Assembly: GCA_030390025.1 (NCBI GenBank)
Contig: CM059449.1
Location: 19,902,001-19,966,000 of the forward strand
Source of the DNA: Squalus acanthias
Lineage: Eukaryota
Length of the DNA: 64,000 bases
Direction: 5' to 3'
Each line of letters starts with the position of its first letter. Position 1 is the first letter of the stretch. A program made the position numbers and the translations under genes. This document shows positions 1 to 64,000 of this stretch, one piece after another. Below the pieces are notes generated by a model, which saw only the letters and a list, made by a program, of their open reading frames with translations, had not been told where the DNA came from and did not search any database.

Positions 1-132
1 GATAGCCAGCTGGTGAAGGATAGAACACTAGAGCCTAGTCTTCAGTCGCTTAAAAGCCTTTACTTACAGAGACACACATTAGATACTGTGCAGCCGCAAG
101 ATAAACTTCCCCAGGTCCCTAGCCTGCTCCCA

Positions 133-1850
133 TATATGATAAACACATGGGAGTATGATATTGTTGCTATTACAGAGACATGGTTGAGGGAGGGGCAGGA
201 CTGGCAGCTCAATATTCCGGGGTATAGAATCTTCAGACAAGACAGAGGGGGGTGTAAAAGAGGACGGGGTGTCGCAATATTAATCGAGGAGTCAATTACT
301 GCATAAGGAGGGATGATATCTTAGCAGGTTCCTCTAATGAGGCCATATGGGTAGAACTTAAAAACAAAAAGGGGGCAAGCACTTTGCTGGGAGTGTACTA
401 TAGGCCCCCAAACAGTCAGGGGGAGATAGAGGAACAGATATGTAGGCAAATCTCAGAGAAGTGTGGTAATAATAGTAGGGGATTTCAACTTCCCCAATAT
501 TAACTGGGACAGTCAGAGTGTGAAAGGCTTAGAGGGTGCAGAATTCTTAAAGTGCATCCAGGAGAGCTTTTTGAGCCAGCATGTAGAAAGTCCTACAAGA
601 GAGGGGGCGGTACTAGACCTAATTCGAGGGAATGTAGCCGGGCAAGTGGTAGAAGTGTCAGTAGGAGAGCATTTTGGTGACAGTGACCATAATTTTAGTG
701 AGATTTAAGGTAGTCATGGAAAAGGACAAAGATGGACCGGAAATAAAGGTTCTAAATTGGGGGAAGGCCGATTTTAATATGATAAGGCAGGATCTGGCCA
801 AAGTGGACTTGGGATCAGCTACTTGTAGGAAAATCCACATCAGAGCAGTGGGAGTCTTTCAAAAAGGAAATAGAGAGAGTACAACGCCAACATGTTCCCG
901 GAAAGGTCAAGGGTGGGACCAACAAGCCCAGGGAACCCTGGATGTCAAGGGATATACAAGAATGGATTAGGAAAAAAAGGGAGGCTTTTGGCAGGTACAA
1001 AGGACTAAAAACAGTGGAAGCCCTAGAGGAGTATAGAAAGTGCAGGGGGGTACTTAAAAAAGAAATTAGGAGAGCGAAGAGGGGGCATGAAAAAACACTG
1101 GTGGGCAAAATAAAGGAAAATCCCAAGGTGTTTTATAAGTATATTAAGGGCAAGAGGATAACCAGGGAAAGAGTAGGGCCCATTAGGGACCAAAGTGGCA
1201 ATCTGTGTGTAGAGCCAGAAGATGTACGTGAGGTTTTAAATGAATATTTTGCATCTGCGTTCACTATGGAGAAGGATGATGTCGGCATAGAAATCAGGCA
1301 GGGGGATTGTGATATACTTGAACAAATTAGTATTGAGAGGGAGGAGGTACTAGCGGTTTTAGCGGGCTTAAAATTGGATAAATCCCCAGGCCCTGACGGG
1401 ATGTATCCCAGGCTGCTGTGTGAGGCAAGGGAGGAGATTGCAGGGGTTCTGACACAAATTTTCAGAACGTCTCTGGCCACAGGGGCGGTGCCAGAGGACT
1501 GGAGGACAGCTAACGTAGTACCATTATTCAAGAAGGGTAGTAGGGATAAACCAGGGAATTACAGGCCAGTAAGCCTAACATCAGTGGTAGGGAAATTATT
1601 GGAAAAAATTCTGAGGGACAGAATTAGTCTCCACTTCGAGAGGCATGGATTAATCAAGGATAGTCAGCATGGCTTTGTCAGGGGGAGATCATGTCTGACC
1701 AATTTGATTGAATTTTTTGAGGGGGTGACTATGTGCGTGGATGAGGGTAGTGCAGTTGATGTAGTCTACATGGACTTCAGTAAGGCTTTTGACAAAGTCT
1801 TGCATGGGAGACTGGTCAAGAAGGTAAGAGCCCATGGGATCCAGGGCAAT
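133..1850 (+). mobile_element. CR1/HER1-type LINE, subfamily A copy 1, 5' part (APE endonuclease to RT N-half; degraded)
   Basis: YDIVAITETWL, GDFN, SDH and KSPGPDG..NYRPVSLTS motifs with stops and frameshifts. Interrupted at 1850 by a younger CR1. Confidence 0.95.
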
Positions 1851-2456
1851 GTCGGGGGGGATGACTCATCGGGGGAAGGCACCAGCAGCCAGGCTCATGG
1901 CACCATGACTGGCTCTGTTGCAAAGAAGGGAGGGAAAAAGAGTGGCAGGGCTATAGTAATAGGGGATTCGATTGTAAGGGGAATAGATAGGGGTTTCTGT
2001 GGTCGCGACCGAGACTCCAGGATGGTATGTTGCCTCCCTGGTGCAAGGGTCAAGGATGTCTCGGCGCGGGTGCAGAACATTCTGGAGGGGGAGGGGGAAC
2101 AGCCAGTTGTCGTGATACATGTTGGTACCAACGACGTAGCTAAAAAAAGGGAAGAGGTCCTACAAGTAGAATTTAGGGAGTTAGGAGCCAAGCTAAAAAG
2201 TAGGACCTCGAAGGTAGTAATCTCTGGATTACTACCAGTGCCACGTGCTAGTAAGAGTACAGAGAACAGGATAGTTAGGCTAAATACGTGGCTTGAGCAG
2301 TGGTGTAAGAGGGAGGGTTTTAAATTTTTGAGGCATTGGAACCAGTTTTGTGGTAGGTGTGACCTATACAAAAGGGACGGTCTACACCTGTGCAAAGATG
2401 GAACTGATGTTCTCGGGGTAATTTTTGATAAAGCAGTTCGGGAGCATTTAAACTAG
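1851..2456 (+). CDS. CR1 ORF1 C-terminal SGNH/GDSL-type esterase domain (5'-truncated)
   Basis: VIGDS, CLPGA, HVGTND and DGLHL blocks; ends REHLN*. Confidence 0.9.
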   Translation, partial: VGGDDSSGEGTSSQAHGTMTGSVAKKGGKKSGRAIVIGDSIVRGIDRGFCGRDRDSRMVCCLPGARVKDVSARVQNILEGEGEQPVVVIHVGTNDVAKKREEVLQVEFRELGAKLKSRTSKVVISGLLPVPRASKSTENRIVRLNTWLEQWCKREGFKFLRHWNQFCGRCDLYKRDGLHLCKDGTDVLGVIFDKAVREHLN

Positions 2457-5395
2457 TATGGCAGGGGGCTAGAAACCTATGTAGTGAAATAGAGGAAAGT
2501 GAAAGGCAGACAGAAATAAATGGTAAAAGGGTGAGGAACAAAAAACAAAGGGCCAAACCAATTCATAAAAAATGTGAGCATAAAAAAAGCCTGAGGGTTT
2601 TATACCTTAATGCGAGAAGCATCAGGAACAAGGTAGATGAATTAGCTGTGGAAATAGAGGTTAATAATTATGATCTAATTGGGATTACGGAAACATGGTT
2701 GCAGGGTGAGCAGGGCTGGGAGCTTAACATACAGGGGTATTCAGTATTTAGGAAGGATCGACAAAAAAGAAAGGGAGGAGGGGTAGCATTGCTGGTAAAA
2801 GGGATAAATGCAATTGAAAGGAAGGATATTAACTCAGTTAATACAGAATCTATATGGGTGGAGCTAAGAAATAGCGAGGGGCGAAAAACATTAATAGGAG
2901 TGGTATATAGGCCTCCAAATAGTAAAATAGAGGTTGGGGAGGGCATCACGAGGGAAATTAGAGAAGCGTGCAATAAGAGCACAGCTGTCATCATAGGTGA
3001 CTTTAACTTACATATAGATTGGAATAGCCTAATCAGTAAAAATAATGAGGAGGAGGAATTCCTTGAGTGTTTAAGGGATGGTTATCTGGATCAATATGTC
3101 GAGGAACCAACTCGGGAACAGGCTATATTGGACTGGGTACTGTGCAATGAGAAGGGACTAATTAGTAATCTTGTTGTACGGGGACCCTTGGGTCAGAGCG
3201 ATCATAACATGATCGATTTCTCACTCGAAATGGAGAGCGAAGAAATTGACTCAGATACTAAGGTCCTGAATTTAAACAAGGGGAATTATGATGCCATTAG
3301 ACGGGAACTGAGTAGGTCTGATTGGACAACGTTCCTGGGAGGACTGGAGGTAGATAAACAATGGCAAGCATTTAAAGATAGAATGACAAAATTGCAAAAA
3401 TTGTTTATACCAATCTGGCATAAAAGGAAATCTAAAAAGGTGACTCAACCGTGGATAACAGGGGAAATTAGAGACAGCATAAAATCCAAAGATAGGGCGT
3501 ATAAAATAGCCAAAAAAAGCGCCAGAGCGGAAGATTGGGAACAGTTTAAGATAGAGCAAAGGAGGACAAAGGGCTTAATCAAGAGGGGCAAAATAGCTTA
3601 CGAAAGCAAGCTGGCGGAAAATATAAAAACTAACTCCAAAAGCTTTTATAAGTATATCAAGAGGAAAAGACTGGTGAAAACCAAAGTTGGCCCATTGCAG
3701 TCAGATACGGGGGAATATATAACGGGAAATAAGGAAATGGCAGACCAACTAAATGCATACTTTGGGTCAGTCTTTACGAAGGAAGACACAAAAAACCTCC
3801 CTGGGATATCGGGAAAAATAGGGACATTTGCAAAGGAGGAACTGACGCAAGTCAATATCTCTAAGGATATGGTGTTAAGGAAGCTAAAGGGATTGAAGGC
3901 GGACAAATCCCCAGGGCCTGATAACATGCATCCTAGGGTGCTGAAGGAGGTGGCCCTAGAGATAGCGGATGCACTAAGTATGATTTTTCAGAATTCATTA
4001 GACTCGGGAACAGTGCCCATGGATTGGAGGGTAGCTAACGTTACCCCACTATTCAAAAAGGGGGGTAGGGAAAAAGCAGGTAATTACAGACCTGTAAGCC
4101 TTACATCAGTTGTGGGCAAAATGCTGGAGTCCATCATTAAGGATGAAATAGCGGAGCACTTAGCAAATGGGGACAGGATAGGACAGAGTCAACATGGATT
4201 TACAAAGGGTAAATCGTGCTTGACTAATCTATTGGAATTTTTTGAGGGAGTAACTGGTAAAATAGATGGGGGAGAGCCAGTAGATGTGGTGTACCTGGAC
4301 TTCCAAAAGGCCTTCGATAAGGTCCCACATAAAAGATTAGCAGGGAAAATTGAAGCTCATGGGATAAAGGGGAAAGTATTGACGTGGATAGAGAACTGGC
4401 TGTCAGATAGAAAACAGAGAGTTGGAATAAACGGCTCATTTTCTGAATGGCAGGCAGTAACAAGTGGGGTACCACAGGGATCTGTCCTGGGTCCCCAGCT
4501 GTTCACAATTTACATTAATGACCTGGATCAGGGAGTCGGATGCAGCATTTCCAAATTTGCAGACGACACTAAACTAGGAGGGGGGGTGGGCTCAGAGGAG
4601 GAGACCAGGAAGCTCCAGAGCGATTTGGACAGACTGGGTGATTGGGCGGATAAATGGCAGATGCACTATAATGTGGACAAGTGCGAAGTTATCCACCTTG
4701 GGTGCAGGAACGGGAGGGCAAATTATTATTTAAATGGCAATAAATTGGGAGAGGGGGAAGTACAGAGAGACCTGGGTGTTCTTGTACACCAGTCACTGAA
4801 GGCGAGCATGCAGGTGCAACAGGCGATCAAGAAGGCAAACGGTATGCTGGCCTTCATAGCAAAAGGGTTGGAATACAGGAACAGGGATACCTTGCTGCAG
4901 CTGTACAGGGCACTGGTGAGACCACACCTCGAGTACTGTGTACAGTTTTGGTCGCCTCATCTGAGGAAAGATGTTCTTGCCATGGAGGGGGTGCAGCGGC
5001 GATTCACCAGGCTGATACCAGGAATGGCGGGATTGACCTATGAGGAGAGACTATGTAGTTTAGGGATGTACACACTGGAGTTTAGAAGATTGAGAGGGGA
5101 CCTCATAGAAGTGTATAAAATTCTGACAGGTCTAGACAGACTAGATGCAGAAGGGATGTTTCCCTTGGCGGGTGAGAACAGAACTAGAGGACATAATTTA
5201 AGGATAAGGGCTAAACCATTTAGGACAGAAATGAGGGGGAATTTCTTCACTCAGAGGGTGGTGAACCTGTGGAACTCATTGCCACAGAGGGCAGTGTACG
5301 CCAGCTCATTAAATATATTTAAGAGGGAATTAGATATATTTCTACAGGCAAAAGGGGTTAAGGGTTACGGAGAGAAGGCGGGGACGGGATACTGA
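2447..5395 (+). CDS. CR1 ORF2, APE endonuclease plus reverse transcriptase, uninterrupted
   Basis: Stop-free frame from 2447 (the ORF track starts at GTG 2531). YLNARS, ETWL, GDFN, SDH, QGSVLGP and FADD motifs. First in-frame ATG is at 3209. Confidence 0.95.
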   Translation, partial: FKLVWQGARNLCSEIEESERQTEINGKRVRNKKQRAKPIHKKCEHKKSLRVLYLNARSIRNKVDELAVEIEVNNYDLIGITETWLQGEQGWELNIQGYSVFRKDRQKRKGGGVALLVKGINAIERKDINSVNTESIWVELRNSEGRKTLIGVVYRPPNSKIEVGEGITREIREACNKSTAVIIGDFNLHIDWNSLISKNNEEEEFLECLRDGYLDQYVEEPTREQAILDWVLCNEKGLISNLVVRGPLGQSDHNMIDFSLEMESEEIDSDTKVLNLNKGNYDAIRRELSRSDWTTFLGGLEVDKQWQAFKDRMTKLQKLFIPIWHKRKSKKVTQPWITGEIRDSIKSKDRAYKIAKKSARAEDWEQFKIEQRRTKGLIKRGKIAYESKLAENIKTNSKSFYKYIKRKRLVKTKVGPLQSDTGEYITGNKEMADQLNAYFGSVFTKEDTKNLPGISGKIGTFAKEELTQVNISKDMVLRKLKGLKADKSPGPDNMHPRVLKEVALEIADALSMIFQNSLDSGTVPMDWRVANVTPLFKKGGREKAGNYRPVSLTSVVGKMLESIIKDEIAEHLANGDRIGQSQHGFTKGKSCLTNLLEFFEGVTGKIDGGEPVDVVYLDFQKAFDKVPHKRLAGKIEAHGIKGKVLTWIENWLSDRKQRVGINGSFSEWQAVTSGVPQGSVLGPQLFTIYINDLDQGVGCSISKFADDTKLGGGVGSEEETRKLQSDLDRLGDWADKWQMHYNVDKCEVIHLGCRNGRANYYLNGNKLGEGEVQRDLGVLVHQSLKASMQVQQAIKKANGMLAFIAKGLEYRNRDTLLQLYRALVRPHLEYCVQFWSPHLRKDVLAMEGVQRRFTRLIPGMAGLTYEERLCSLGMYTLEFRRLRGDLIEVYKILTGLDRLDAEGMFPLAGENRTRGHNLRIRAKPFRTEMRGNFFTQRVVNLWNSLPQRAVYASSLNIFKRELDIFLQAKGVKGYGEKAGTGY

Positions 5396-5487
5396 ATTGG
5401 AGGATCAGCCATGATCTCATTAAATGGCGGAGCAGGCTCGAAGGGCCGGATGGCCTACTCCTGCTCCTATCTTCTATGTATCTATGT

Positions 5488-6585
5488 AATTTGACACATT
5501 GGATCCAAAATTGGCTTAGTGGCAGGAGGCAGAGGGTGATGGTCGAAGGTTGTTTTTGTGACTGGAAGCCTGTGTCCAGTAGTGTACCGCAGGGATCGGT
5601 GCTGGGTCTTTTGCTGTTTGTAGTGTACATTAATGATTTAGATATGAATGTAGGAGGTATGATCAATAAGTTCGCAGATGACACGAAAATTGGTGGAGTG
5701 GTAAATAGCGAGGAGGGAAGCCTCAGGCTACAGGATGATATAGACGGGTTGGCTAGATGGGCAGAACAGTGGCAAATGGAATTTAACCCTGAAAAGTGTG
5801 AGGTGATGCATTTTGGGAGGACTAACAAGGCAAGGGAATACACAATGAATGGTAGGACCCTAGGAAGGACAGAGGATCAGAGGGACCTTGGTGTGCATGT
5901 ACATAGATCTCTGAAGGCAGCAGGACAGGTAGATAAGGTGGTTAAAAAGGCATATGGGATACTTGCCTTCATTAGCCGAGGCATAGAATATAAGAGCAGG
6001 GAGGTTATGATGGAGCTGTACAAAACGCTAGTTAGGCCACAGCTGGAATACTGTGTGCAGTTCTGGTCGCCACACTATAGGAAGGATGTGATTGCATTGG
6101 AGAGGGTGCAGAGGAGATTCACCAGGATGTTACCTGGGCTGGAGCGCTTCAACTATGAAGAGAGACTGGACAGGCTGGGGTTGTTTTCCTTAGAGCAGAG
6201 AAGGCTGAGGGGTGGACCTAATTGAGGTGTACAAAATTATGAGGGGCATAGATAGGGTAGATAGAAAGGAACGTTTCCCCTTAGTAGAGGGGTCAATAAC
6301 CAGGGGGCATAGATTCAAGGTAAGGGGCAGGAGGTTTAGAGGGGATTTGAGGAAAAACTTTTTCACCCAGAGGGTGGTTGGAATCTGGAACTCACTGCCT
6401 GAAAGGGTGGTAGAGACAGGATCCCTCACAACATTCAAGAAGCATTTAGATGAGCACTTGAAACGCCATAGCATACAAGGCTACGGACCAAGTGCTGGAA
6501 AATGGGATTAGAATAGACAGGGCTTGATGGCCGGCGCGGACACGATGGGCTGAAGGGCCTCTTTCTGTGCTGTATGACTCTATAT
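5488..6585 (+). mobile_element. CR1 subfamily A copy 1, 3' part (RT C-half, 3' UTR, tail)
   Basis: Continues the host RT exactly where 1850 stops (GIQGN|LTHWIQNWL); ends GPSAGKWD*; GACTCTAT tail. Confidence 0.95.
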
Positions 6586-6606
6586 ATGAGCACAAGAGAG
6601 TCCCCA

Positions 6607-6765
6607 ATTAGAAACATAGAAAAATAGGAGCAGGAGTAGGCCATTCGGCCCTTCGAGCCTGCTCCGCCATTCAATATGATCATGGCTGATCCTCTATCTC
6701 AATACCCCTTAACGCACTTTGCGTCTAGAAATCTATCTATCTCCTTCTTAAATATATTCTTAAAT
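6607..6765 (-). mobile_element. CR1 3' tail fragment
   Basis: Reverse complement of GGAGCAGGCTCGAAGGGCCGAATGGCCTACTCCTGCTCC plus (TTCTATGT)n. Confidence 0.85.
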
Positions 6766-6817
6766 TAATACCCACCCCCTGAATACATTTAACACCCCCA
6801 CCTGTTCAGGATTTAAA

Positions 6818-7423
6818 GGTTGCTAATTTTCAACTGGCGCACTCATTGGGTGGGCCGAGCATGTGTGCTGTGCCCGCTGAGGCGAAAGGCCCAAACCATT
6901 GTCACGATTGGGGCTTTGTCTAAATATTTCGGGTGAGTTGCCAGGGTTTGGCGAGGGCACACAGGCAGCTTGCCACCGGAGCCGAAAAGTCTGATGTCTC
7001 CTCCATCGAGCCGAACCAAATGTTAAGCGGTGAGGGGGGGCCACATAAGCAAAACAAAAAAAGAAAACCACTGTTTTTAAAAAAAAATAAAAAAAATTTT
7101 GGGGGATGTTTTTTGAGTGGCCTCCAGCGGTCCCTTTAAGGAGAGCTGGTTAGGCAGCTCAACGCCTGGTACCAATGGGTGGAGTGTGTGTTTGTGATGC
7201 ACTCTGCGATTGGCACAAGAAAATGGCATCGGGTTCCTACAATTGGCATAAGACCCTGATTTTAATATTTTAATAAGACGCTCGCTGTGTCAGGATCGCC
7301 AGCCGCCATTGCTAGGCCCGCCTGAAAAAATTCACCTCGGGCGGGTCTTGGGCGGTCATTTTTTTATCCAGCTTAAACTGTGTGTGGGGTGGGAGGGGGG
7401 TTGGCAGTTGAAAATCTTGCCCC
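6818..7423. mobile_element. Probable non-autonomous DNA transposon (MITE)
   Basis: Imperfect terminal inverted repeats ..ATTTTCAACTG / CAGTTGAAAAT..; GC-rich non-coding interior. Confidence 0.45.
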
Positions 7424-7827
7424 CCCACCCCCAAAAGAGTTTGAAATAGTTTTGTGTAAACATGTTTAGTGAAAACATTTTTCTTCGAACTAACTAAATT
7501 TCCAATGCAGTCACGTCTCTGAAGGGAATTGGAGCATTTCACTGACACTCAGACTCGAGACATCAAATGGCTAGGAGATGCAGAAGTGAAGTTTGCAGAT
7601 TATTATCTGGGCTGAAGTTACTAACTACGTGTGACAGATGACCACAATTACACAGCAGTACGTGGGTCTCAGTAGTTAAGCAGGATCTCTGTCAGCGTTC
7701 TCCTGGTTTATCTGCTTCAGCACTGCACGCTTCAACTTCCCCCCCAACCGCCCCCCCCCCCCCCCCCCCCCCGCTCTCTGTGGGCAGGAACTGCTTAGTT
7801 CTCACACTATCGAGTTTCTTCTTTTAC

Positions 7828-8242
7828 GTGTCAGTCGTGGCTCGTTGGGTAGCACTCTCGCCTCTTGAGTCAGAAGGTCGTGGGTTCAAATCCCACTCTA
7901 GAGACTGGAGCACAAAAATCTAGGTTGTCGGAGGTGCGGTCTTTCAGATGACACGTTAAACCGAGGCCCCCGTCTGCCCCCTCAGGTGGGCGTAAAAGAT
8001 CCCATGGCCACTATTTCGAAGAGGAGCAGGGGAGTTCTCCCCGGTGTCCTAGCCGATCCCTCAACCATCATGGCTAACACAGATTATCTGGTCATTACTT
8101 CACTGCTGTTGGTGGGACCCAGCTGTTCACAAATTGACTGCTGCATTTGCTACATTACAACAGTGACTATATTTCAAAAAGTACTTAATTGTCTGTAAAG
8201 CGCTGTGGGACATCCTGAAGTCATGAAAGGCGCTGTATAAGT
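7828..8242 (+). mobile_element. tRNA-derived Deu-domain SINE (SacSINE1-like)
   Basis: A/B-box head (GTGGCTC..GG, GGTTCAAATCCC) and central GTAAAAGATCCCATGGCACTATTTCGAAGAGGAGCAGGGGAGTTCTCCCCGGTGTCC domain shared with other copies in the window. Confidence 0.85.
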
Positions 8243-8610
8243 ACATAAGAACATAAGAAATAAGAGCAGGAGTAGGCCATTTGGCCCTTCGAGCCTGCTC
8301 CGTCATTCAATAAGATCATGGCTGATCTTCTGTCTCATCTCCACTTTCCTGAACTATCCCTATATCCCTTGATTCCCTTAATATTCAAAAATCTATCAAT
8401 CTCTGTCTTGAATATATTCAACGACTGAGCCTCCACAGCCCTCTGGGATGGAGAATTCCAAAGATTCACCACCCTCTGAGTGAAGAAATTTCTCCTCATC
8501 TCAGTCCTAAATGGCCGACCCCTTATTCTGAGGCTGTGACCCCTGGTTCTAGACTCCCCAGCCAGGGGGAAACATTCTCCATGTCAAGCCCTGTAAGAAT
8601 TTTGTATGTA
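8243..8610 (-). mobile_element. CR1 3' fragment
   Basis: ORF2 C-terminus (NFFTQRVV), stem-loop and (TTCTTATG)n tail. Confidence 0.9.
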
Positions 8611-8711
8611 AAGGCAAGGTCTTTGTTATTTTCACTTCTCCTCTCCTGAAGGCGCGATGAGGTCTGATACTTCACCCTAGTGAGAACAGACAGTGAGTAC
8701 GGCAGGATATT

Positions 8712-8877
8712 CACAGAATCACAGAATCCCCACAGTGCAGATAGAGGCCATTTCGGCCCATCGAGCCTGCACCGACACATATCCCACCCTATCCCCGTAA
8801 CCCCACGTATATAATCCCCCTAACACTAAGGGTCAATTTATCATAGCCAAATCAACCTAACCCGCACATCTTTGGAC
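8712..8877 (-). mobile_element. HE1/V-SINE 3' part
   Basis: Near-identical to 23948-24112 and similar to 12920-13156; CR1-like tail (ATTCTGTG)n. Confidence 0.75.
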
Positions 8878-9049
8878 ACAGCTGAGCCCAACCTTGTCCA
8901 TCCCCCCAGTGTCCACTCCCTCACTTTCCAATAGGGCAGGGAGAGGGGCGGTCACTTGATACCGATCAGAAGCGGGAGCCTGAATTTTGATTATGGGTCT
9001 GTATTTCAGTGACAACTTTAGCTAAGAAGCCAGAGTTAGGCCCTCTTAA

Positions 9050-12000
9050 AAAAGCAGGACCTCAAAGGTTGTAATCTCTGGATTACTCCCGGTGCCACGT
9101 GCTAGTGAGTAGAGGAATAGGAGGATAGAGCAGATGAATGCGTGGCTAAAGAGTTGTTGCAGGAGGGAGGGCTTTAGTTTCCTGGATCACTGGGTCTGCT
9201 TCTGGGGAAGGCGGGACCTGTACAAGTTGGACGGGTTGCACCTGAACCGGAACAGGACCAACAGCCTTGCGGGGAGGTTTGCTAGTGCTGTTGCGGGGGC
9301 TTTAAACTAACTTGGCAGGGGAATGGGATACGGAGTGGAGCTATAGTAGGGGGTGATGCACAGCCAAATATAGAGGAAAAAACAAGTCAGCCTGGAAGGC
9401 AGAGCAAATATGTAACGGCACAAGTGAGTATGGCAAGGCTGGATGGCGTTTATTTTAATGCAAGGAGTCTTGCGAGTAAGGCAGATGAATTGAAGGTGTT
9501 GATGAACACATGGGAGTATGATATTGTTGCTATCGCAGAGACATGGTTGAGGGAGGGGCAGGACTGGCAGCTCAATATTCCGGGGTATAGAATCTTCAGC
9601 CGAGACAGAGGGGGGTGTAAAAGAGGAGGGGGTGTCGCAATATTAATGAAGGAGTGAATTACTGCTGTAAGGAGGGATGATATCTTAGCAGGTTCCTCTA
9701 ATGAGGCCATATGGGTAGAACTTAAAAACAAAAAGGGGGCAAGCACTTTGCTGGGAGTGTATTATAGGCCCCCAAACAGTCAGGGGGAGATAGAGGAACA
9801 GATATGTAGGCAAATCTCAGAGAAGTGTAGAAATAATAGGGTAATAATAGTAGGGGATTTCAACTTCCCAATATTAACTGGGATAGTCAGAGTGTGAAAG
9901 GCTTAGAGGGTGCAGAATTGTTAAAGTGCATCCAAGAGAGCTTTTTGAGCCAGCATGTGGAAAGTGCTACAAGAGAGGGGGCGGTACTGGACCTAATTCT
10001 AGGGAATGTAGCTGGGCAAGTGGTAGAAGTGTTAGTAGGAGAGCATTTTGGTGACAGTGACCATAATTCGGTGAGATTTAAGATAGTCATGGAAAAGGAC
10101 AAAGATGGACCGGAAATAAAGGTTCTAAATTGGGGGAAGGCCGATTTTAATATGATAAGGCAGGATCTGGCCAAAGTGGACTGGGATCAGCTACTTGTAG
10201 GAAAATCCACATCAGAGCAGTGGGAGTCTTTCAGAAAGGAAATAGAGAGAGTACAACGCCAACATGTTCCCGTAAAGGTCAAGGGTGGGACCAACAAGCC
10301 CAGGGAACCCTGGATGTCAAGGGATATACAAGAATGGATTAGGAAAAATATGGAGGCTTTTGGCAGATACAAAGGACTAAAAACGGTGGAAGCCCGAGAG
10401 GAGTATAGAAAGTGCAGGAGGGTACTTAAAAAAGAAATTAGGAGAGCGAAGAGGGGGCATGAAAAAACACTGGTGGGCAAAATAAAGGAAAATCCCATTG
10501 TGTTTTATAAGTATATTAAGGGCAAGAGGATAACCAGGGAAAGACTAGGGCCCATTAGGGCAATCTGTGTGTAGAGCCGGAAGATGTAGGTGAGGTTTTA
10601 AATGAATATTTTGCATCTGTGTTCACTAAGGAGAAGGATGATGTAGGCATGGAAATCAGGCAGGGGGAGTGTGATATACTTGAACAAATTAGTATTGAGA
10701 GGGAGGAGGTACTAGCGGTTTTAGCGGGCTTAAAAGTGGATAAATCCCCAGGCCTTGACGAGATGTATCCCAGGCTGTTGTGTGAGGCAAGGGAGGAGAT
10801 TGCAGGGGCTCTGACACAAATTTTCAGAACCTCTCTGGCCACGGGAGGTGCCAGAGGACTGGCGAACAGCTAACGTAGTACCATTATTCAAGAAGGGTAG
10901 TAGGGATAAACCAGGGAATTACAGGCCAGTGAGCCTAACATCAGTGGTAGGGAAATTATTGGAAAAAATTCTGAGGGACAGAATTAGTCTCCACTTGGAG
11001 AGGCAAGGATTAATCAAGGATAGTCAGCATAGCTTTGTCAGGGAGATCATGTCCAACCAATTTGATTGAATTTTTCGAGGGGGTGACTAGGTGTGTGGAT
11101 GAGGGTAGTGCAGTTGATGTAGTCTACATGGACTCCAGTAAGGCTTTTGACAAAGTCCCGCATGGGAGACTGGTCAAGAAGGTAAGAGCCCATGGGATCC
11201 AGTGCAATTTGGCACATTGGATCCAAAATTGGCTTTGTGGCAGGAGGCAGAGGGTGATGGTCGAAGGTTGTTTTTGTGACTGGAAGCCTGTGTCCAGTGG
11301 TGTACCGCAGGGATCGGTGCTGGGTCCTCTGCTGTTAGTAGTGTACATTAATGATTTAGATATGAATGTAGGAGGTATGATCAATAAGTTCGCAGATGAC
11401 ACGAAAATTGGTGGAGTGGGAAATAGCGAGGTGGGAAGCCTCAGGCTACAGGATGATATAGACGGGTTGGCTAGATGGGCAGAACAGTGGCAAATGGAAT
11501 TTAACCCTGAAAATTGTGAGGTGATGCATTTTGGGAGGACTAACAAGGCAAGGGAATACACAATGAATGGGAGGACCCTAGGAAGGACAGAGGATCAGAG
11601 GGATCTTGGTGTGCATGTACATAGATCCCTGAAGGCAGCAGGACAGGTAGATAAGGTGGTTAAAAAGGCATATAGGATACTTGCCTTCATTAGCCGAGGC
11701 ATCGAATATAAGAGCAGGGAGGTTATGATGGAGCTGTACAAAATGCTAGATAGGCCACAGCTGGAATACTGTGTGCAGTTCTGGTCGCCACACATGTGAT
11801 TGCATTGGAGAGGGTGCAGAGGAGATTCACCAGGATGTTACCTGGGCTGGAGCGCTTCAGCTATGAAGAGAGACTGGACAGGCTGGGGTTGTTTTCCTTA
11901 GAGCAGAGAAGGCTGAGGGGGGACCTGATTGAGGTGTACAAAATTATGAGGGGCATAGATAGGGTAGATAGAAAGGAACTTTTCCCCTTTGTAGAGGGGT

Positions 12001-12292
12001 CAATAACCAGGGGGCATAGTTTCAAGGTAAGGGGAAGGAGGTTTAGAGGGGATTTGAGGGAAGAAAAATTCACCCAGAGGGTGGTTGGAATCTGGAACTC
12101 ACTGCCTGAAAGGGTGGTAGAGGCAGGAACCCTCACAACATTCAAAAAGCATTTAGATGAGCACTTGAAACGCCATAGCATACAAGGCTACGGACCAAGT
12201 GCTGGAAAATGGGATTAGAATAGACAGGGTTTCATGGCCAGCGTAGACACGATGGGCCGAAGGGCCTCTTTTTGTGCTGTACGACTCTATGA
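9050..12292 (+). mobile_element. CR1 subfamily A copy 2 (ORF1 end through ORF2 to tail; degraded)
   Basis: VVISGLLPVP..DGLHL..ALN* followed by APE-RT with stops and small deletions; highly similar to copies 1 and 3. Confidence 0.95.
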
Positions 12293-12780
12293 ATGGCCAC
12301 AGCTCCTTGAGAAGGCCTCACGCTGCATTACTATCACTGCAGATCTCAGTACAAACCTTCATTTTGTTTCTGCCTCTTAACCGTTTGCAGCATCTGTTTT
12401 CATCATGACACTTCCTTCCTTGCTTCAATCGGCCATAGTTTCTGTATGCAAAACAGAACACAAAAGAACTGGGTTGTAATGGAAACAATATCATTCTGTG
12501 TCTACGTAGTTACACCATGAGACTTTCACCAGGTACAGAAGTGAGACTCTGTTTTAATGGAATATTATTGACCCAAACATCTGCTTTTCCGACTGATTCC
12601 TGCTATTAAGTTCTTCTTCCTTACTTCCCTTTTGTTGAAAGCTTTTATGAAATATAATTCACTTCTCCTTCAGCAAAGGAGAAATATCGTTAATCATCTC
12701 CAGGGTGCTTTCCTTGACGGTTGAGTGGGTAAATGCATCACCCTGGGTTTTGGTGAAGTAATTCAGCTCTGTCAGGACTG

Positions 12781-12915
12781 CATAGAAACATAGAAACATA
12801 GAAACATAGAATCTAGGAGCAGGAGTAGGCCATTCGGCCCGTCGAGCCTGCTCCGCCATTCAATACGATCATGGCTGATCATCCAAATCCAGTACCCTGT
12901 CTCTGCTTTAATCCC
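12781..12915 (-). mobile_element. CR1 3' tail with (TTCTATGT)n
   Basis: CATAGAAA repeated about 3.5 times, followed by the conserved stem-loop. Confidence 0.85.
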
Positions 12916-12919
12916 CACA

Positions 12920-13156
12920 GTACACATATCCCACACTACCCCCGTAACCCCACGTATTTAATTCCCCCTAACATATCCCATCCTATCCCCATAACCCCAC
13001 ACATTTAATCCCCCCTAACACTAAGGGTCAATTTATCATAGCCAAATCAACCTAACCCACACATTTTTGGACTGTGGGAGGAAACCGGAGCACCCGGAGG
13101 AAACCCACGCAGACACGGGGAGAATGTGCAAACTCCACACAGACAGTCACCCGAGG
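12920..13156 (-). mobile_element. HE1/V-SINE fragment including the V domain
   Basis: Reverse complement contains TGGAGTTTGCACATTCTCCCCGTGTCTGCGTGGGTTTCCTCCGGGTGCTCCGGTTTCCTCCCACAGTCCAAA. Confidence 0.85.
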
Positions 13157-13497
13157 TCAGTAGCAGTAGGGGCAGTGAAATTGTCCTGGGTTACAGAGGA
13201 GAAAGTCATCCAGGGTTCCTGCTCCAGGTTACTGGCCAGTGATCCCTCCTGCAAAGTGCCTGTGTTGGCGCTGCGTAAAGACTGGGACCGGGCTAAGCTG
13301 CAGATCCCCCGCCGTGGTCGAATATTCTGGCGACATTCAGTGTCTGGGAACACACACAAAGAATGGTGCTGGAAAGGTGGCGATTGTCTGTGTAACCTGT
13401 ACCCCAGCAGGAGCTGACCCCTTCATGAGAAGAAGAGGAAAATCATAATTCTTTGAGTGTTAACAGACCCTCGGTGATAGGGTCTGCGGTTAACATA

Positions 13498-14435
13498 CCC
13501 TCACTGACTGGCTCCGAGAGTGGACAGACCCTCACTGACTGGCTCCGAGAGTGGACAGACCCTCACTGACTGGCTGTGAGAGGGGACAGACCCCCACTGA
13601 CTGGCTGTGAGAGGGGACAGACCATCACTGACTGGCTGTGAGAGGGGACAGACCATCACTGACTGGCTCCGAGAGTGGACAGACCCTCACTGACTGGCTG
13701 TGAGAGGGGACAGACCCTCACTGACTGGCTGTGAGAGGGGACAGACCCTCACTGACTGGCTGTGAGAGGGGACAGACCCTCACTGACTGGCTGTGAGAGG
13801 GGACAGACCATCACTGACTGGCTGTGAGAGGGGACAGACCATCACTGACTGGCTCCGAGAGTGGACAGACCCTCACTGACTGGCTGTGAGAGGGGACAGA
13901 CCCTCACTGACTGGCTGTGAGAGGGGACAGACCCTCACTGACTGGCTCCGAGAGTGGACAGACCCTCACTGACTGGCTGTGAGAGGGGACAGACCATCAC
14001 TGACTGGCATCGAGAGTGGACAGACTCTCACTGACTGGCTGTGAGAGGGGACAGACCCTCACTTACTGGCTCCGAGAGTGGACAGACCCTCACTGACTGG
14101 CTGTGAGAGGGCACAGACCCTCACTGACTGGCTGTGAGAGGGCACAGACCCTCACTGACTGGCTGTGAGAGGGGACAGACCCTCACTGACTGGCTGTGAG
14201 AGGGGACAGACCATCACTGACTGGCTCCGAGAGTGGACAGACCCTCACTGACTGGCTGTGAGAGGGCACAGACCCTCACTGACTGGCTGTGAGAGGGCAC
14301 AGACTCTCACTGACTGGCTGTGAGAGGGGACAGGCCCTCACTGACTGGCTGTGGGAGCGGACAGACCCTCACTGACTGGCTGTGGAAGTGGACAGACCCT
14401 CACTGACTGGCTGTGAGAGCGGACAGACCCTCACT
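13498..14435. repeat. 31-bp minisatellite, about 30 copies
   Basis: Unit CCCTCACTGACTGGCTGTGAGAGGGGACAGA with variant ..GCTCCGAGAGTGG..; exact 31-bp period from 13498 to 14428. Confidence 0.97.
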
Positions 14436-14521
14436 ATTGGCACTGGCCCAGTGTGTCACACAAATTAAAATCCTGCAGCTCCTCCAAGGCCGGGAGGACA
14501 GATTTTAGCCCACACGGTGAC

Positions 14522-14618
14522 TGTTTCTGGTGAAACGCAAAAAGTGAAGTTGTTTTGACTAAAATATTTGTTTCTGGTGAAACGCAAAAAGTGAAGTTGT
14601 TTTGACTAAAATATTTGT
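14522..14618. repeat. 47-bp perfect tandem duplication
   Basis: TGTTTCTGGTGAAACGCAAAAAGTGAAGTTGTTTTGACTAAAATATT occurs twice (14522, 14569). Confidence 0.95.
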
Positions 14619-17600
14619 AAAAGCATAGACGACCGTCCACCTTTAATTCGGTTCCAATCTGCCACGTTGTTCACAGTTTGACCCACCCTCCTGTTAGCAA
14701 GTATAAGCGACAGCTGCCGTGTAGGAAGTGAAATATGACTGTGTACATTGCAGTAAACTGACATTGTTCCATGATCGCTCTCCCCAGCAACTACACTCTT
14801 CACACGTCATCCTGATATACGAGCACAAATGCAAATATTTGCACAGAACACTCCGCTCCCAGGCACATGAAAAACAAGAAAGTCAAGCATGAGCGGGCAA
14901 GCCATTCTGTCCATCCAAGCTCATCCCAGAGTGCTCCAACTCACCCAGGGCCCCCTCAAGCGCTGCAACTCCTCCGAAACCTCATTTCAAATGTTTCTCA
15001 CCCTTTGACTCAGATCTCTTCTAAACATATCGCAGTAGACAAACAGTTCCGCGCTCCCAGGCACATCAGATAACAGAGGAGCCCGCTGCGGTTTAAAGGG
15101 TCTCGGGCACTGCGGGGAGTGATGTTTAAAGGGTCCCGACTGCTGCACTGAGTGCGGTTAAAGGGATTTGGTGGGTGCAGCTAAAAGGGTCGCACACGTA
15201 GATAAATAAAGTTTCAAGGGTTTTGGATTGGGTGGGGGGGGGGTGGTGGGCGTAGGGAGTTTGGCTTAAAGGGTCTCAGACACAGGGGTGGGCGGGGGTT
15301 AAAAGCGAGGCCTTGGATAGATGAGCTGGGATGAGCCGAATGGCGTTACTCATCGTAATATCCAAATTTGCCGATGACGCAAAGATAGTGTAGATGAAGA
15401 CATACAATTACAAAGAGCTATTGATAGATTACGTAAATGGGTAAAACTGTGGCAAATGAATTTCAAGGAAAGCAAATGTGAGGTCATCCACTTTGGACCT
15501 AAAAAGGATAGAACAGGGTACTTTCTAAATGGTAAAAAGCTAAAAACAGTGGATGTCCAAAGAGACTTGGGGGTTCAGGTGCATAGATCATTAAAATGTC
15601 ATGAACAGGTACAGAAAATAATCAAAATGGTTAATGGAATGCTGGATAACCAGGGAAAGAGTAGGGCCCATTAGGGACCAAAGTGGTAATCTGTGTGTAG
15701 AGCCGGAAGATGTGGGTGAGGTTTTAAATGAATATTTTGCATCTGTGTTCACTATGGAGAAGGATGATGTAGGCATAGAAATCAGGCAGGGGGATTGTGA
15801 TATACTTGAACAAATTAGTATTGAGAGGGAGGAGGTGCTAGCGGTTTTAACGGGCTTAAAAGTGGATAAATCCCCAAGCCCAGACAAGATGTATCCCAGG
15901 CTGCTGTGTGAGGCAAGGGAGGAGATTGCAGGGGCTCTGACACAAATTTTCAGATCCTCTCTGGCCACAGGGGAGGTGCCAGAGGACTGGAGGACAGCTA
16001 ACATAGTACCATTATTCAAGAAGGGTAGTAGGGATAAACCAGGGAATTACAGGCCAGTGAGCCTAACATCAGTGGTAGGGAAATTATTGGAAAAAATTCT
16101 GAGGGACAGAATTAGTCTCCACTTCGAGAGGCAAGGATTAATCAAGGATAGTCAGCATGGCTTTGTCAGGGGGAGATTATGTCTAACCAATTTGATTGAA
16201 TTTTTCGAGGGGGTGACTAGGTGCGTGGATGAGGGTAGTGCAGTTGATGTAGTCTACATGGACTTCAGTAAGGCTTTTGACAAAGTCCCGCATGGGAGAC
16301 TGGTCAAGAAGGTAAGAGCCCATGAGATCCAGGGCAGTTTGGCACATTGGATCCAAAATTGGCTTAGTGGCAGGAGGTAGAGGGTGATGGTCGAAGGTTG
16401 ATTTTGTGACTGGAAGCCTGTGTCCAGTGGTGTACCGCAGGGATCGGTGCTGGGTCCTTTGCTGTTTGTAGTGTACATTAATGATTTAGGTATGAATGTA
16501 GGAGGTATGATCAGTAAGTTCGCAGATGACAAGTCGTGGTACACATCGGTACCAACGACATAGGTAGGAGAAGAGACGGGGATTTAAAACAGGAATTTAG
16601 GGAGCCAGGTTGGAAGCTGAGAGCCAGTACAAACCATGTTGTAATTTCTGGTTTGTTGCCGGTGCCACGTGCTAGCGAGTTGAGGAACAGGGAGAGAGTG
16701 CAGATAAACACGTGGCTGCAGGGATGGTGTAGGGGGGGAGGGTTTCAGTTATGTGGATAATTGGAGCACATTCTGGGGAAGGTGGGACCTGTACAAACAG
16801 GACGGTTTGCACCTGAACCAGAGGGGCACCAATATCCTGGGAGGGAAATTTGCTACGGCTCTTCGGGAGGGTTTAAACTAATTTGTCAGGGGGATGGGAA
16901 AAAGGGCTGTGGTCCACGAGCCAGTGGTGAGTGTAGGGAGGTACTGAGGAGGGTATCAAGGTCGCAGGAATGTACCGGCAGACAGGAAGATGGCTTGAAG
17001 TGTGTCTACTTCAATGCAAGGAGCATCCGGAATAAGGTAGGAGAACTTGGAGCGTGGATTGGTACTTGGGACTACGATGTGGTGGCCATTACGGAGACAT
17101 GGTTAGAACAGGGACAGGAATGGTTGTTGGAAGTTCCGGGGTATAGATGTTTCAGTAAGAGTAGGGAAGTTGGTAAGAAAGGTGGAGGAGTAGCATTGTT
17201 AATCAAGGATAGTTTAACAGCGGCAGAAAGGCAGTTCGAGGGGGATCTGCCGTCTGAGGTAATATGGGCTGAAGTTAGAAATAGGAAAGGAGCGGTCACG
17301 TTGTTAGGAGTTTTCTACAGGCCCCCAAATAGTAATAGAGATGTGGAGGAAGAAATTGCAAAGCAGATTATGAATAGGTGTGGAGGTCACAGAGTAGTTG
17401 TCATGGGTGACTTCAACTTTCCAAATATTGATTGGAACCTTTATAGGTCAAACAGTTCGGATGGGATAGTTTTTGCACAGTGTGTGCAGGAGGGTTTCCT
17501 GACACAATATGTGGATAGGCCGACAAGAGGTGGGGCCACGTTGGATTTGGTACTGGGTAATGAACCGGGCCAAGTGTTTGATTTGTATGTGGGAGAGCAC

Positions 17601-18808
17601 TTTGGAGATAGTGACCACAATTCGGTAACTTTCACTATTGCAATGGAGAGGGATAGGGCCATACGGCAGGGCAGGGTTTATAATTGGGGGAGGGGTAATT
17701 ATGATGCGATTAGGCAAGAATTAGGGAGTATAAGATGGGAACAGAAACTATCAGGGAAAGGCACAAACGAAAAGTGGAGCTTTTTCATGCAGCAATTACT
17801 GCGTGTCCTTGATAGGTATGTCCCTGTCAGGCAGGGAGGAAATGGCCGAGTGAGAACCATGGTTCACAAAAGAGGTTGAATGTCTAGTCAAGAGGAAAAA
17901 GGAAGCGTATGTAAGGATGAGAAAACAAGGTTCAGTTGGGTCGATTGAGGGGTACAAGGTAGCAAGGAATGAGCTAAAAAAAGAGCTTAGGAGAGCTAGG
18001 AGGGGGCATGAGAAGTCCTTGGCGGGTCGGATCAAGAAAAACCCCAAGGCTTTTTACTCTTATGTGAGAAATAAAAGAATGACCAGGGTGAGGGTAGGGC
18101 CGGTCAAGGACAGTAGTGGGAACTTGTGCATGGAGTCAGAAGAGATAGGAGAGGTGATGAATGAATACTTTTCGTCAGTGTTCACCGAGGAGAGGGGCCA
18201 TGTTCTTGAGGATGAGAGTGTGATAAAGGTGGATAGGCTGGAGGTGGTAGATGTTCTGAGGGAAGATGTTTTAGCAATTTTGAAGAACCTGAGGGTCGAT
18301 AAGTCCCCTGGGCCAGATGGGATATATCCTAGGATTCTTTGGGAGGCAAGGGAAGAGATTGCAGAGCCTCTGGCTTTGATCTTTGGGTCCTCACTGTCCA
18401 CGGGGATGGTGCCAGAGGACTGGAGAGTGGCGAATGTTGTTCCTCTCTTCAAGAAAGGAAATAGGAATGACCCTGGTAATTATAGGCCGGTTAGTCTTAC
18501 TTCGGTGGTTGGTAAGATAATGGAAAAGGTCCTGAGGGATAGGATTTATGACCATTTGGAAAGGGGCAACTTAATCAGGGATAGTCAACACGGATTCGTG
18601 AAGGGTAAGTCTTGCCTAACAAATTTGATTGAATTCTTTGAGGAGGTAACTAAGTGTGTAGATGAAGGTAGAGCAGTTGATGTTGTATACATGGATTTTA
18701 GTAAGGCGTTTGATAAGGTTCCCCATGGTCGTCTCATGAAGAAAGTAAGGAGTTGTGGGATAGAGGGAAATTTGGCCGATTGGATAAGTAACTGGCTATC
18801 TCATAGAA

Positions 18809-19182
18809 TTGAGAGGTCGCACAACACCAGGTTATAGTCCAACAGTTTTATTTGAAATCACAAGCTTTCGGAGCTATCGATTGCCCCTTCCTCGGCTCAA
18901 AGTGGAGAGAATCGCCAAGAAGATCGCGCATATCGACACCGACATCAAGTATCTACAGAGATGCAAGAAAGCAGTAGTGGTCTGCAATTGTAAGGTACAC
19001 ATGCTTTGTTCTCTATCTATATATGCTTTGGCGATTCTGTATCTAATTTACTTCACCTGAGGAAGGGGCAATCGATAGCTCCGAAAGCTTGTGATTTCAA
19101 ATAAAACTGTTGGACTATAACCTGGTGTTGTGCGACCTCTCAATTTTGTCCACCCCAGTCCAACACCGGCATCTCCGCATCA
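18809..19182 (+). mobile_element. Penelope-like non-autonomous mini-element (inverted pLTR, short ORF remnant, pLTR)
   Basis: 12-bp TSD TATCTCATAGAA (18797-18808 / 19183-19194); 87-bp perfect inverted repeat 18807-18893 / 19059-19145; hammerhead core; AATAAA at 19100. Confidence 0.85.
19053..19094 (+). ncRNA. Minimal type I hammerhead ribozyme motif (Penelope type)
   Basis: TCAC-CTGAGGA-A-GGGGC(AATCGATA)GCTCC-GAA-AGCT-T-GTGA: stem I TCAC/GTGA, stem II GGGGC/GCTCC, palindromic stem III AGCT. Confidence 0.75.
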
Positions 19183-21355
19183 TATCTCATAGAAGGCAGA
19201 GGGTGGTGGTGGATGGAACATTTTCGGACTGGAGACCAGTTACCAGCGGTGTGCCACAGGGGTCGGTGCTGGGTCCTCTGCTGTTTGTGATTTTTATCAA
19301 TGACTTGGAGGAGGGGACTGAAGGGTGGATCAGTAAATTTGCTGATGACACCAAGATTGGTGGAGTAGTGGATGAGGTGGAGGGCAGTTGTAGGCTGCAA
19401 AGCGACATTGATAGGATGCAGAGCTGGGCCGAAAAATGGCAGATGGAATTTAACCCTGATAAGTGCGAGGTGATTCATTTTGGTAGGGCAAATTTGAATA
19501 AGGATTACAGGGTCAACGGCAGGGTTCTGAGGAACGTGGAGGAGCAGAGGGATCTGGGGGTTCATATCCACAGATCTCTGAAGGTTGCCACTCAAGTGGA
19601 TAGAGCAGTAAAGAAGGCCTATGGTGTGTTGGCGTTTATTAACAGAGGGTTTGAGTTTAAGAACCGTGAGGTTATGCTGCAACTGTACAGGACCTTGGTG
19701 AGACCACATTTGGAATATTGTGTGCAGTTCTGGTCACCTCACTATAGGAAGGACGTGGAAGCATTGGAAAGAGTGCAAAGGAGATTTACCAGGATGCTGC
19801 CTGGTTTGGGGGGGAGGTCTTATGAGGAAAGATTGAGGGAGTTGGGGCTTTTCTCTTTAGAGCGGAGGAGGATGAGAGGCGACTTAATAGAGGTTTATAA
19901 GATGATGAGGGGGATAGATAGAGTGGATGTTCAGAGACTATTTCCTCGGGTAGAGGCAGCTGTTACAAGGGGGCATAACTATAAGGTGCATGGGGGGAGA
20001 TATAGAAGGGATGTCCGAGGTAGATTCTTTACTCAGAGAGTGGTTGGGGTGTGGAATGGACTGCCTGCTGTGATAGTGGAGTCGGACACTTTAGGAACTT
20101 TCAAGCGGTTATTGGATAAGCACATGGAGCACACCAGAGTGATAGGGAGTGTGATAGCTTGATCTTGGTCTCGGACAATGCTCGGCACAACATCGAGGGC
20201 CGAAGGGCCTGTACTGTGCTGTACTGTTCTATGTATCTATGTATCTATGTATGACACAAAAATTGGTGGAGTGGTAAATAGCGAGGAGGGAAGTCTCAGG
20301 CTGCAGGACGATATAGACGGGTTGCTTCGATGGGCAGAACAGTGGCAAATGGAATTTAACCCTGAAAAGTGTGAGGTGATGCATTTTGGGAGAACTAACA
20401 AGGCAAGGGAATACACAATGAATGGTAGGACCCTAGGAAGGACAGAGGATCAGAGGGACCTTGGTGTGCATGTACATAGATCCCTGAAGGCAGCAGGACA
20501 GGTAGATAAGGTGGTTAAAAAGGCATATGGGATACTTGCCTTCATTAGCCGAGACGTAGAATATAAGAGCAGGGAGGTTATGATGGAGCTGTACGAAACG
20601 CTAGATAGGCCACAGCTGGAATACTGTGTGCAGTTCTGGTCGCCACACTATAGGAAGGATGTGATTGCATTGGAGAGGGTGCAGAGGAGATTCACCAGGG
20701 TGTTACCTGGGCTGGAGCGCTTCAGCTATGAAGAGAGATTGGACAGGCTGGGGTTGCTTTCCTTAGAGCAGAGAAGGCTGAGGGGGGACCTGATTGAGGT
20801 GTACAAAATTATAAGGGGCATAGATAGGGTAGATAGAAAGGAACTTTTCCCTTAGTAGAGGGGTCAATAACCAGGGGGCATAGTTTCAAGGTAAGGGGCA
20901 GGAGGTTTAGAGGGGATTTGAGGAACAACTTTTTCACCCAGAGGGTGGTTGGAATCTGGAACTCACTGCCTGAAAGGGTGGTAGAGGCAGGAACCCTCAC
21001 ATTTAAGAAGCATTTAGATGAGCACTTGAAACGCCATAGCATACAAGGCTACGGACCAAGTGCTGGAAAATGGGATTAGAATAGATAGGGCTTGATGGCC
21101 GGCGCAGACACGATGTGCCGAAGGGCCTCTTTCTGTGCTGTATAACTCTATGACCTTTATATCTAGAGGACTAGAGTACAAGGGGGTGGAAGTTATGCTG
21201 CAGCTGTACAAAACTCTGGTTAGACCACACCTGGAGTAATGTAAGCAATTCTGGGCACCACACCTTCGGAAGGATATATTGGCCTTGGAGGGAGTGCAGC
21301 GTAGGTTTACCAGAATGATACCCAGACTTCAAGGGTTAAGTTACAAGGAAAGATT

Positions 21356-21790
21356 AAGAAAGACTTGCATTTATATTGCGCCTTTCACGACCACCGGACG
21401 TCTCAAAGCGCTTTACAGCCAATGAAGTACTTTTGGAGTGCCAATTTGTGCACAGCAAGCTCCCACAAACAGCAATGTGATAATGACCAGATAATCTATT
21501 TTTGTGATATCGATTGAGGGATAAATATTGGCCAGGACACCAAGGAATAACTCCCCTGCTCTTCTTCGAAATAGTGCCATGGGATCTTTTACGTCCACCT
21601 GAGAGAGCAGACGGGGCCTCGGTTTAACGTCTCATCCGAAAGATGGCACCTCCGACAGTGCAGCACTCCCTCAGCACTGCACTGGAGTGTCAGCCTAGAT
21701 TTATGTGTTGGAAGTCCCTGGAGTGGGACTTGAACCCACAACCTTCTGACTCCGAGGCGAGTGGGCTACCCACTGAGCCACAGCTGACAT
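21356..21790 (-). mobile_element. Deu-domain tRNA SINE, near full length
   Basis: Head, Deu domain and ATGCAAGTCTTTCTT tail on the minus strand. Confidence 0.9.
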
Positions 21791-22100
21791 TAGGGTACAC
21801 AAATTAGGGTTGTATTCCCTAGAATTTAGAAGGTTAAGGGGTGATCTGATCGAAGTTTTCAGGATATTAAGGGGAACAGATAGGGTAGATAGAGAGAAAC
21901 TATTTCCGCTGGTTGGGGATTCTAGGACTAGGGGGGCATAGTCTAAAAATTAGAGCCAGACCTTTCAGGAGTGAAATTAGGAAACACTTCTACACACAAA
22001 GGGTGGTAGAAGTTTGGAACACTCTTCTGCAAACGGCTAGATCAATTGTTAGTTTTAAATCGGAGATTGATAGCTTTTTGTTAACCAAGGGTATTAAGGG

Positions 22101-22300
22101 ATAGAAACATAGAAAATAGGTGCAGGAGTAGACCATTCGGTCCTTTGAGCCTGCACCGCCATTTAATGCGTTCATGGCTGAACATGCTACCTCAGTACCC
22201 CATTCCTGCTTTCTCGCCATACCCCTTGATCCCCCTAGTTGTGAGTATTACATCTAACTCCCTTTTGAATATATTTAGCGAACTGGCCTCAACAACCTTC
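22101..22300 (-). mobile_element. Young CR1 3' end, fused to the ferritin fragment
   Basis: Near-identical to 56671-56870. Confidence 0.9.
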
Positions 22301-22383
22301 ATCAGTTTCTCAGCGTGCTCCCGTTCCTCATGTGACTGCTCCTCGAAGAACTCGGCAAAGTGACGCAGGGCAACGTCATCCCG
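22297..22383 (-). pseudogene. fth1: Ferritin heavy-type chain coding fragment (29 codons)
   Basis: Translates [29 protein letters not shown], the ferritin helix-B signature with ferroxidase EExxH; no other ferritin sequence nearby. Confidence 0.93.
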
Positions 22384-22384
22384 T

Positions 22385-22660
22385 TAGGTTGGCTCCAGTT
22401 GGTGGCACTTTGCCCCTGTGATTCAATGGGTTGTAGATTCAAGTCTCACGACACTATTGTGATATTGGTTTAGTAGTGCCATTCTTCAGTTGAGATGATA
22501 AATCAGGTGCCTACCTGACAGAGCAGATGGATATTAAAGATCCCGTGGCCCCATTTAAATAAGAGCAGGGGGTTCTCCCACTTTCCCAGCCAACACTCTT
22601 CCCTCCACAACCAGCATCGCCAAAAACAGGTCCTTCATCTCATTGCTGTCTCAGAGATCT
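22385..22660 (+). mobile_element. Degenerate Deu-domain SINE
   Basis: Diverged head and TAAAGATCCCGTGGC..AAGAGCAGGGGGTTCTCCC. Confidence 0.65.
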
Positions 22661-23025
22661 TCGAATGACCCGTCCCTTTTAATCTTTCATTATTTAACAA
22701 GGTCCAAAATTAAGATTTACAAACACCCATCACCGCACTTATAACCCTTGTCAGGAGAGGTCCCGGGGAACATCTCTTAAACAGAGGCTCGCAGCCTCAT
22801 TGTGCCACTCTGGCCTGCCTCCATTCTAATCAACGGTCATCGAAGGCTGGAAACCTGTGGCACACAAAATTAAAATAAAGGAATTCCAGCGCTGTGCTGT
22901 TTGGTTTAACTGGAGACCGAACAGCGAGGCCCACAAAAATGGGTCTTTGATTCCACTGGGTGTCAGATCTGTCAATGGGAGTGGCATTTCAGTGGTAGTA
23001 TTGAGAATGCTGCATTGTCGGAGGT

Positions 23026-23058
<33 letters not shown>

Positions 23059-23894
23059 TAGACAAGACGTTGAAGCTATAAAACATCACCTGACGCTATT
23101 CAAAGATAAGCAGGTAGTTCTGCAGCTGCCCTGAGCAACATGTCCCTGAATCGACACTATCAGAAACGGTTTAGCTTTCATCCCATCTGCTGTTTACTGA
23201 AGCTTGCTACTGTGTTTGCCTACAAAGCAACAGTGTAAAAATAATTAACTGGATGCGAGATATGTTGGAACATCCTGAGGGCATGATAAGGTGCTGTACA
23301 AACGTACCTAAATTGTTTCCTGAACATCTGTTCTATTCATAAGAGCTCAGAGAATGTTTTAGCAGCTGGCGTGCATTTCCGTCGTGTCGCAGCTGCCTAT
23401 ATTTAACTGACCTGTAGGCGGGGAGCAGATTGCGAGCAACTGAATAGATGTCAGAGTCTGGCGCCTGACACTGACCACAGCTCATATTGGGCCTCTCGTG
23501 ATTCCAGTGCCTGCGGGCTTGGCGGCTCAGTGGTTTGATGTCTCAGTGGACCTTTATAGTGCCTCATTGCGATTGTGTCGAGATTACCAAGCTCTTTTCT
23601 AGTCATCTCTCACATTTTCACGTCTGCTCTAACCTCCGCCTAAAGGTTGATGATAAGATAGGCAGCAAACACAACAGCCCTGCCGCACCAGCCGGATACA
23701 GACCAGCATGCACGGGTATGAGAACAGGCCACCTTGTACACTCGCTTGGCAATGCCAGGGCTTGGGAGCAGACCTGACTCAACAGCTGGAAGTAGATTCG
23801 GAGGGTACGGCACATTTGGACTGCCCACTTGATACCCTTTACTGTGCATTCCCACGTGTAGCACCTGACCGACGCAGACCACCCACAGTCTAAT

Positions 23895-25200
23895 AGCATT
23901 GAAAGTACAAATTTGCGGATGACACCAAATTGGGGGGGGGTGTAGTTCACAGAATCCCCACAGTACAGATAGAGGCCATTTCGGCCCATCGAGCCTGCAC
24001 CGACACATATCCCACCCTATCCCCGTAACCCCACGTATTTAATCCCCCCCCCCTAACACTAAGGGTCAATTTATCATAGCCAAATCAACCTAACCCGCAC
24101 ATCTTTGGACTGTTAATACTGAGGACTACAGCAAAATACAGGAAGACATTAATAAACTTGCAGAATGGGCATGTAATTGGCAAATGAACTTCAATATACA
24201 CACCCAAGTCACACATCGTCCTGACTTAGAAGTATATCGCCGATCCTTCATCGTCGCTGGGTCAAAATCCTGGGACTCGCTCCCTAATAGCACTGTGGGA
24301 GCACCTTCACCACACGGACTGCAGCGGTTCAAGAAGGCGGCTCACCGCCACCTTCTCGAGGGCAATTAAGGATGGGCAATAAATGCTGGCTTTGCCAGCA
24401 ACGCCCACATCCCATAAAAACGAATTAAAAAAAAAAAGTGAGGTGTTATAGTTTAGTCGGAAGAATAAGGAGGCCACATATTACTTGGAAAAAAGTATCC
24501 AAATTGGGTAGTTGAGCAGAGGGATCTGGGGGTACAGATACACATCACTAAAAGTAACGACGAAGATTAATAAGGCCATTTAAAAAAAAAAAGCAAATAA
24601 AGCACTGGGGTTCATTTCTAGAGGGATAGAATTGAAAAGCAGAGAAGTTGTGTTAAATTTGTATAGAATCTTGGTTAGACCACACTTGGAGTACTGTGAA
24701 CAGTTCTGGCCTCCACATTATAAAAATGATACAGGCACTGGAGAAGGTGCAAAAAAGATTTACTAGAATTAAACGAGAACTGAGAGGTTCTACCTATCAG
24801 GAAAGATTGAACAGGCTGGGGCTCTTTTCTCTAGAAAAGAAAAGACTGAGGGGTGACCTCTAAGATTATGAAAGGGTTTGATAGGGTATACGTAGATAAG
24901 ATATTTCCACTTGCGGGGGAGACCAGAACTAGGAGCCATAAATATAAGATAGTCACTAATAAATCCAGTAGGGAATTCAGGAGAAACTTATTTACCAGAG
25001 AGTGGTTAGAATGTGGAACTTGCTACAAGGAGTAGTTGAGGCAACTACAATACATGCATTTAAGAGGAAACTATATAAACACATGAGGGAAAAAGGAATA
25101 GTAGGATATGTTGATGGGGTCAGATGAAGAATTGATGGGAAGAGGCTCGGATGGAGCATGGACCAGTTGGGCCAAATGGCCTGTTTCTGTGCTGCAAATA
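23895..25200 (+). mobile_element. Old CR1 3' half, interrupted by an HE1 SINE piece (23948-24112, -) and a family-B LINE tail (24198-24437, +)
   Basis: KFADDTKLGG resumes after each insert; ends in the CR1 stem-loop. Confidence 0.85.
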
Positions 25201-25359
25201 TTATCTAGGACTATGTGGGCTCAGTAATGCCAACTCTCGTGAATTAATCATGAGACATGCGATTTTTAATTTAAAAAAATTGCACCAACTCACAATCTCG
25301 CGAGTCAGCTGTAAAAGGTCATGTAAAAGATCAAAATAACTTTCCTGTTATTGCCCAGT

Positions 25360-25447
25360 CAAGTCCACTCGAAAGAAAGCCTGAGGTACGCCCATGAGGT
25401 AATCGAGGTTCGGGATGATGTTTTCATTGTCGCTTATCCCAAATCAC
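25360..25447 (+). pseudogene. Cytosolic sulfotransferase (SULT) first coding exon remnant
   Basis: QVHSKESLRYAHEVIEVRDDVFIVAYPKS followed by GT; matches the R-DDxxIxTYPKSG 5'-PSB loop, with the Gly codon altered. Confidence 0.8.
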
Positions 25448-25740
25448 GTGGATCTGGGGTCGGGAGCGGGAGCGCTCAGGGCAGGGGTGAAACGGGCTAC
25501 TTCCAGCTAACTCTCAGCAATCTGCCAACGTGCTACTCACTTCTAAGTAGACTGAAATGGTATTATTTTCAATAAGCAATTGTTAACGGCATAAATGTGC
25601 TCCTTTTTTTCTGTTTATGCGTTTCGGTACAATCGCGAATTCTGAAGTGCAAACTCGAAGTAAAACCCTTTTGCAGTTGCGTTGCTGGCAAATCCTTATA
25701 ACCCTATAAAGTATTGCGGCTACGTGTGTGTGCGCGCGTG

Positions 25741-26608
25741 AGAACACAGAGTCTGCAAAGGGATATAGATAGACTAAGTGAGTGGGCAGTAAGGTGGCAG
25801 ATGGAGTATAATGTAGGGAAATGTGAGGTTATTCACTTTTTGGTAGGAAGAATAGAAAAACAGAATATTTTTTAAATGGTGAGAAACTTTCAAATGTTGG
25901 TGTTGAGAGAGATTTGGGTGTCCTCGTGCAAGAAACACAGAATGCTAGCATGCAGGTACAGCAAGCAATAAGGAAGGCAAATGGCATGTTGGCCTTTATG
26001 GCAAGGGGGTTGGAGTATAAGAGTAAGGAAGTCTTGCTACAATTGTACAGGGCCTTGGTGAGACCACACCTGAAGTACTGTGCACAGTTTTGGTCTCCTT
26101 ATCTAAGGAAGGATATACTTGCCTTGGAGGCGGTGCAACGAAGGTTCACTAGATTGATTCCTGGGATGAGAGGGCTGTCCTATGATGAGTAGAATGGGCC
26201 TATACTCTCTGGAGTTTAGAAGAATGAGAGGTGATCTCATTGAAACATACAAGATTCTGAAGGGGATTGACAAGGTAGATGCTGAGAGGTTGTTTCACCT
26301 GGCTGGAGAGTCTAGAACTAGGCGGCATAGTCTCAGGATAAGGGGTTGGCCATTTAAGACTGACATGAGGAGGAATTTCTTCACTCAGAGGGTTGTGAAT
26401 CTTTGGAATTCTCTGCCCCAGAGGGCTGTGAATGCTGAGTCTTTGAGTATATTCAAGGCTGAGATAGATAGATTTTTGGACTCTAGGGGAATCAAGGGAT
26501 ATGGGGATCGGGCGGGAAAGTGGAGTTGAGGTCGATGATCAGCCATGATCTTATTGAACAGGCTCAAGGGGCCGTATGGCCTACTCCTGCTCTTATTTCT
26601 TATGTTCT
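25741..26608 (+). mobile_element. CR1 3' fragment
   Basis: RT C-terminus and tail; same subfamily as 46022-49631. Confidence 0.93.
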
Positions 26609-26965
26609 TAAAAGGGGAAGGAAAGTACACATTACGCGGATTATCTCTGCTTTCCTTGTGTTTGAATAGACCTGTACGAGTATCTCTGGTCTGGCACCAA
26701 GTGCAGCCTGATTATTAATTATACTACAACTGAGGCTTGAGTATTGCCATAGATTTTTCTTTTGGGTTACTTCAACTTTTGTCGTTTCCCCTTTCCCTTG
26801 AAGACCTTGCGCTCCTGTGAGGAAATGGCTGCCCTTTGCTTGACTCACTTCATTGCATAGTTGAGATCAGAAACTGGAAACGGGAACCTACATCCTACAG
26901 TTTAATCAAATGTTGAAAGCCTGCCCTGTTTTCACTTGAAATAATATGCCATATACTCATGGTAC

Positions 26966-27041
26966 ATTTACCCCAAATCAGGTGGGTCTAGGGCCGCATG
27001 GGAGGGTGAAACGGGCCACCTCCAGCTAACTCTCAGCAATC
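26966..27041 (+). pseudogene. Second SULT exon-end remnant (IYPKSG|GTGGGT) with paralogous intron start
   Basis: TAC CCC AAA TCA G|GT; 27004-27041 matches 25485-25522 at 36 of 38 positions. Confidence 0.65.
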
Positions 27042-27851
27042 CTTACCTGTAATTAAAATAATGCATGGGGCGTTTCATGAAAACCTATGGGAGGAATTTT
27101 AGAATGATGCCTTTTACGTGACAATAGTAACTATAATATCTTCCCATTACAGCACCCAGCTATGTTTTGAATGACTCCAGTTTCCTGCCCTTATACACGA
27201 TTCCTGGCAACTTTCTGCAGCTGCTGCTCACCCTCTGTAATGTGGTAGTTTGTGTTTTTCGTCAATTCCAATCAGACTAAATATTTTTGGTCGTTTATGG
27301 GAATGGATTCTTCTCTCCCCCCCCCCACCCCCGACCACTTCCTGTAAACGGTCAAATGGCACAAACTGAATCAGACTCTGGTGATACGACCACATCTAAA
27401 GGAATTTGTTTATATGCAAATCTGGACAGTGAGTAACGGCAGGGCTCAGAGACATCGTAAAGAGATCACCGAATAAATGAAGTAGGCCCTTCAGCCAATT
27501 TGATTATGTCCTGCCAGAACATCAACCCTACAGTCTTCCCATTGAAAAATCGCGACCTTGTGAACTCTGTGCAGTCACGGTGAAGTCAAGGACAGTACAA
27601 GAAATGCAAATGAGCTTTCCTGTTTTAACTGGCTCCTCTCCCCCGTCACCGAGTAGAATCTAAGCATTCAACAGCCACCCAGCTCCCTCCTCCAACCTCT
27701 GGCATTGGACAGGAAACTGAGACAGGAAACACACCCAAGACAGGAAACTCACACGAGACCTCACTCCCCTCCCTGACTATTGCAAGTTCCACTCCTCTAA
27801 TTAGCAGCAATCCTCTCACTAGACAGCAAGGGAAAGAAAGAGACAACAGCA

Positions 27852-28065
27852 GGGTAGATTTTCGAATTGCCACACAGGCATAAATCTGGTGTTGTGGATC
27901 AGCAACCGCTTGGGGGTAAATTTGTCTCTGGGCGATAGTGCAAAACGGGTGACAGTGAATCGGCAGCACGTTCTACATCTCTCCCGATATTTATTTCCAT
28001 TGACTTCAGGTGGCCGTTCCACAATACCGGTCTTCCACCCGAGCGGAAAGTTGAAAATGTACCCC
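27852..28065. mobile_element. MITE
   Basis: Imperfect TIRs GGGTAGATTTTC / GAAAATGTACCC. Confidence 0.55.
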
Positions 28066-28425
28066 AGCTATGAGGGTGGGGCTATCCAAGCATTCAAAGC
28101 GGCAGCAAAATTCCTCTGTTAAATTCAATAGGCCCACACTCGCAAATCTCACACCCAGGCAGACAGATTGTAAAGGGGGAGGGGAAGAATAGGTAAATTT
28201 GCTGGGCTATGGGGTAAGAGCAGGGGAGTGGGACTAATTGGCTAGCGCTATCAAACAGCTGGCACAGGCATGATGGGCTGAATGGCCTCCTTCTGTGCTG
28301 TAAGATTCTGAGTAAAATGAGGCATTAAGAGGATAAGAGAGAGAATACTATGATTCTATGAATACACTTATGCCATTTGTTCGTCCATTGTGGACCACAG
28401 TCTCCTGCTCTAACCTGTGTTGGGA

Positions 28426-28880
28426 GTGTCAGCCGTGGTAGCACTCTTGTCTCTATGTCAGAAGGTGGTGGGTTCAAGCCCCACTCCAGAGACTTGAGCA
28501 GAATCATCCAGGCTGACACTCCAGTGCAGTGCTGAGGGAGCGCTGCACTGTCGGAGGTGCCGTCTTTCGGATGAGACGTTAAACCGAGGCCCCGTCTGCT
28601 CTCCCAGGTGGATGTAAAAGATCCCACGGCACTATTTCGAAGAAGAGCAGGGGAGTTCTCCCCGGTGTCCTGGGCCAATATTTATCCCTCAACCAACATC
28701 ACTAAAACAGATTATTTGGTCGTCATCTCGTTGCTGTTAGTGGGAGCTTGCTGTGCGCAAATTGGCTGCCGCGTTTCCTACATAACTGACTACACTTCAA
28801 AAAAATATTTCATTGGCTGTAAAGCGCTTTGAGACGTCCTGAGGTTGTGAAAGGCACCAAATAAATGCAAGTCTTTCTTT
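28426..28880 (+). mobile_element. Deu-domain tRNA SINE, near full length
   Basis: Head, Deu domain and tail as in the other copies. Confidence 0.9.
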
Positions 28881-28931
28881 ATTTTTCTGTTTATGTTTTT
28901 GCTGCGAGTTGATGCCTCAGGCACAAGGATC

Positions 28932-29024
28932 ATGAGGGAAACTTCCACACTGAGCATTTCTCTGACTTTAAAAGCTCTGGCTTCTGATTGTTGCTATATT
29001 AGTGTTTGTGCAGCTCTATGAGAT
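28932..29024 (+). other. Candidate damaged signal-peptide exon of the SLAM-like gene
   Basis: ATG 28932 gives MRETSTLSISLTL; a 1-nt shift in the AAAA run (28970-28973) gives KLWLLIVAILVFVQLY. Lies about 280 bp before the IgV exon; no phase-1 GT donor found. Confidence 0.45.
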
Positions 29025-29303
29025 GTGATTCCCAATCAGGGTGGGGAACAGACTTCACAGGGATGTTTATTAAAGAGCCGGAGGTTCTTCTTCCTATGCG
29101 GTGGTCCTGGGGAGACGTAATGTCTGAGGGATCTTGTTAAAAGGCATCTGCTTCCCACAAAAATGAGCTTCAGTGCTGGAGAACATGTTTTGAAATGTTC
29201 GGCATCGGTTAAAAAGCTCAACAGATGTCAGACTGTAAAAGCGCAGACACCAACACATCAGACTAAAGGCACTAACGGGCTTGCCCTTCTGTTTCTGTTC
29301 CAG

Positions 29304-29639
29304 GTCTGGGAGAGGCTGTTCGTAATCCACTCCCTCGACGCCTGGTGAATGGGACTCTGGGACAGTCAGTTACTTTACCAGTAAATATACCAGGAACAGA
29401 ACTTGAGATAATTGTTTGGGACTTCAGAAACTTCACTGGGAAAAAGATTCAAGTATGTGGAAAAGTCCTAAACAAACCAGCAAAATGTAACAATGAGCTG
29501 GGAGAGAGGTTCAGGTTAAACCTCACCGACTACAGCCTGGAAATACAGAGCCTGATAAAAAGTGACCAAGGTCTGTATGAGGTTAATGCAAGAACAGAAC
29601 AAGATGTGCACGAAGAAGTGGTGGAACTGCGAGTTTACG
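29304..29639 (+). CDS. CD2/SLAM-family receptor, IgV exon
   Basis: tttctgttccag| and |gtaatc, phase 1/1; VNGTLGQSVTLP..IVW..RFRLNLTDYSLEIQSLIKSDQGLYEV..LRVY; lacks the B/F cysteines, as typical of CD2/SLAM V domains. Confidence 0.92.
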
Positions 29640-29705
29640 GTAATCTCACTTTAATTAAAGAAGAGCATTTTCTGATCTAACAATCTTTATGTAGTTAAAG
29701 ATGAC

Positions 29706-29913
29706 GGGAGATCTTCCTGGGTCTGTGCCCAAGGTCATGTCGGCGCGGTGAGTACTGGAAAATCAAACGGATTGGCACGCTTGCCTGTCGAACCTGCCAT
29801 ATTTTCCTCTATTTAAATTAATGGAGAAAAATTGGGCTGGCTCCTCTATGGGAGTGCGCTCCAACCCACCCGATTTTCTGTTGTGTGTTTGGGTCAGACC
29901 TAGGAAAATCTTC
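29706..29913. mobile_element. MITE
   Basis: TIRs GAGATCTTCCTGGGTCTG / CAGACCTAGGAAAATCTTC. Confidence 0.6.
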
Positions 29914-30727
29914 CTCGCTATTGAGTTTTGTTGTATATACAAAGTGCAACCACCTGGAAAATTAGTTCGAAGCAAATTTTACCGTAAATATCGTGGAAGG
30001 ACGGCACTCAGTTTTATCATTATCTTCTGTTCATATGAAGGGCAACAGAAAACCTGAGGGCAGGGGGACCTCGACCAGTTGTACCATCACTTCATGCATC
30101 AGGGGGCCGAATTTCCTGAAGGCCCACTTCGCTGCCAGAGGTGCGTCGGGGTGACTTTCCTGGCAGCGATTCCGTCCCAAATCTGGGGAACGGGCTCATT
30201 GGCATAAAAGAGGTAGCTGCTCATGCCATTTACAGCACTGTGTGGGCGTTGGACCTGCAAGAGGCCAGGAATACGAGAGCAGCATCCAGCTGCTCTTGCA
30301 GGGGGTGCTGCAGATGGAGATCACTTTTTTTTTTCCAAGGCCTTGGAATCACAGAATGATACAGAACAGGAGGCGGCCATTCGGCCCATCATGCCTGTGC
30401 CGGACTACTGCTGGAAATGCTCCACTGACCCACGTTTCCCAGTTCGGTCTCCAAACTCATCCAGGCATGATATACTTTTGCCCCAGTAAAGGAAGAACTG
30501 GCAGGATTCCTGGTGGGAGCATGTCATCCAACCAACCCTGTCTATTTCGATTATGTCTCAATGGATGTGGCCGGCTGCTTCTTGCATCGGAATTTCCCAA
30601 CTTTAAAAAAAAAGTTGCAGAACTGACAAGATCATTTCCTCAACCCCAGATTCAAATTAATTTTTAAAATTCATTCTTGGGATATGGGCGTCGCTAGCAA
30701 GGCCAGCATTTATTGCCCATCCGTAGT

Positions 30728-31228
30728 TAAGAACATAAATAGGAGCAGGAGTAGACCATTTGGCCCTTCGAGCCTGCTCCGCCATTCAATAAGATCATGG
30801 CTGATCTTCAACCTCATCTCTACTTTCCTGCACTATCCCCATATCCCTTGATTCCCTTAATATTCAAAAATCTATCAATCTTTATCTTGAATATACTCAA
30901 CGACTGAGCCTCCACAGCCCTCTGGGGTAGAGAATTCCAAAGATTCACCACCCTCTGAGTGAAGAAATTCCTCCTCGTCTCAGTCCTAAATGGCCGACCC
31001 CTTATTCTGAGACTGTGACCCCCGGTTCTAGACTCCCCAGCCAGGGGAAAACATCCTCCCTGCATCTACTCTGTCAAGCCCTGTAAGAATTTTATTTCTT
31101 TCAATGAGATCACCTCTCATTCTTCTAAACTCTAGAGAATATAGGCCTCGTCTACTCAATCTCTCCTCATAGGACAATCCCCCCTATCCCAGGAACCAGT
31201 CTGGTGAACCTTTGTTGCACTCCCTCTA
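30728..31228 (-). mobile_element. CR1 3' fragment inserted into a family-B LINE tail (30660-30727, 31229-31345)
   Basis: RT C-terminus and tail; host tail resumes at TAGTTGCCCTTGAGAAGG. Confidence 0.88.
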
Positions 31229-31764
31229 TAGTTGCCCTTGAGAAGGTGGTGGTGAGCCGCCTTCTCGTACCATAGCAGTCCTTGTGGTGATGGTACTCCA
31301 CACTGCTGTGAGGCTGGGAGTTCCAGGATTTTGACCCAGCATTGTAGAAGGTCTCAAAGCAGGTGGGTTGTTGCTGCAATCTGTGGGCTCCTCCATTTGT
31401 CCGAAGTAGCAGCTCCCAGCTTCCCATTGCAAGGCTCACTGGCTACTGAGGGAGTCAGCAGCATCCAGCTTCTGTTGCTTACTATTCACAAGGAGTATTC
31501 CGTGTTGTGAAGCATATGAAAATGAAGGACAGGGGAAAAGAAAAACAGCCGGTCTATTGAGCCTGTCCTATATTGTTATTGAGAGGCATAAGAAACTTGG
31601 GGCAACTTAGGAAAGAAACTCTAGGAAATTCTTCTCTGATTCACAAAGGCGATCAAACAAGTTCCAGGTCACCATGGTGACTGGGAAACACCTCCCCCGA
31701 TACCCACCTAGCTTCTATATGTTGTTATATTATGATCTTTATTCATGCTTTTCTTTTTAAACAG

Positions 31765-32061
31765 AACGTGTGTCAAGTCCAACAATACAGATCAGCAACG
31801 TCTCCTCTGATGGGATCTGCAATGTTACCCTGAGCTGTTCAGTGGAGAGCGGCGATGACCTGATTTACAGCTGGTGGAGAGGAGGAGGGGAGGTCACAGC
31901 TGACGGGTCACACAGTGTGACTGACAGTGGGAGGAGACTGGCAGTGTCCTTAAGCTTACACGATACCAGCACAGTGTACAACTGCACAGTGAGAAACCCT
32001 GTTAGCGAGAAGACTGGGAGCGTGGACCTCGCAGGCCCCTGTAACATCACAGTAGCAGGAG
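31765..32061 (+). CDS. CD2/SLAM-family receptor, IgC2 exon
   Basis: tttttaaacag| and |gtttgt, phase 1/1; splice gives VY-E-RVSSPTI; CNVTLSC..YSW..YNCTVRNPVS..PC, the four-Cys SLAM C2 pattern. Confidence 0.93.
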
Positions 32062-32961
32062 GTTTGTGCTATATCTTTTTACCCCCGTTTCCAGAAATAG
32101 TAAATGTTATTTTTTCCCCTGTTTTCTCCCCTTCTATCCTGATAGCACTGACTCTTGGGGGTGCTGACCTAGAATTCAAATTTTCAGGTCTCAGATGGAC
32201 TGGTGCTTGCAGAGAGGTTTTGTAGGAATCTGCAGTCTAAGTGTAAATCTTCAATGTTTACTTTGCTGCCTCTCTCCATTTTGCCCCATCTGTTGGTCAG
32301 TCAGAGCTAGGCTATCGATGACTGTAATTGGCCCATTATCATTTACGTGTGCTTAAGCCTTCAGATTTGCAGTTTTATTGTGTTTTTCCTGAATTTGGGC
32401 CAAAATATCACATGAAATTAGTTGCAAGCAAGTAAAGGTTAAAAATAAAACAGAGATTCAGAATCAGAAAACTTCGGGTTTAATCTGAAAAATCACATCC
32501 AGTCAAAAATAAAAAGCAGAGAACGCGGGATCGTCCGAATCATCGAGCAGGAATCGATCGAAAAGAGAAGAGATGTGCTGTGTGCCATCGGCTATTGTAC
32601 ACATTGATGGCCAGGCTTGTGTTTAGGATTAATCTGGTGGAACAAGGATTTTGGAATTCATCAGTAGGGCGAAGGGGTCATTATCAGGTTGAACACTAAA
32701 ATCAGAGGCCAATGTGTGCTTGTTGTATTGAGATTTTCACAACTAGGCCTGGACCACAATGCTTTCTTCAGCCACTCTTATTCCCAAAGGCTAGATCTCA
32801 GAACACCTCATGGGCACAGGATCTTGTATTTGTTCTCTTAAACTTGCATTTCCTCCGTATTTTTTTAATTATAATTTTTTTTAAAGTTATGTTCATTTCG
32901 CATTCCTCTGTGTTAATACATGAATAGAGTCTTCACAGTGCAAATGTCTTTCTCTTCTCAG

Positions 32962-33094
32962 GTGACGAGGAACAAAGCAACCCAGCACACCACAGCGGCC
33001 TAATTGCTGGGATTACTATAGTTATTTTCATCCTGATTGTGATTTTCATAGTCTGGCTGTGGAAAAAGAAAAAGTCCAAGCCCAGTGAAGGCAG
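32962..33094 (+). CDS. CD2/SLAM-family receptor, transmembrane exon
   Basis: tctcttctcag| phase 1; GLIAGITIVIFILIVIFIVWLW followed by KKKK stop-transfer; donor AG|GTACTC (phase 2) or a GC donor at 33091 (phase 1). Confidence 0.9.
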
Positions 33095-34399
33095 GTACTC
33101 TTGATTGTTCACCTTCTTGGGTCATACGGTTTAATCCCAGTGGCCAATGATTGCTAACCATAATTGGATTTCAGTTTTTAGCTCCTATCTGATCCTTGTT
33201 GACTGTTGGTAAAGCACTAGTGGAGTGAGACTATACAACCTCCTGAGCAGGATTTGAACACAGGTCCCAGAAGTGAACAGACAGTGTCTTAACACACTTT
33301 GGTACTTGTTCCATGTGGACTGGATTTGAAACCAAATCCCAGAGGTGAAAGGACAGAGTCTAATGCACTGTGACACCTTATCCTACACAAGCTGGATTTG
33401 AGGTGAAAGGACACTTGGCTGACAGTGTTGTATTGCAGAAAGCAAATGGCTGTTGGTTCAAAGAGAAGTGTGATTCAACGATCTTAAAAGGTTTAATAGG
33501 TGCTATTCAACCTGTGCACTGATTGTATAGAAGGAAAGGATTTTAAAACTCTTAAACTGGAACCATTCGCCTAACAGTGGATTCCATTTAAAGCATGCAA
33601 CTCATTGTAGTAGTGGTGACATGTCAACTGATTGTCATGACTGATTTCACCTCCTTACCTATAGTATGTGGGTTTCCTATCAACTGCAAAGATTAGAAAC
33701 ACATTATCTGTGAGGCACTAACTCACACTACATATAAAATATCACAACAACAACTGAGCCATTTCTTGGATGCTGTGGAATGAGACCCCCCCCCCCCCCC
33801 CCCCCCGGCTTCCTGCATGTAGAAACAACCAGTGTCCTATAAGCTAGCACCTTCGCATATCTGCAGTATATAGAATCCGCAGAGCGGAGTGGCTGATGGT
33901 GAGCTGATGGTATACTGACTAGATACCCAAAGTGAGATCTTGAAGGAGTGCGAGCGGGGAGGAGAGGGCAGGGAAGCGCTGCATCCAGTGTTAGATCTGT
34001 CAGTGTGTCCTCGTGAACAATTAATATTTCAATTGGAAAGGAACCAAAATGTCCAAACACCACTTAAAGGTTGGTGCAGTATTGCTGTTTGCCATTATAT
34101 GTTACCAGCATCTTTAGTGAACACTATATCACAGCTGAATTACACAGCGAGCTGGACAACCAAGGGCAACATAACTGGGCAAGATCTGCCACCACCTTTG
34201 TCACACTGCTGGACACGATAAAATAAAAACTTGTTTGATAGGGATACCCTCTCTTACCTCTAGGTCCAATCCCTCCATTCTTTCTATTTGAACCATGCTA
34301 TTACAGCCAGTGCTTTCTTGTTCTCTAACTCTCCAAATATGCTGTCCTACCTACTTTTGCTCCTCCCTCTATCCCTATGCTCTTCCAGTATAATGATTA

Positions 34400-35660
34400 T
34401 ACTTTGAATGGGAGAAGGTTGGCTGATGTGGAAGAGCAGAGGGTTTCTTTTTTTTTTGGGGGGGGGGGGGTTTATGTTCATAAAACATTAAAAGCAGCAT
34501 CTCAAAGTAGATTAGGCCACAAGGAAAGCTAATGGAATAATGGGCTTTATGGCAAGAGGTAATGGAATATAAAAGTCGAGATGCAATGGTGAATCTATAT
34601 AAAGCATTAGTAAGACCAGTTAAAGTGCTGTGTCCAGCTTTAGTTCCGCAGAAGGGAAGGATGTTGAGGCAATTAAGTACAGCGCAGATTCACTATGATG
34701 CTGTCTGATATGAGGAAATACAGAAACAAAAGACTTGAAAAATTGGGGCTATTTTCCTTAGAGCAGAGGAGATTAAGGGGCGATTTAGAAGTGTTTAAAA
34801 TTATGAAGGGATGGTATAGTAAGTAGAAGCAGACTGTTTCCAGTGATAGAAGGGGATATAAAATACAAGATTAAAAGTAAGATACTTAGGACAGAGAGCA
34901 GGAGAAACGTTGTTGCACAGAGGGTTGTGAGGCTGCGAATTGCAGTTCCAGAGTTAGTGACTGAAGCAGAGACCATGGGGGCGAATTTCATACATAGAAT
35001 TACATAGGATATACGGCACAGAAACAGGCCATTCTGCCCAACTAGCCCATGCCGGTGTTTATGCTCCACTCGAGCCTCCTCCCGTCTTTCCTCATCTAAA
35101 TCTATCAGCATAACCCTCTATTCCCTTTTCCCTCATATGTTTGTCAAGCCTCCCCTTAAATGCATCCATACTATTCGCTTCAACCACTCCCTGTGGTAGC
35201 GAGTTCCACATTCTCACCACTCTTTGGGTACAGAAGTTTCTTCTGAATTTCCCACTGGCTTGCTTGGTGACTGTCTTATATTGATGGCCTCTAGTTTTGC
35301 TCTTCCCCACAAGTGGAAACATTCTCTCTGTATCCACTCTATCAAAACCTTTCATAATTTTATAGACCTCCTTGGGGCTTCTCCTGCTCCCCCCCCCCCC
35401 CGCTGCAACTTTGGTGGGGGTTCAGCAGAAACCCCATCCACACGTGTAAATAGAGTCTCAGCCGTTCTTCCGCCAAAGTTACGGCGGCAGGAAACCCGAC
35501 GAAATTTAAGCCTCAAGTCAACTTTTAGGAATAGGATAGAGAGGTGATTGGTGGAAAGGGGATAAAGGGATACGGGAACAGGGCAAGCACGTGTGGAGGA
35601 TAAACACCAACACGGACTGGTTCGACTGAATGGCCTGTTTCGGCGCTGCAACTTCCGTGT
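34400..35660 (+). mobile_element. Old CR1 3' part containing a palindromic MITE (about 34977-35514), itself split by a minus-strand CR1 (about 34990-35365)
   Basis: Degenerate RT C-terminus; arms CGCTGCAACTTTGGTGG / CCGCCAAAGTTACGGCG; TERMFPLVG..TQRVV on the minus strand. Confidence 0.7.
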
Positions 35661-36721
35661 AACCAAAGGCTCAGTACATTGTCTCCAAGTCTTAAATCAT
35701 TCTTTTCCAGAACGTAAACAGCCCCTTTAGGTTGCTCTTCCTCCTACAATCGACAACCTTGGCACCACCAACAAAGTATTACTTTCCGATTCATCAAATC
35801 TTCTCTCCTATCCATTTCAACTTTGATGCAGTCCTGCACTGTGTACCTTGGCACTTTGCCTGGGTTTCTCAACAAAAATGCTACATTAACTCTTTCTCTA
35901 CTTTAGCACACTGAATTTAGTATTGCACTTGTGAAGTTTGTCTGAATGGACTGCTGATCTTAGAAAATTTTAGATCCAACTTTGGTTGCGGGCTTTTTTT
36001 TTTTGGAGTAGTTCGAGATGCACCACTGAGGCCAATCAATAGTTCCCTCCAAAAGAAATATCTGGGCGGCCAATGTCACGATGAGACTGTCATTCCTCCC
36101 AACTGGGGCAGCCAAGGGTGGTCACTACTTGAGTTGTATCAGTTCAAAAAAGTAATAATTTTATTCCACCCCGCGCTTTGCTTTACCTTGAATAACAGAG
36201 GACTCTCAAAATTTGTAATAGTGTTAGTTTTATCCAAGAGGACAGCTTAGGCCTCTCTCTGACTGATCGCCAATATCCAGTCACATAGAGCTATGTGACT
36301 AAATTCGAATAACTGGACACCACTCCCCTGATGACAGTCTATAAATGGGCCTGGTCAGTGAGGGGGAATATCAATCAGCCTTTGCGGGAGTTCCCGCTGG
36401 GGGAAGGATCAGACTCAGTTGAGATGTCCTCTGTGGTTGCGTCACCAGACAGCACTCGCATCTAGGCTTTCACACGGAGAAGGCTCACCTGGATGAGCTG
36501 TTGGTCGCAGGGTGCCTTTAACACAGGAAAGAGGGAAGGAAATTGGAGGGATTTTCTTTTCACAAAAAGAGCATCCAGACATGGTTCCAACGGCAATTGT
36601 TTTTATTTAAAGCTCCTAACACTGAGGGGACAAGTGAACCAGCAATGTACGCTGAGATCAGGAGACCGAGCAGTGCCAGGGACCAGGTTAGTACAAGCAG
36701 CAAAGCCATGTTGGAACTATT

Positions 36722-38500
36722 CACACTCATTCGCTACAGTTACATAAGAACATAAGAAATAGGAGCAGGAGTAGGCCAATCGGCCCCTCAAGCCTGCTCC
36801 GCCATTCAATAAGATCATGGCTGATCTGATCCTAACCTCAAATCTAAAGAACACAAGAAGTAGGAGTAGGACCCGGCCACTCAGCCCCTGGGCCCGCTCC
36901 GCCACCCACAGGGCCCTGACCGATCCGAACTCAGCCTCATGTCCAATTTCCTGCCTGCTCACCGTAACCCCTAATTCCCTTTGCCTCTAGGAAACTATCT
37001 ATTTCTGTTTTAAATTTATTTAATGATGTAGCTTCCCCAGCTTCCTGGGGCAGCAAATTCCACAGACCTTCTACCCTCTGAGTGAAGAAGTTTCTCCTCA
37101 TCTCAGTTTTGAAAGAGCAGCCCCTTATTCTAAGATTATGCCCCCTAGTTCTAGTTTCACCCATCCTTGGGAACATCCTTACCGCATCCACCCGATCAAG
37201 CCCCTTCACAATCTTTTATATTTCAATAAGATCGCCTCTCATTCTTCTGAACTCCAATGAGTAGAGTCCCAATCTACTCAACCTCTCCTCATATGTCCAC
37301 CCCCTCATCCCCGGGATTAACTGAGTGAACCTTCTTTGTACTGCCTCGAGAGCAAGTATGTCTTTTCTTAAGTATGGACACCAAAACTGTACGCAGTATT
37401 CCAGGTGCGGTCTCATCAATACCTTATATAACTGCAGCAATACCTCCCTGTTTTTATAATCTATCCCCCTAGCAATAAAAGCCAACATTCCGTTGGCCTT
37501 CTTGATCACCTGCTGCACCTGCATACCAACTTTTTGATTTTCTTGCACTAGAACCCCCAGATCCCTTTGTACTGCAGTACTTTCCAGTTTCTCTCCATTA
37601 AGATAATAACTTGCTCTCTGATTTTTCCTGCCAAAGTGCATAACCTCACATTTTCCAATATTGTATTGCATCTGCCAAATCTCCGCCCACTCACCCAGCC
37701 TGTCTATATCCCCTTGTAGGTTTTTTATGTCCTCCTCACTTTCTACTTTCCCTCCCATCTTTGTATCATCTGCAAACTTTGATATGTTACACTCGGTCCC
37801 CTCCTCCAAATCGTTAATATAGATTGTAAAGAGTTGGGGACCCAGCACCGACCCCTGCGGAACACCACTGGCTACTGGTTGCCAGTCCGAGAATGAACCA
37901 TTTATCCCAACTCGCCGCTTCCTGTTAGATAACCAATCCTCCACCCATGCCAAAATATTCCCCCCAATCCAGTGATTTTTTATCTTGAGCAATAATCTTT
38001 CATGTGGCACCTTGTCGAATGCCTTCTGGAAGTCTAAATACACTACGTCCACTGGTTCCCCTTTATCCACCCTGTACGTTATGTCCTCAAGGAACTCAAG
38101 CAAATTTGTCAGACATGACTTCCCCTTCATAAAGCCATGCTGACTTTGTCCTATTAAATTATGTTTATCTAAATGTTCCGTTACTGTCTCCTTAATAATA
38201 GACTCCAAAATTTTACCCACCACAGATGTTAGGCTAACTGGTCTATAATTTCCAGCCTTCTGCCTACTACCCTTTTTAAATAAGGGTGTTACATTAGCAG
38301 TTTTCCAATCTGCCGGGACCTTTGCTGAGTCCAGGGAATTTTGGAAAATTATTACCAAAGCATCCACAATCCCTACTGCCACTTCCCTCAAGACCCTAGG
38401 ATGTAAGCCATCAGGTCCAGGGGATTTATCCGCCTTGAGTCCCATTATTTTACTGAGTACCAATTCCTTAGTGATTTTAATCGTATTTAGCTCCTCCCCC
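36722..38500 (-). mobile_element. CR1, RT through 3' end, with a doubled 3' terminal module
   Basis: 415-aa RT ORF 37216-38463 and a frameshifted C-terminus; two stem-loop/tail units at 36722-36845 and 36846-36940. Confidence 0.93.
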
Positions 38501-39824
38501 CCCCCCTAGAGCCCCCTGTTTCCTCTATGTTAACAATTAACTTCATCTGGCTGTTTTAATGGGGAAAAGAGACATTATTTAAAGCTGCAGATCCCACATT
38601 CATTCCAAATAATTCAAACCTTTGGTAATGGAAGTGCCAATTAGTCATGGTGCATCATGCGGTGACTACTCCAAAGACTCTCAGTGGTGAGGTTTCTAAC
38701 ACTAACACAAAGCTGCTGATTTCCTCATTTGTTTCCTTTTAATGTGCATGAACTCTGTTCCCATATCTTGGGGCGGTGGGGAGGATTTCTAATACTCGTC
38801 TCACACTTCATACAAGAAAAAGTATGTTATCGGATCACCAACCTCTAATTTCCAACTTGTCCGGTCTCTTCCTATTTTATCGATACGACTGTACAGTGCC
38901 TTCTCATGTTCCTCCTAAGCTCCAAAGAATCAGTCTTCCTTCTTCCTCACTGTGTTGTAATCATCACACTCTTCTACTCTTAACTCATTCTTTTTCAGAA
39001 CCTGAAAACTATGGCGCTCCTTTCCTCCCTCAGCCTTCCCTTCCTCCTACAATCTACAGTGAGAATAAAAACCTACACTTGACATTGTCTAACCACGGCT
39101 TCCTGATTAACCTTGTCTTCTCTTCTGCTCTTTCCAGCCACGGTGGACTTTGGTCCTTCACCTGGGTTACTCAGTGAACAATAACAAGATGGAGATGTAC
39201 AGTCCTGGTATCTAACTGTGACTCTAATCTCCTATTTCTTTTACTCTATTTCCCTTTCAGCCAGTTTCTCCCATCTCCCCACTGAGGCCTCCAAGCAGCA
39301 CAAAGCAACCCCAGCCACGAGCACAGATGGCTAAGCTTCTCCCAGCTTCTGTCAATGCCCCGTTAAAGCTGCTCCAGGCTGTACCTGAGAGCTGCCTGGG
39401 ATTGATTCTCCATCCAATTTTCTTCCTTCCTGCCCTCTGAGGAATTGCTTGGCCGGGTCTCCTCGGGGAAGATCTGCAGAATTAAAAGTCAGCCAGTTGA
39501 GAATCAGAGACCTGAACCCAGATCTACCAGTTGCATGACGCACTAAACAAATTTTGAGAATGGATCTCAGGTGCAACTCTTAACAAGATTAATTCTGGCT
39601 GTACCATGCGTGGATTGAAGCACACTCTAGCAAACTGTGCAACCCTGTCATGAAAGTAGCTTTAAACATGACTGTCTGCTTTTAAGTGTTTGCATTTGTC
39701 CTAGCCACATGCTTGTGTCTGCTGAGCATTGTTCTCTGGCGCCTGTATCCGGTTTGCATTGCATCATTCCCAAGATGGATTTTGGCAACACACTGTTTCC
39801 AAAGCAGCACCCTTACTCTAATTC

Positions 39825-41693
39825 GAGGGGGGGGGGGGCGCGGCACAGTGGTATACAGTCGGGAAGGAGTGGCCCTGGGAGTCCTCAACATTGACTCCGG
39901 ATACAGTCGTGAATGGTGGTGGACCATTAAACAACTAACGGGAGGAGGCTCCATGAATATCCCCATCCTCAATGATGGTGGAGCCCAGCACGTGAGTGCA
40001 AAAGACAAGGCTGAAGTGTTTGCAACCATCTTCAGCCAGAAGTGCCGAGTGGATGATCCATATCAGCCTCCTCCTGAGGTCCCCAACATTACAGAAGCCT
40101 GTCTTCAGCCAATTCGATTCACTCCACGTGATATCAAGAAACGGCTGAGCACACTGGATACAGCAAAGGCTATGGGCCCCGACAACATCCCGGCTTGTGC
40201 TCCAGAACTAGCCACGCCTCTAGCCAAGCTGTTCCAGTACAGCTACAACACTGGCATCTATCCGACAATGTGGAAAACTGCCCAGGTATGTCCTGTCCAC
40301 AAAAAGCAGGACAAATCCAATCCGGCCAATTACCGCCCCATCAGTCTACTCTCAATCATCAGCAAAGTGATGGAAGGTGTCATCAACAGTGCTATCAAGC
40401 GGCACTTACTCACCAATAACCCGCTCACTGATGCCCAGTTTGGGTTCCGCCAAGACCACTCGGCTCCCGATCTCATTACAGCCTTGGTCCAAACATGGAC
40501 AAAGGAGCTGAATTCCAGAGGTGAGGTGAGAGTGACTGCCCTTGACATCAAGGCAGCATTTGACTGAGTGTGGCATCAAGGAGTCCTAGTGAAACTGAAG
40601 TCAATGGGAATCAGGGGGAAAACGCTCCACTGGCTGGAGTCATACCTAGCACAAAGGAAGATAGTTGTGGTGGTTGAAGGTCAATCATCACAGCCCCAGG
40701 ACATCGCTGCAGGAGTTCCTCAGGGCAGTGTCCAAGGCCCAACCATCTTCAGCTGCTTCATCAATGACCTTCCCTCCAACATAAGTTCAGAAATGGGGAT
40801 GTTCGCTGATGACTGTACAGTGTTCAGCGCCATTCACAACTCCTCAGATAATGAAGCAGTCCATGCCCGCATGCAACAAGACCTGGATGACGTTCAGGCT
40901 TGGGCTGATAAGTGGCAGGTAACATTCGCGCCACAGAAGTGCCAGGCAATGACTATCTCCAACAAGCGAGAGTCTAACCACCTCCCCTTGACATTCAATG
41001 GCATTACCATCGCCGAATCCCCCACTATCAACATCCTGGGGGTCACCATTAACCAGAAACTTAACTGGACCAGCCACACACATACTGTGGCAACAAGAGC
41101 AGGTCAGAGGCTAGGTATTCTGCGGCGCGTGTCTCACCGCCTGACTCCCCAAAGCCTTTCCGCCATCTACAAGGCACAAGTAAGGATTGTGATGGAATAC
41201 TCTACACTTGCCTGGATGAGTGCAGCTCCAACAACACTCAAGAAGCTCGATACCATCCAGGACAAAGCAGCCCATTTGATTGGCACCCCATCCACCACCT
41301 TAAACATTCACTCCCTCCACCACCGGCGTACCATGGCTGCATTGTGTACCATCTACAAGATGCACTGCAGCAACTCGCCAAGGCTTCTTCGGCAGCACCT
41401 CCCAAACCCGCAACCTCTTCCACCTAGAAGGACAAGGGCAGCAGGCACATGGGAACACCACCACCTCCAAGTTCCCCTCCAAGTCACACACCATCCTGAC
41501 TTAGAAGTATATCGCCGATCCTTCGTCGCTGGGTCAAAATCCTGGAGCTCCCTACCTAACAGCACTGTGGGAGTACCTTCACCACAAGGACTGCAGCGGT
41601 TGAAGAAGGCAGCTCAAGGGCAACTAGGGATGGGTAATAAATGCTGGCCTTGCCAGCGACGTCCAGATCCCATAAGCGAATAAAAACAAAAAA
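39825..41693 (+). mobile_element. Second LINE family ('B', CR1/L2 group), internally deleted, A-rich tail
   Basis: KAMGPDNIP, NYRPISLLS, QFGFR, DIKAAFD*, PQGS and FADD motifs; 3' end GGGATGGG(C/T)AATAAATGCTGGCC..ATCCC. Confidence 0.9.
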
Positions 41694-42939
41694 TGTACAA
41701 TTCCCTGGAGTTACAGGATTAATGACAGATGTTCTCCCCTCCATTCAGCGAGACATAAATGGACAAAGTGGTAATATAATACTCGAGGCCGACAGCCATT
41801 GTTGGAGCTGTCAGACAAGTTGTTTCATGTACAACAGAGGCTGGTGGGCGGTATCGCTGATCGAGCCTCCCTGGTTCATTCCCCTTTCAAGGGCAGTGCT
41901 GAATTCTACAGTCTTCCATGAATGACAGTAGTGTCACAGAGTTGGGAAGGGAGGGTTCATCTGATCGTTATCCTGTTGGCCTTCACACCAGACTTGTGGA
42001 TTACTCCTGATGTAACTACTGCCCGTCACGGTATGGCGCCCAGATATTTGTTTTTGGTGCCTGGGCTCAATTGAGAACACCTATCTCGAATTTGGGAACA
42101 GGCTGCCCACAATTTTACCCCCCCACCCCCCCTTCAAGTCATTGGAGAATTTTGACTCGGAATCATCCCTAAGTAAATGGGAAATTCAGAGTCCAAGATC
42201 CAGTTACAATGAATGGGTCTACATTGAAACTTGAGGCTGGGAACCATGCATTGAAGCCACGTATAACAGGCCCTATGGTAATGGGGAAAAATCCTACGTT
42301 GAACTCTGCACCTCGCTGAAGTGTAATTCTAATCTGCAGTGCCCAGCAAACCTCTCCTATTTATTGTGTTTATATCTTATTGTATTTATGGATGAGAATT
42401 GTCTATTTTCATTCTATAAAGAATATCTTACCATCGTCTTTGCATTGTGTTGTCACTGCCTTGCTGTGTTATTGCTGTCTCACTAGTTTATTATTGTTTT
42501 ACTGCTGCCTGTGTGCTAGCATTATCCCGTTAAAGCCTTAAAAGTTGTGTGTATATATATCCTGACCAAGCTATACTCTTCTCATGTATCATTGCTCTTT
42601 ATCATGGGGTTGTCCTTGTAATAATACTGTCTCGCCGATGTCTTCCATTGTATCCTATCATTTCGCCAGCCTCTTCTATTGTCCTCTGACTGCCTCACCA
42701 AGGGCTTCCATTACGTTTATACTTATTTGCCAAGTTCTTCATGTCGCGTTGTACTGATGCTAACAGCTTTTGCCTTGTCTCTCCAAGGCATTGTCTTATA
42801 AGTATCGCACCAACATCTTGGCATTGCTCCCCTGCCCGAGGTCGGTCTTTGACCAGGGCCAGCTCAAACGGTCTAAATGCTGCTTGCAAGATCTGCTCTA
42901 TTGGCCCCGTGCCTGAGCTGTAGCAGTCAAGGACTGAAG

Positions 42940-43015
42940 GAGCACAGGAACAGGAGTAGGCCATTCAGCCCCTCGAGCCTGCTCCGTCATTCAATTACAT
43001 CATGGCTGATCTGTA
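42940..43015 (-). mobile_element. CR1 tail fragment
   Basis: Conserved 3' stem-loop. Confidence 0.75.
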
Positions 43016-43292
43016 GCTCGAGGAGCGTTCTGTAATTCATGCAAACCCTGAAAAAATTCTAAAAGTGACATCTAAAATGGTACAGTCTGCCTGTTACATT
43101 TACTTATTCTTTTAATTAATTAATTTTTGTTCCAGGGCATAAGAGTTCAGATAAGATCCCCTTGCCCATTCATCGATCCTACTGGGGTCTGATGGGCCAC
43201 CACCTCAGTTCCTTTTTTTTGGAGCGATGCGGTCAATAAAAGTATCGCTTTCTGTTACTCTTTCCCTGTGTCACGGTTACTCTCGTACTGTG

Positions 43293-43478
43293 GGGGCAAT
43301 TTTAACCCAACCCAACCGTCGAGAAACTGACTAGATCAGGTGCAATGCTGGTTTTATACCCCGCCTGATTTTACCCGCCACTGAAGTCAGTGGAGAGCAA
43401 TATCGGGTGGGGTGTAAAACCGGCATTCCACCCGAGCCCGTGGGATTCCCGCCCGGTGCGTTCGGTTAAAATTACCCC
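43293..43478. mobile_element. Fold-back MITE
   Basis: TIRs GGGGCAATTTTAACC / GGTTAAAATTACCCC, internal 25-bp inverted arms, central CACTGAAGTCAGTG palindrome. Confidence 0.75.
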
Positions 43479-44329
43479 TTGTGTCTCTGTTACTCTCCTG
43501 ATGTCTGTTACTTCCCCTCTTCTGTCTTACTCTCCCCCTTTTTTCTTTGTGATTTTCTCCGTTTTACCCACCTTGTGTCTGTTACTCTCCTTTGTTCTTT
43601 TGGTGTTTCTCTCTCTCTCTCTTACTCTCTCATTATGGCTCTGTTACTATCCTCATGATTTTTTGTTTCCTGTTAATCTCCCCCTGGTTTCTGTTACTTT
43701 CTCCCTGTGTCTGTCTGCCCTGTGCATCCTTTCTGTCTATGGTCTTTCCCTCTCTCTGCTATGTTCTGACTGCTTCTATTGTTATTTCTGTTATTCCAGT
43801 GATTACATGAATCTAACTGCATCCATTTCAATCTTACTAAAACTCACTTCTAACCATTCGCGTATTACCGCACCAATATCAGAAAATCGAGGCGTTACTG
43901 TCTAGGCTACTTGAGCGAGGTACCACAGGGACGCTTTTAAGAGACAAGAGGAGAGGGTAAAATTGAAGGCAGCATACAAAGAATTCAAAAATACACTCCA
44001 AACTTGGTCCCATCAGCTTGGGCCTGGGTATAGGCTCTGCAGCACGCTGTGGTTCAAACCCTGGCTGCAGAATCTGCTGCACGCTAGCGTGAAGTGGGTC
44101 TGACTAATAATAGTGTGAGCCATCTGATAAGAGAATGGACAGAAACGAGAAAGGGTGCAAACAACAGTGGGAGCAGGCAGTACTCAGAATTACCAAACCA
44201 CATCGTGCTGAAAGCGCACCTGAGGGGCCTTGTGGTTACTTCCGGTGTTGATTCTGTTCGGTCTTTAGTCCGTTGGTATTTTTCCAAATTAAAATTAAAT
44301 GTCACGTTGGTGAGGGCTAAGGAAAATTC

Positions 44330-44810
44330 AGAGCTCCACCCCCATCACCCTGACATTAGAGCTCCCTCCATAATACCCTGACATTAGAGCTCCCTCTGCA
44401 TACTCTATAGCACAAAACTCCCTCTACATTACCCTGCACCGCAGAGCTTCCTCTATATTATTCCACAGTATGGAGCTCCCCTGCATTACCATACAGTGCA
44501 GGAATCCCTCTCCATGACCCTGAGATTACAGAGCTCCCTCTGCGTACCCTACAGTACAAAGCTCCCTTTACATTACAAAACTCCCCCTACATTACTGTAT
44601 ATACAAAACTCCCCCTACATTACTGTATAGTACAAAACTCCCCAACATTACAAAACTCCCTCGACATTACCCTGCACTGCAGAGTTTCCTCTACATTATT
44701 CCACAGTATGGAGCTCCCCTGCATTACCATTCGGCACAGAAATCTCTCCATGACATTACAGAGCTCTCCTACATTACGCTGCCGGTAAAACAATCCTCTG
44801 CATTATCCCT
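44330..44810. repeat. Degenerate ~30-bp tandem repeat
   Basis: Recurrent (G/A)AGCTCCCTCTACATTACCCTG..CA units. Confidence 0.75.
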
Positions 44811-44909
44811 ATGCATTTCATGATATGCATTCCAATTATGAATCACATAATCAAAAGTTCAACTTCAGATACTAAAGAACATATTACACTGAAATTATTT
44901 TCTTTCAAG

Positions 44910-45065
44910 TCCCAGGGACATTTACATCAACTGGATGCCAACGAAGGACAGCAAAGTTGTGGCGTTCAGCTCGTCACGATATACGATGAGATAAAATTCA
45001 ACCCTGAAGTGTCCACGCCAACGACGGCGGCGAAGAAAGGACAGGAAGCGAGTGCCAACGCCTGA
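44910..45065 (+). CDS. Candidate cytoplasmic exon of the SLAM-like gene with an ITSM
   Basis: Acceptor ttttctttcaag| or cccag| (phase 0); ..QLVTIYDEIKFNPE..; TIYDEI fits TxYxxI. Confidence 0.6.
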   Translation, partial: SQGHLHQLDANEGQQSCGVQLVTIYDEIKFNPEVSTPTTAAKKGQEASANA

Positions 45066-45486
45066 CTCTTATCCTCTGCCACATGAACGACAACAGCGGG
45101 CCTGAACTGTGCTTAATGATTCCCAGTGCTCGCTCGCTCGCCGCGCTCTTCCTTTTACAGCTGGATTGGATCAGCTTGCTTGCGTGAGAAAACGGACCGA
45201 GTGCCAGAGAAGGCCACAAAGGTTCAATGTTTGGGCCAGGCCATGTGAGGAAATACTAACTGAAAATGTTGGAAATACACAGCAATGGCCATCGGCATGA
45301 GGAAAAGAGAACACTCGGTAAAACAAAAATGAGGAGAGAGAAGGGGAGAAACATAGGTGACGGCATAGCTCAGATATACTGGGTTCAACAGCCTAGAAAC
45401 AGAATTCATTAAAGAGCTGGAAAGGGTTGCTGCGTGCGAGCTGAAAATTGCTGTGTATTTTTACCATTTCCTGTGTTTACTTCTAG

Positions 45487-45577
45487 ATGCCACTATTCTG
45501 AAAGTGAAACAGTAGAAGAAAATGGGAACGCATTCAATATTAGCACGTCCTGTGGATCTGAGGGAGGGAGGCAGACG
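45487..45577 (+). CDS. Candidate cytoplasmic exon
   Basis: Strong acceptor tgtttacttctag| and donor ACG|GTGGGT; open only in phase 2 (CHYSESETVEENGNAFNISTSCGSEGGRQT). Confidence 0.35.
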
Positions 45578-45634
45578 GTGGGTTGGGGAAACTCCTATTT
45601 AATAAGTGGCTGATTCACTATGTATTTCTTTATA

Positions 45635-48600
45635 GTGTCAGCTGTGGCTCAGTGGGTAGCACTCCACCCTCTGGGTCAGAAGGTTGTGGGTTCAAGTCCC
45701 ACTCCAGAGACTTGAGCACAAAAATCTAGGCTGACACACCCAGTGCAGTACTCGGGGAGTGCAGTACTCAGGGAGGGCTGCACAGTCGGAGGTGCTGTCT
45801 TTTGGATGAGACACTAAACCCATGCCCCGGCTGCTATCTCAGGTGGACGTAAGACATCCCATGGCGCTTTTTCAAAAAAGAGCAGGGGAATTATCCCCCG
45901 GTGTCCTGGCCAATATTTATCCCTCAAGCAACATAGCAAAAAACAGATTGCTTGGTCATTCTCACACTGCTGTTTGTGGGAGCTTGCTGTGCGCAAATTG
46001 GCTGCCGCGTTTCCTACATTAGAGGAAAAAGACTGCAGGGAGGATGGGCAAACTGACCACGGAACTGTGGTACAGGGGGCCATCCAAGGGGGGGGAGAAG
46101 GAAGGAATGTGGTAGTAGTAGGGGACAGTATAGTCAGGGGGATAGATACTGTTCTCTGCAGCCGCGAAAGAGAGTCCCAAAGGCTGTGTTGCCTGCCCGG
46201 TGCCAGGGTTAAGGATATCTCCTCGCGGCTGGAGAAGAACTTGGAGTGGGAGGGGGAGGATCCAGTTGTCATGGTCCATGTAGGAACCAACGACATAGGC
46301 AGAACTAAGAATGAGGTTCTGCTGAGGGAGTTTGAGGAGCTAGGGTCTAAATTAATAAGCAGAACCACAAGGGTAATAATCTCTGGATTACTACCTGAGC
46401 CACGCGCAAATTGGCATAGGGTCAAGCAGATCAGAGAGTTAAATGCGTGGCTCAAAGAGTGGTGTGGGAAAATGGGGATTCCACCAGTATTGGGGAAAGA
46501 GGGAGCTGTTCCCTCGGGACGGGCTCTACTTAAACCGGGCTGGGACCAGCATCCAGGCGAATCAAATAACTAGGGCTGTAGATAGGGCTTTAAACTAAAA
46601 AAGGGGGGGGGGAGGAGTCAGGTGAGGGGAAATTTAAAAATCTAAAGAGAAAGGTCAAGGCAAAAGAGCATTGTAGCGATTTGGGTAAAAATAAGCAGAG
46701 TGTGACAGGAAGGGACAGAGAGTTTAATGGTAGCAGTGCAGCAGAGAATAAGGTCAAAGCAGGGAATAATGGTAAAAAAATTAAATTAAAGGCTCTTTAA
46801 CTGAATGCATGAAGCATTCGTAGCAAGATAGACAAACTAGTGGCACAAATAGAGATAAATGGGTTTGATCTAATAGCCATTACAGAGACAAGGTGGCCAA
46901 GGTTGGGAACTAAATGTTCCAGGGTACTTGACGTTTCGAAAAGACAGGCAGAGTAGCCCTGATAATAAAGGATGACATAAGGACAGTATCGAGAAAGGAT
47001 CTCGGCTCGGAAGATCAGGAAGTAGAATCATTATGGGTGGAGATAAGGAATAACAAGAGGCAGAAAACACTGTTTGGAGTAGTATATAGGCCCCCTAACA
47101 GCAGCTATACCATTGGACAGAATATTAATCAAGAAATAGTAGGAGCTTGCAACAAAGGTAATGCAATAATCTTGGGGGAGTTTAATCTTCATATAGACTA
47201 GACAAATCAAATTGGCAAAGGTAGTCTGGAGGACGAGTTTATGGAATGCATTCGGGACAGTTTCTTCGAACAATATGTCATGGAACCAACCAGGGAACAG
47301 GCTATTTTAGATCTTGTATTGTGTAATGAGACAGGGTTAATTAGCAATCTCATAGTAAAGGATCCTCTGGGGCAGAGTGATCATAATATGATAGATTTTC
47401 ACATTAATTTTGAAAGTGACTTGCCTAAGTCCAAAACTAGAGTCTTAAACTTAAATAAAGCCAATTACATAGGTATGAGGGGCGAGTTGGCTAAGGTAGA
47501 TTGAAAAAATAGATTAAAAAGTATGGCGGTAGAGAAGCAGTGGCTAGCATTTAAAGAAATATTTCACAAAAATAAATTTTATTGAGAAACAAAAACTCCA
47601 CAGAAAAAGTGATCCAACCGTGGCTAACTAAAGAAGTTAAGGATAGCATTAGATTGAAAGAAGCAGCTTATAATGTTGCAAAGAATAATAGTAAGCCTGA
47701 GGATTGGGAGAGTTTCAGAAATCAGCAAAGGTTGACCAAAAAATTGATAAAAAGGGAAAAAATAGAATGAGAGAAAACTAGCAAGAAATGTAAAAGCAGA
47801 CTGTAAGAGTTTCTACAAGCATATAAAAAGGAAAAGAGTAGCAAAAGTAAACATTGGTCCATTAGAGGCTGAGATAAGGGAAATTATTATGGGGGTTTAG
47901 GAAATGGCAGAAACGTTAAACAAATATTTTGTATCTGTCTTCACAGTAGAAGCACACCAAAAATGGTGAGGAACCAAGGGTCTAATGAGGGTGAGGAACT
48001 TAACGTAATTAATATAAGTAGAGAAAAAGTACTAGAGAAACTAATGGGACTAAAAGCCGACAAATCCGCTGGACCTGACAGCTTACATCCTAGAGTTCTA
48101 AAAGAGGTGGCTGAAGAGATACTGGATGCATTGGTTTTGATCTTCCAAAATTCCCTAGACTCTGGAATGGTCCCAGTGGATTGGAAGGTTGCAAATGTAA
48201 CACCGCTATTCAAGAAAGGAGGGAGAGAAAAAACAGGGAACTACAAGCCAGTTAGCCTGATATCAGTCGTCGGGAAAATGCTGGAATCCATTGTTAAGGA
48301 AGTGGTATCAAGTCACTTAGAAAATCATAACATGATTAGGCAGAGTCAACATGGTTCTATGAAAGGGAAATCGTGTTTGACAAATTTATTAGAGTTTTTT
48401 GAGGCTGTAACTAGCAGGGCAGATAAAGGGGAACCAGTGGATGCAGTATATTTGGATTTCCAAAAGGCATTCGATAAGGTGCCACATAAAAGGTTATTAC
48501 ACAAGATTAGGGCTCAAGGGGTTGGGGGTAATATAGTAGCATAGATAGAGGATTGGTTAACGGACAGAAAACAGAGAGTAGGGATAAACGGATCTTTTTC

Positions 48601-49735
48601 AGGTTGGAGGCTGTAACTAGTAGGGTGCCACAAGGATCAGTGTTGGGGCCTCAGCTATTTACAATCTAAATTAATGACCTAGATGAAGGGACCGAGTGTA
48701 ATGTATCCGAGTTTGCTGATGATACAAAGCCAAGTGGGACAGTAAGCTGTGAGGAAAACACAGAGTCTGCAAAGGGATATAGATAGACTAAGTGAGTGGG
48801 CAGTAAGGTGGCAGATGGAGTTTAATGTAGGGAAATGTGAGGTTATTCACTTTGGTAAGAAGAATATAAAAACATTATTTTTTAAATGGTGAGAAAGTTT
48901 CAAATGTTGGTGTTCAGAGAGATTTGAGTGTCCTCGTGCAAGAAACACAGAAAGCTAGCATGCAGGTACAGCAAGCAATAAGGAAGGCAAATGGCATGTT
49001 GGCCTTCATTGCAAGGGGGTTGGAGTATAAGAGTAAGGAAGTCTTGCTACAATTGTACAGGGCCTTGGTGAGACCACACCTGGAGTACTGTGTACAGTTT
49101 TGGTCTTTTTATCTAAGCAATGATATACTTGCCTTGGAGGCGGTGCAACGAAGGTTCACTAGATTGATTCCTGGGATGAGAGGGCTGTCCTATGATGAGA
49201 GATTGTGTAGAATGGGCCTATACTCTCTGGAGTTTAGAAGAATGAGAGGTGATCTCATTGAAATATACAAGATTCTGAAGGGAATTGACAGGGTAGATGC
49301 TGAGAGGTTGTTTCCCCTGGCTGGAGTGTCTAGAACTAGGGGGCATAGTCTCAGGTTAAGGGTAGGCCATTTAAGACTGAGATAAGGAGGAATTTCTTCA
49401 CTCAGAGGGTTGTGAATCTTTGGAATTCTCTGCCCCAGAGGGCTGTGGATGCTGAGTCTGAGTATATTCAAGGCTGAGATAGATAGATTTTTGGACTCTA
49501 GGGGAATCAAGGGATATGGAGATCGGGCAGGAAAGTGGAGTTGAGGTCGATGATCAGCCATGATCTTACTGAATGGCGGAGCAGGCTCGAGGGGCCATAT
49601 GGCCTACTCCTGCTCTTATTTCTTATGTTCTTATTACAACAGTGACTACACTTCAAAAAAAGTACTTCATTGGGTGTAAAGTGCTTTGGGATGTCCTCAG
49701 GTCGTGAAAGGCGCTGTATAAATGCAAGTCTTTCT
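45635..49735 (+). mobile_element. Deu-domain SINE (45635-46021, 49632-49735) split by a CR1
   Basis: TTCCTAC-ATTA|..|ATTA-CAACAGTGAC rejoins the SINE consensus with a 4-bp TSD. Confidence 0.9.
46022..49631 (+). mobile_element. CR1 (ORF1 esterase to tail), decayed
   Basis: VVGDS..HVGTND..RALN*, then fragmented APE-RT and (TTCTTATG) tail. Confidence 0.95.
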
Positions 49736-50209
49736 TTGACCTGTAGTTACCCTGTGCAAGAAGACACTCTCCCTCTTGGCCAGCTTGAATGTGTTCCCAT
49801 GTTCTTCTACTGTTTCACTTTGACAATAGTGGCACTGAGAATCAGCTGGACATTTAACAAAAAGAGGTTTTACCAATCTGATACAGAAAATTGCACCATT
49901 AACAATACTGTACCATTAACCATTGGTTAAAGAACTGCAGAAAATACAACGTTCCCTCTAAGCTGTGCGGCCATGCGGCTGCGCAGCTCTCTGTCGGTTC
50001 CACACAGCCCGGTGACCAGTTTCGCGCAACTGTGAATGGACCATGCTGCCCCTTAAACGGGCCACGCACCCAAAAAAAAGGGGAACATTGCATATGACTA
50101 CGAATCATACTGCCTTTGACTAGCTTTAATTTTCTTTCTTCCCTCTAGTTTATTTACTGACACAGCGTCACAACTATTTTTAATGAATATTGCTTTGATT
50201 TCAGTCTCA

Positions 50210-50358
50210 GGTCTAGAAATTTGTCTCGGGCGTTGTCGCAAATGGGCGGTATCAGATCGGCCGCCTGTCAATGCAACTGAATGTCAGGCACTGCGTATAA
50301 CGGGCGCCGATGTGATAACGCCCGTTTTGATACAAAGCGCGAGACAAATTTCTAGGCC
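50210..50358. mobile_element. MITE with 3-bp TSD (PIF/Harbinger-like)
   Basis: TIRs GGTCTAGAAATTTGTCTCG / CGAGACAAATTTCTAGGCC, flanked by TCA on both sides. Confidence 0.75.
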
Positions 50359-50836
50359 TCAGTGTCAAGATAGGCGCGTTTCTAGGTCAGTCACGTGTCT
50401 TTCCTGATTTTTCTTAGTTTTGATTTTAGTATTTATTTCACCCCATCTCTCCTGAAGGCACTAACTCTTCCTGGAGGACAGCTCCTTGGGCACTCTTCAG
50501 TATCTCACACAAATGACCAATTTTAACATGCGAGACCAGCGAGTGAGTGTCTGCGGGATATTTGGTATCATAGTGAGTACTAACCTGTCCTCACTCAATG
50601 TTCACACACATGCACTTTACACCAGGGATCAGAGGATAGCAATCAGGAGTGGGAATCCTGGCTGGCTATTTGCTCCCTAATTCGGGAGTACCGAAGCCAA
50701 TCATAGCACTCCTACTGCCGTCAGACTAAGATTAGTTAATCCTAGATAGAACCAGATTGTTCCTGGTCTGTACAGGTCAGCAGCACACCAGACTGTGCAT
50801 TGACCCAGTGGAGCAACAGGAGGATGGCCCTGGTTT

Positions 50837-51765
50837 AACAGCCAATGAAGTACTTTTGAAGTGTAGTCACTGTTGTAATGTAGGAAACGCGGCAGAGAAT
50901 TTGCGCACAGCAAGGTCCCACAAACAGCAGTGAGATAATGACCAGATAATCTGTTTTTTAGTAATGTTGGCTGAGGGGTAATTATTGACCAGAACACCGG
51001 GGAGAATTCCCCTGCTCGTCTTTGAAATAGTGCCATGGGATCTTTTACGTCCACCTGAGAGGGCAGACATCGGTTTAGCGTCTCATCCAAAAGACGGCAC
51101 ACCTCTGACAGTGCAGCACTCCCTCAGTACTACACTGAAGTGGTAGCCTAGATTCTATGCTCAAGTTATAAATCACTGGTTAGGCCTCAGCTGGAGTATT
51201 GTATCCAATTCTGGGCACCACACTTTAGGAAGGCTATCAAGGCCTTGGAGAGGGTGCAGAGGTGATTTACTAGAATGGCACCATGGATGAGGGACTTCAG
51301 TTATACGGAGAGATGAGAGATGCTGGGATTATTCTCCTTAAAGCAGAGAAGATTAAGGGGAGTTTTAATAGAGGTGTTCAAATTTATGAGGGGTTTTGAT
51401 AAGAGTACATAGGGAGAAACTGTTTCCAGTGGCAGGAGAGTCGGTAACCAGAGGACACAGATCTAAGATAATTGGCATGAGAACCTGGGAGGAGATCTCT
51501 TGTAATGCAGAGAGTTATGATGATCTGGAATAGTTATTTTCGAAAGGGAATTGGATATAAACTTGAAAAGGAAAAATTTGCAGGGCTATGTGGAAAGAGC
51601 AGGGGATTGGGACTAATTGGACAGCTCTTTCAAAGAGCCGGCACAGGCAGGAAGGGCCGAATGGATTCCTTCTGTGATGTATGATTCTATGTCTCTGGAA
51701 TGGGACTTGAACCTACAACCTTCTGACTCAGAGGCGAGAGTGCTACAATTGAGCCTCGGCTGACA
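50837..51765 (-). mobile_element. Deu-domain SINE split by a + strand CR1 3' fragment (51166-51690)
   Basis: GCTCAAGT|..|GTCTCTGGAATGGGACTTGAACC rejoins the consensus. Confidence 0.85.
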
Positions 51766-52879
51766 GCTACATATCTATAATATAATAAAAATCCTACATC
51801 TGCACACAACTTTCTGTCTACCAAACCTTACCGTCAGTTGTCGCATCCTAGTCACACTTTTTTATATTAGTTTTTTCTGTTATAAATTCCTACGTCCACC
51901 TTCATAGTAGAAGCTACTTGTTACGGTCTAATCACACTAACCCACCAGTGGCGGTGCTGTAGCACCTCAGGATTGCATCTCCCAGCTCACCAGTCCGTAC
52001 CAGAGAGAAACGTCTATATTCTAATCTATTCTACATCTCTGCTTCCCAAACTGCCATAATTATTGCTCTACAACAGAAAAATAATATAAAAGCAAAAAAA
52101 ACAAACCCCGACAGAATGTATAGCTTGAAAATGGGGACTGAAATACGTCTGCAAACACTGGTCCAATTATTCCTCGCCCTCCAACCCCTCTTAACCAAAG
52201 ATTCAACTTGGTCTTGACTGCTATGTGTGCGGCGGCGCCTCAGGAAATAGACTGGTATGTACATAAAATATAAAAAGCGACATGAACTCAGGTTAAAATG
52301 GAAGCTGTTCCTTCTCAGAGTTTAAAATGGAAGGCCACAGACAAGTCACAATCGGCTTACAACAGAAGCCGCTTCAGGATATCACATTGCTCAATTGATG
52401 TCATGGGAGTGATGGAGAGATCATGTGTGGTATTGGATAACCACAGCATACAAAGCTCATCACTAAATATAATTATCCTGTTTTGTAATGAATGAATCAG
52501 CCTCTATTCTGTACAGAGACTTTGAAGACACATCAGCGAAAGCCAGCATGTTTATTGGAGAGGGCGGGGGGGTCGGGGGGATGCAAAGTAAAACTCCCTC
52601 AATACCGCTTCATCGGGTCAGATGCAGCAGGGATTAGATACATATATGCCAAACTACAAAGCTCAAAAGGTCCATGAGAGGTGACAACTTAAACAAATTT
52701 TTTTAACTGGAACACAGCCCTCCGACCAAGGCGACTGAATGACTTAAATTCCTTTTTACCTCATTAGATTTCAGGACTTTAATTACTGTTTTGAGGTCAC
52801 ATTTCACAACTCAGGCTCCTTTTTCATGAAAACTGAAACCCAACGGCCTCACTTATGACATAAGTAGTTTATCAAATTG

Positions 52880-54437
52880 AAAACAAAGCTATACAATGTT
52901 GCGAAGAATAGTGGAAGGCCAGAGGATTGGGAATTTTTTAAAAACCAGCAAAGGACGACTAAAAAAAATGATAAAAAGAGAGAAGATAGCTTATGAGAGT
53001 AAGCTAGCAAGAAATATAAAAACAGTCAGTAAGAGCTTCTACAGGTATACAAAAAGGAAGAGAGTAGTTAAAGTAAACGTTGGTCCTCTAGAGGAAGAGT
53101 CTGGGGAATTAATAATGGGGAACAGGGAAATGGCGGAGACTTTGAACAAATATTTTGTATCGGTCTTCACGGCAGAAGACACTAAAAGCATCCCAATAAT
53201 GGATAATAAAGGGGCTAATAGGGGTGGGGGGGGGGTAACTTAAAACAATTACTATCACTAGAAAGTACTAGGCAAACTAATGGGACTAAAGGTGGACAAG
53301 CCCCTGGACCCAATGGTCTGCATCCTAGAGTCTTAAAAGAGCTGGCTGCAGAGATAGTGGATGCATTGGTTGTAATCTACCAAAATTCCCTGGATTCTGG
53401 AGAGGTCCACAGCGGACTGGAAAACCGCAAATGTAACGCCCCTATTTAAGAAAGGAAGGAGACATAAGCCAGGCAATTATCGACCAGTTAGCCGAACATC
53501 TGTCATTGGGAAAATGCTGGAGTCCATCATTAAGGAAGTGGTAGCAGGACATTTAGGAAATCATAATAGTCAAGCAGAGTCAGCATGGTTTTATGAAAGG
53601 GAAATCATGTTTGACAAATTTGCTGGAGTTCTTTGAGGATGTAACGAGCAGGGTGGATAAAGGGAAACCAGTAGATGTCGTGTATTTGGATTTCCAGAAG
53701 GCATTCGATAAGGTGCCACATAAAAGATTACTACACAAGATAAGAGCTCACCGGGTTGGGGGTAATATATTAACATGGATAGAGGATTGGCTAACTAACA
53801 GAAAACAGAGAGTCGGGATAAATGGATCATTTTCCGGTTGGCAAATGACTTGGATGAAGGGTCCGAGTGTAATGTAGCCAAATTTGCTGATGATACAAAG
53901 ATAGGTGGGAAAGCAAATTGTGTGGAGGACGCAAAGAATCTCCAAAGGGATATAGATAGGCTAAGTGAGTGGCCAAAAATCTGGCAGATGGAGTATAATG
54001 TGGGAAAATGCGAGGTTATCCACTTTGGTAGGAAAAATAAAAAAGCAAATTATTATTTAAATGGGGAGAGATTACAAAATGCTGAGGTACAGAGGGACCT
54101 GGGGGTCCTTGTACATGAATCACAAAAAGTTAGCATGCAGGTACAGCAAGTAATTGGGAAGGCAAATGGAGTGCTGGCCTTCATTGCAAAGGGAATGGAG
54201 TATAAAAGTAGGGAAGTCCTGTTACAACTGTACAGGGCATTGATGAGACCACACCTGGAGTACTGCGCACAATTTTAGTCACCTTATTTAAGGAAGGATA
54301 TACTTGCATTGGAGGCAGTTCAGAGAAGGTTCACGAGGTTGATTCCGGCGATGAAAGGGTTGTCTTATGAAGAAAAGGTTGAGCAGGTTGGGCCTATACT
54401 CATTGGAGTTTAGAAGAATGAGAGGGGATCTTATTCG
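52880..54437 (+). mobile_element. CR1 internal fragment (RT), decayed
   Basis: KSCLTNLLEFFE and FADDTKIGG motifs; internal deletion near 53843. Confidence 0.92.
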
Positions 54438-55230
54438 TCTACATCTTATGTTCATGATGAGAGTGCACTTGACATTACTTAAATGGCAGCTACATCCTTG
54501 TATTATAAGGGTTGGGTGGGGAAACTGAAATACACAGAAGTGCATGTTGTGCATTGATGAACCTAGACATTTTTGAAGGGGGAATTGAGTTCTGATGGAA
54601 TAAATTTTATTTCCTAGAGGGAATCTGATAGCATGCCCTTTCCAGGAAATGGAAATGAAAATGGGGAGGGTTCTATAACGGACGGCCAATCCGCAATGCT
54701 GGCGGATTTCAGATGTGAGGCCATTGGGTTTCAGCTTTCGCAAGGGGTGGTTTACATCTACTGTACTGCACTGAAGCGAAGCAAAGGTTAGTTACCACAC
54801 TCGGTGGTGACTTTGCATCCGAACAGGTTAAAAAGGCACCTACTAATAAGCGGGAGTCAATGATTGCTTATCCTTATTGTTCATCATAAGGCATGAAATA
54901 ATGCTCAGACAATGGACAGCACTCAGCCAGACTGCAGCAAACAGAAGGTATTACAAAATATTTGAAAGACTGTTCAATATCACCTAGGAATGTAGCCACA
55001 CTTCCATCCCACAATTAGTGCACGCACAGACCTTTTCTCCCACATGATTTGTGATACAACTGCGAAGCAGTGATGTACTGAGGGATTAAGATGACAGAGT
55101 ATGAAAGCAAAGCTCAAGTGGGTTATTGACGTCAATTGAACTAACAATTTGCGAATCTGCAGCTCTTGTAGAATAATCATTTTACATTTGTACCTATCGA
55201 TGTTATCCAAAAAGACAGATAAATTGCCTA

Positions 55231-55330
55231 ATAAAGACAGAAAATGCTGGAAATACTCAGCAGGTCAGGCAGCATCTGTAGAGAGAGAAACAGAGTTAAC
55301 ATTTCAGGTCGACGACCCTTCGTCAGAACT
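55231..55330 (-). mobile_element. Penelope-like pLTR fragment (second family)
   Basis: Hammerhead followed by ACAGATGCTGCCTGACCTGCTGAGTATTTCCAGCATTTTCTG. Confidence 0.75.
55294..55330 (-). ncRNA. Minimal type I hammerhead ribozyme motif
   Basis: AGTT-CTGACGA-A-GGGTC(GTC)GACCT-GAA-ATGT-T-AACT. Confidence 0.7.
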
Positions 55331-55537
55331 AATGTAAAGATTGCCTTCTGCTGCAGCAATAACTTACCACGTAAATTCAAATTCTGGACTCTCACAAAAT
55401 AGGAGCAACATTTCTCTAATGTAGAGATTAGCTCTCAATGAACAGTAAGAGGGCTCAGTGGTCTGCCACAATTCAGAGCTGAGGTGCATGAAGTCTCTGA
55501 TGAGCACAGCTTATTTAATTCAATGTTTTTTGCACAG

Positions 55538-55604
55538 CAGTAAAAAAAACAACAACAGGAAATGGCAGCCTCGTAGTTTACCAATCTATGAGAAACTACT
55601 GTAA
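55538..55604 (+). CDS. Candidate terminal exon of the SLAM-like gene
   Basis: ttttttgcacag|cag (phase 2); SKKNNNRKWQPRSLPIYEKLL*; AATAAA at 55661. Confidence 0.45.
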
Positions 55605-55660
55605 TCTGTACAGATTGATGCTTCTAACTGCCCTAAGCAAATATGTACGGCTGTGTTTGA

Positions 55661-55666
55661 AATAAA
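55661..55666 (+). terminator. Candidate polyadenylation signal
   Basis: AATAAA 57 nt after the putative stop codon. Confidence 0.35.
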
Positions 55667-56289
55667 GCCGTTTTCTAAGAATTGCGATACGGTTTCACAA
55701 TTGTTATTTATCATAATTCTCTAACAGCCAAAATGCCTATGTTTTTTAAAATCTTATAATTTGAGAGCACAAATGCAAATGTTTCACCTTGGGTTAGTCT
55801 TCTGAACTATTTTTCCACCTTCCTTTGCTATGATTACTCCAGAGAGTTTTGGAATATTAATTATCAGTCTATGCAGTCTAATCAGATCACAACCAGGTAA
55901 CTGGAGGCTGAGACCCGCCTCAGCTGATAGTGGAAACAGAAAGTCCATTTGGAGACTTTTCGATCCTGGAAAACAGCATGACTGTTTGCCTTCACTATGC
56001 AGTCCCTCAAAATACTCCCTCTCACTTTTCATCTCCTGATACTTCATTTCAGAAGAAAATTTAAATCGAATATTGGAACTTATTTAAAAAGCAATATTGC
56101 GGTGCTTTCCAGTGCCATCATTGCATGTTCCTGAAATGCTCCCCTTTTTTGTAATTTGCCATCGAACTGGCACACAGAGGGAGCAAATATCGGCAAATTC
56201 CATACCGCAGCAAGTGATGTCCAGACTTTGTGTCTTTTAAACTCTTAAAACACAAGGTCAGACATTACCGCTGGTAACACTATTGTACG

Positions 56290-57160
56290 GGGTGTGGTGG
56301 TGCAATGCTTATGTTATTGGGTTAATAATTCAGAGAACACATTCACAGAGAAGGACATTCTTGCTATTGAGGAAGTGCAGCGAAGGTTCACTAGATTGAT
56401 TCCTGGGATGGCCGGACTGACATATCAAGAAAGATTGGGTTAAATGAATTTGTATCCTCTGGAGTTCAGAAGAATGAGGGGGGATCTTATAGAGACGTTT
56501 AAAATCCTGACTGGTTTAGACAAATTAGATGCGGGCAGAATGTTCCCAATGTTAGGGAAAACTAGAACCAGGGGTCACAGTCTAAGGATTAAGGGGAAGC
56601 CATTTAAGACTGAGCTGAGGAGGAACTTCTTCACCCAGAGAGTGGTGAATCTATGGAATTCTCTTCCACAGAAGGTTGTTGAGGCCAGTTCGCTAAATAT
56701 ATTCAAAAGGGAGTTAGATATAACACTCACAACTAGGGGGATCAAGGGGTATGGCGAGAAAGCAGGAATGGGGTACTGAGGTAGCATGTTCAGCCATGAA
56801 CGCATTGAATGGCGGTGCAGGCTCGAAGGACCGAATGGTCTACTCCTGTACCTATTTTCTATGTTTCTATAACACAAATTCAATTTCCACTTTAAAAATC
56901 TGGAAACAAAAAGCTGGGATCAGTAGAAGTGACCTTTCGGATTGTCGTAAAAACCCAACCGGTTCATTAATGCTCTTTAGGGAAGGAAACCTGCCGTCCT
57001 TAACCGGTCTGGCCTATATGTGACTCCAGTCCCACACCGATGTGGTCGACTCTTAACTGCTCCCTGAATTGGCCTAACAAGTCACCCGGTTAAGGGCAAC
57101 TAGGGATGGGCAATGAATGCTGGTCTTGCCAGCAATGCCCACATCCCGAGAATGATTCTA
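56290..57160 (+). mobile_element. SINE (possibly Meta-domain type) with a family-B LINE tail, split by a young CR1 (56342-56870)
   Basis: TSD AACACA (56336-56341 / 56871-56876); TTTAGGGAAGGAAACCTGCCGTCCTTA core; tail matches 41615-41680. Confidence 0.8.
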
Positions 57161-58106
57161 AACAACAGCGAATGCTTAACACGCTGTCTGATAGTTTCAC
57201 AGAGACATTAATCATTTAAAGTAAACACTGATCTCATTGGTTCTAACAGTCTGTCCTCTGACTGATAAGATTGGCAAACAAGGGATGAAAAATTGTCAAG
57301 TGTAAAATGGATCTCGCGGGTTAGATGTAAAAAGTGTTGCACTTTACATCTAACTCATGCTGTCTGTACCTGACCTGGGAGTGCTGGACGGGAAAGTGTG
57401 AGGGAAGTTAGTGCTGGGGGGGTTGGATCGCTTTCCATTTCTGGCATCCAATTCCAGCATCGGAAGTTCCCAGGTAACTGAGGGGACAATGCAGAGGGAG
57501 CTTTACTCTGCATCCGATGTCAACTGAGAGCCAGCAATGAGCAGCAAGGTTAAAGACCCGAGCCCACCATCAGATATGGCAAAATGAAGCTCAATACTGA
57601 TGTGACCACATCAACGACAAGGGTGAAGAACATATGGAAAGCAAGTGCAAGCATCTGATAATTATTAGTTGCACCCTAAAAGAGACCAACACACCCTCAC
57701 CTGTGCGTGAAGCTTCTCGATGCTCGCCGCCGTATATTTCTGTCAGCGTTGATGTGAATCAATTCAGGTGTGTGAGAAAAATGTCATGGAGCATTGCTGA
57801 GGTCGATCTCACCATCAGAATGTTAAATGTGGATGCCTGCATGTGACGGAGTAGGCCTGCCGGGGAAATATAAACAAAATTATTGGAAATACCCCAGCAC
57901 AGGATTTGTAAACGAATTTTCTATGGTGGATCTGATCCGATATCCTGGCACATGTTGTGGGCCACATTCAGCAAGAGCTATTAACTAGAAGTAGATGAAG
58001 ATAAACTATATTGGCACTTAATTACATTAAGATTTGAATTACTGCTACTGCCGCTCCCCGTTACCTGGCACCTCTTAGCTTGAACCACTGCATCAACATT
58101 TGAACG

Positions 58107-58578
58107 AAAGAAAGACTTGCATTTCTATAGCGGCTTTCACGACCACCGGACGTCTCAAAGCGCTTCACAGTCAATGAAGTACTTTTGAAGTGGAGTCATT
58201 GTTGTATTGTGGGAAACGCGGCAGCCAATTTGCGCACAGCAAGCTCCCACAAACAGCAATGTGATAATGACCAGGTAATCTGCTTTTGTTATGTTGATCG
58301 AGGGATAAATATTGTCCAGGACACCGGTGATAACTCCCCCTGCTCTTCTTCGAAATAGTGACATGGGAACTTTTACTTCCACCTGAGAGCAGACGGGGCC
58401 TCGGTTTAACGTCTCATCCAAAAGACGGCACCTCCAATAATGCAGCACTCCCTCAGCACTGCACTGGAGTGTCAGCCTAGCTTTTTGTGCTCAAGTCTCT
58501 GGAATGGGACTTGAACCCACAACCTTCTGACTCAGAGACGAGGGTGCTACCCACTGAGCCACCGCCGACAGCTGACAC
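58107..58578 (-). mobile_element. Deu-domain tRNA SINE, full length
   Basis: Same head, Deu domain and tail as the other copies. Confidence 0.9.
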
Positions 58579-59089
58579 AATTTGGAGCAAAAGACTGGGC
58601 TGAGGCCTGTCTTGGATAAAAACATGAGGACCACTTGTCACTACAGAACTTTGTGCCCCAACCACTGACCCTGGAAGTGAATTCCACAGTCTCACAACTC
58701 TCTGTGTAAAGAAGTTTTTCTTGATCACTGTTCTAAATCACTTACATTTAATCTTGTATCTATGGCTCCTCATCTTGACCGCGCAACCACTGGTAGCAGC
58801 CTGCTTCTATCCACCACATCCCATCTTTCATCATTTTAAACATTTCTGTCGTATCGCAATGGAATATGTGTTGAATGAGAAGGATGAGTCCTAATCAAAA
58901 AGGGCACAAAAGTCAGAATAGGCCCGAGACTGAGTCGCCTACCTTTCTGGTTCGGAATACAGCTGTCTTGTTTGACTTCCTGTACTCCTAATCTGTTAGA
59001 CAACCACAACTGGTTGCCTTAGTGATTATTAGCTTTAAACCACAAGAACATAACACTTTCTGCTGCACAAGCATTGGGCCATAATTACA

Positions 59090-60768
59090 TTGTGTCAGTC
59101 TTCACAGTAGAGGAAGAGGATAATATAACCGATATTCCAGGGCAACAAATAACAATTCAAGAACTGGAACTCACTAAAGTTAACGTAAGCAAGAAAACAG
59201 TAATAGAAAAAATAATGGCCCTAAAGACTTGACAAATCCCCAGGACCTGATGGTTTCCACCATGGGATTTTAAAGGAACTAGGTGAGGAAATTGCTTTAG
59301 CCAAAATCTTCCAAAGTTCTCCCGATTCAGGAATTGTCCAGTTAGATTGGAAAATTGCAAATGTAACTCCATTATTTAAGAAAGGCAAGAGAGAGAAACC
59401 AGAAAACTACAGACCTGTTAGCTTAACATCTGTTGTGGGGAAGTTATTGGAATCTATCATTAAGGACAGAGTGACTGAGCACTTAGAGAAATTTGAGCTG
59501 ATTAGAGAGAGCCAACATGGATTTGTAAAGGGTAGGTCATGTCTAACGAACATAATCGATTTTTTTGAGGCAACAACTAAAGCAGCAGACAGGGGAATGT
59601 CTATGGACGTAGTGTATATCGACTTCCAAAATACATTTGCTAAGGTTCCACATAAGAGACTGTTAGCGAAAATTAAAGTTCATGGAATTGAAGGCAAATT
59701 ATTGACCTGGTTAGGAGATTGGTTAGGCGGTAGAAGACAGAGAGTAAGGATAATGGATATGTACTCAAATTGCAAGGAAGTGACAAGTGTTGTCCCACAA
59801 GGATCTGTGCTAGGGACTCAACTATTCACTATATTTATTAATGACTTAGATAACACAATAGAGAGCCTATATCCAAGTTTGCCCATGGCACAGAGATTGG
59901 TGGTATCGAAGGTTGTGTGGACAGGAGTATAAAATTACAAAGAGACATTGACAGATTAAGGGAGTGAGCAAAACTGTGCCAGATGGATTTCAACACAGGT
60001 AAGTGTGAGGTCCTCCACTGTGGACTAAAAAAGGATAGATCAGAGTATTTTTTAAATGGTGAATAGTTACTGGAGGTCCAAAGAGGTTGAGGGGTCCCTG
60101 TGCACAAATCACTGAAATGTAGTAGTCAGGTACAAAAAAAAATCAAAAAGGCAAATGGAACATTAGCCTTTATATCTAGAGGGTTAGAATATAAGGGAAG
60201 TTTTGCTACAGCTATACAAAGCCCTGATTAAACCACATCTGGAGAATTGTGTACAGTTCAGGGCACTGCACCTTGGAAAGGATATATTGGCCTTGGAAGG
60301 AGTGCAGCGCAGATTCACCAGAACGTTACCAGGGGCTCCAAGGGTTAGATTACGAGGAGAGATTACATAAACTAGGCTTGGAATGTAGAAGGTTAAGGGG
60401 TAATTTGATTTGAGTTTTTAGGATTTTGAAAGGAATTGATAGGGTAAATAGAGAAAAACTTTTCCCGCTGGTTAGGGAGTCTAGGACAAGGGGACATAAC
60501 CTTAAAGTCAGAGCCAGGCCATTCAAGAGAGAAGTTACCAAACACTTCTTCATGCAAAGGGTAGTAGAAATGTGGCACTCTCGCCCACAAAAAGCAGTTG
60601 ATGCTAGATCAATTAATAATTTTAAATCTGAGATTGCTAGATTGTTGCTAGCTAAGGGTATTAAAGGATCTGGAGCCAAGGCGGGGGTGCATGGTGTTAG
60701 GAAACAGATCAGCCATGATCTCATTAAATGGGATCTAGGAGCTGAATGGCCTACTCATGTTCCTATGT
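59090..60768 (+). mobile_element. CR1 RT-to-tail fragment, decayed
   Basis: QHGFVKGRSCL and PQGSVLG motifs with many stops. Confidence 0.92.
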
Positions 60769-60913
60769 TAGGCTTAGAGGTTAAGATTGGGGGATAGGGT
60801 TTGGGTTAGAAATCACGATTGATAACAGCACTGTCACTAGACTCATCCTTTTTCATTTGATGTGCTTTTACCACACGCCGACGAGTCACAAAACAGCCTC
60901 ATGAATTGTTTGT

Positions 60914-60955
60914 TCAAGGAGCCTTCTTCTGGCCCCAGCCTGATTTCCTTCCTTC
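60914..60955 (-). pseudogene. Probable C-terminal codons of the PHF23-like retrocopy
   Basis: Removing the CR1 and one TSD copy gives ..CRDVK-EGRKSGWGQKKAP*. Confidence 0.55.
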
Positions 60956-62914
60956 ATAGAAAGTTACAGCACGGAAGGAGGTCATTTCGGCCCATTGTGT
61001 CCGCGCCGGCCAACAAAGAGCTATCCAGCCTTTTCCCACTTCCCAGCTCTTGGTCCGTAGCCCTGCAGGTTAGAGCATCCCAAAGTGCACATCCAAGTAC
61101 TTTTTAAATGTGGTTAGGGTTCCTGCCTCTACCACCCTTTCAGGCAGTGAGTTTCACACCCCCCACAACCCTCTGGGTGAAGGAATTTCCCCTCAAATCC
61201 CCTCTAAACCTTCCCCCATTACTTTAAATCTGTGCCCCCTGGTTTTTGACCCCTCTGCTAAGGAAAATAGGTCCTTTCTATCCACTTTATCTATGCCCTC
61301 ATAATTTTATACACTTCAACAAGGTCTCCCCTCAGCCTCCTCTGTTCCAAGGAAAACAGACCCAGCCTATCCAGTCTTTCCTCATAACTAAGATTCTCTA
61401 CTCCCAGCAACATTCTTGTAAATCTCCTCTGTACCCTCTCTAGTGCAATCACATCTTTCCTGTAATGTGGTGACCAGAACTGCACGCAGTACTCTAGCTG
61501 AGGCCTAACTAGTGTTTTATACAGTTGAAGCATAACCCCCCTGCTCTTGTATTCTATGCCACGGCTAATAAAGGCAAGTATTCCGTATACCTTCTTAACC
61601 ACTTTATCTACTTGGCCTGCTACCTTCAGGGATCTGTGGACATGCACTCAAAGGTCCCTTTGTTCCTCTACACTACTGTGTCCTACCATACAATGTGTAT
61701 TCCCTTTCCTTGTTAGCCCTCCCAAAATGCATTACCTCACACTTCTCCGGATTGAATTCCATTTGCCACTGTTCTGCCCACCTGACCAATTTATTGATAT
61801 CTTCCTGCAGTCTGCAGCTTCCTTCTTCAGTATCAACCACACAGCCGATTTTAGTATCATCTGCAAACTTCTTAATCATACTGCCTGTATTCAAGTCAAG
61901 ATCATTGATATATACCACAAAAAGCAAGGGACCTAGTACTGAGCCCTGCGAAACCCCACTGGAAACAGCCTTCCAGTCACAAAAACACACATCAACCATT
62001 ACCCTCTGCTTCCTGTCACCGAGCCAGTTTTGAATCCAACTTGACACTTTGCCCTGAATCCCAAGGGCTTTTAACTTTGTGACCAGTCTGCCATGTGGAA
62101 CCTTATCAAAAGCCTTGCTAAAGGCCATATACACTACATCAAATGCACTACCCCCATCTACCCTCCTTGTTACCTCCTCAAAAAATTCAATCAAGTTTAT
62201 CAGACATGACCTTCCCTTAACAAATCCGTGTTTTTCTAAATGAAGATTTATCCTGTCCTTCAGAATTCTTTCCAATAATTTTCCCACTACCGAGGTTAGG
62301 CTGACTGGCCTGTAATTACTCGGTCTATCCTTTTCTCCCTTTTTAAACAAGGGTACCACATTAGCAGTCCTCCAGTCCTCCGGCACCACACCTGAAGCCA
62401 GAGAGGATTGAAAAATGATGGTCAGGACCTCTGCTATTTCCTCTTTTGCTTCGCTTAACAGCCTGGGGTACATTCCATCCGGGCCTGGGGATTTATCTAC
62501 TTTTAAAGCTGCTAAACCCCTTAATTCTTCCTCTCTCACTATGTTTATTTCATCTAATATTTCACACTCCTCCCCCCCCCCCCCGATAGCAATATCTGCT
62601 TCGCCCCTCTCCTTTGTGAAAACAGACGCAAAGTATTCATTAAGAACCCTACCGATGTCTCCCGCCTCCTCACACAGATTACCCTCATGATCTCTAATAG
62701 GCCCTACCCTTTCTTTAGTTATCCTCTTACTCTTAATATATTTATAAAACATCTTTGGGTTTTCCTTGACTTTACTTGCCAAGAATTTTTCATGCTCTCT
62801 CTTTGCTTTCCTAATATCCTTTTTAATTGCACCCCTGCACTTTCTGTACTCCTCTAAAGATTCTGGAGTACTTAGCCCTCGGTATCTGTCATACGCCTCC
62901 CTTTTTTTCCTTCT
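60956..62914 (-). mobile_element. CR1, 5'-truncated, inserted in the PHF23-like pseudogene
   Basis: 369-aa RT ORF; 7-bp TSD TTCCTTC at 60949-60955 and 62915-62921. Confidence 0.93.
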
Positions 62915-63600
62915 TTCCTTCTTTTACATCTCTACATTTCTCACAGAAAAAGACTTCAGGGATATTAGACTTTGGGATTTTGGCACAAGAACCGGCAGAT
63001 ACAGGTGTTCCGCTGGTTACATTCAGTCATCGGACTGCCTGCAAAGGGCTTCTGACAATAACATGTCACCAGGTCCCACCAGTCGCCATCTGCTTCCACC
63101 ATCATATCTTCATCCATTACCCGCCTTTCGCCTTCACTGGAGCAAGTTTCACCATCATAACCATTCCCCATACTGAGATTCTCTGAATCTCAATTGATAC
63201 TCAGTGTAAGTGACCCCTGGATTTGGTCTCACACTGTAAGTGGTCCCTGCATTTGGTCTCAGGGTGTAAGGGGTCCTTGGATTTAGTCTCTCGATGTAAG
63301 TGGTCCCTGGATTTGGTCTCAGGGTGCAAGTGGTCCCTGGATTTAGTCTCAGGGTGCAAGTGGTCCCTGGATTTGGTCTCAGAGAGGAATCTCGCAGTCA
63401 CCACCTCCTCATTCCAGTCCGCTTCACTCATCCAGCTGTTCATCTTTTTCTCAGCTACTTCATTTGCCAGCCTTAGCGTTTTGCTCCTTTTAATGTGGGC
63501 GAAGCGGGACCTCTCCCCGTCAAACGCTGTCTGCTTTTCCATTTCCCTGCTCCAATTTTTATCAGCAGCTATATCTAACTTTGATCGGTTTAAACACAAA
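62915..63600 (-). pseudogene. PHF23: PHF23-like (PHF13/PHF23 family) PHD-finger pseudogene, probably processed
   Basis: [43 protein letters not shown]..(frameshift)[20 protein letters not shown]; upstream DGERSRFAHIKRSK; Zn-ligand substitutions and a frameshift. The 5' limit is uncertain. Confidence 0.85.
63205..63381. repeat. 30-bp tandem repeat, about 6 copies
   Basis: TG(T/C)AAGTGGTCCCTGGATTTGGTCTCAGGG; reads ETKSRDHLHP on the minus strand. Confidence 0.95.
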
Positions 63601-63878
63601 GCGGAGGAGCACGATGTCCCGCTGCAGAGACTGAAGGCAGCTGAAGGACGGGCTCGAGCGGCAAAAAGTGAGGCTGTGATTGAAGGAGGGGAGAGCGCGA
63701 GCGGGAGGGGGCGCAAGTGGGGGGAGGGGGAAAGGTGCGAGCGGAGGGCGCAAGCTAAGCATCAATCCCTAACGGTAAAGACGCGAGCGGCTTGAGGGAG
63801 AGAGCGGGGAAAAGGTGAAGCTTTAATTGGAGTGGCGAGGGGGGAGGGGCTGAAGTGAGCGTGAGCGGATCATCAATC

Positions 63879-64000
63879 AAGAACAACTTGCATTTATATA
63901 GCGCCTTTAATGTAGTAAAACATCCCAAGGCGCTTCACAGGAGCATTATCAAACAAAATTTGACACCGAGCCATATAAGGAGATATTAGGGCAGATGACC
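63879..64000 (-). mobile_element. SINE 3' end running off the window
   Basis: Tail AAAGGCGCTATATAAATGCAAGTTGTTCTT shared with the Deu-SINEs; different interior. Confidence 0.7.

What the first reader, a model, noticed from the sequence alone, without database searches (positions are those of the whole stretch)
2447..2470. Candidate programmed -1 ribosomal frameshift joining CR1 ORF1 to ORF2 (U_UUA_AAC plus stop, conserved in four subfamilies)
Seen in sequence: ORF1 ends CAT TTA AAC TAG. The heptamer T TTA AAC (2447-2453) is in X_XXY_YYZ phase. The -1 frame (TTT AAA CTA GTA TGG CAG GGG..) runs stop-free into the full APE-RT ORF2, whose first AUG (3209) lies after the endonuclease SDH motif. 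TTTAAACTA(G/A) recurs in the same phase at 9301, 16872 and 46589, in subfamilies whose linkers are otherwise unalignable. At 9301 and 16872 ORF2 is also in the -1 frame, reading FKLx(W/C)QG. At 16872 there is again no AUG before the endonuclease; at 9301 there is one (9430). The 46589 copy is off by one base within a homopolymer. A G-rich tract follows the heptamer in all four. Established: UUUAAAC is the coronavirus -1 slippery site, and LINE ORF2 is usually thought to be made by reinitiation. Inference: these CR1s make a gag-pol-like esterase-APE-RT fusion protein. I cannot confirm whether this has been described.
Basis: partly seen in the sequence, partly recalled or inferred. Interest (0 to 1): 0.88.

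Follow-up and report, generated by a model that had tools for sequence, protein, structure and literature searches.

The report
Ancient frameshift signal in CR1 LINEs
In this shark-type genome and in bird-type relatives, a very common jumping gene (a CR1-type LINE) ends its first gene with the same seven-letter slippery sequence and a stop, while the second gene runs on one base back and in several families has no usable start codon, so ribosomes likely slip back one base to make a fused protein, which would answer how these elements make their copying enzyme.

Summary
Observation confirmed. TTTAAACTAR occurs 4 times in the window (0.41 expected), always ending a CR1 esterase ORF1. Among 266 junctions from the same genome (16 families), the commonest codons are xxT-TTA-AAC-TAR in nearly every family, while four other invariant leucines use 3-6 codons. 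ORF2 lies in the -1 frame in 12 families with 10 different linker lengths (4 decayed families unresolved); 4 families, two of them young, have no AUG before the endonuclease. Six of six bird-like loci carry the same 10-mer. 99 of 198 homologous ORF1 proteins (sharks to birds) end in Leu-Asn; distant ones end QGN or SKN, compatible with other slippery heptamers (protein-level inference only). Best reading: programmed -1 frameshift giving an esterase-APE-RT fusion (0.77). Against: no conserved hairpin downstream, only a G-run at +9 to +11; bird-like copies keep an in-frame AUG 2 nt after the stop; no product was measured. Ten literature searches found no CR1 frameshift report, but the founding CR1 papers were not readable; -1 shifting is stated for Dictyostelium TRE LINEs. 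This scan noted the same site before, in this genome and, similarly, in others.

The parts
1850..5488 (+). 5'-truncated copy of young CR1 family A, inserted into an older family-B copy (137-1850 and 5488-6394)
   Evidence: 99.4% identical to full-length locus L301 over 3642 columns; host pieces 96-97% to family-B locus L303
1854..2456 (+). 3' part of ORF1 (SGNH/GDSL esterase), ending His-Leu-Asn-stop; full ORF1 is 315 aa in intact copies
   Evidence: Pfam Lipase_GDSL_2 E 1.3e-11
2447..2453 (+). Slippery heptamer T_TTA_AAC in X_XXY_YYZ phase with ORF1
2454..2456 (+). ORF1 stop codon directly 3' of the heptamer (TAG; TAA or TAG in other families)
2460..2468 (+). G-rich tract (GGCAGGGGG); run of 4 or more G starting 9-13 nt after the heptamer in 19 of 21 representatives; candidate stimulator
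2457..2590 (+). Variable basic linker, stop-free only in the -1 frame
2447..5395 (+). ORF2 in the -1 frame: APE (Asn of NARS at 2609, SDH at 3197-3205) and RT (about 4064-4696); first AUG at 3209
9301..9310 (+). Heptamer plus TAA of family-B copy (9049-12101); in-frame AUG at 9430
16872..16881 (+). Heptamer plus TAA of young family-C copy (16526-18816, 19183-20249); first AUG at 17370
46589..46598 (+). Heptamer plus TAA of a decayed copy (cluster 5); register not assignable

Best explanation
ORF1 of these CR1 LINEs ends at an invariant U_UUA_AAC heptamer followed directly by a stop, ORF2 continues stop-free in the -1 frame, and a fraction of ribosomes likely slips back one base there to make an esterase-linker-APE-RT fusion predicted to be about 1,300 aa. 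Shown: the heptamer, its phase, its synonymous invariance, the -1 register, the open linker, the absence of a fixed AUG. Inferred: most ribosomes terminate and release the 315-aa ORF1p; tandem slippage of tRNA-Leu and tRNA-Asn (UUA to UUU, AAC to AAA) gives the junction ..H-L-N-L-V-W-Q-G.., fixing a high ORF1p:RT ratio as in gag-pol. Least certain: the stimulator, which would be slow termination at the adjacent stop together with the G-run 9-11 nt downstream (two-tier G-quadruplex or a protein bound to the G-run) rather than a hairpin or pseudoknot.
For: (1) 219 of 266 junctions carry the exact 10-mer (a few loci are duplicates; the query for 30 of them included the final HLN, the others were found without the motif). 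(2) Commonest codon per family, 16 families: base before Leu is T 16/16 across five amino acids, Leu is TTA 16/16, Asn AAC 15/16; four other invariant ORF1 leucines use 4, 6, 3 and 4 codons, TTA 3 of 63. (3) Modal heptamer-to-APE distance is a multiple of 3 in 12 families with 10 different lengths, 141-219 nt; firm in A 28/31, B 69/94, C 31/33, E 22/24, family 10 3/3; frames 0 and +1 hold a median of 2-10 stops. (4) First AUG lies 201, 119, 12 and 77 codons after the APE Asn in families A, C, 13, 20, and at scattered places in the rest; A and C are young and intact. (5) 6 of 6 bird-like metagenome loci that reach the ORF1 end have TTTAAACTAG; -1 frame open into APE in 4. (6) 99 of 198 homologues aligned to the profile end finish in LN; the residue before is compatible with a codon ending in T in 98 of 99, whereas E/Q/K fill the positions before it; named carriers include rays, eel, snake, lizards, turtles, alligator, swallow. 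(7) 12 of 39 distant non-LN proteins end in a heptamer-compatible tripeptide (10 xGN, 2 SKN) against 3.3% of control windows; L2-like DGxHP proteins 2 of 44 against 4.3%. [quoted passage not shown]
Against: No conserved downstream hairpin: z-scores -1.8 to +1.2 in 21 representatives; no long-range partner for the G-tract shared by 9 elements. Four decayed families (clusters 3, 5, 11, 12) give no register; families 13, 15 and 20 rest on one copy each (13: 1 of 2, tie broken towards the open copy), 6-9 on half of their copies or fewer. Bird-like loci keep an in-frame AUG 2 nt after the stop in 4 of 5; shark family 7 has an overlapping TAATG and family B an AUG 9-14 codons before the APE Asn. Families are related, and several other third positions are also invariant across the 16, so counts are not independent events; AAC alone is not unusual (12/12 at another Asn). 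The GN/KN ends were not seen as DNA. No fusion protein or footprint was observed.
Confidence: 0.77

Rival explanations
1. Termination-reinitiation: ribosomes stop at TAR and restart close by, at an AUG where there is one (bird-like UAG-NN-AUG, shark family 7 UAAUG) and at a non-AUG codon elsewhere; the G-run would tether the 40S subunit, and ORF2p would be a separate protein with a disordered N-terminal tail.
For: In-frame AUG at -1 codon 5 in 4 of 5 bird-like loci; TAATG in family 7. L1 ORF2 tolerates any sense codon in place of its AUG (as cited in PMC1965478, passages); novel AUG-independent initiation is thought likely for mammalian LINEs (PMC5009743). An open -1 linker fits this model too.
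Against: Does not explain why the seven bases 5' of the stop are fixed at synonymous sites in exactly X_XXY_YYZ form, nor the GN/KN ends. -1 codons 4 and 5 share no start-like codon across the 12 shark families (codon 5 is TGG in 8).
Confidence: 0.15
2. Leu-Asn-COOH is a protein requirement of the esterase, codon identity is inherited, and ORF2 starts independently (internal AUG or internal promoter, TTTAAA as TATA-like box).
For: LN sits at a fixed distance from the catalytic DxxH in most vertebrate homologues; families B, 6 and 9 have AUGs 3-14 codons before the APE Asn.
Against: TTA 16/16 against 3/63 elsewhere; LN also ends proteins with longer tails, and is swapped for GN, KN; families A and C have no AUG before catalytic APE residues; would not keep the linker open from the heptamer on.
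Confidence: 0.05
3. ORF2 is made from a spliced RNA using the AG before the G-run as acceptor.
For: YAG precedes the G-run in most shark families; splice-like motifs occur in the family-A 5' UTR; 3 of 100 family-A copies begin at that AG.
Against: No pyrimidine tract; no such AG in family 15; the three copies have unrelated flanks, none matching the element's 5' UTR where tested (2 of 3), one with a 4-nt target duplication, i.e. plain 5' truncations; contigs of 3 of 4 runs cross the junction collinearly and no joint is listed there (contigs only, RNA status is a guess).
Confidence: 0.03

Closest known systems
Programmed -1 frameshift sites of coronaviruses (IBV U_UUA_AAC) and retroviral gag-pol
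   Same: Same heptamer, in phase with the upstream ORF, with the polymerase ORF in the -1 frame (PMC5009743, passages)
   Different: Host is a non-LTR retrotransposon; the stop abuts the heptamer; no conserved hairpin found, a G-run instead; not experimentally shown
Dictyostelium TRE5-A / TRE3-A
   Same: APE-type non-LTR elements stated to require a -1 frameshift for ORF2 (figure legend of PMC5911963; primary papers not read)
   Different: Different clade and unrelated ORF1; no shared signal examined; the CR1 site is conserved from sharks to birds
Mammalian L1, Zorro3, SART1 (separate ORF2 initiation)
   Same: Bicistronic LINE RNA, ORF2 made at low level; bird-like CR1 has an AUG beside the stop
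   Different: L1 and Zorro3 ORFs do not overlap and have an ORF2 AUG (PMC1965478); SART1 UAAUG coupling is recalled, paper not held
G-quadruplex-stimulated and protein-stimulated frameshifting (synthetic G4 after U3A3C; arterivirus nsp1beta/PCBP)
   Same: G4 placed 5-8 nt after UUUAAAC stimulates -1 shifting (PMC3919603, passages); trans-acting proteins can replace structure (PMC5009743)
   Different: Here at most a two-tier G4 is predicted, in 9 of 21 representatives; no binding protein known

Membership tests
CR1-type LINE with esterase ORF1 | ORF1 with SGNH esterase (and N-terminal Cys motif) | tested here: met
   Pfam Lipase_GDSL_2; CxxC pairs in full ORF1
CR1-type LINE with esterase ORF1 | ORF2 with APE and RT; 5' truncation; short-repeat 3' tail | tested here: met
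CR1-type LINE with esterase ORF1 | RT falls in the CR1 clade against named references | not tested
Canonical programmed -1 frameshift cassette | X_XXY_YYZ heptamer in phase with the upstream ORF, conserved at synonymous sites | tested here: met
Canonical programmed -1 frameshift cassette | Downstream ORF open in the -1 frame from the heptamer | tested here: met
   12 of 16 shark families (4 unresolved), 4 bird-like loci
Canonical programmed -1 frameshift cassette | Stable conserved hairpin 5-9 nt downstream | tested here: not met
   No shared fold, z -1.8 to +1.2 in 21 representatives; so filed as working like, not as a member of, the structure-stimulated class
Canonical programmed -1 frameshift cassette | Pseudoknot, G-quadruplex or long-range stimulator | tested here: inconclusive
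   Conserved G-run; two-tier G4 in 9 of 21 folds; no shared long-range partner; no explicit pseudoknot search run
Canonical programmed -1 frameshift cassette | Transframe protein or measured shift | not testable with these tools
   needs reporter, MS or ribosome profiling
Stop-restart (termination-reinitiation) | In-frame AUG overlapping or next to the ORF1 stop | tested here: inconclusive
   Present in 4 of 5 bird-like loci and as the commonest codon in 1 of 12 shark families at codons 4-5 (one more at codon 8); absent in the others

The most novel reading that the evidence does not exclude
The whole esterase-ORF1 CR1 lineage, from invertebrate-type elements to sharks, reptiles and birds, makes its reverse transcriptase as a gag-pol-like ORF1-ORF2 fusion by -1 frameshifting, swaps between slippery heptamers (U_UUA_AAC, G_GGA_AAC, A_AAA_AAC) over evolution, and in vertebrates drives the shift with a new kind of stimulator: an abutting stop codon plus a G-run about 10 nt downstream, with no hairpin or pseudoknot.
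Probability: 0.45. Interest if true: 0.92.

Novelty: new variant of a known kind. Interest (0 to 1): 0.8.

Why it matters
How LINEs translate ORF2 is a long-open question, usually answered by analogy with L1 reinitiation. The CR1 group is described as the dominant retrotransposon in most vertebrate species (abstract of PMC13343379). A frameshift would mean that its enzyme is a fusion with the lipid-binding esterase, would redefine the N-terminus of CR1 ORF2p for annotation and for building working CR1 assays, would add a very old and very high-copy natural -1 site in vertebrate nuclear DNA, and points to a stimulator without classical RNA structure. The 30-nt cassette makes the question testable with one reporter.

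Tried and rejected
Random sampling of 200 kb gave one new junction; replaced by targeted searches. Alligator and distant YLN queries pulled only family B. An apparent -1-frame stop in family 9 (2 of 3 copies) proved private: 98 of the first 100 of 786 matches have CAG. Zero-frame readthrough rejected: median 2-8 stops in that frame. Downstream hairpin and long-range pairing not found; a weak recurring duplex with the CCLPGA-coding stretch in 4 of 9 elements was set aside as protein-constrained. Shuffle probabilities of an open linker (0.001-0.06 per family) were computed on a copy chosen for being open and are only illustrative. DNA for QGN/SKN/FF-ending elements was not obtained (searches also found no shark-type loci). 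Read-laying gave contigs only, from runs whose RNA status is a guess: no evidence on expression. 13 of 20 metagenome loci end before the ORF1 end and were not examined; L284 stops just short. Gene models with tails over 16 residues (17 of 198) were dropped before the tripeptide count. The tree is the quick tree, midpoint-rooted. The founding CR1 papers (Haas 1997, Kajikawa 1997, Kapitonov and Jurka 2003), Alisch 2006, Kojima 2005 and Repbase notes were not readable (Haas and Repbase not tried) and could mention the overlap. No supplements were read.
Full report
Observation. The window reads CAT TTA AAC TAG at 2444-2456. The -1 frame is open from 2432 to 5395 and carries APE and RT; the upstream frame carries an SGNH esterase. 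TTTAAACTAR occurs 4 times in 64 kb against 0.41 expected, each time as the end of an ORF1. First in-frame AUGs are at 3209 (after SDH), 9430 (9 codons before the APE Asn) and 17370 (inside the APE) for the copies at 2447, 9301 and 16872. The copy at 2447 is a 5'-truncated member (1850-5488) of a very young family, inserted in an older one; the 150 best genome matches are all 100% identical over the last 100 residues of ORF1, and 19 of 30 fetched are open in the -1 frame to the end of the locus. The nearest named ORF1 proteins come from sharks and rays.

Families in this genome. Junctions were collected with ORF1 queries that stop short of the motif, with patterns for the catalytic DGLHL motif (19,950 and 12,995 matches against 421 and 160 controls) and, for family A, with a query that included the end. 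266 junctions fell into 22 linker clusters, 16 treated as families, the rest broken singletons. 219 of 266 have the exact 10-mer. Taking the commonest codon per family: T before Leu 16/16 (Gly, His, Thr, Ala, Asp codons), TTA 16/16, AAC 15/16, stop TAA 8, TAG 7, TGA 0 (one TGG in a two-copy family). Four other invariant leucines use 3-6 codons, TTA in 3 of 63. Some other third positions are also invariant, so this is strong but not independent-event evidence.

Register. The modal distance from the heptamer to the Asn of the APE NARS motif is 162, 156, 141, 204, 180, 219, 171, 198, 156, 186, 213 and 171 nt in 12 families: all multiples of three, ten different lengths. It is firm in A (28/31), B (69/94), C (31/33), E (22/24) and family 10 (3/3 in frame), thin in the rest; clusters 3, 5, 11 and 12 are decayed around a G homopolymer and give no register. 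Frames 0 and +1 of the linker hold a median of 2-10 stops. The first AUG lies after the start of the APE in families A, C, 13 and 20 and at scattered places upstream in the others, so no AUG is common to all.

Other species. A metagenome scan with an amniote alignment returned 20 loci; 7 were examined, 6 reach the ORF1 end and all 6 have TTTAAACTAG; 4 run open in the -1 frame into the APE over 117-270 nt. They are called bird-like because the query groups with a swallow protein. In 4 of 5 an in-frame ATG follows the stop by 2 nt, the main support for stop-restart. Of 198 homologous ORF1 proteins that reach the profile end, 99 end in LN, and the residue before can end in T in 98; named carriers include rays, an eel, squamates, turtles, alligator and swallow. 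A stingray gene model (P0035) reads FKL through a linker into the APE. Among 39 more distant proteins 12 end in xGN or SKN, compatible with G_GGA_AAC and A_AAA_AAC (control 3.3%); several others have FF, GF or FL near the end; L2-like proteins show no excess (2 of 44). In the quick tree these ends alternate inside one unnamed 22-row clade. This is inference from protein only: their DNA could not be fetched.

Stimulator. The 90 nt after the heptamer show no shared fold (z -1.8 to +1.2, 21 representatives), but a run of 4 or more G starts 9-13 nt downstream in 19 of 21, at +11 in 12; a two-tier G4 is predicted in 9. In the -1 frame codons 7 and 9 are GGG in 10 and 9 of 12 shark families and 5 of 5 bird-like loci, where GGG is 34 of 85 Gly codons in family-A ORF2, which suggests a nucleotide-level element. 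No long-range partner is shared. G4s placed 5-8 nt after UUUAAAC stimulate shifting (PMC3919603, passages); a nearby stop matters at the pea enation mosaic virus site, and proteins stimulate arterivirus shifting in trans (PMC5009743, passages). Which of these acts here is open.

Splicing. Contigs from 3 of 4 runs cross the junction collinearly and no joint is listed there (contigs, RNA status a guess). Of the first 100 family-A copies found by sequence 3' of the G-run start, 97 keep the heptamer (62 fetched as loci plus 2 checked singly, 36 matched by coordinates) and 3 are 5'-truncated at the G-run with unrelated flanks.

Mechanism. Most likely (0.77) most ribosomes terminate and give the 315-aa ORF1p, while some slip -1 on U_UUA_AAC and give a fusion of about 1,296 aa (315 plus 981). 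Stop-restart (0.15) explains the bird AUG but not the heptamer; both routes could coexist in birds.

Literature. Ten full-text searches found no report of frameshifting in CR1; 'CR1 + ribosomal frameshift + retrotransposon + slippery' gave 0 papers. Term look-ups in PMC13343379 and PMC4316615 found no 'frameshift'; in PMC5009743 (first two thirds held) no 'CR1'; in PMC1925062 and PMC4255032 only mutational frameshifts. PMC5911963 states that TRE5-A and TRE3-A require a -1 frameshift. For all papers I saw passages or search listings only (also PMC5006619, PMC1965478, PMC3905857). The founding CR1 papers were not readable, so prior mention of the overlap cannot be excluded. Earlier notes of this scan report the same site in this genome and similar sites in two other genomes; they are leads, not support.

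Verdict. A real, deeply conserved recoding-type signal at the CR1 ORF1/ORF2 junction; it works like a -1 frameshift site but lacks the classical downstream structure. New variant of a known kind; interest 0.8.

Noticed in passing
window 786-2456: The 556-codon ORF is a chance in-frame chimera: RT of the host family-B copy joined to the truncated ORF1 of the inserted family-A copy at about 1850.
   Followed up: yes
window 137-6394 and 15644-20965: Young CR1 copies (A, C) are nested inside older family-B copies twice in the window.
   Followed up: partly
ORF1 stop, all families: The stop is TAA or TAG, never TGA, in 15 shark families and 6 bird-like loci, although TGA would keep Leu in the -1 frame. 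Unexplained.
   Followed up: no
L301 about 970-1350 and 1500-1620: Family-A 5' UTR has tandem 83-nt repeats, followed by a pyrimidine-rich AG and two GT donor-like motifs before ORF1.
   Followed up: no
L349, L350, L376: 3 of 100 family-A copies are 5'-truncated exactly at the G-run (roughly 0.7 expected by a rough estimate); possible weak reverse-transcription stop at that tract.
   Followed up: partly
P0009: A protein 58% identical to this ORF1 and ending GLN is labelled Pseudomonas aeruginosa in NCBI, probably host contamination.
   Followed up: no
window 37216-38505 (-), 39686-41683 (+), 61673-62923 (-): Further long stop-to-stop frames (429, 293+371, 416 codons); 40088-41421 matches a flank of locus L304 at 93%. 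Not annotated.
   Followed up: no
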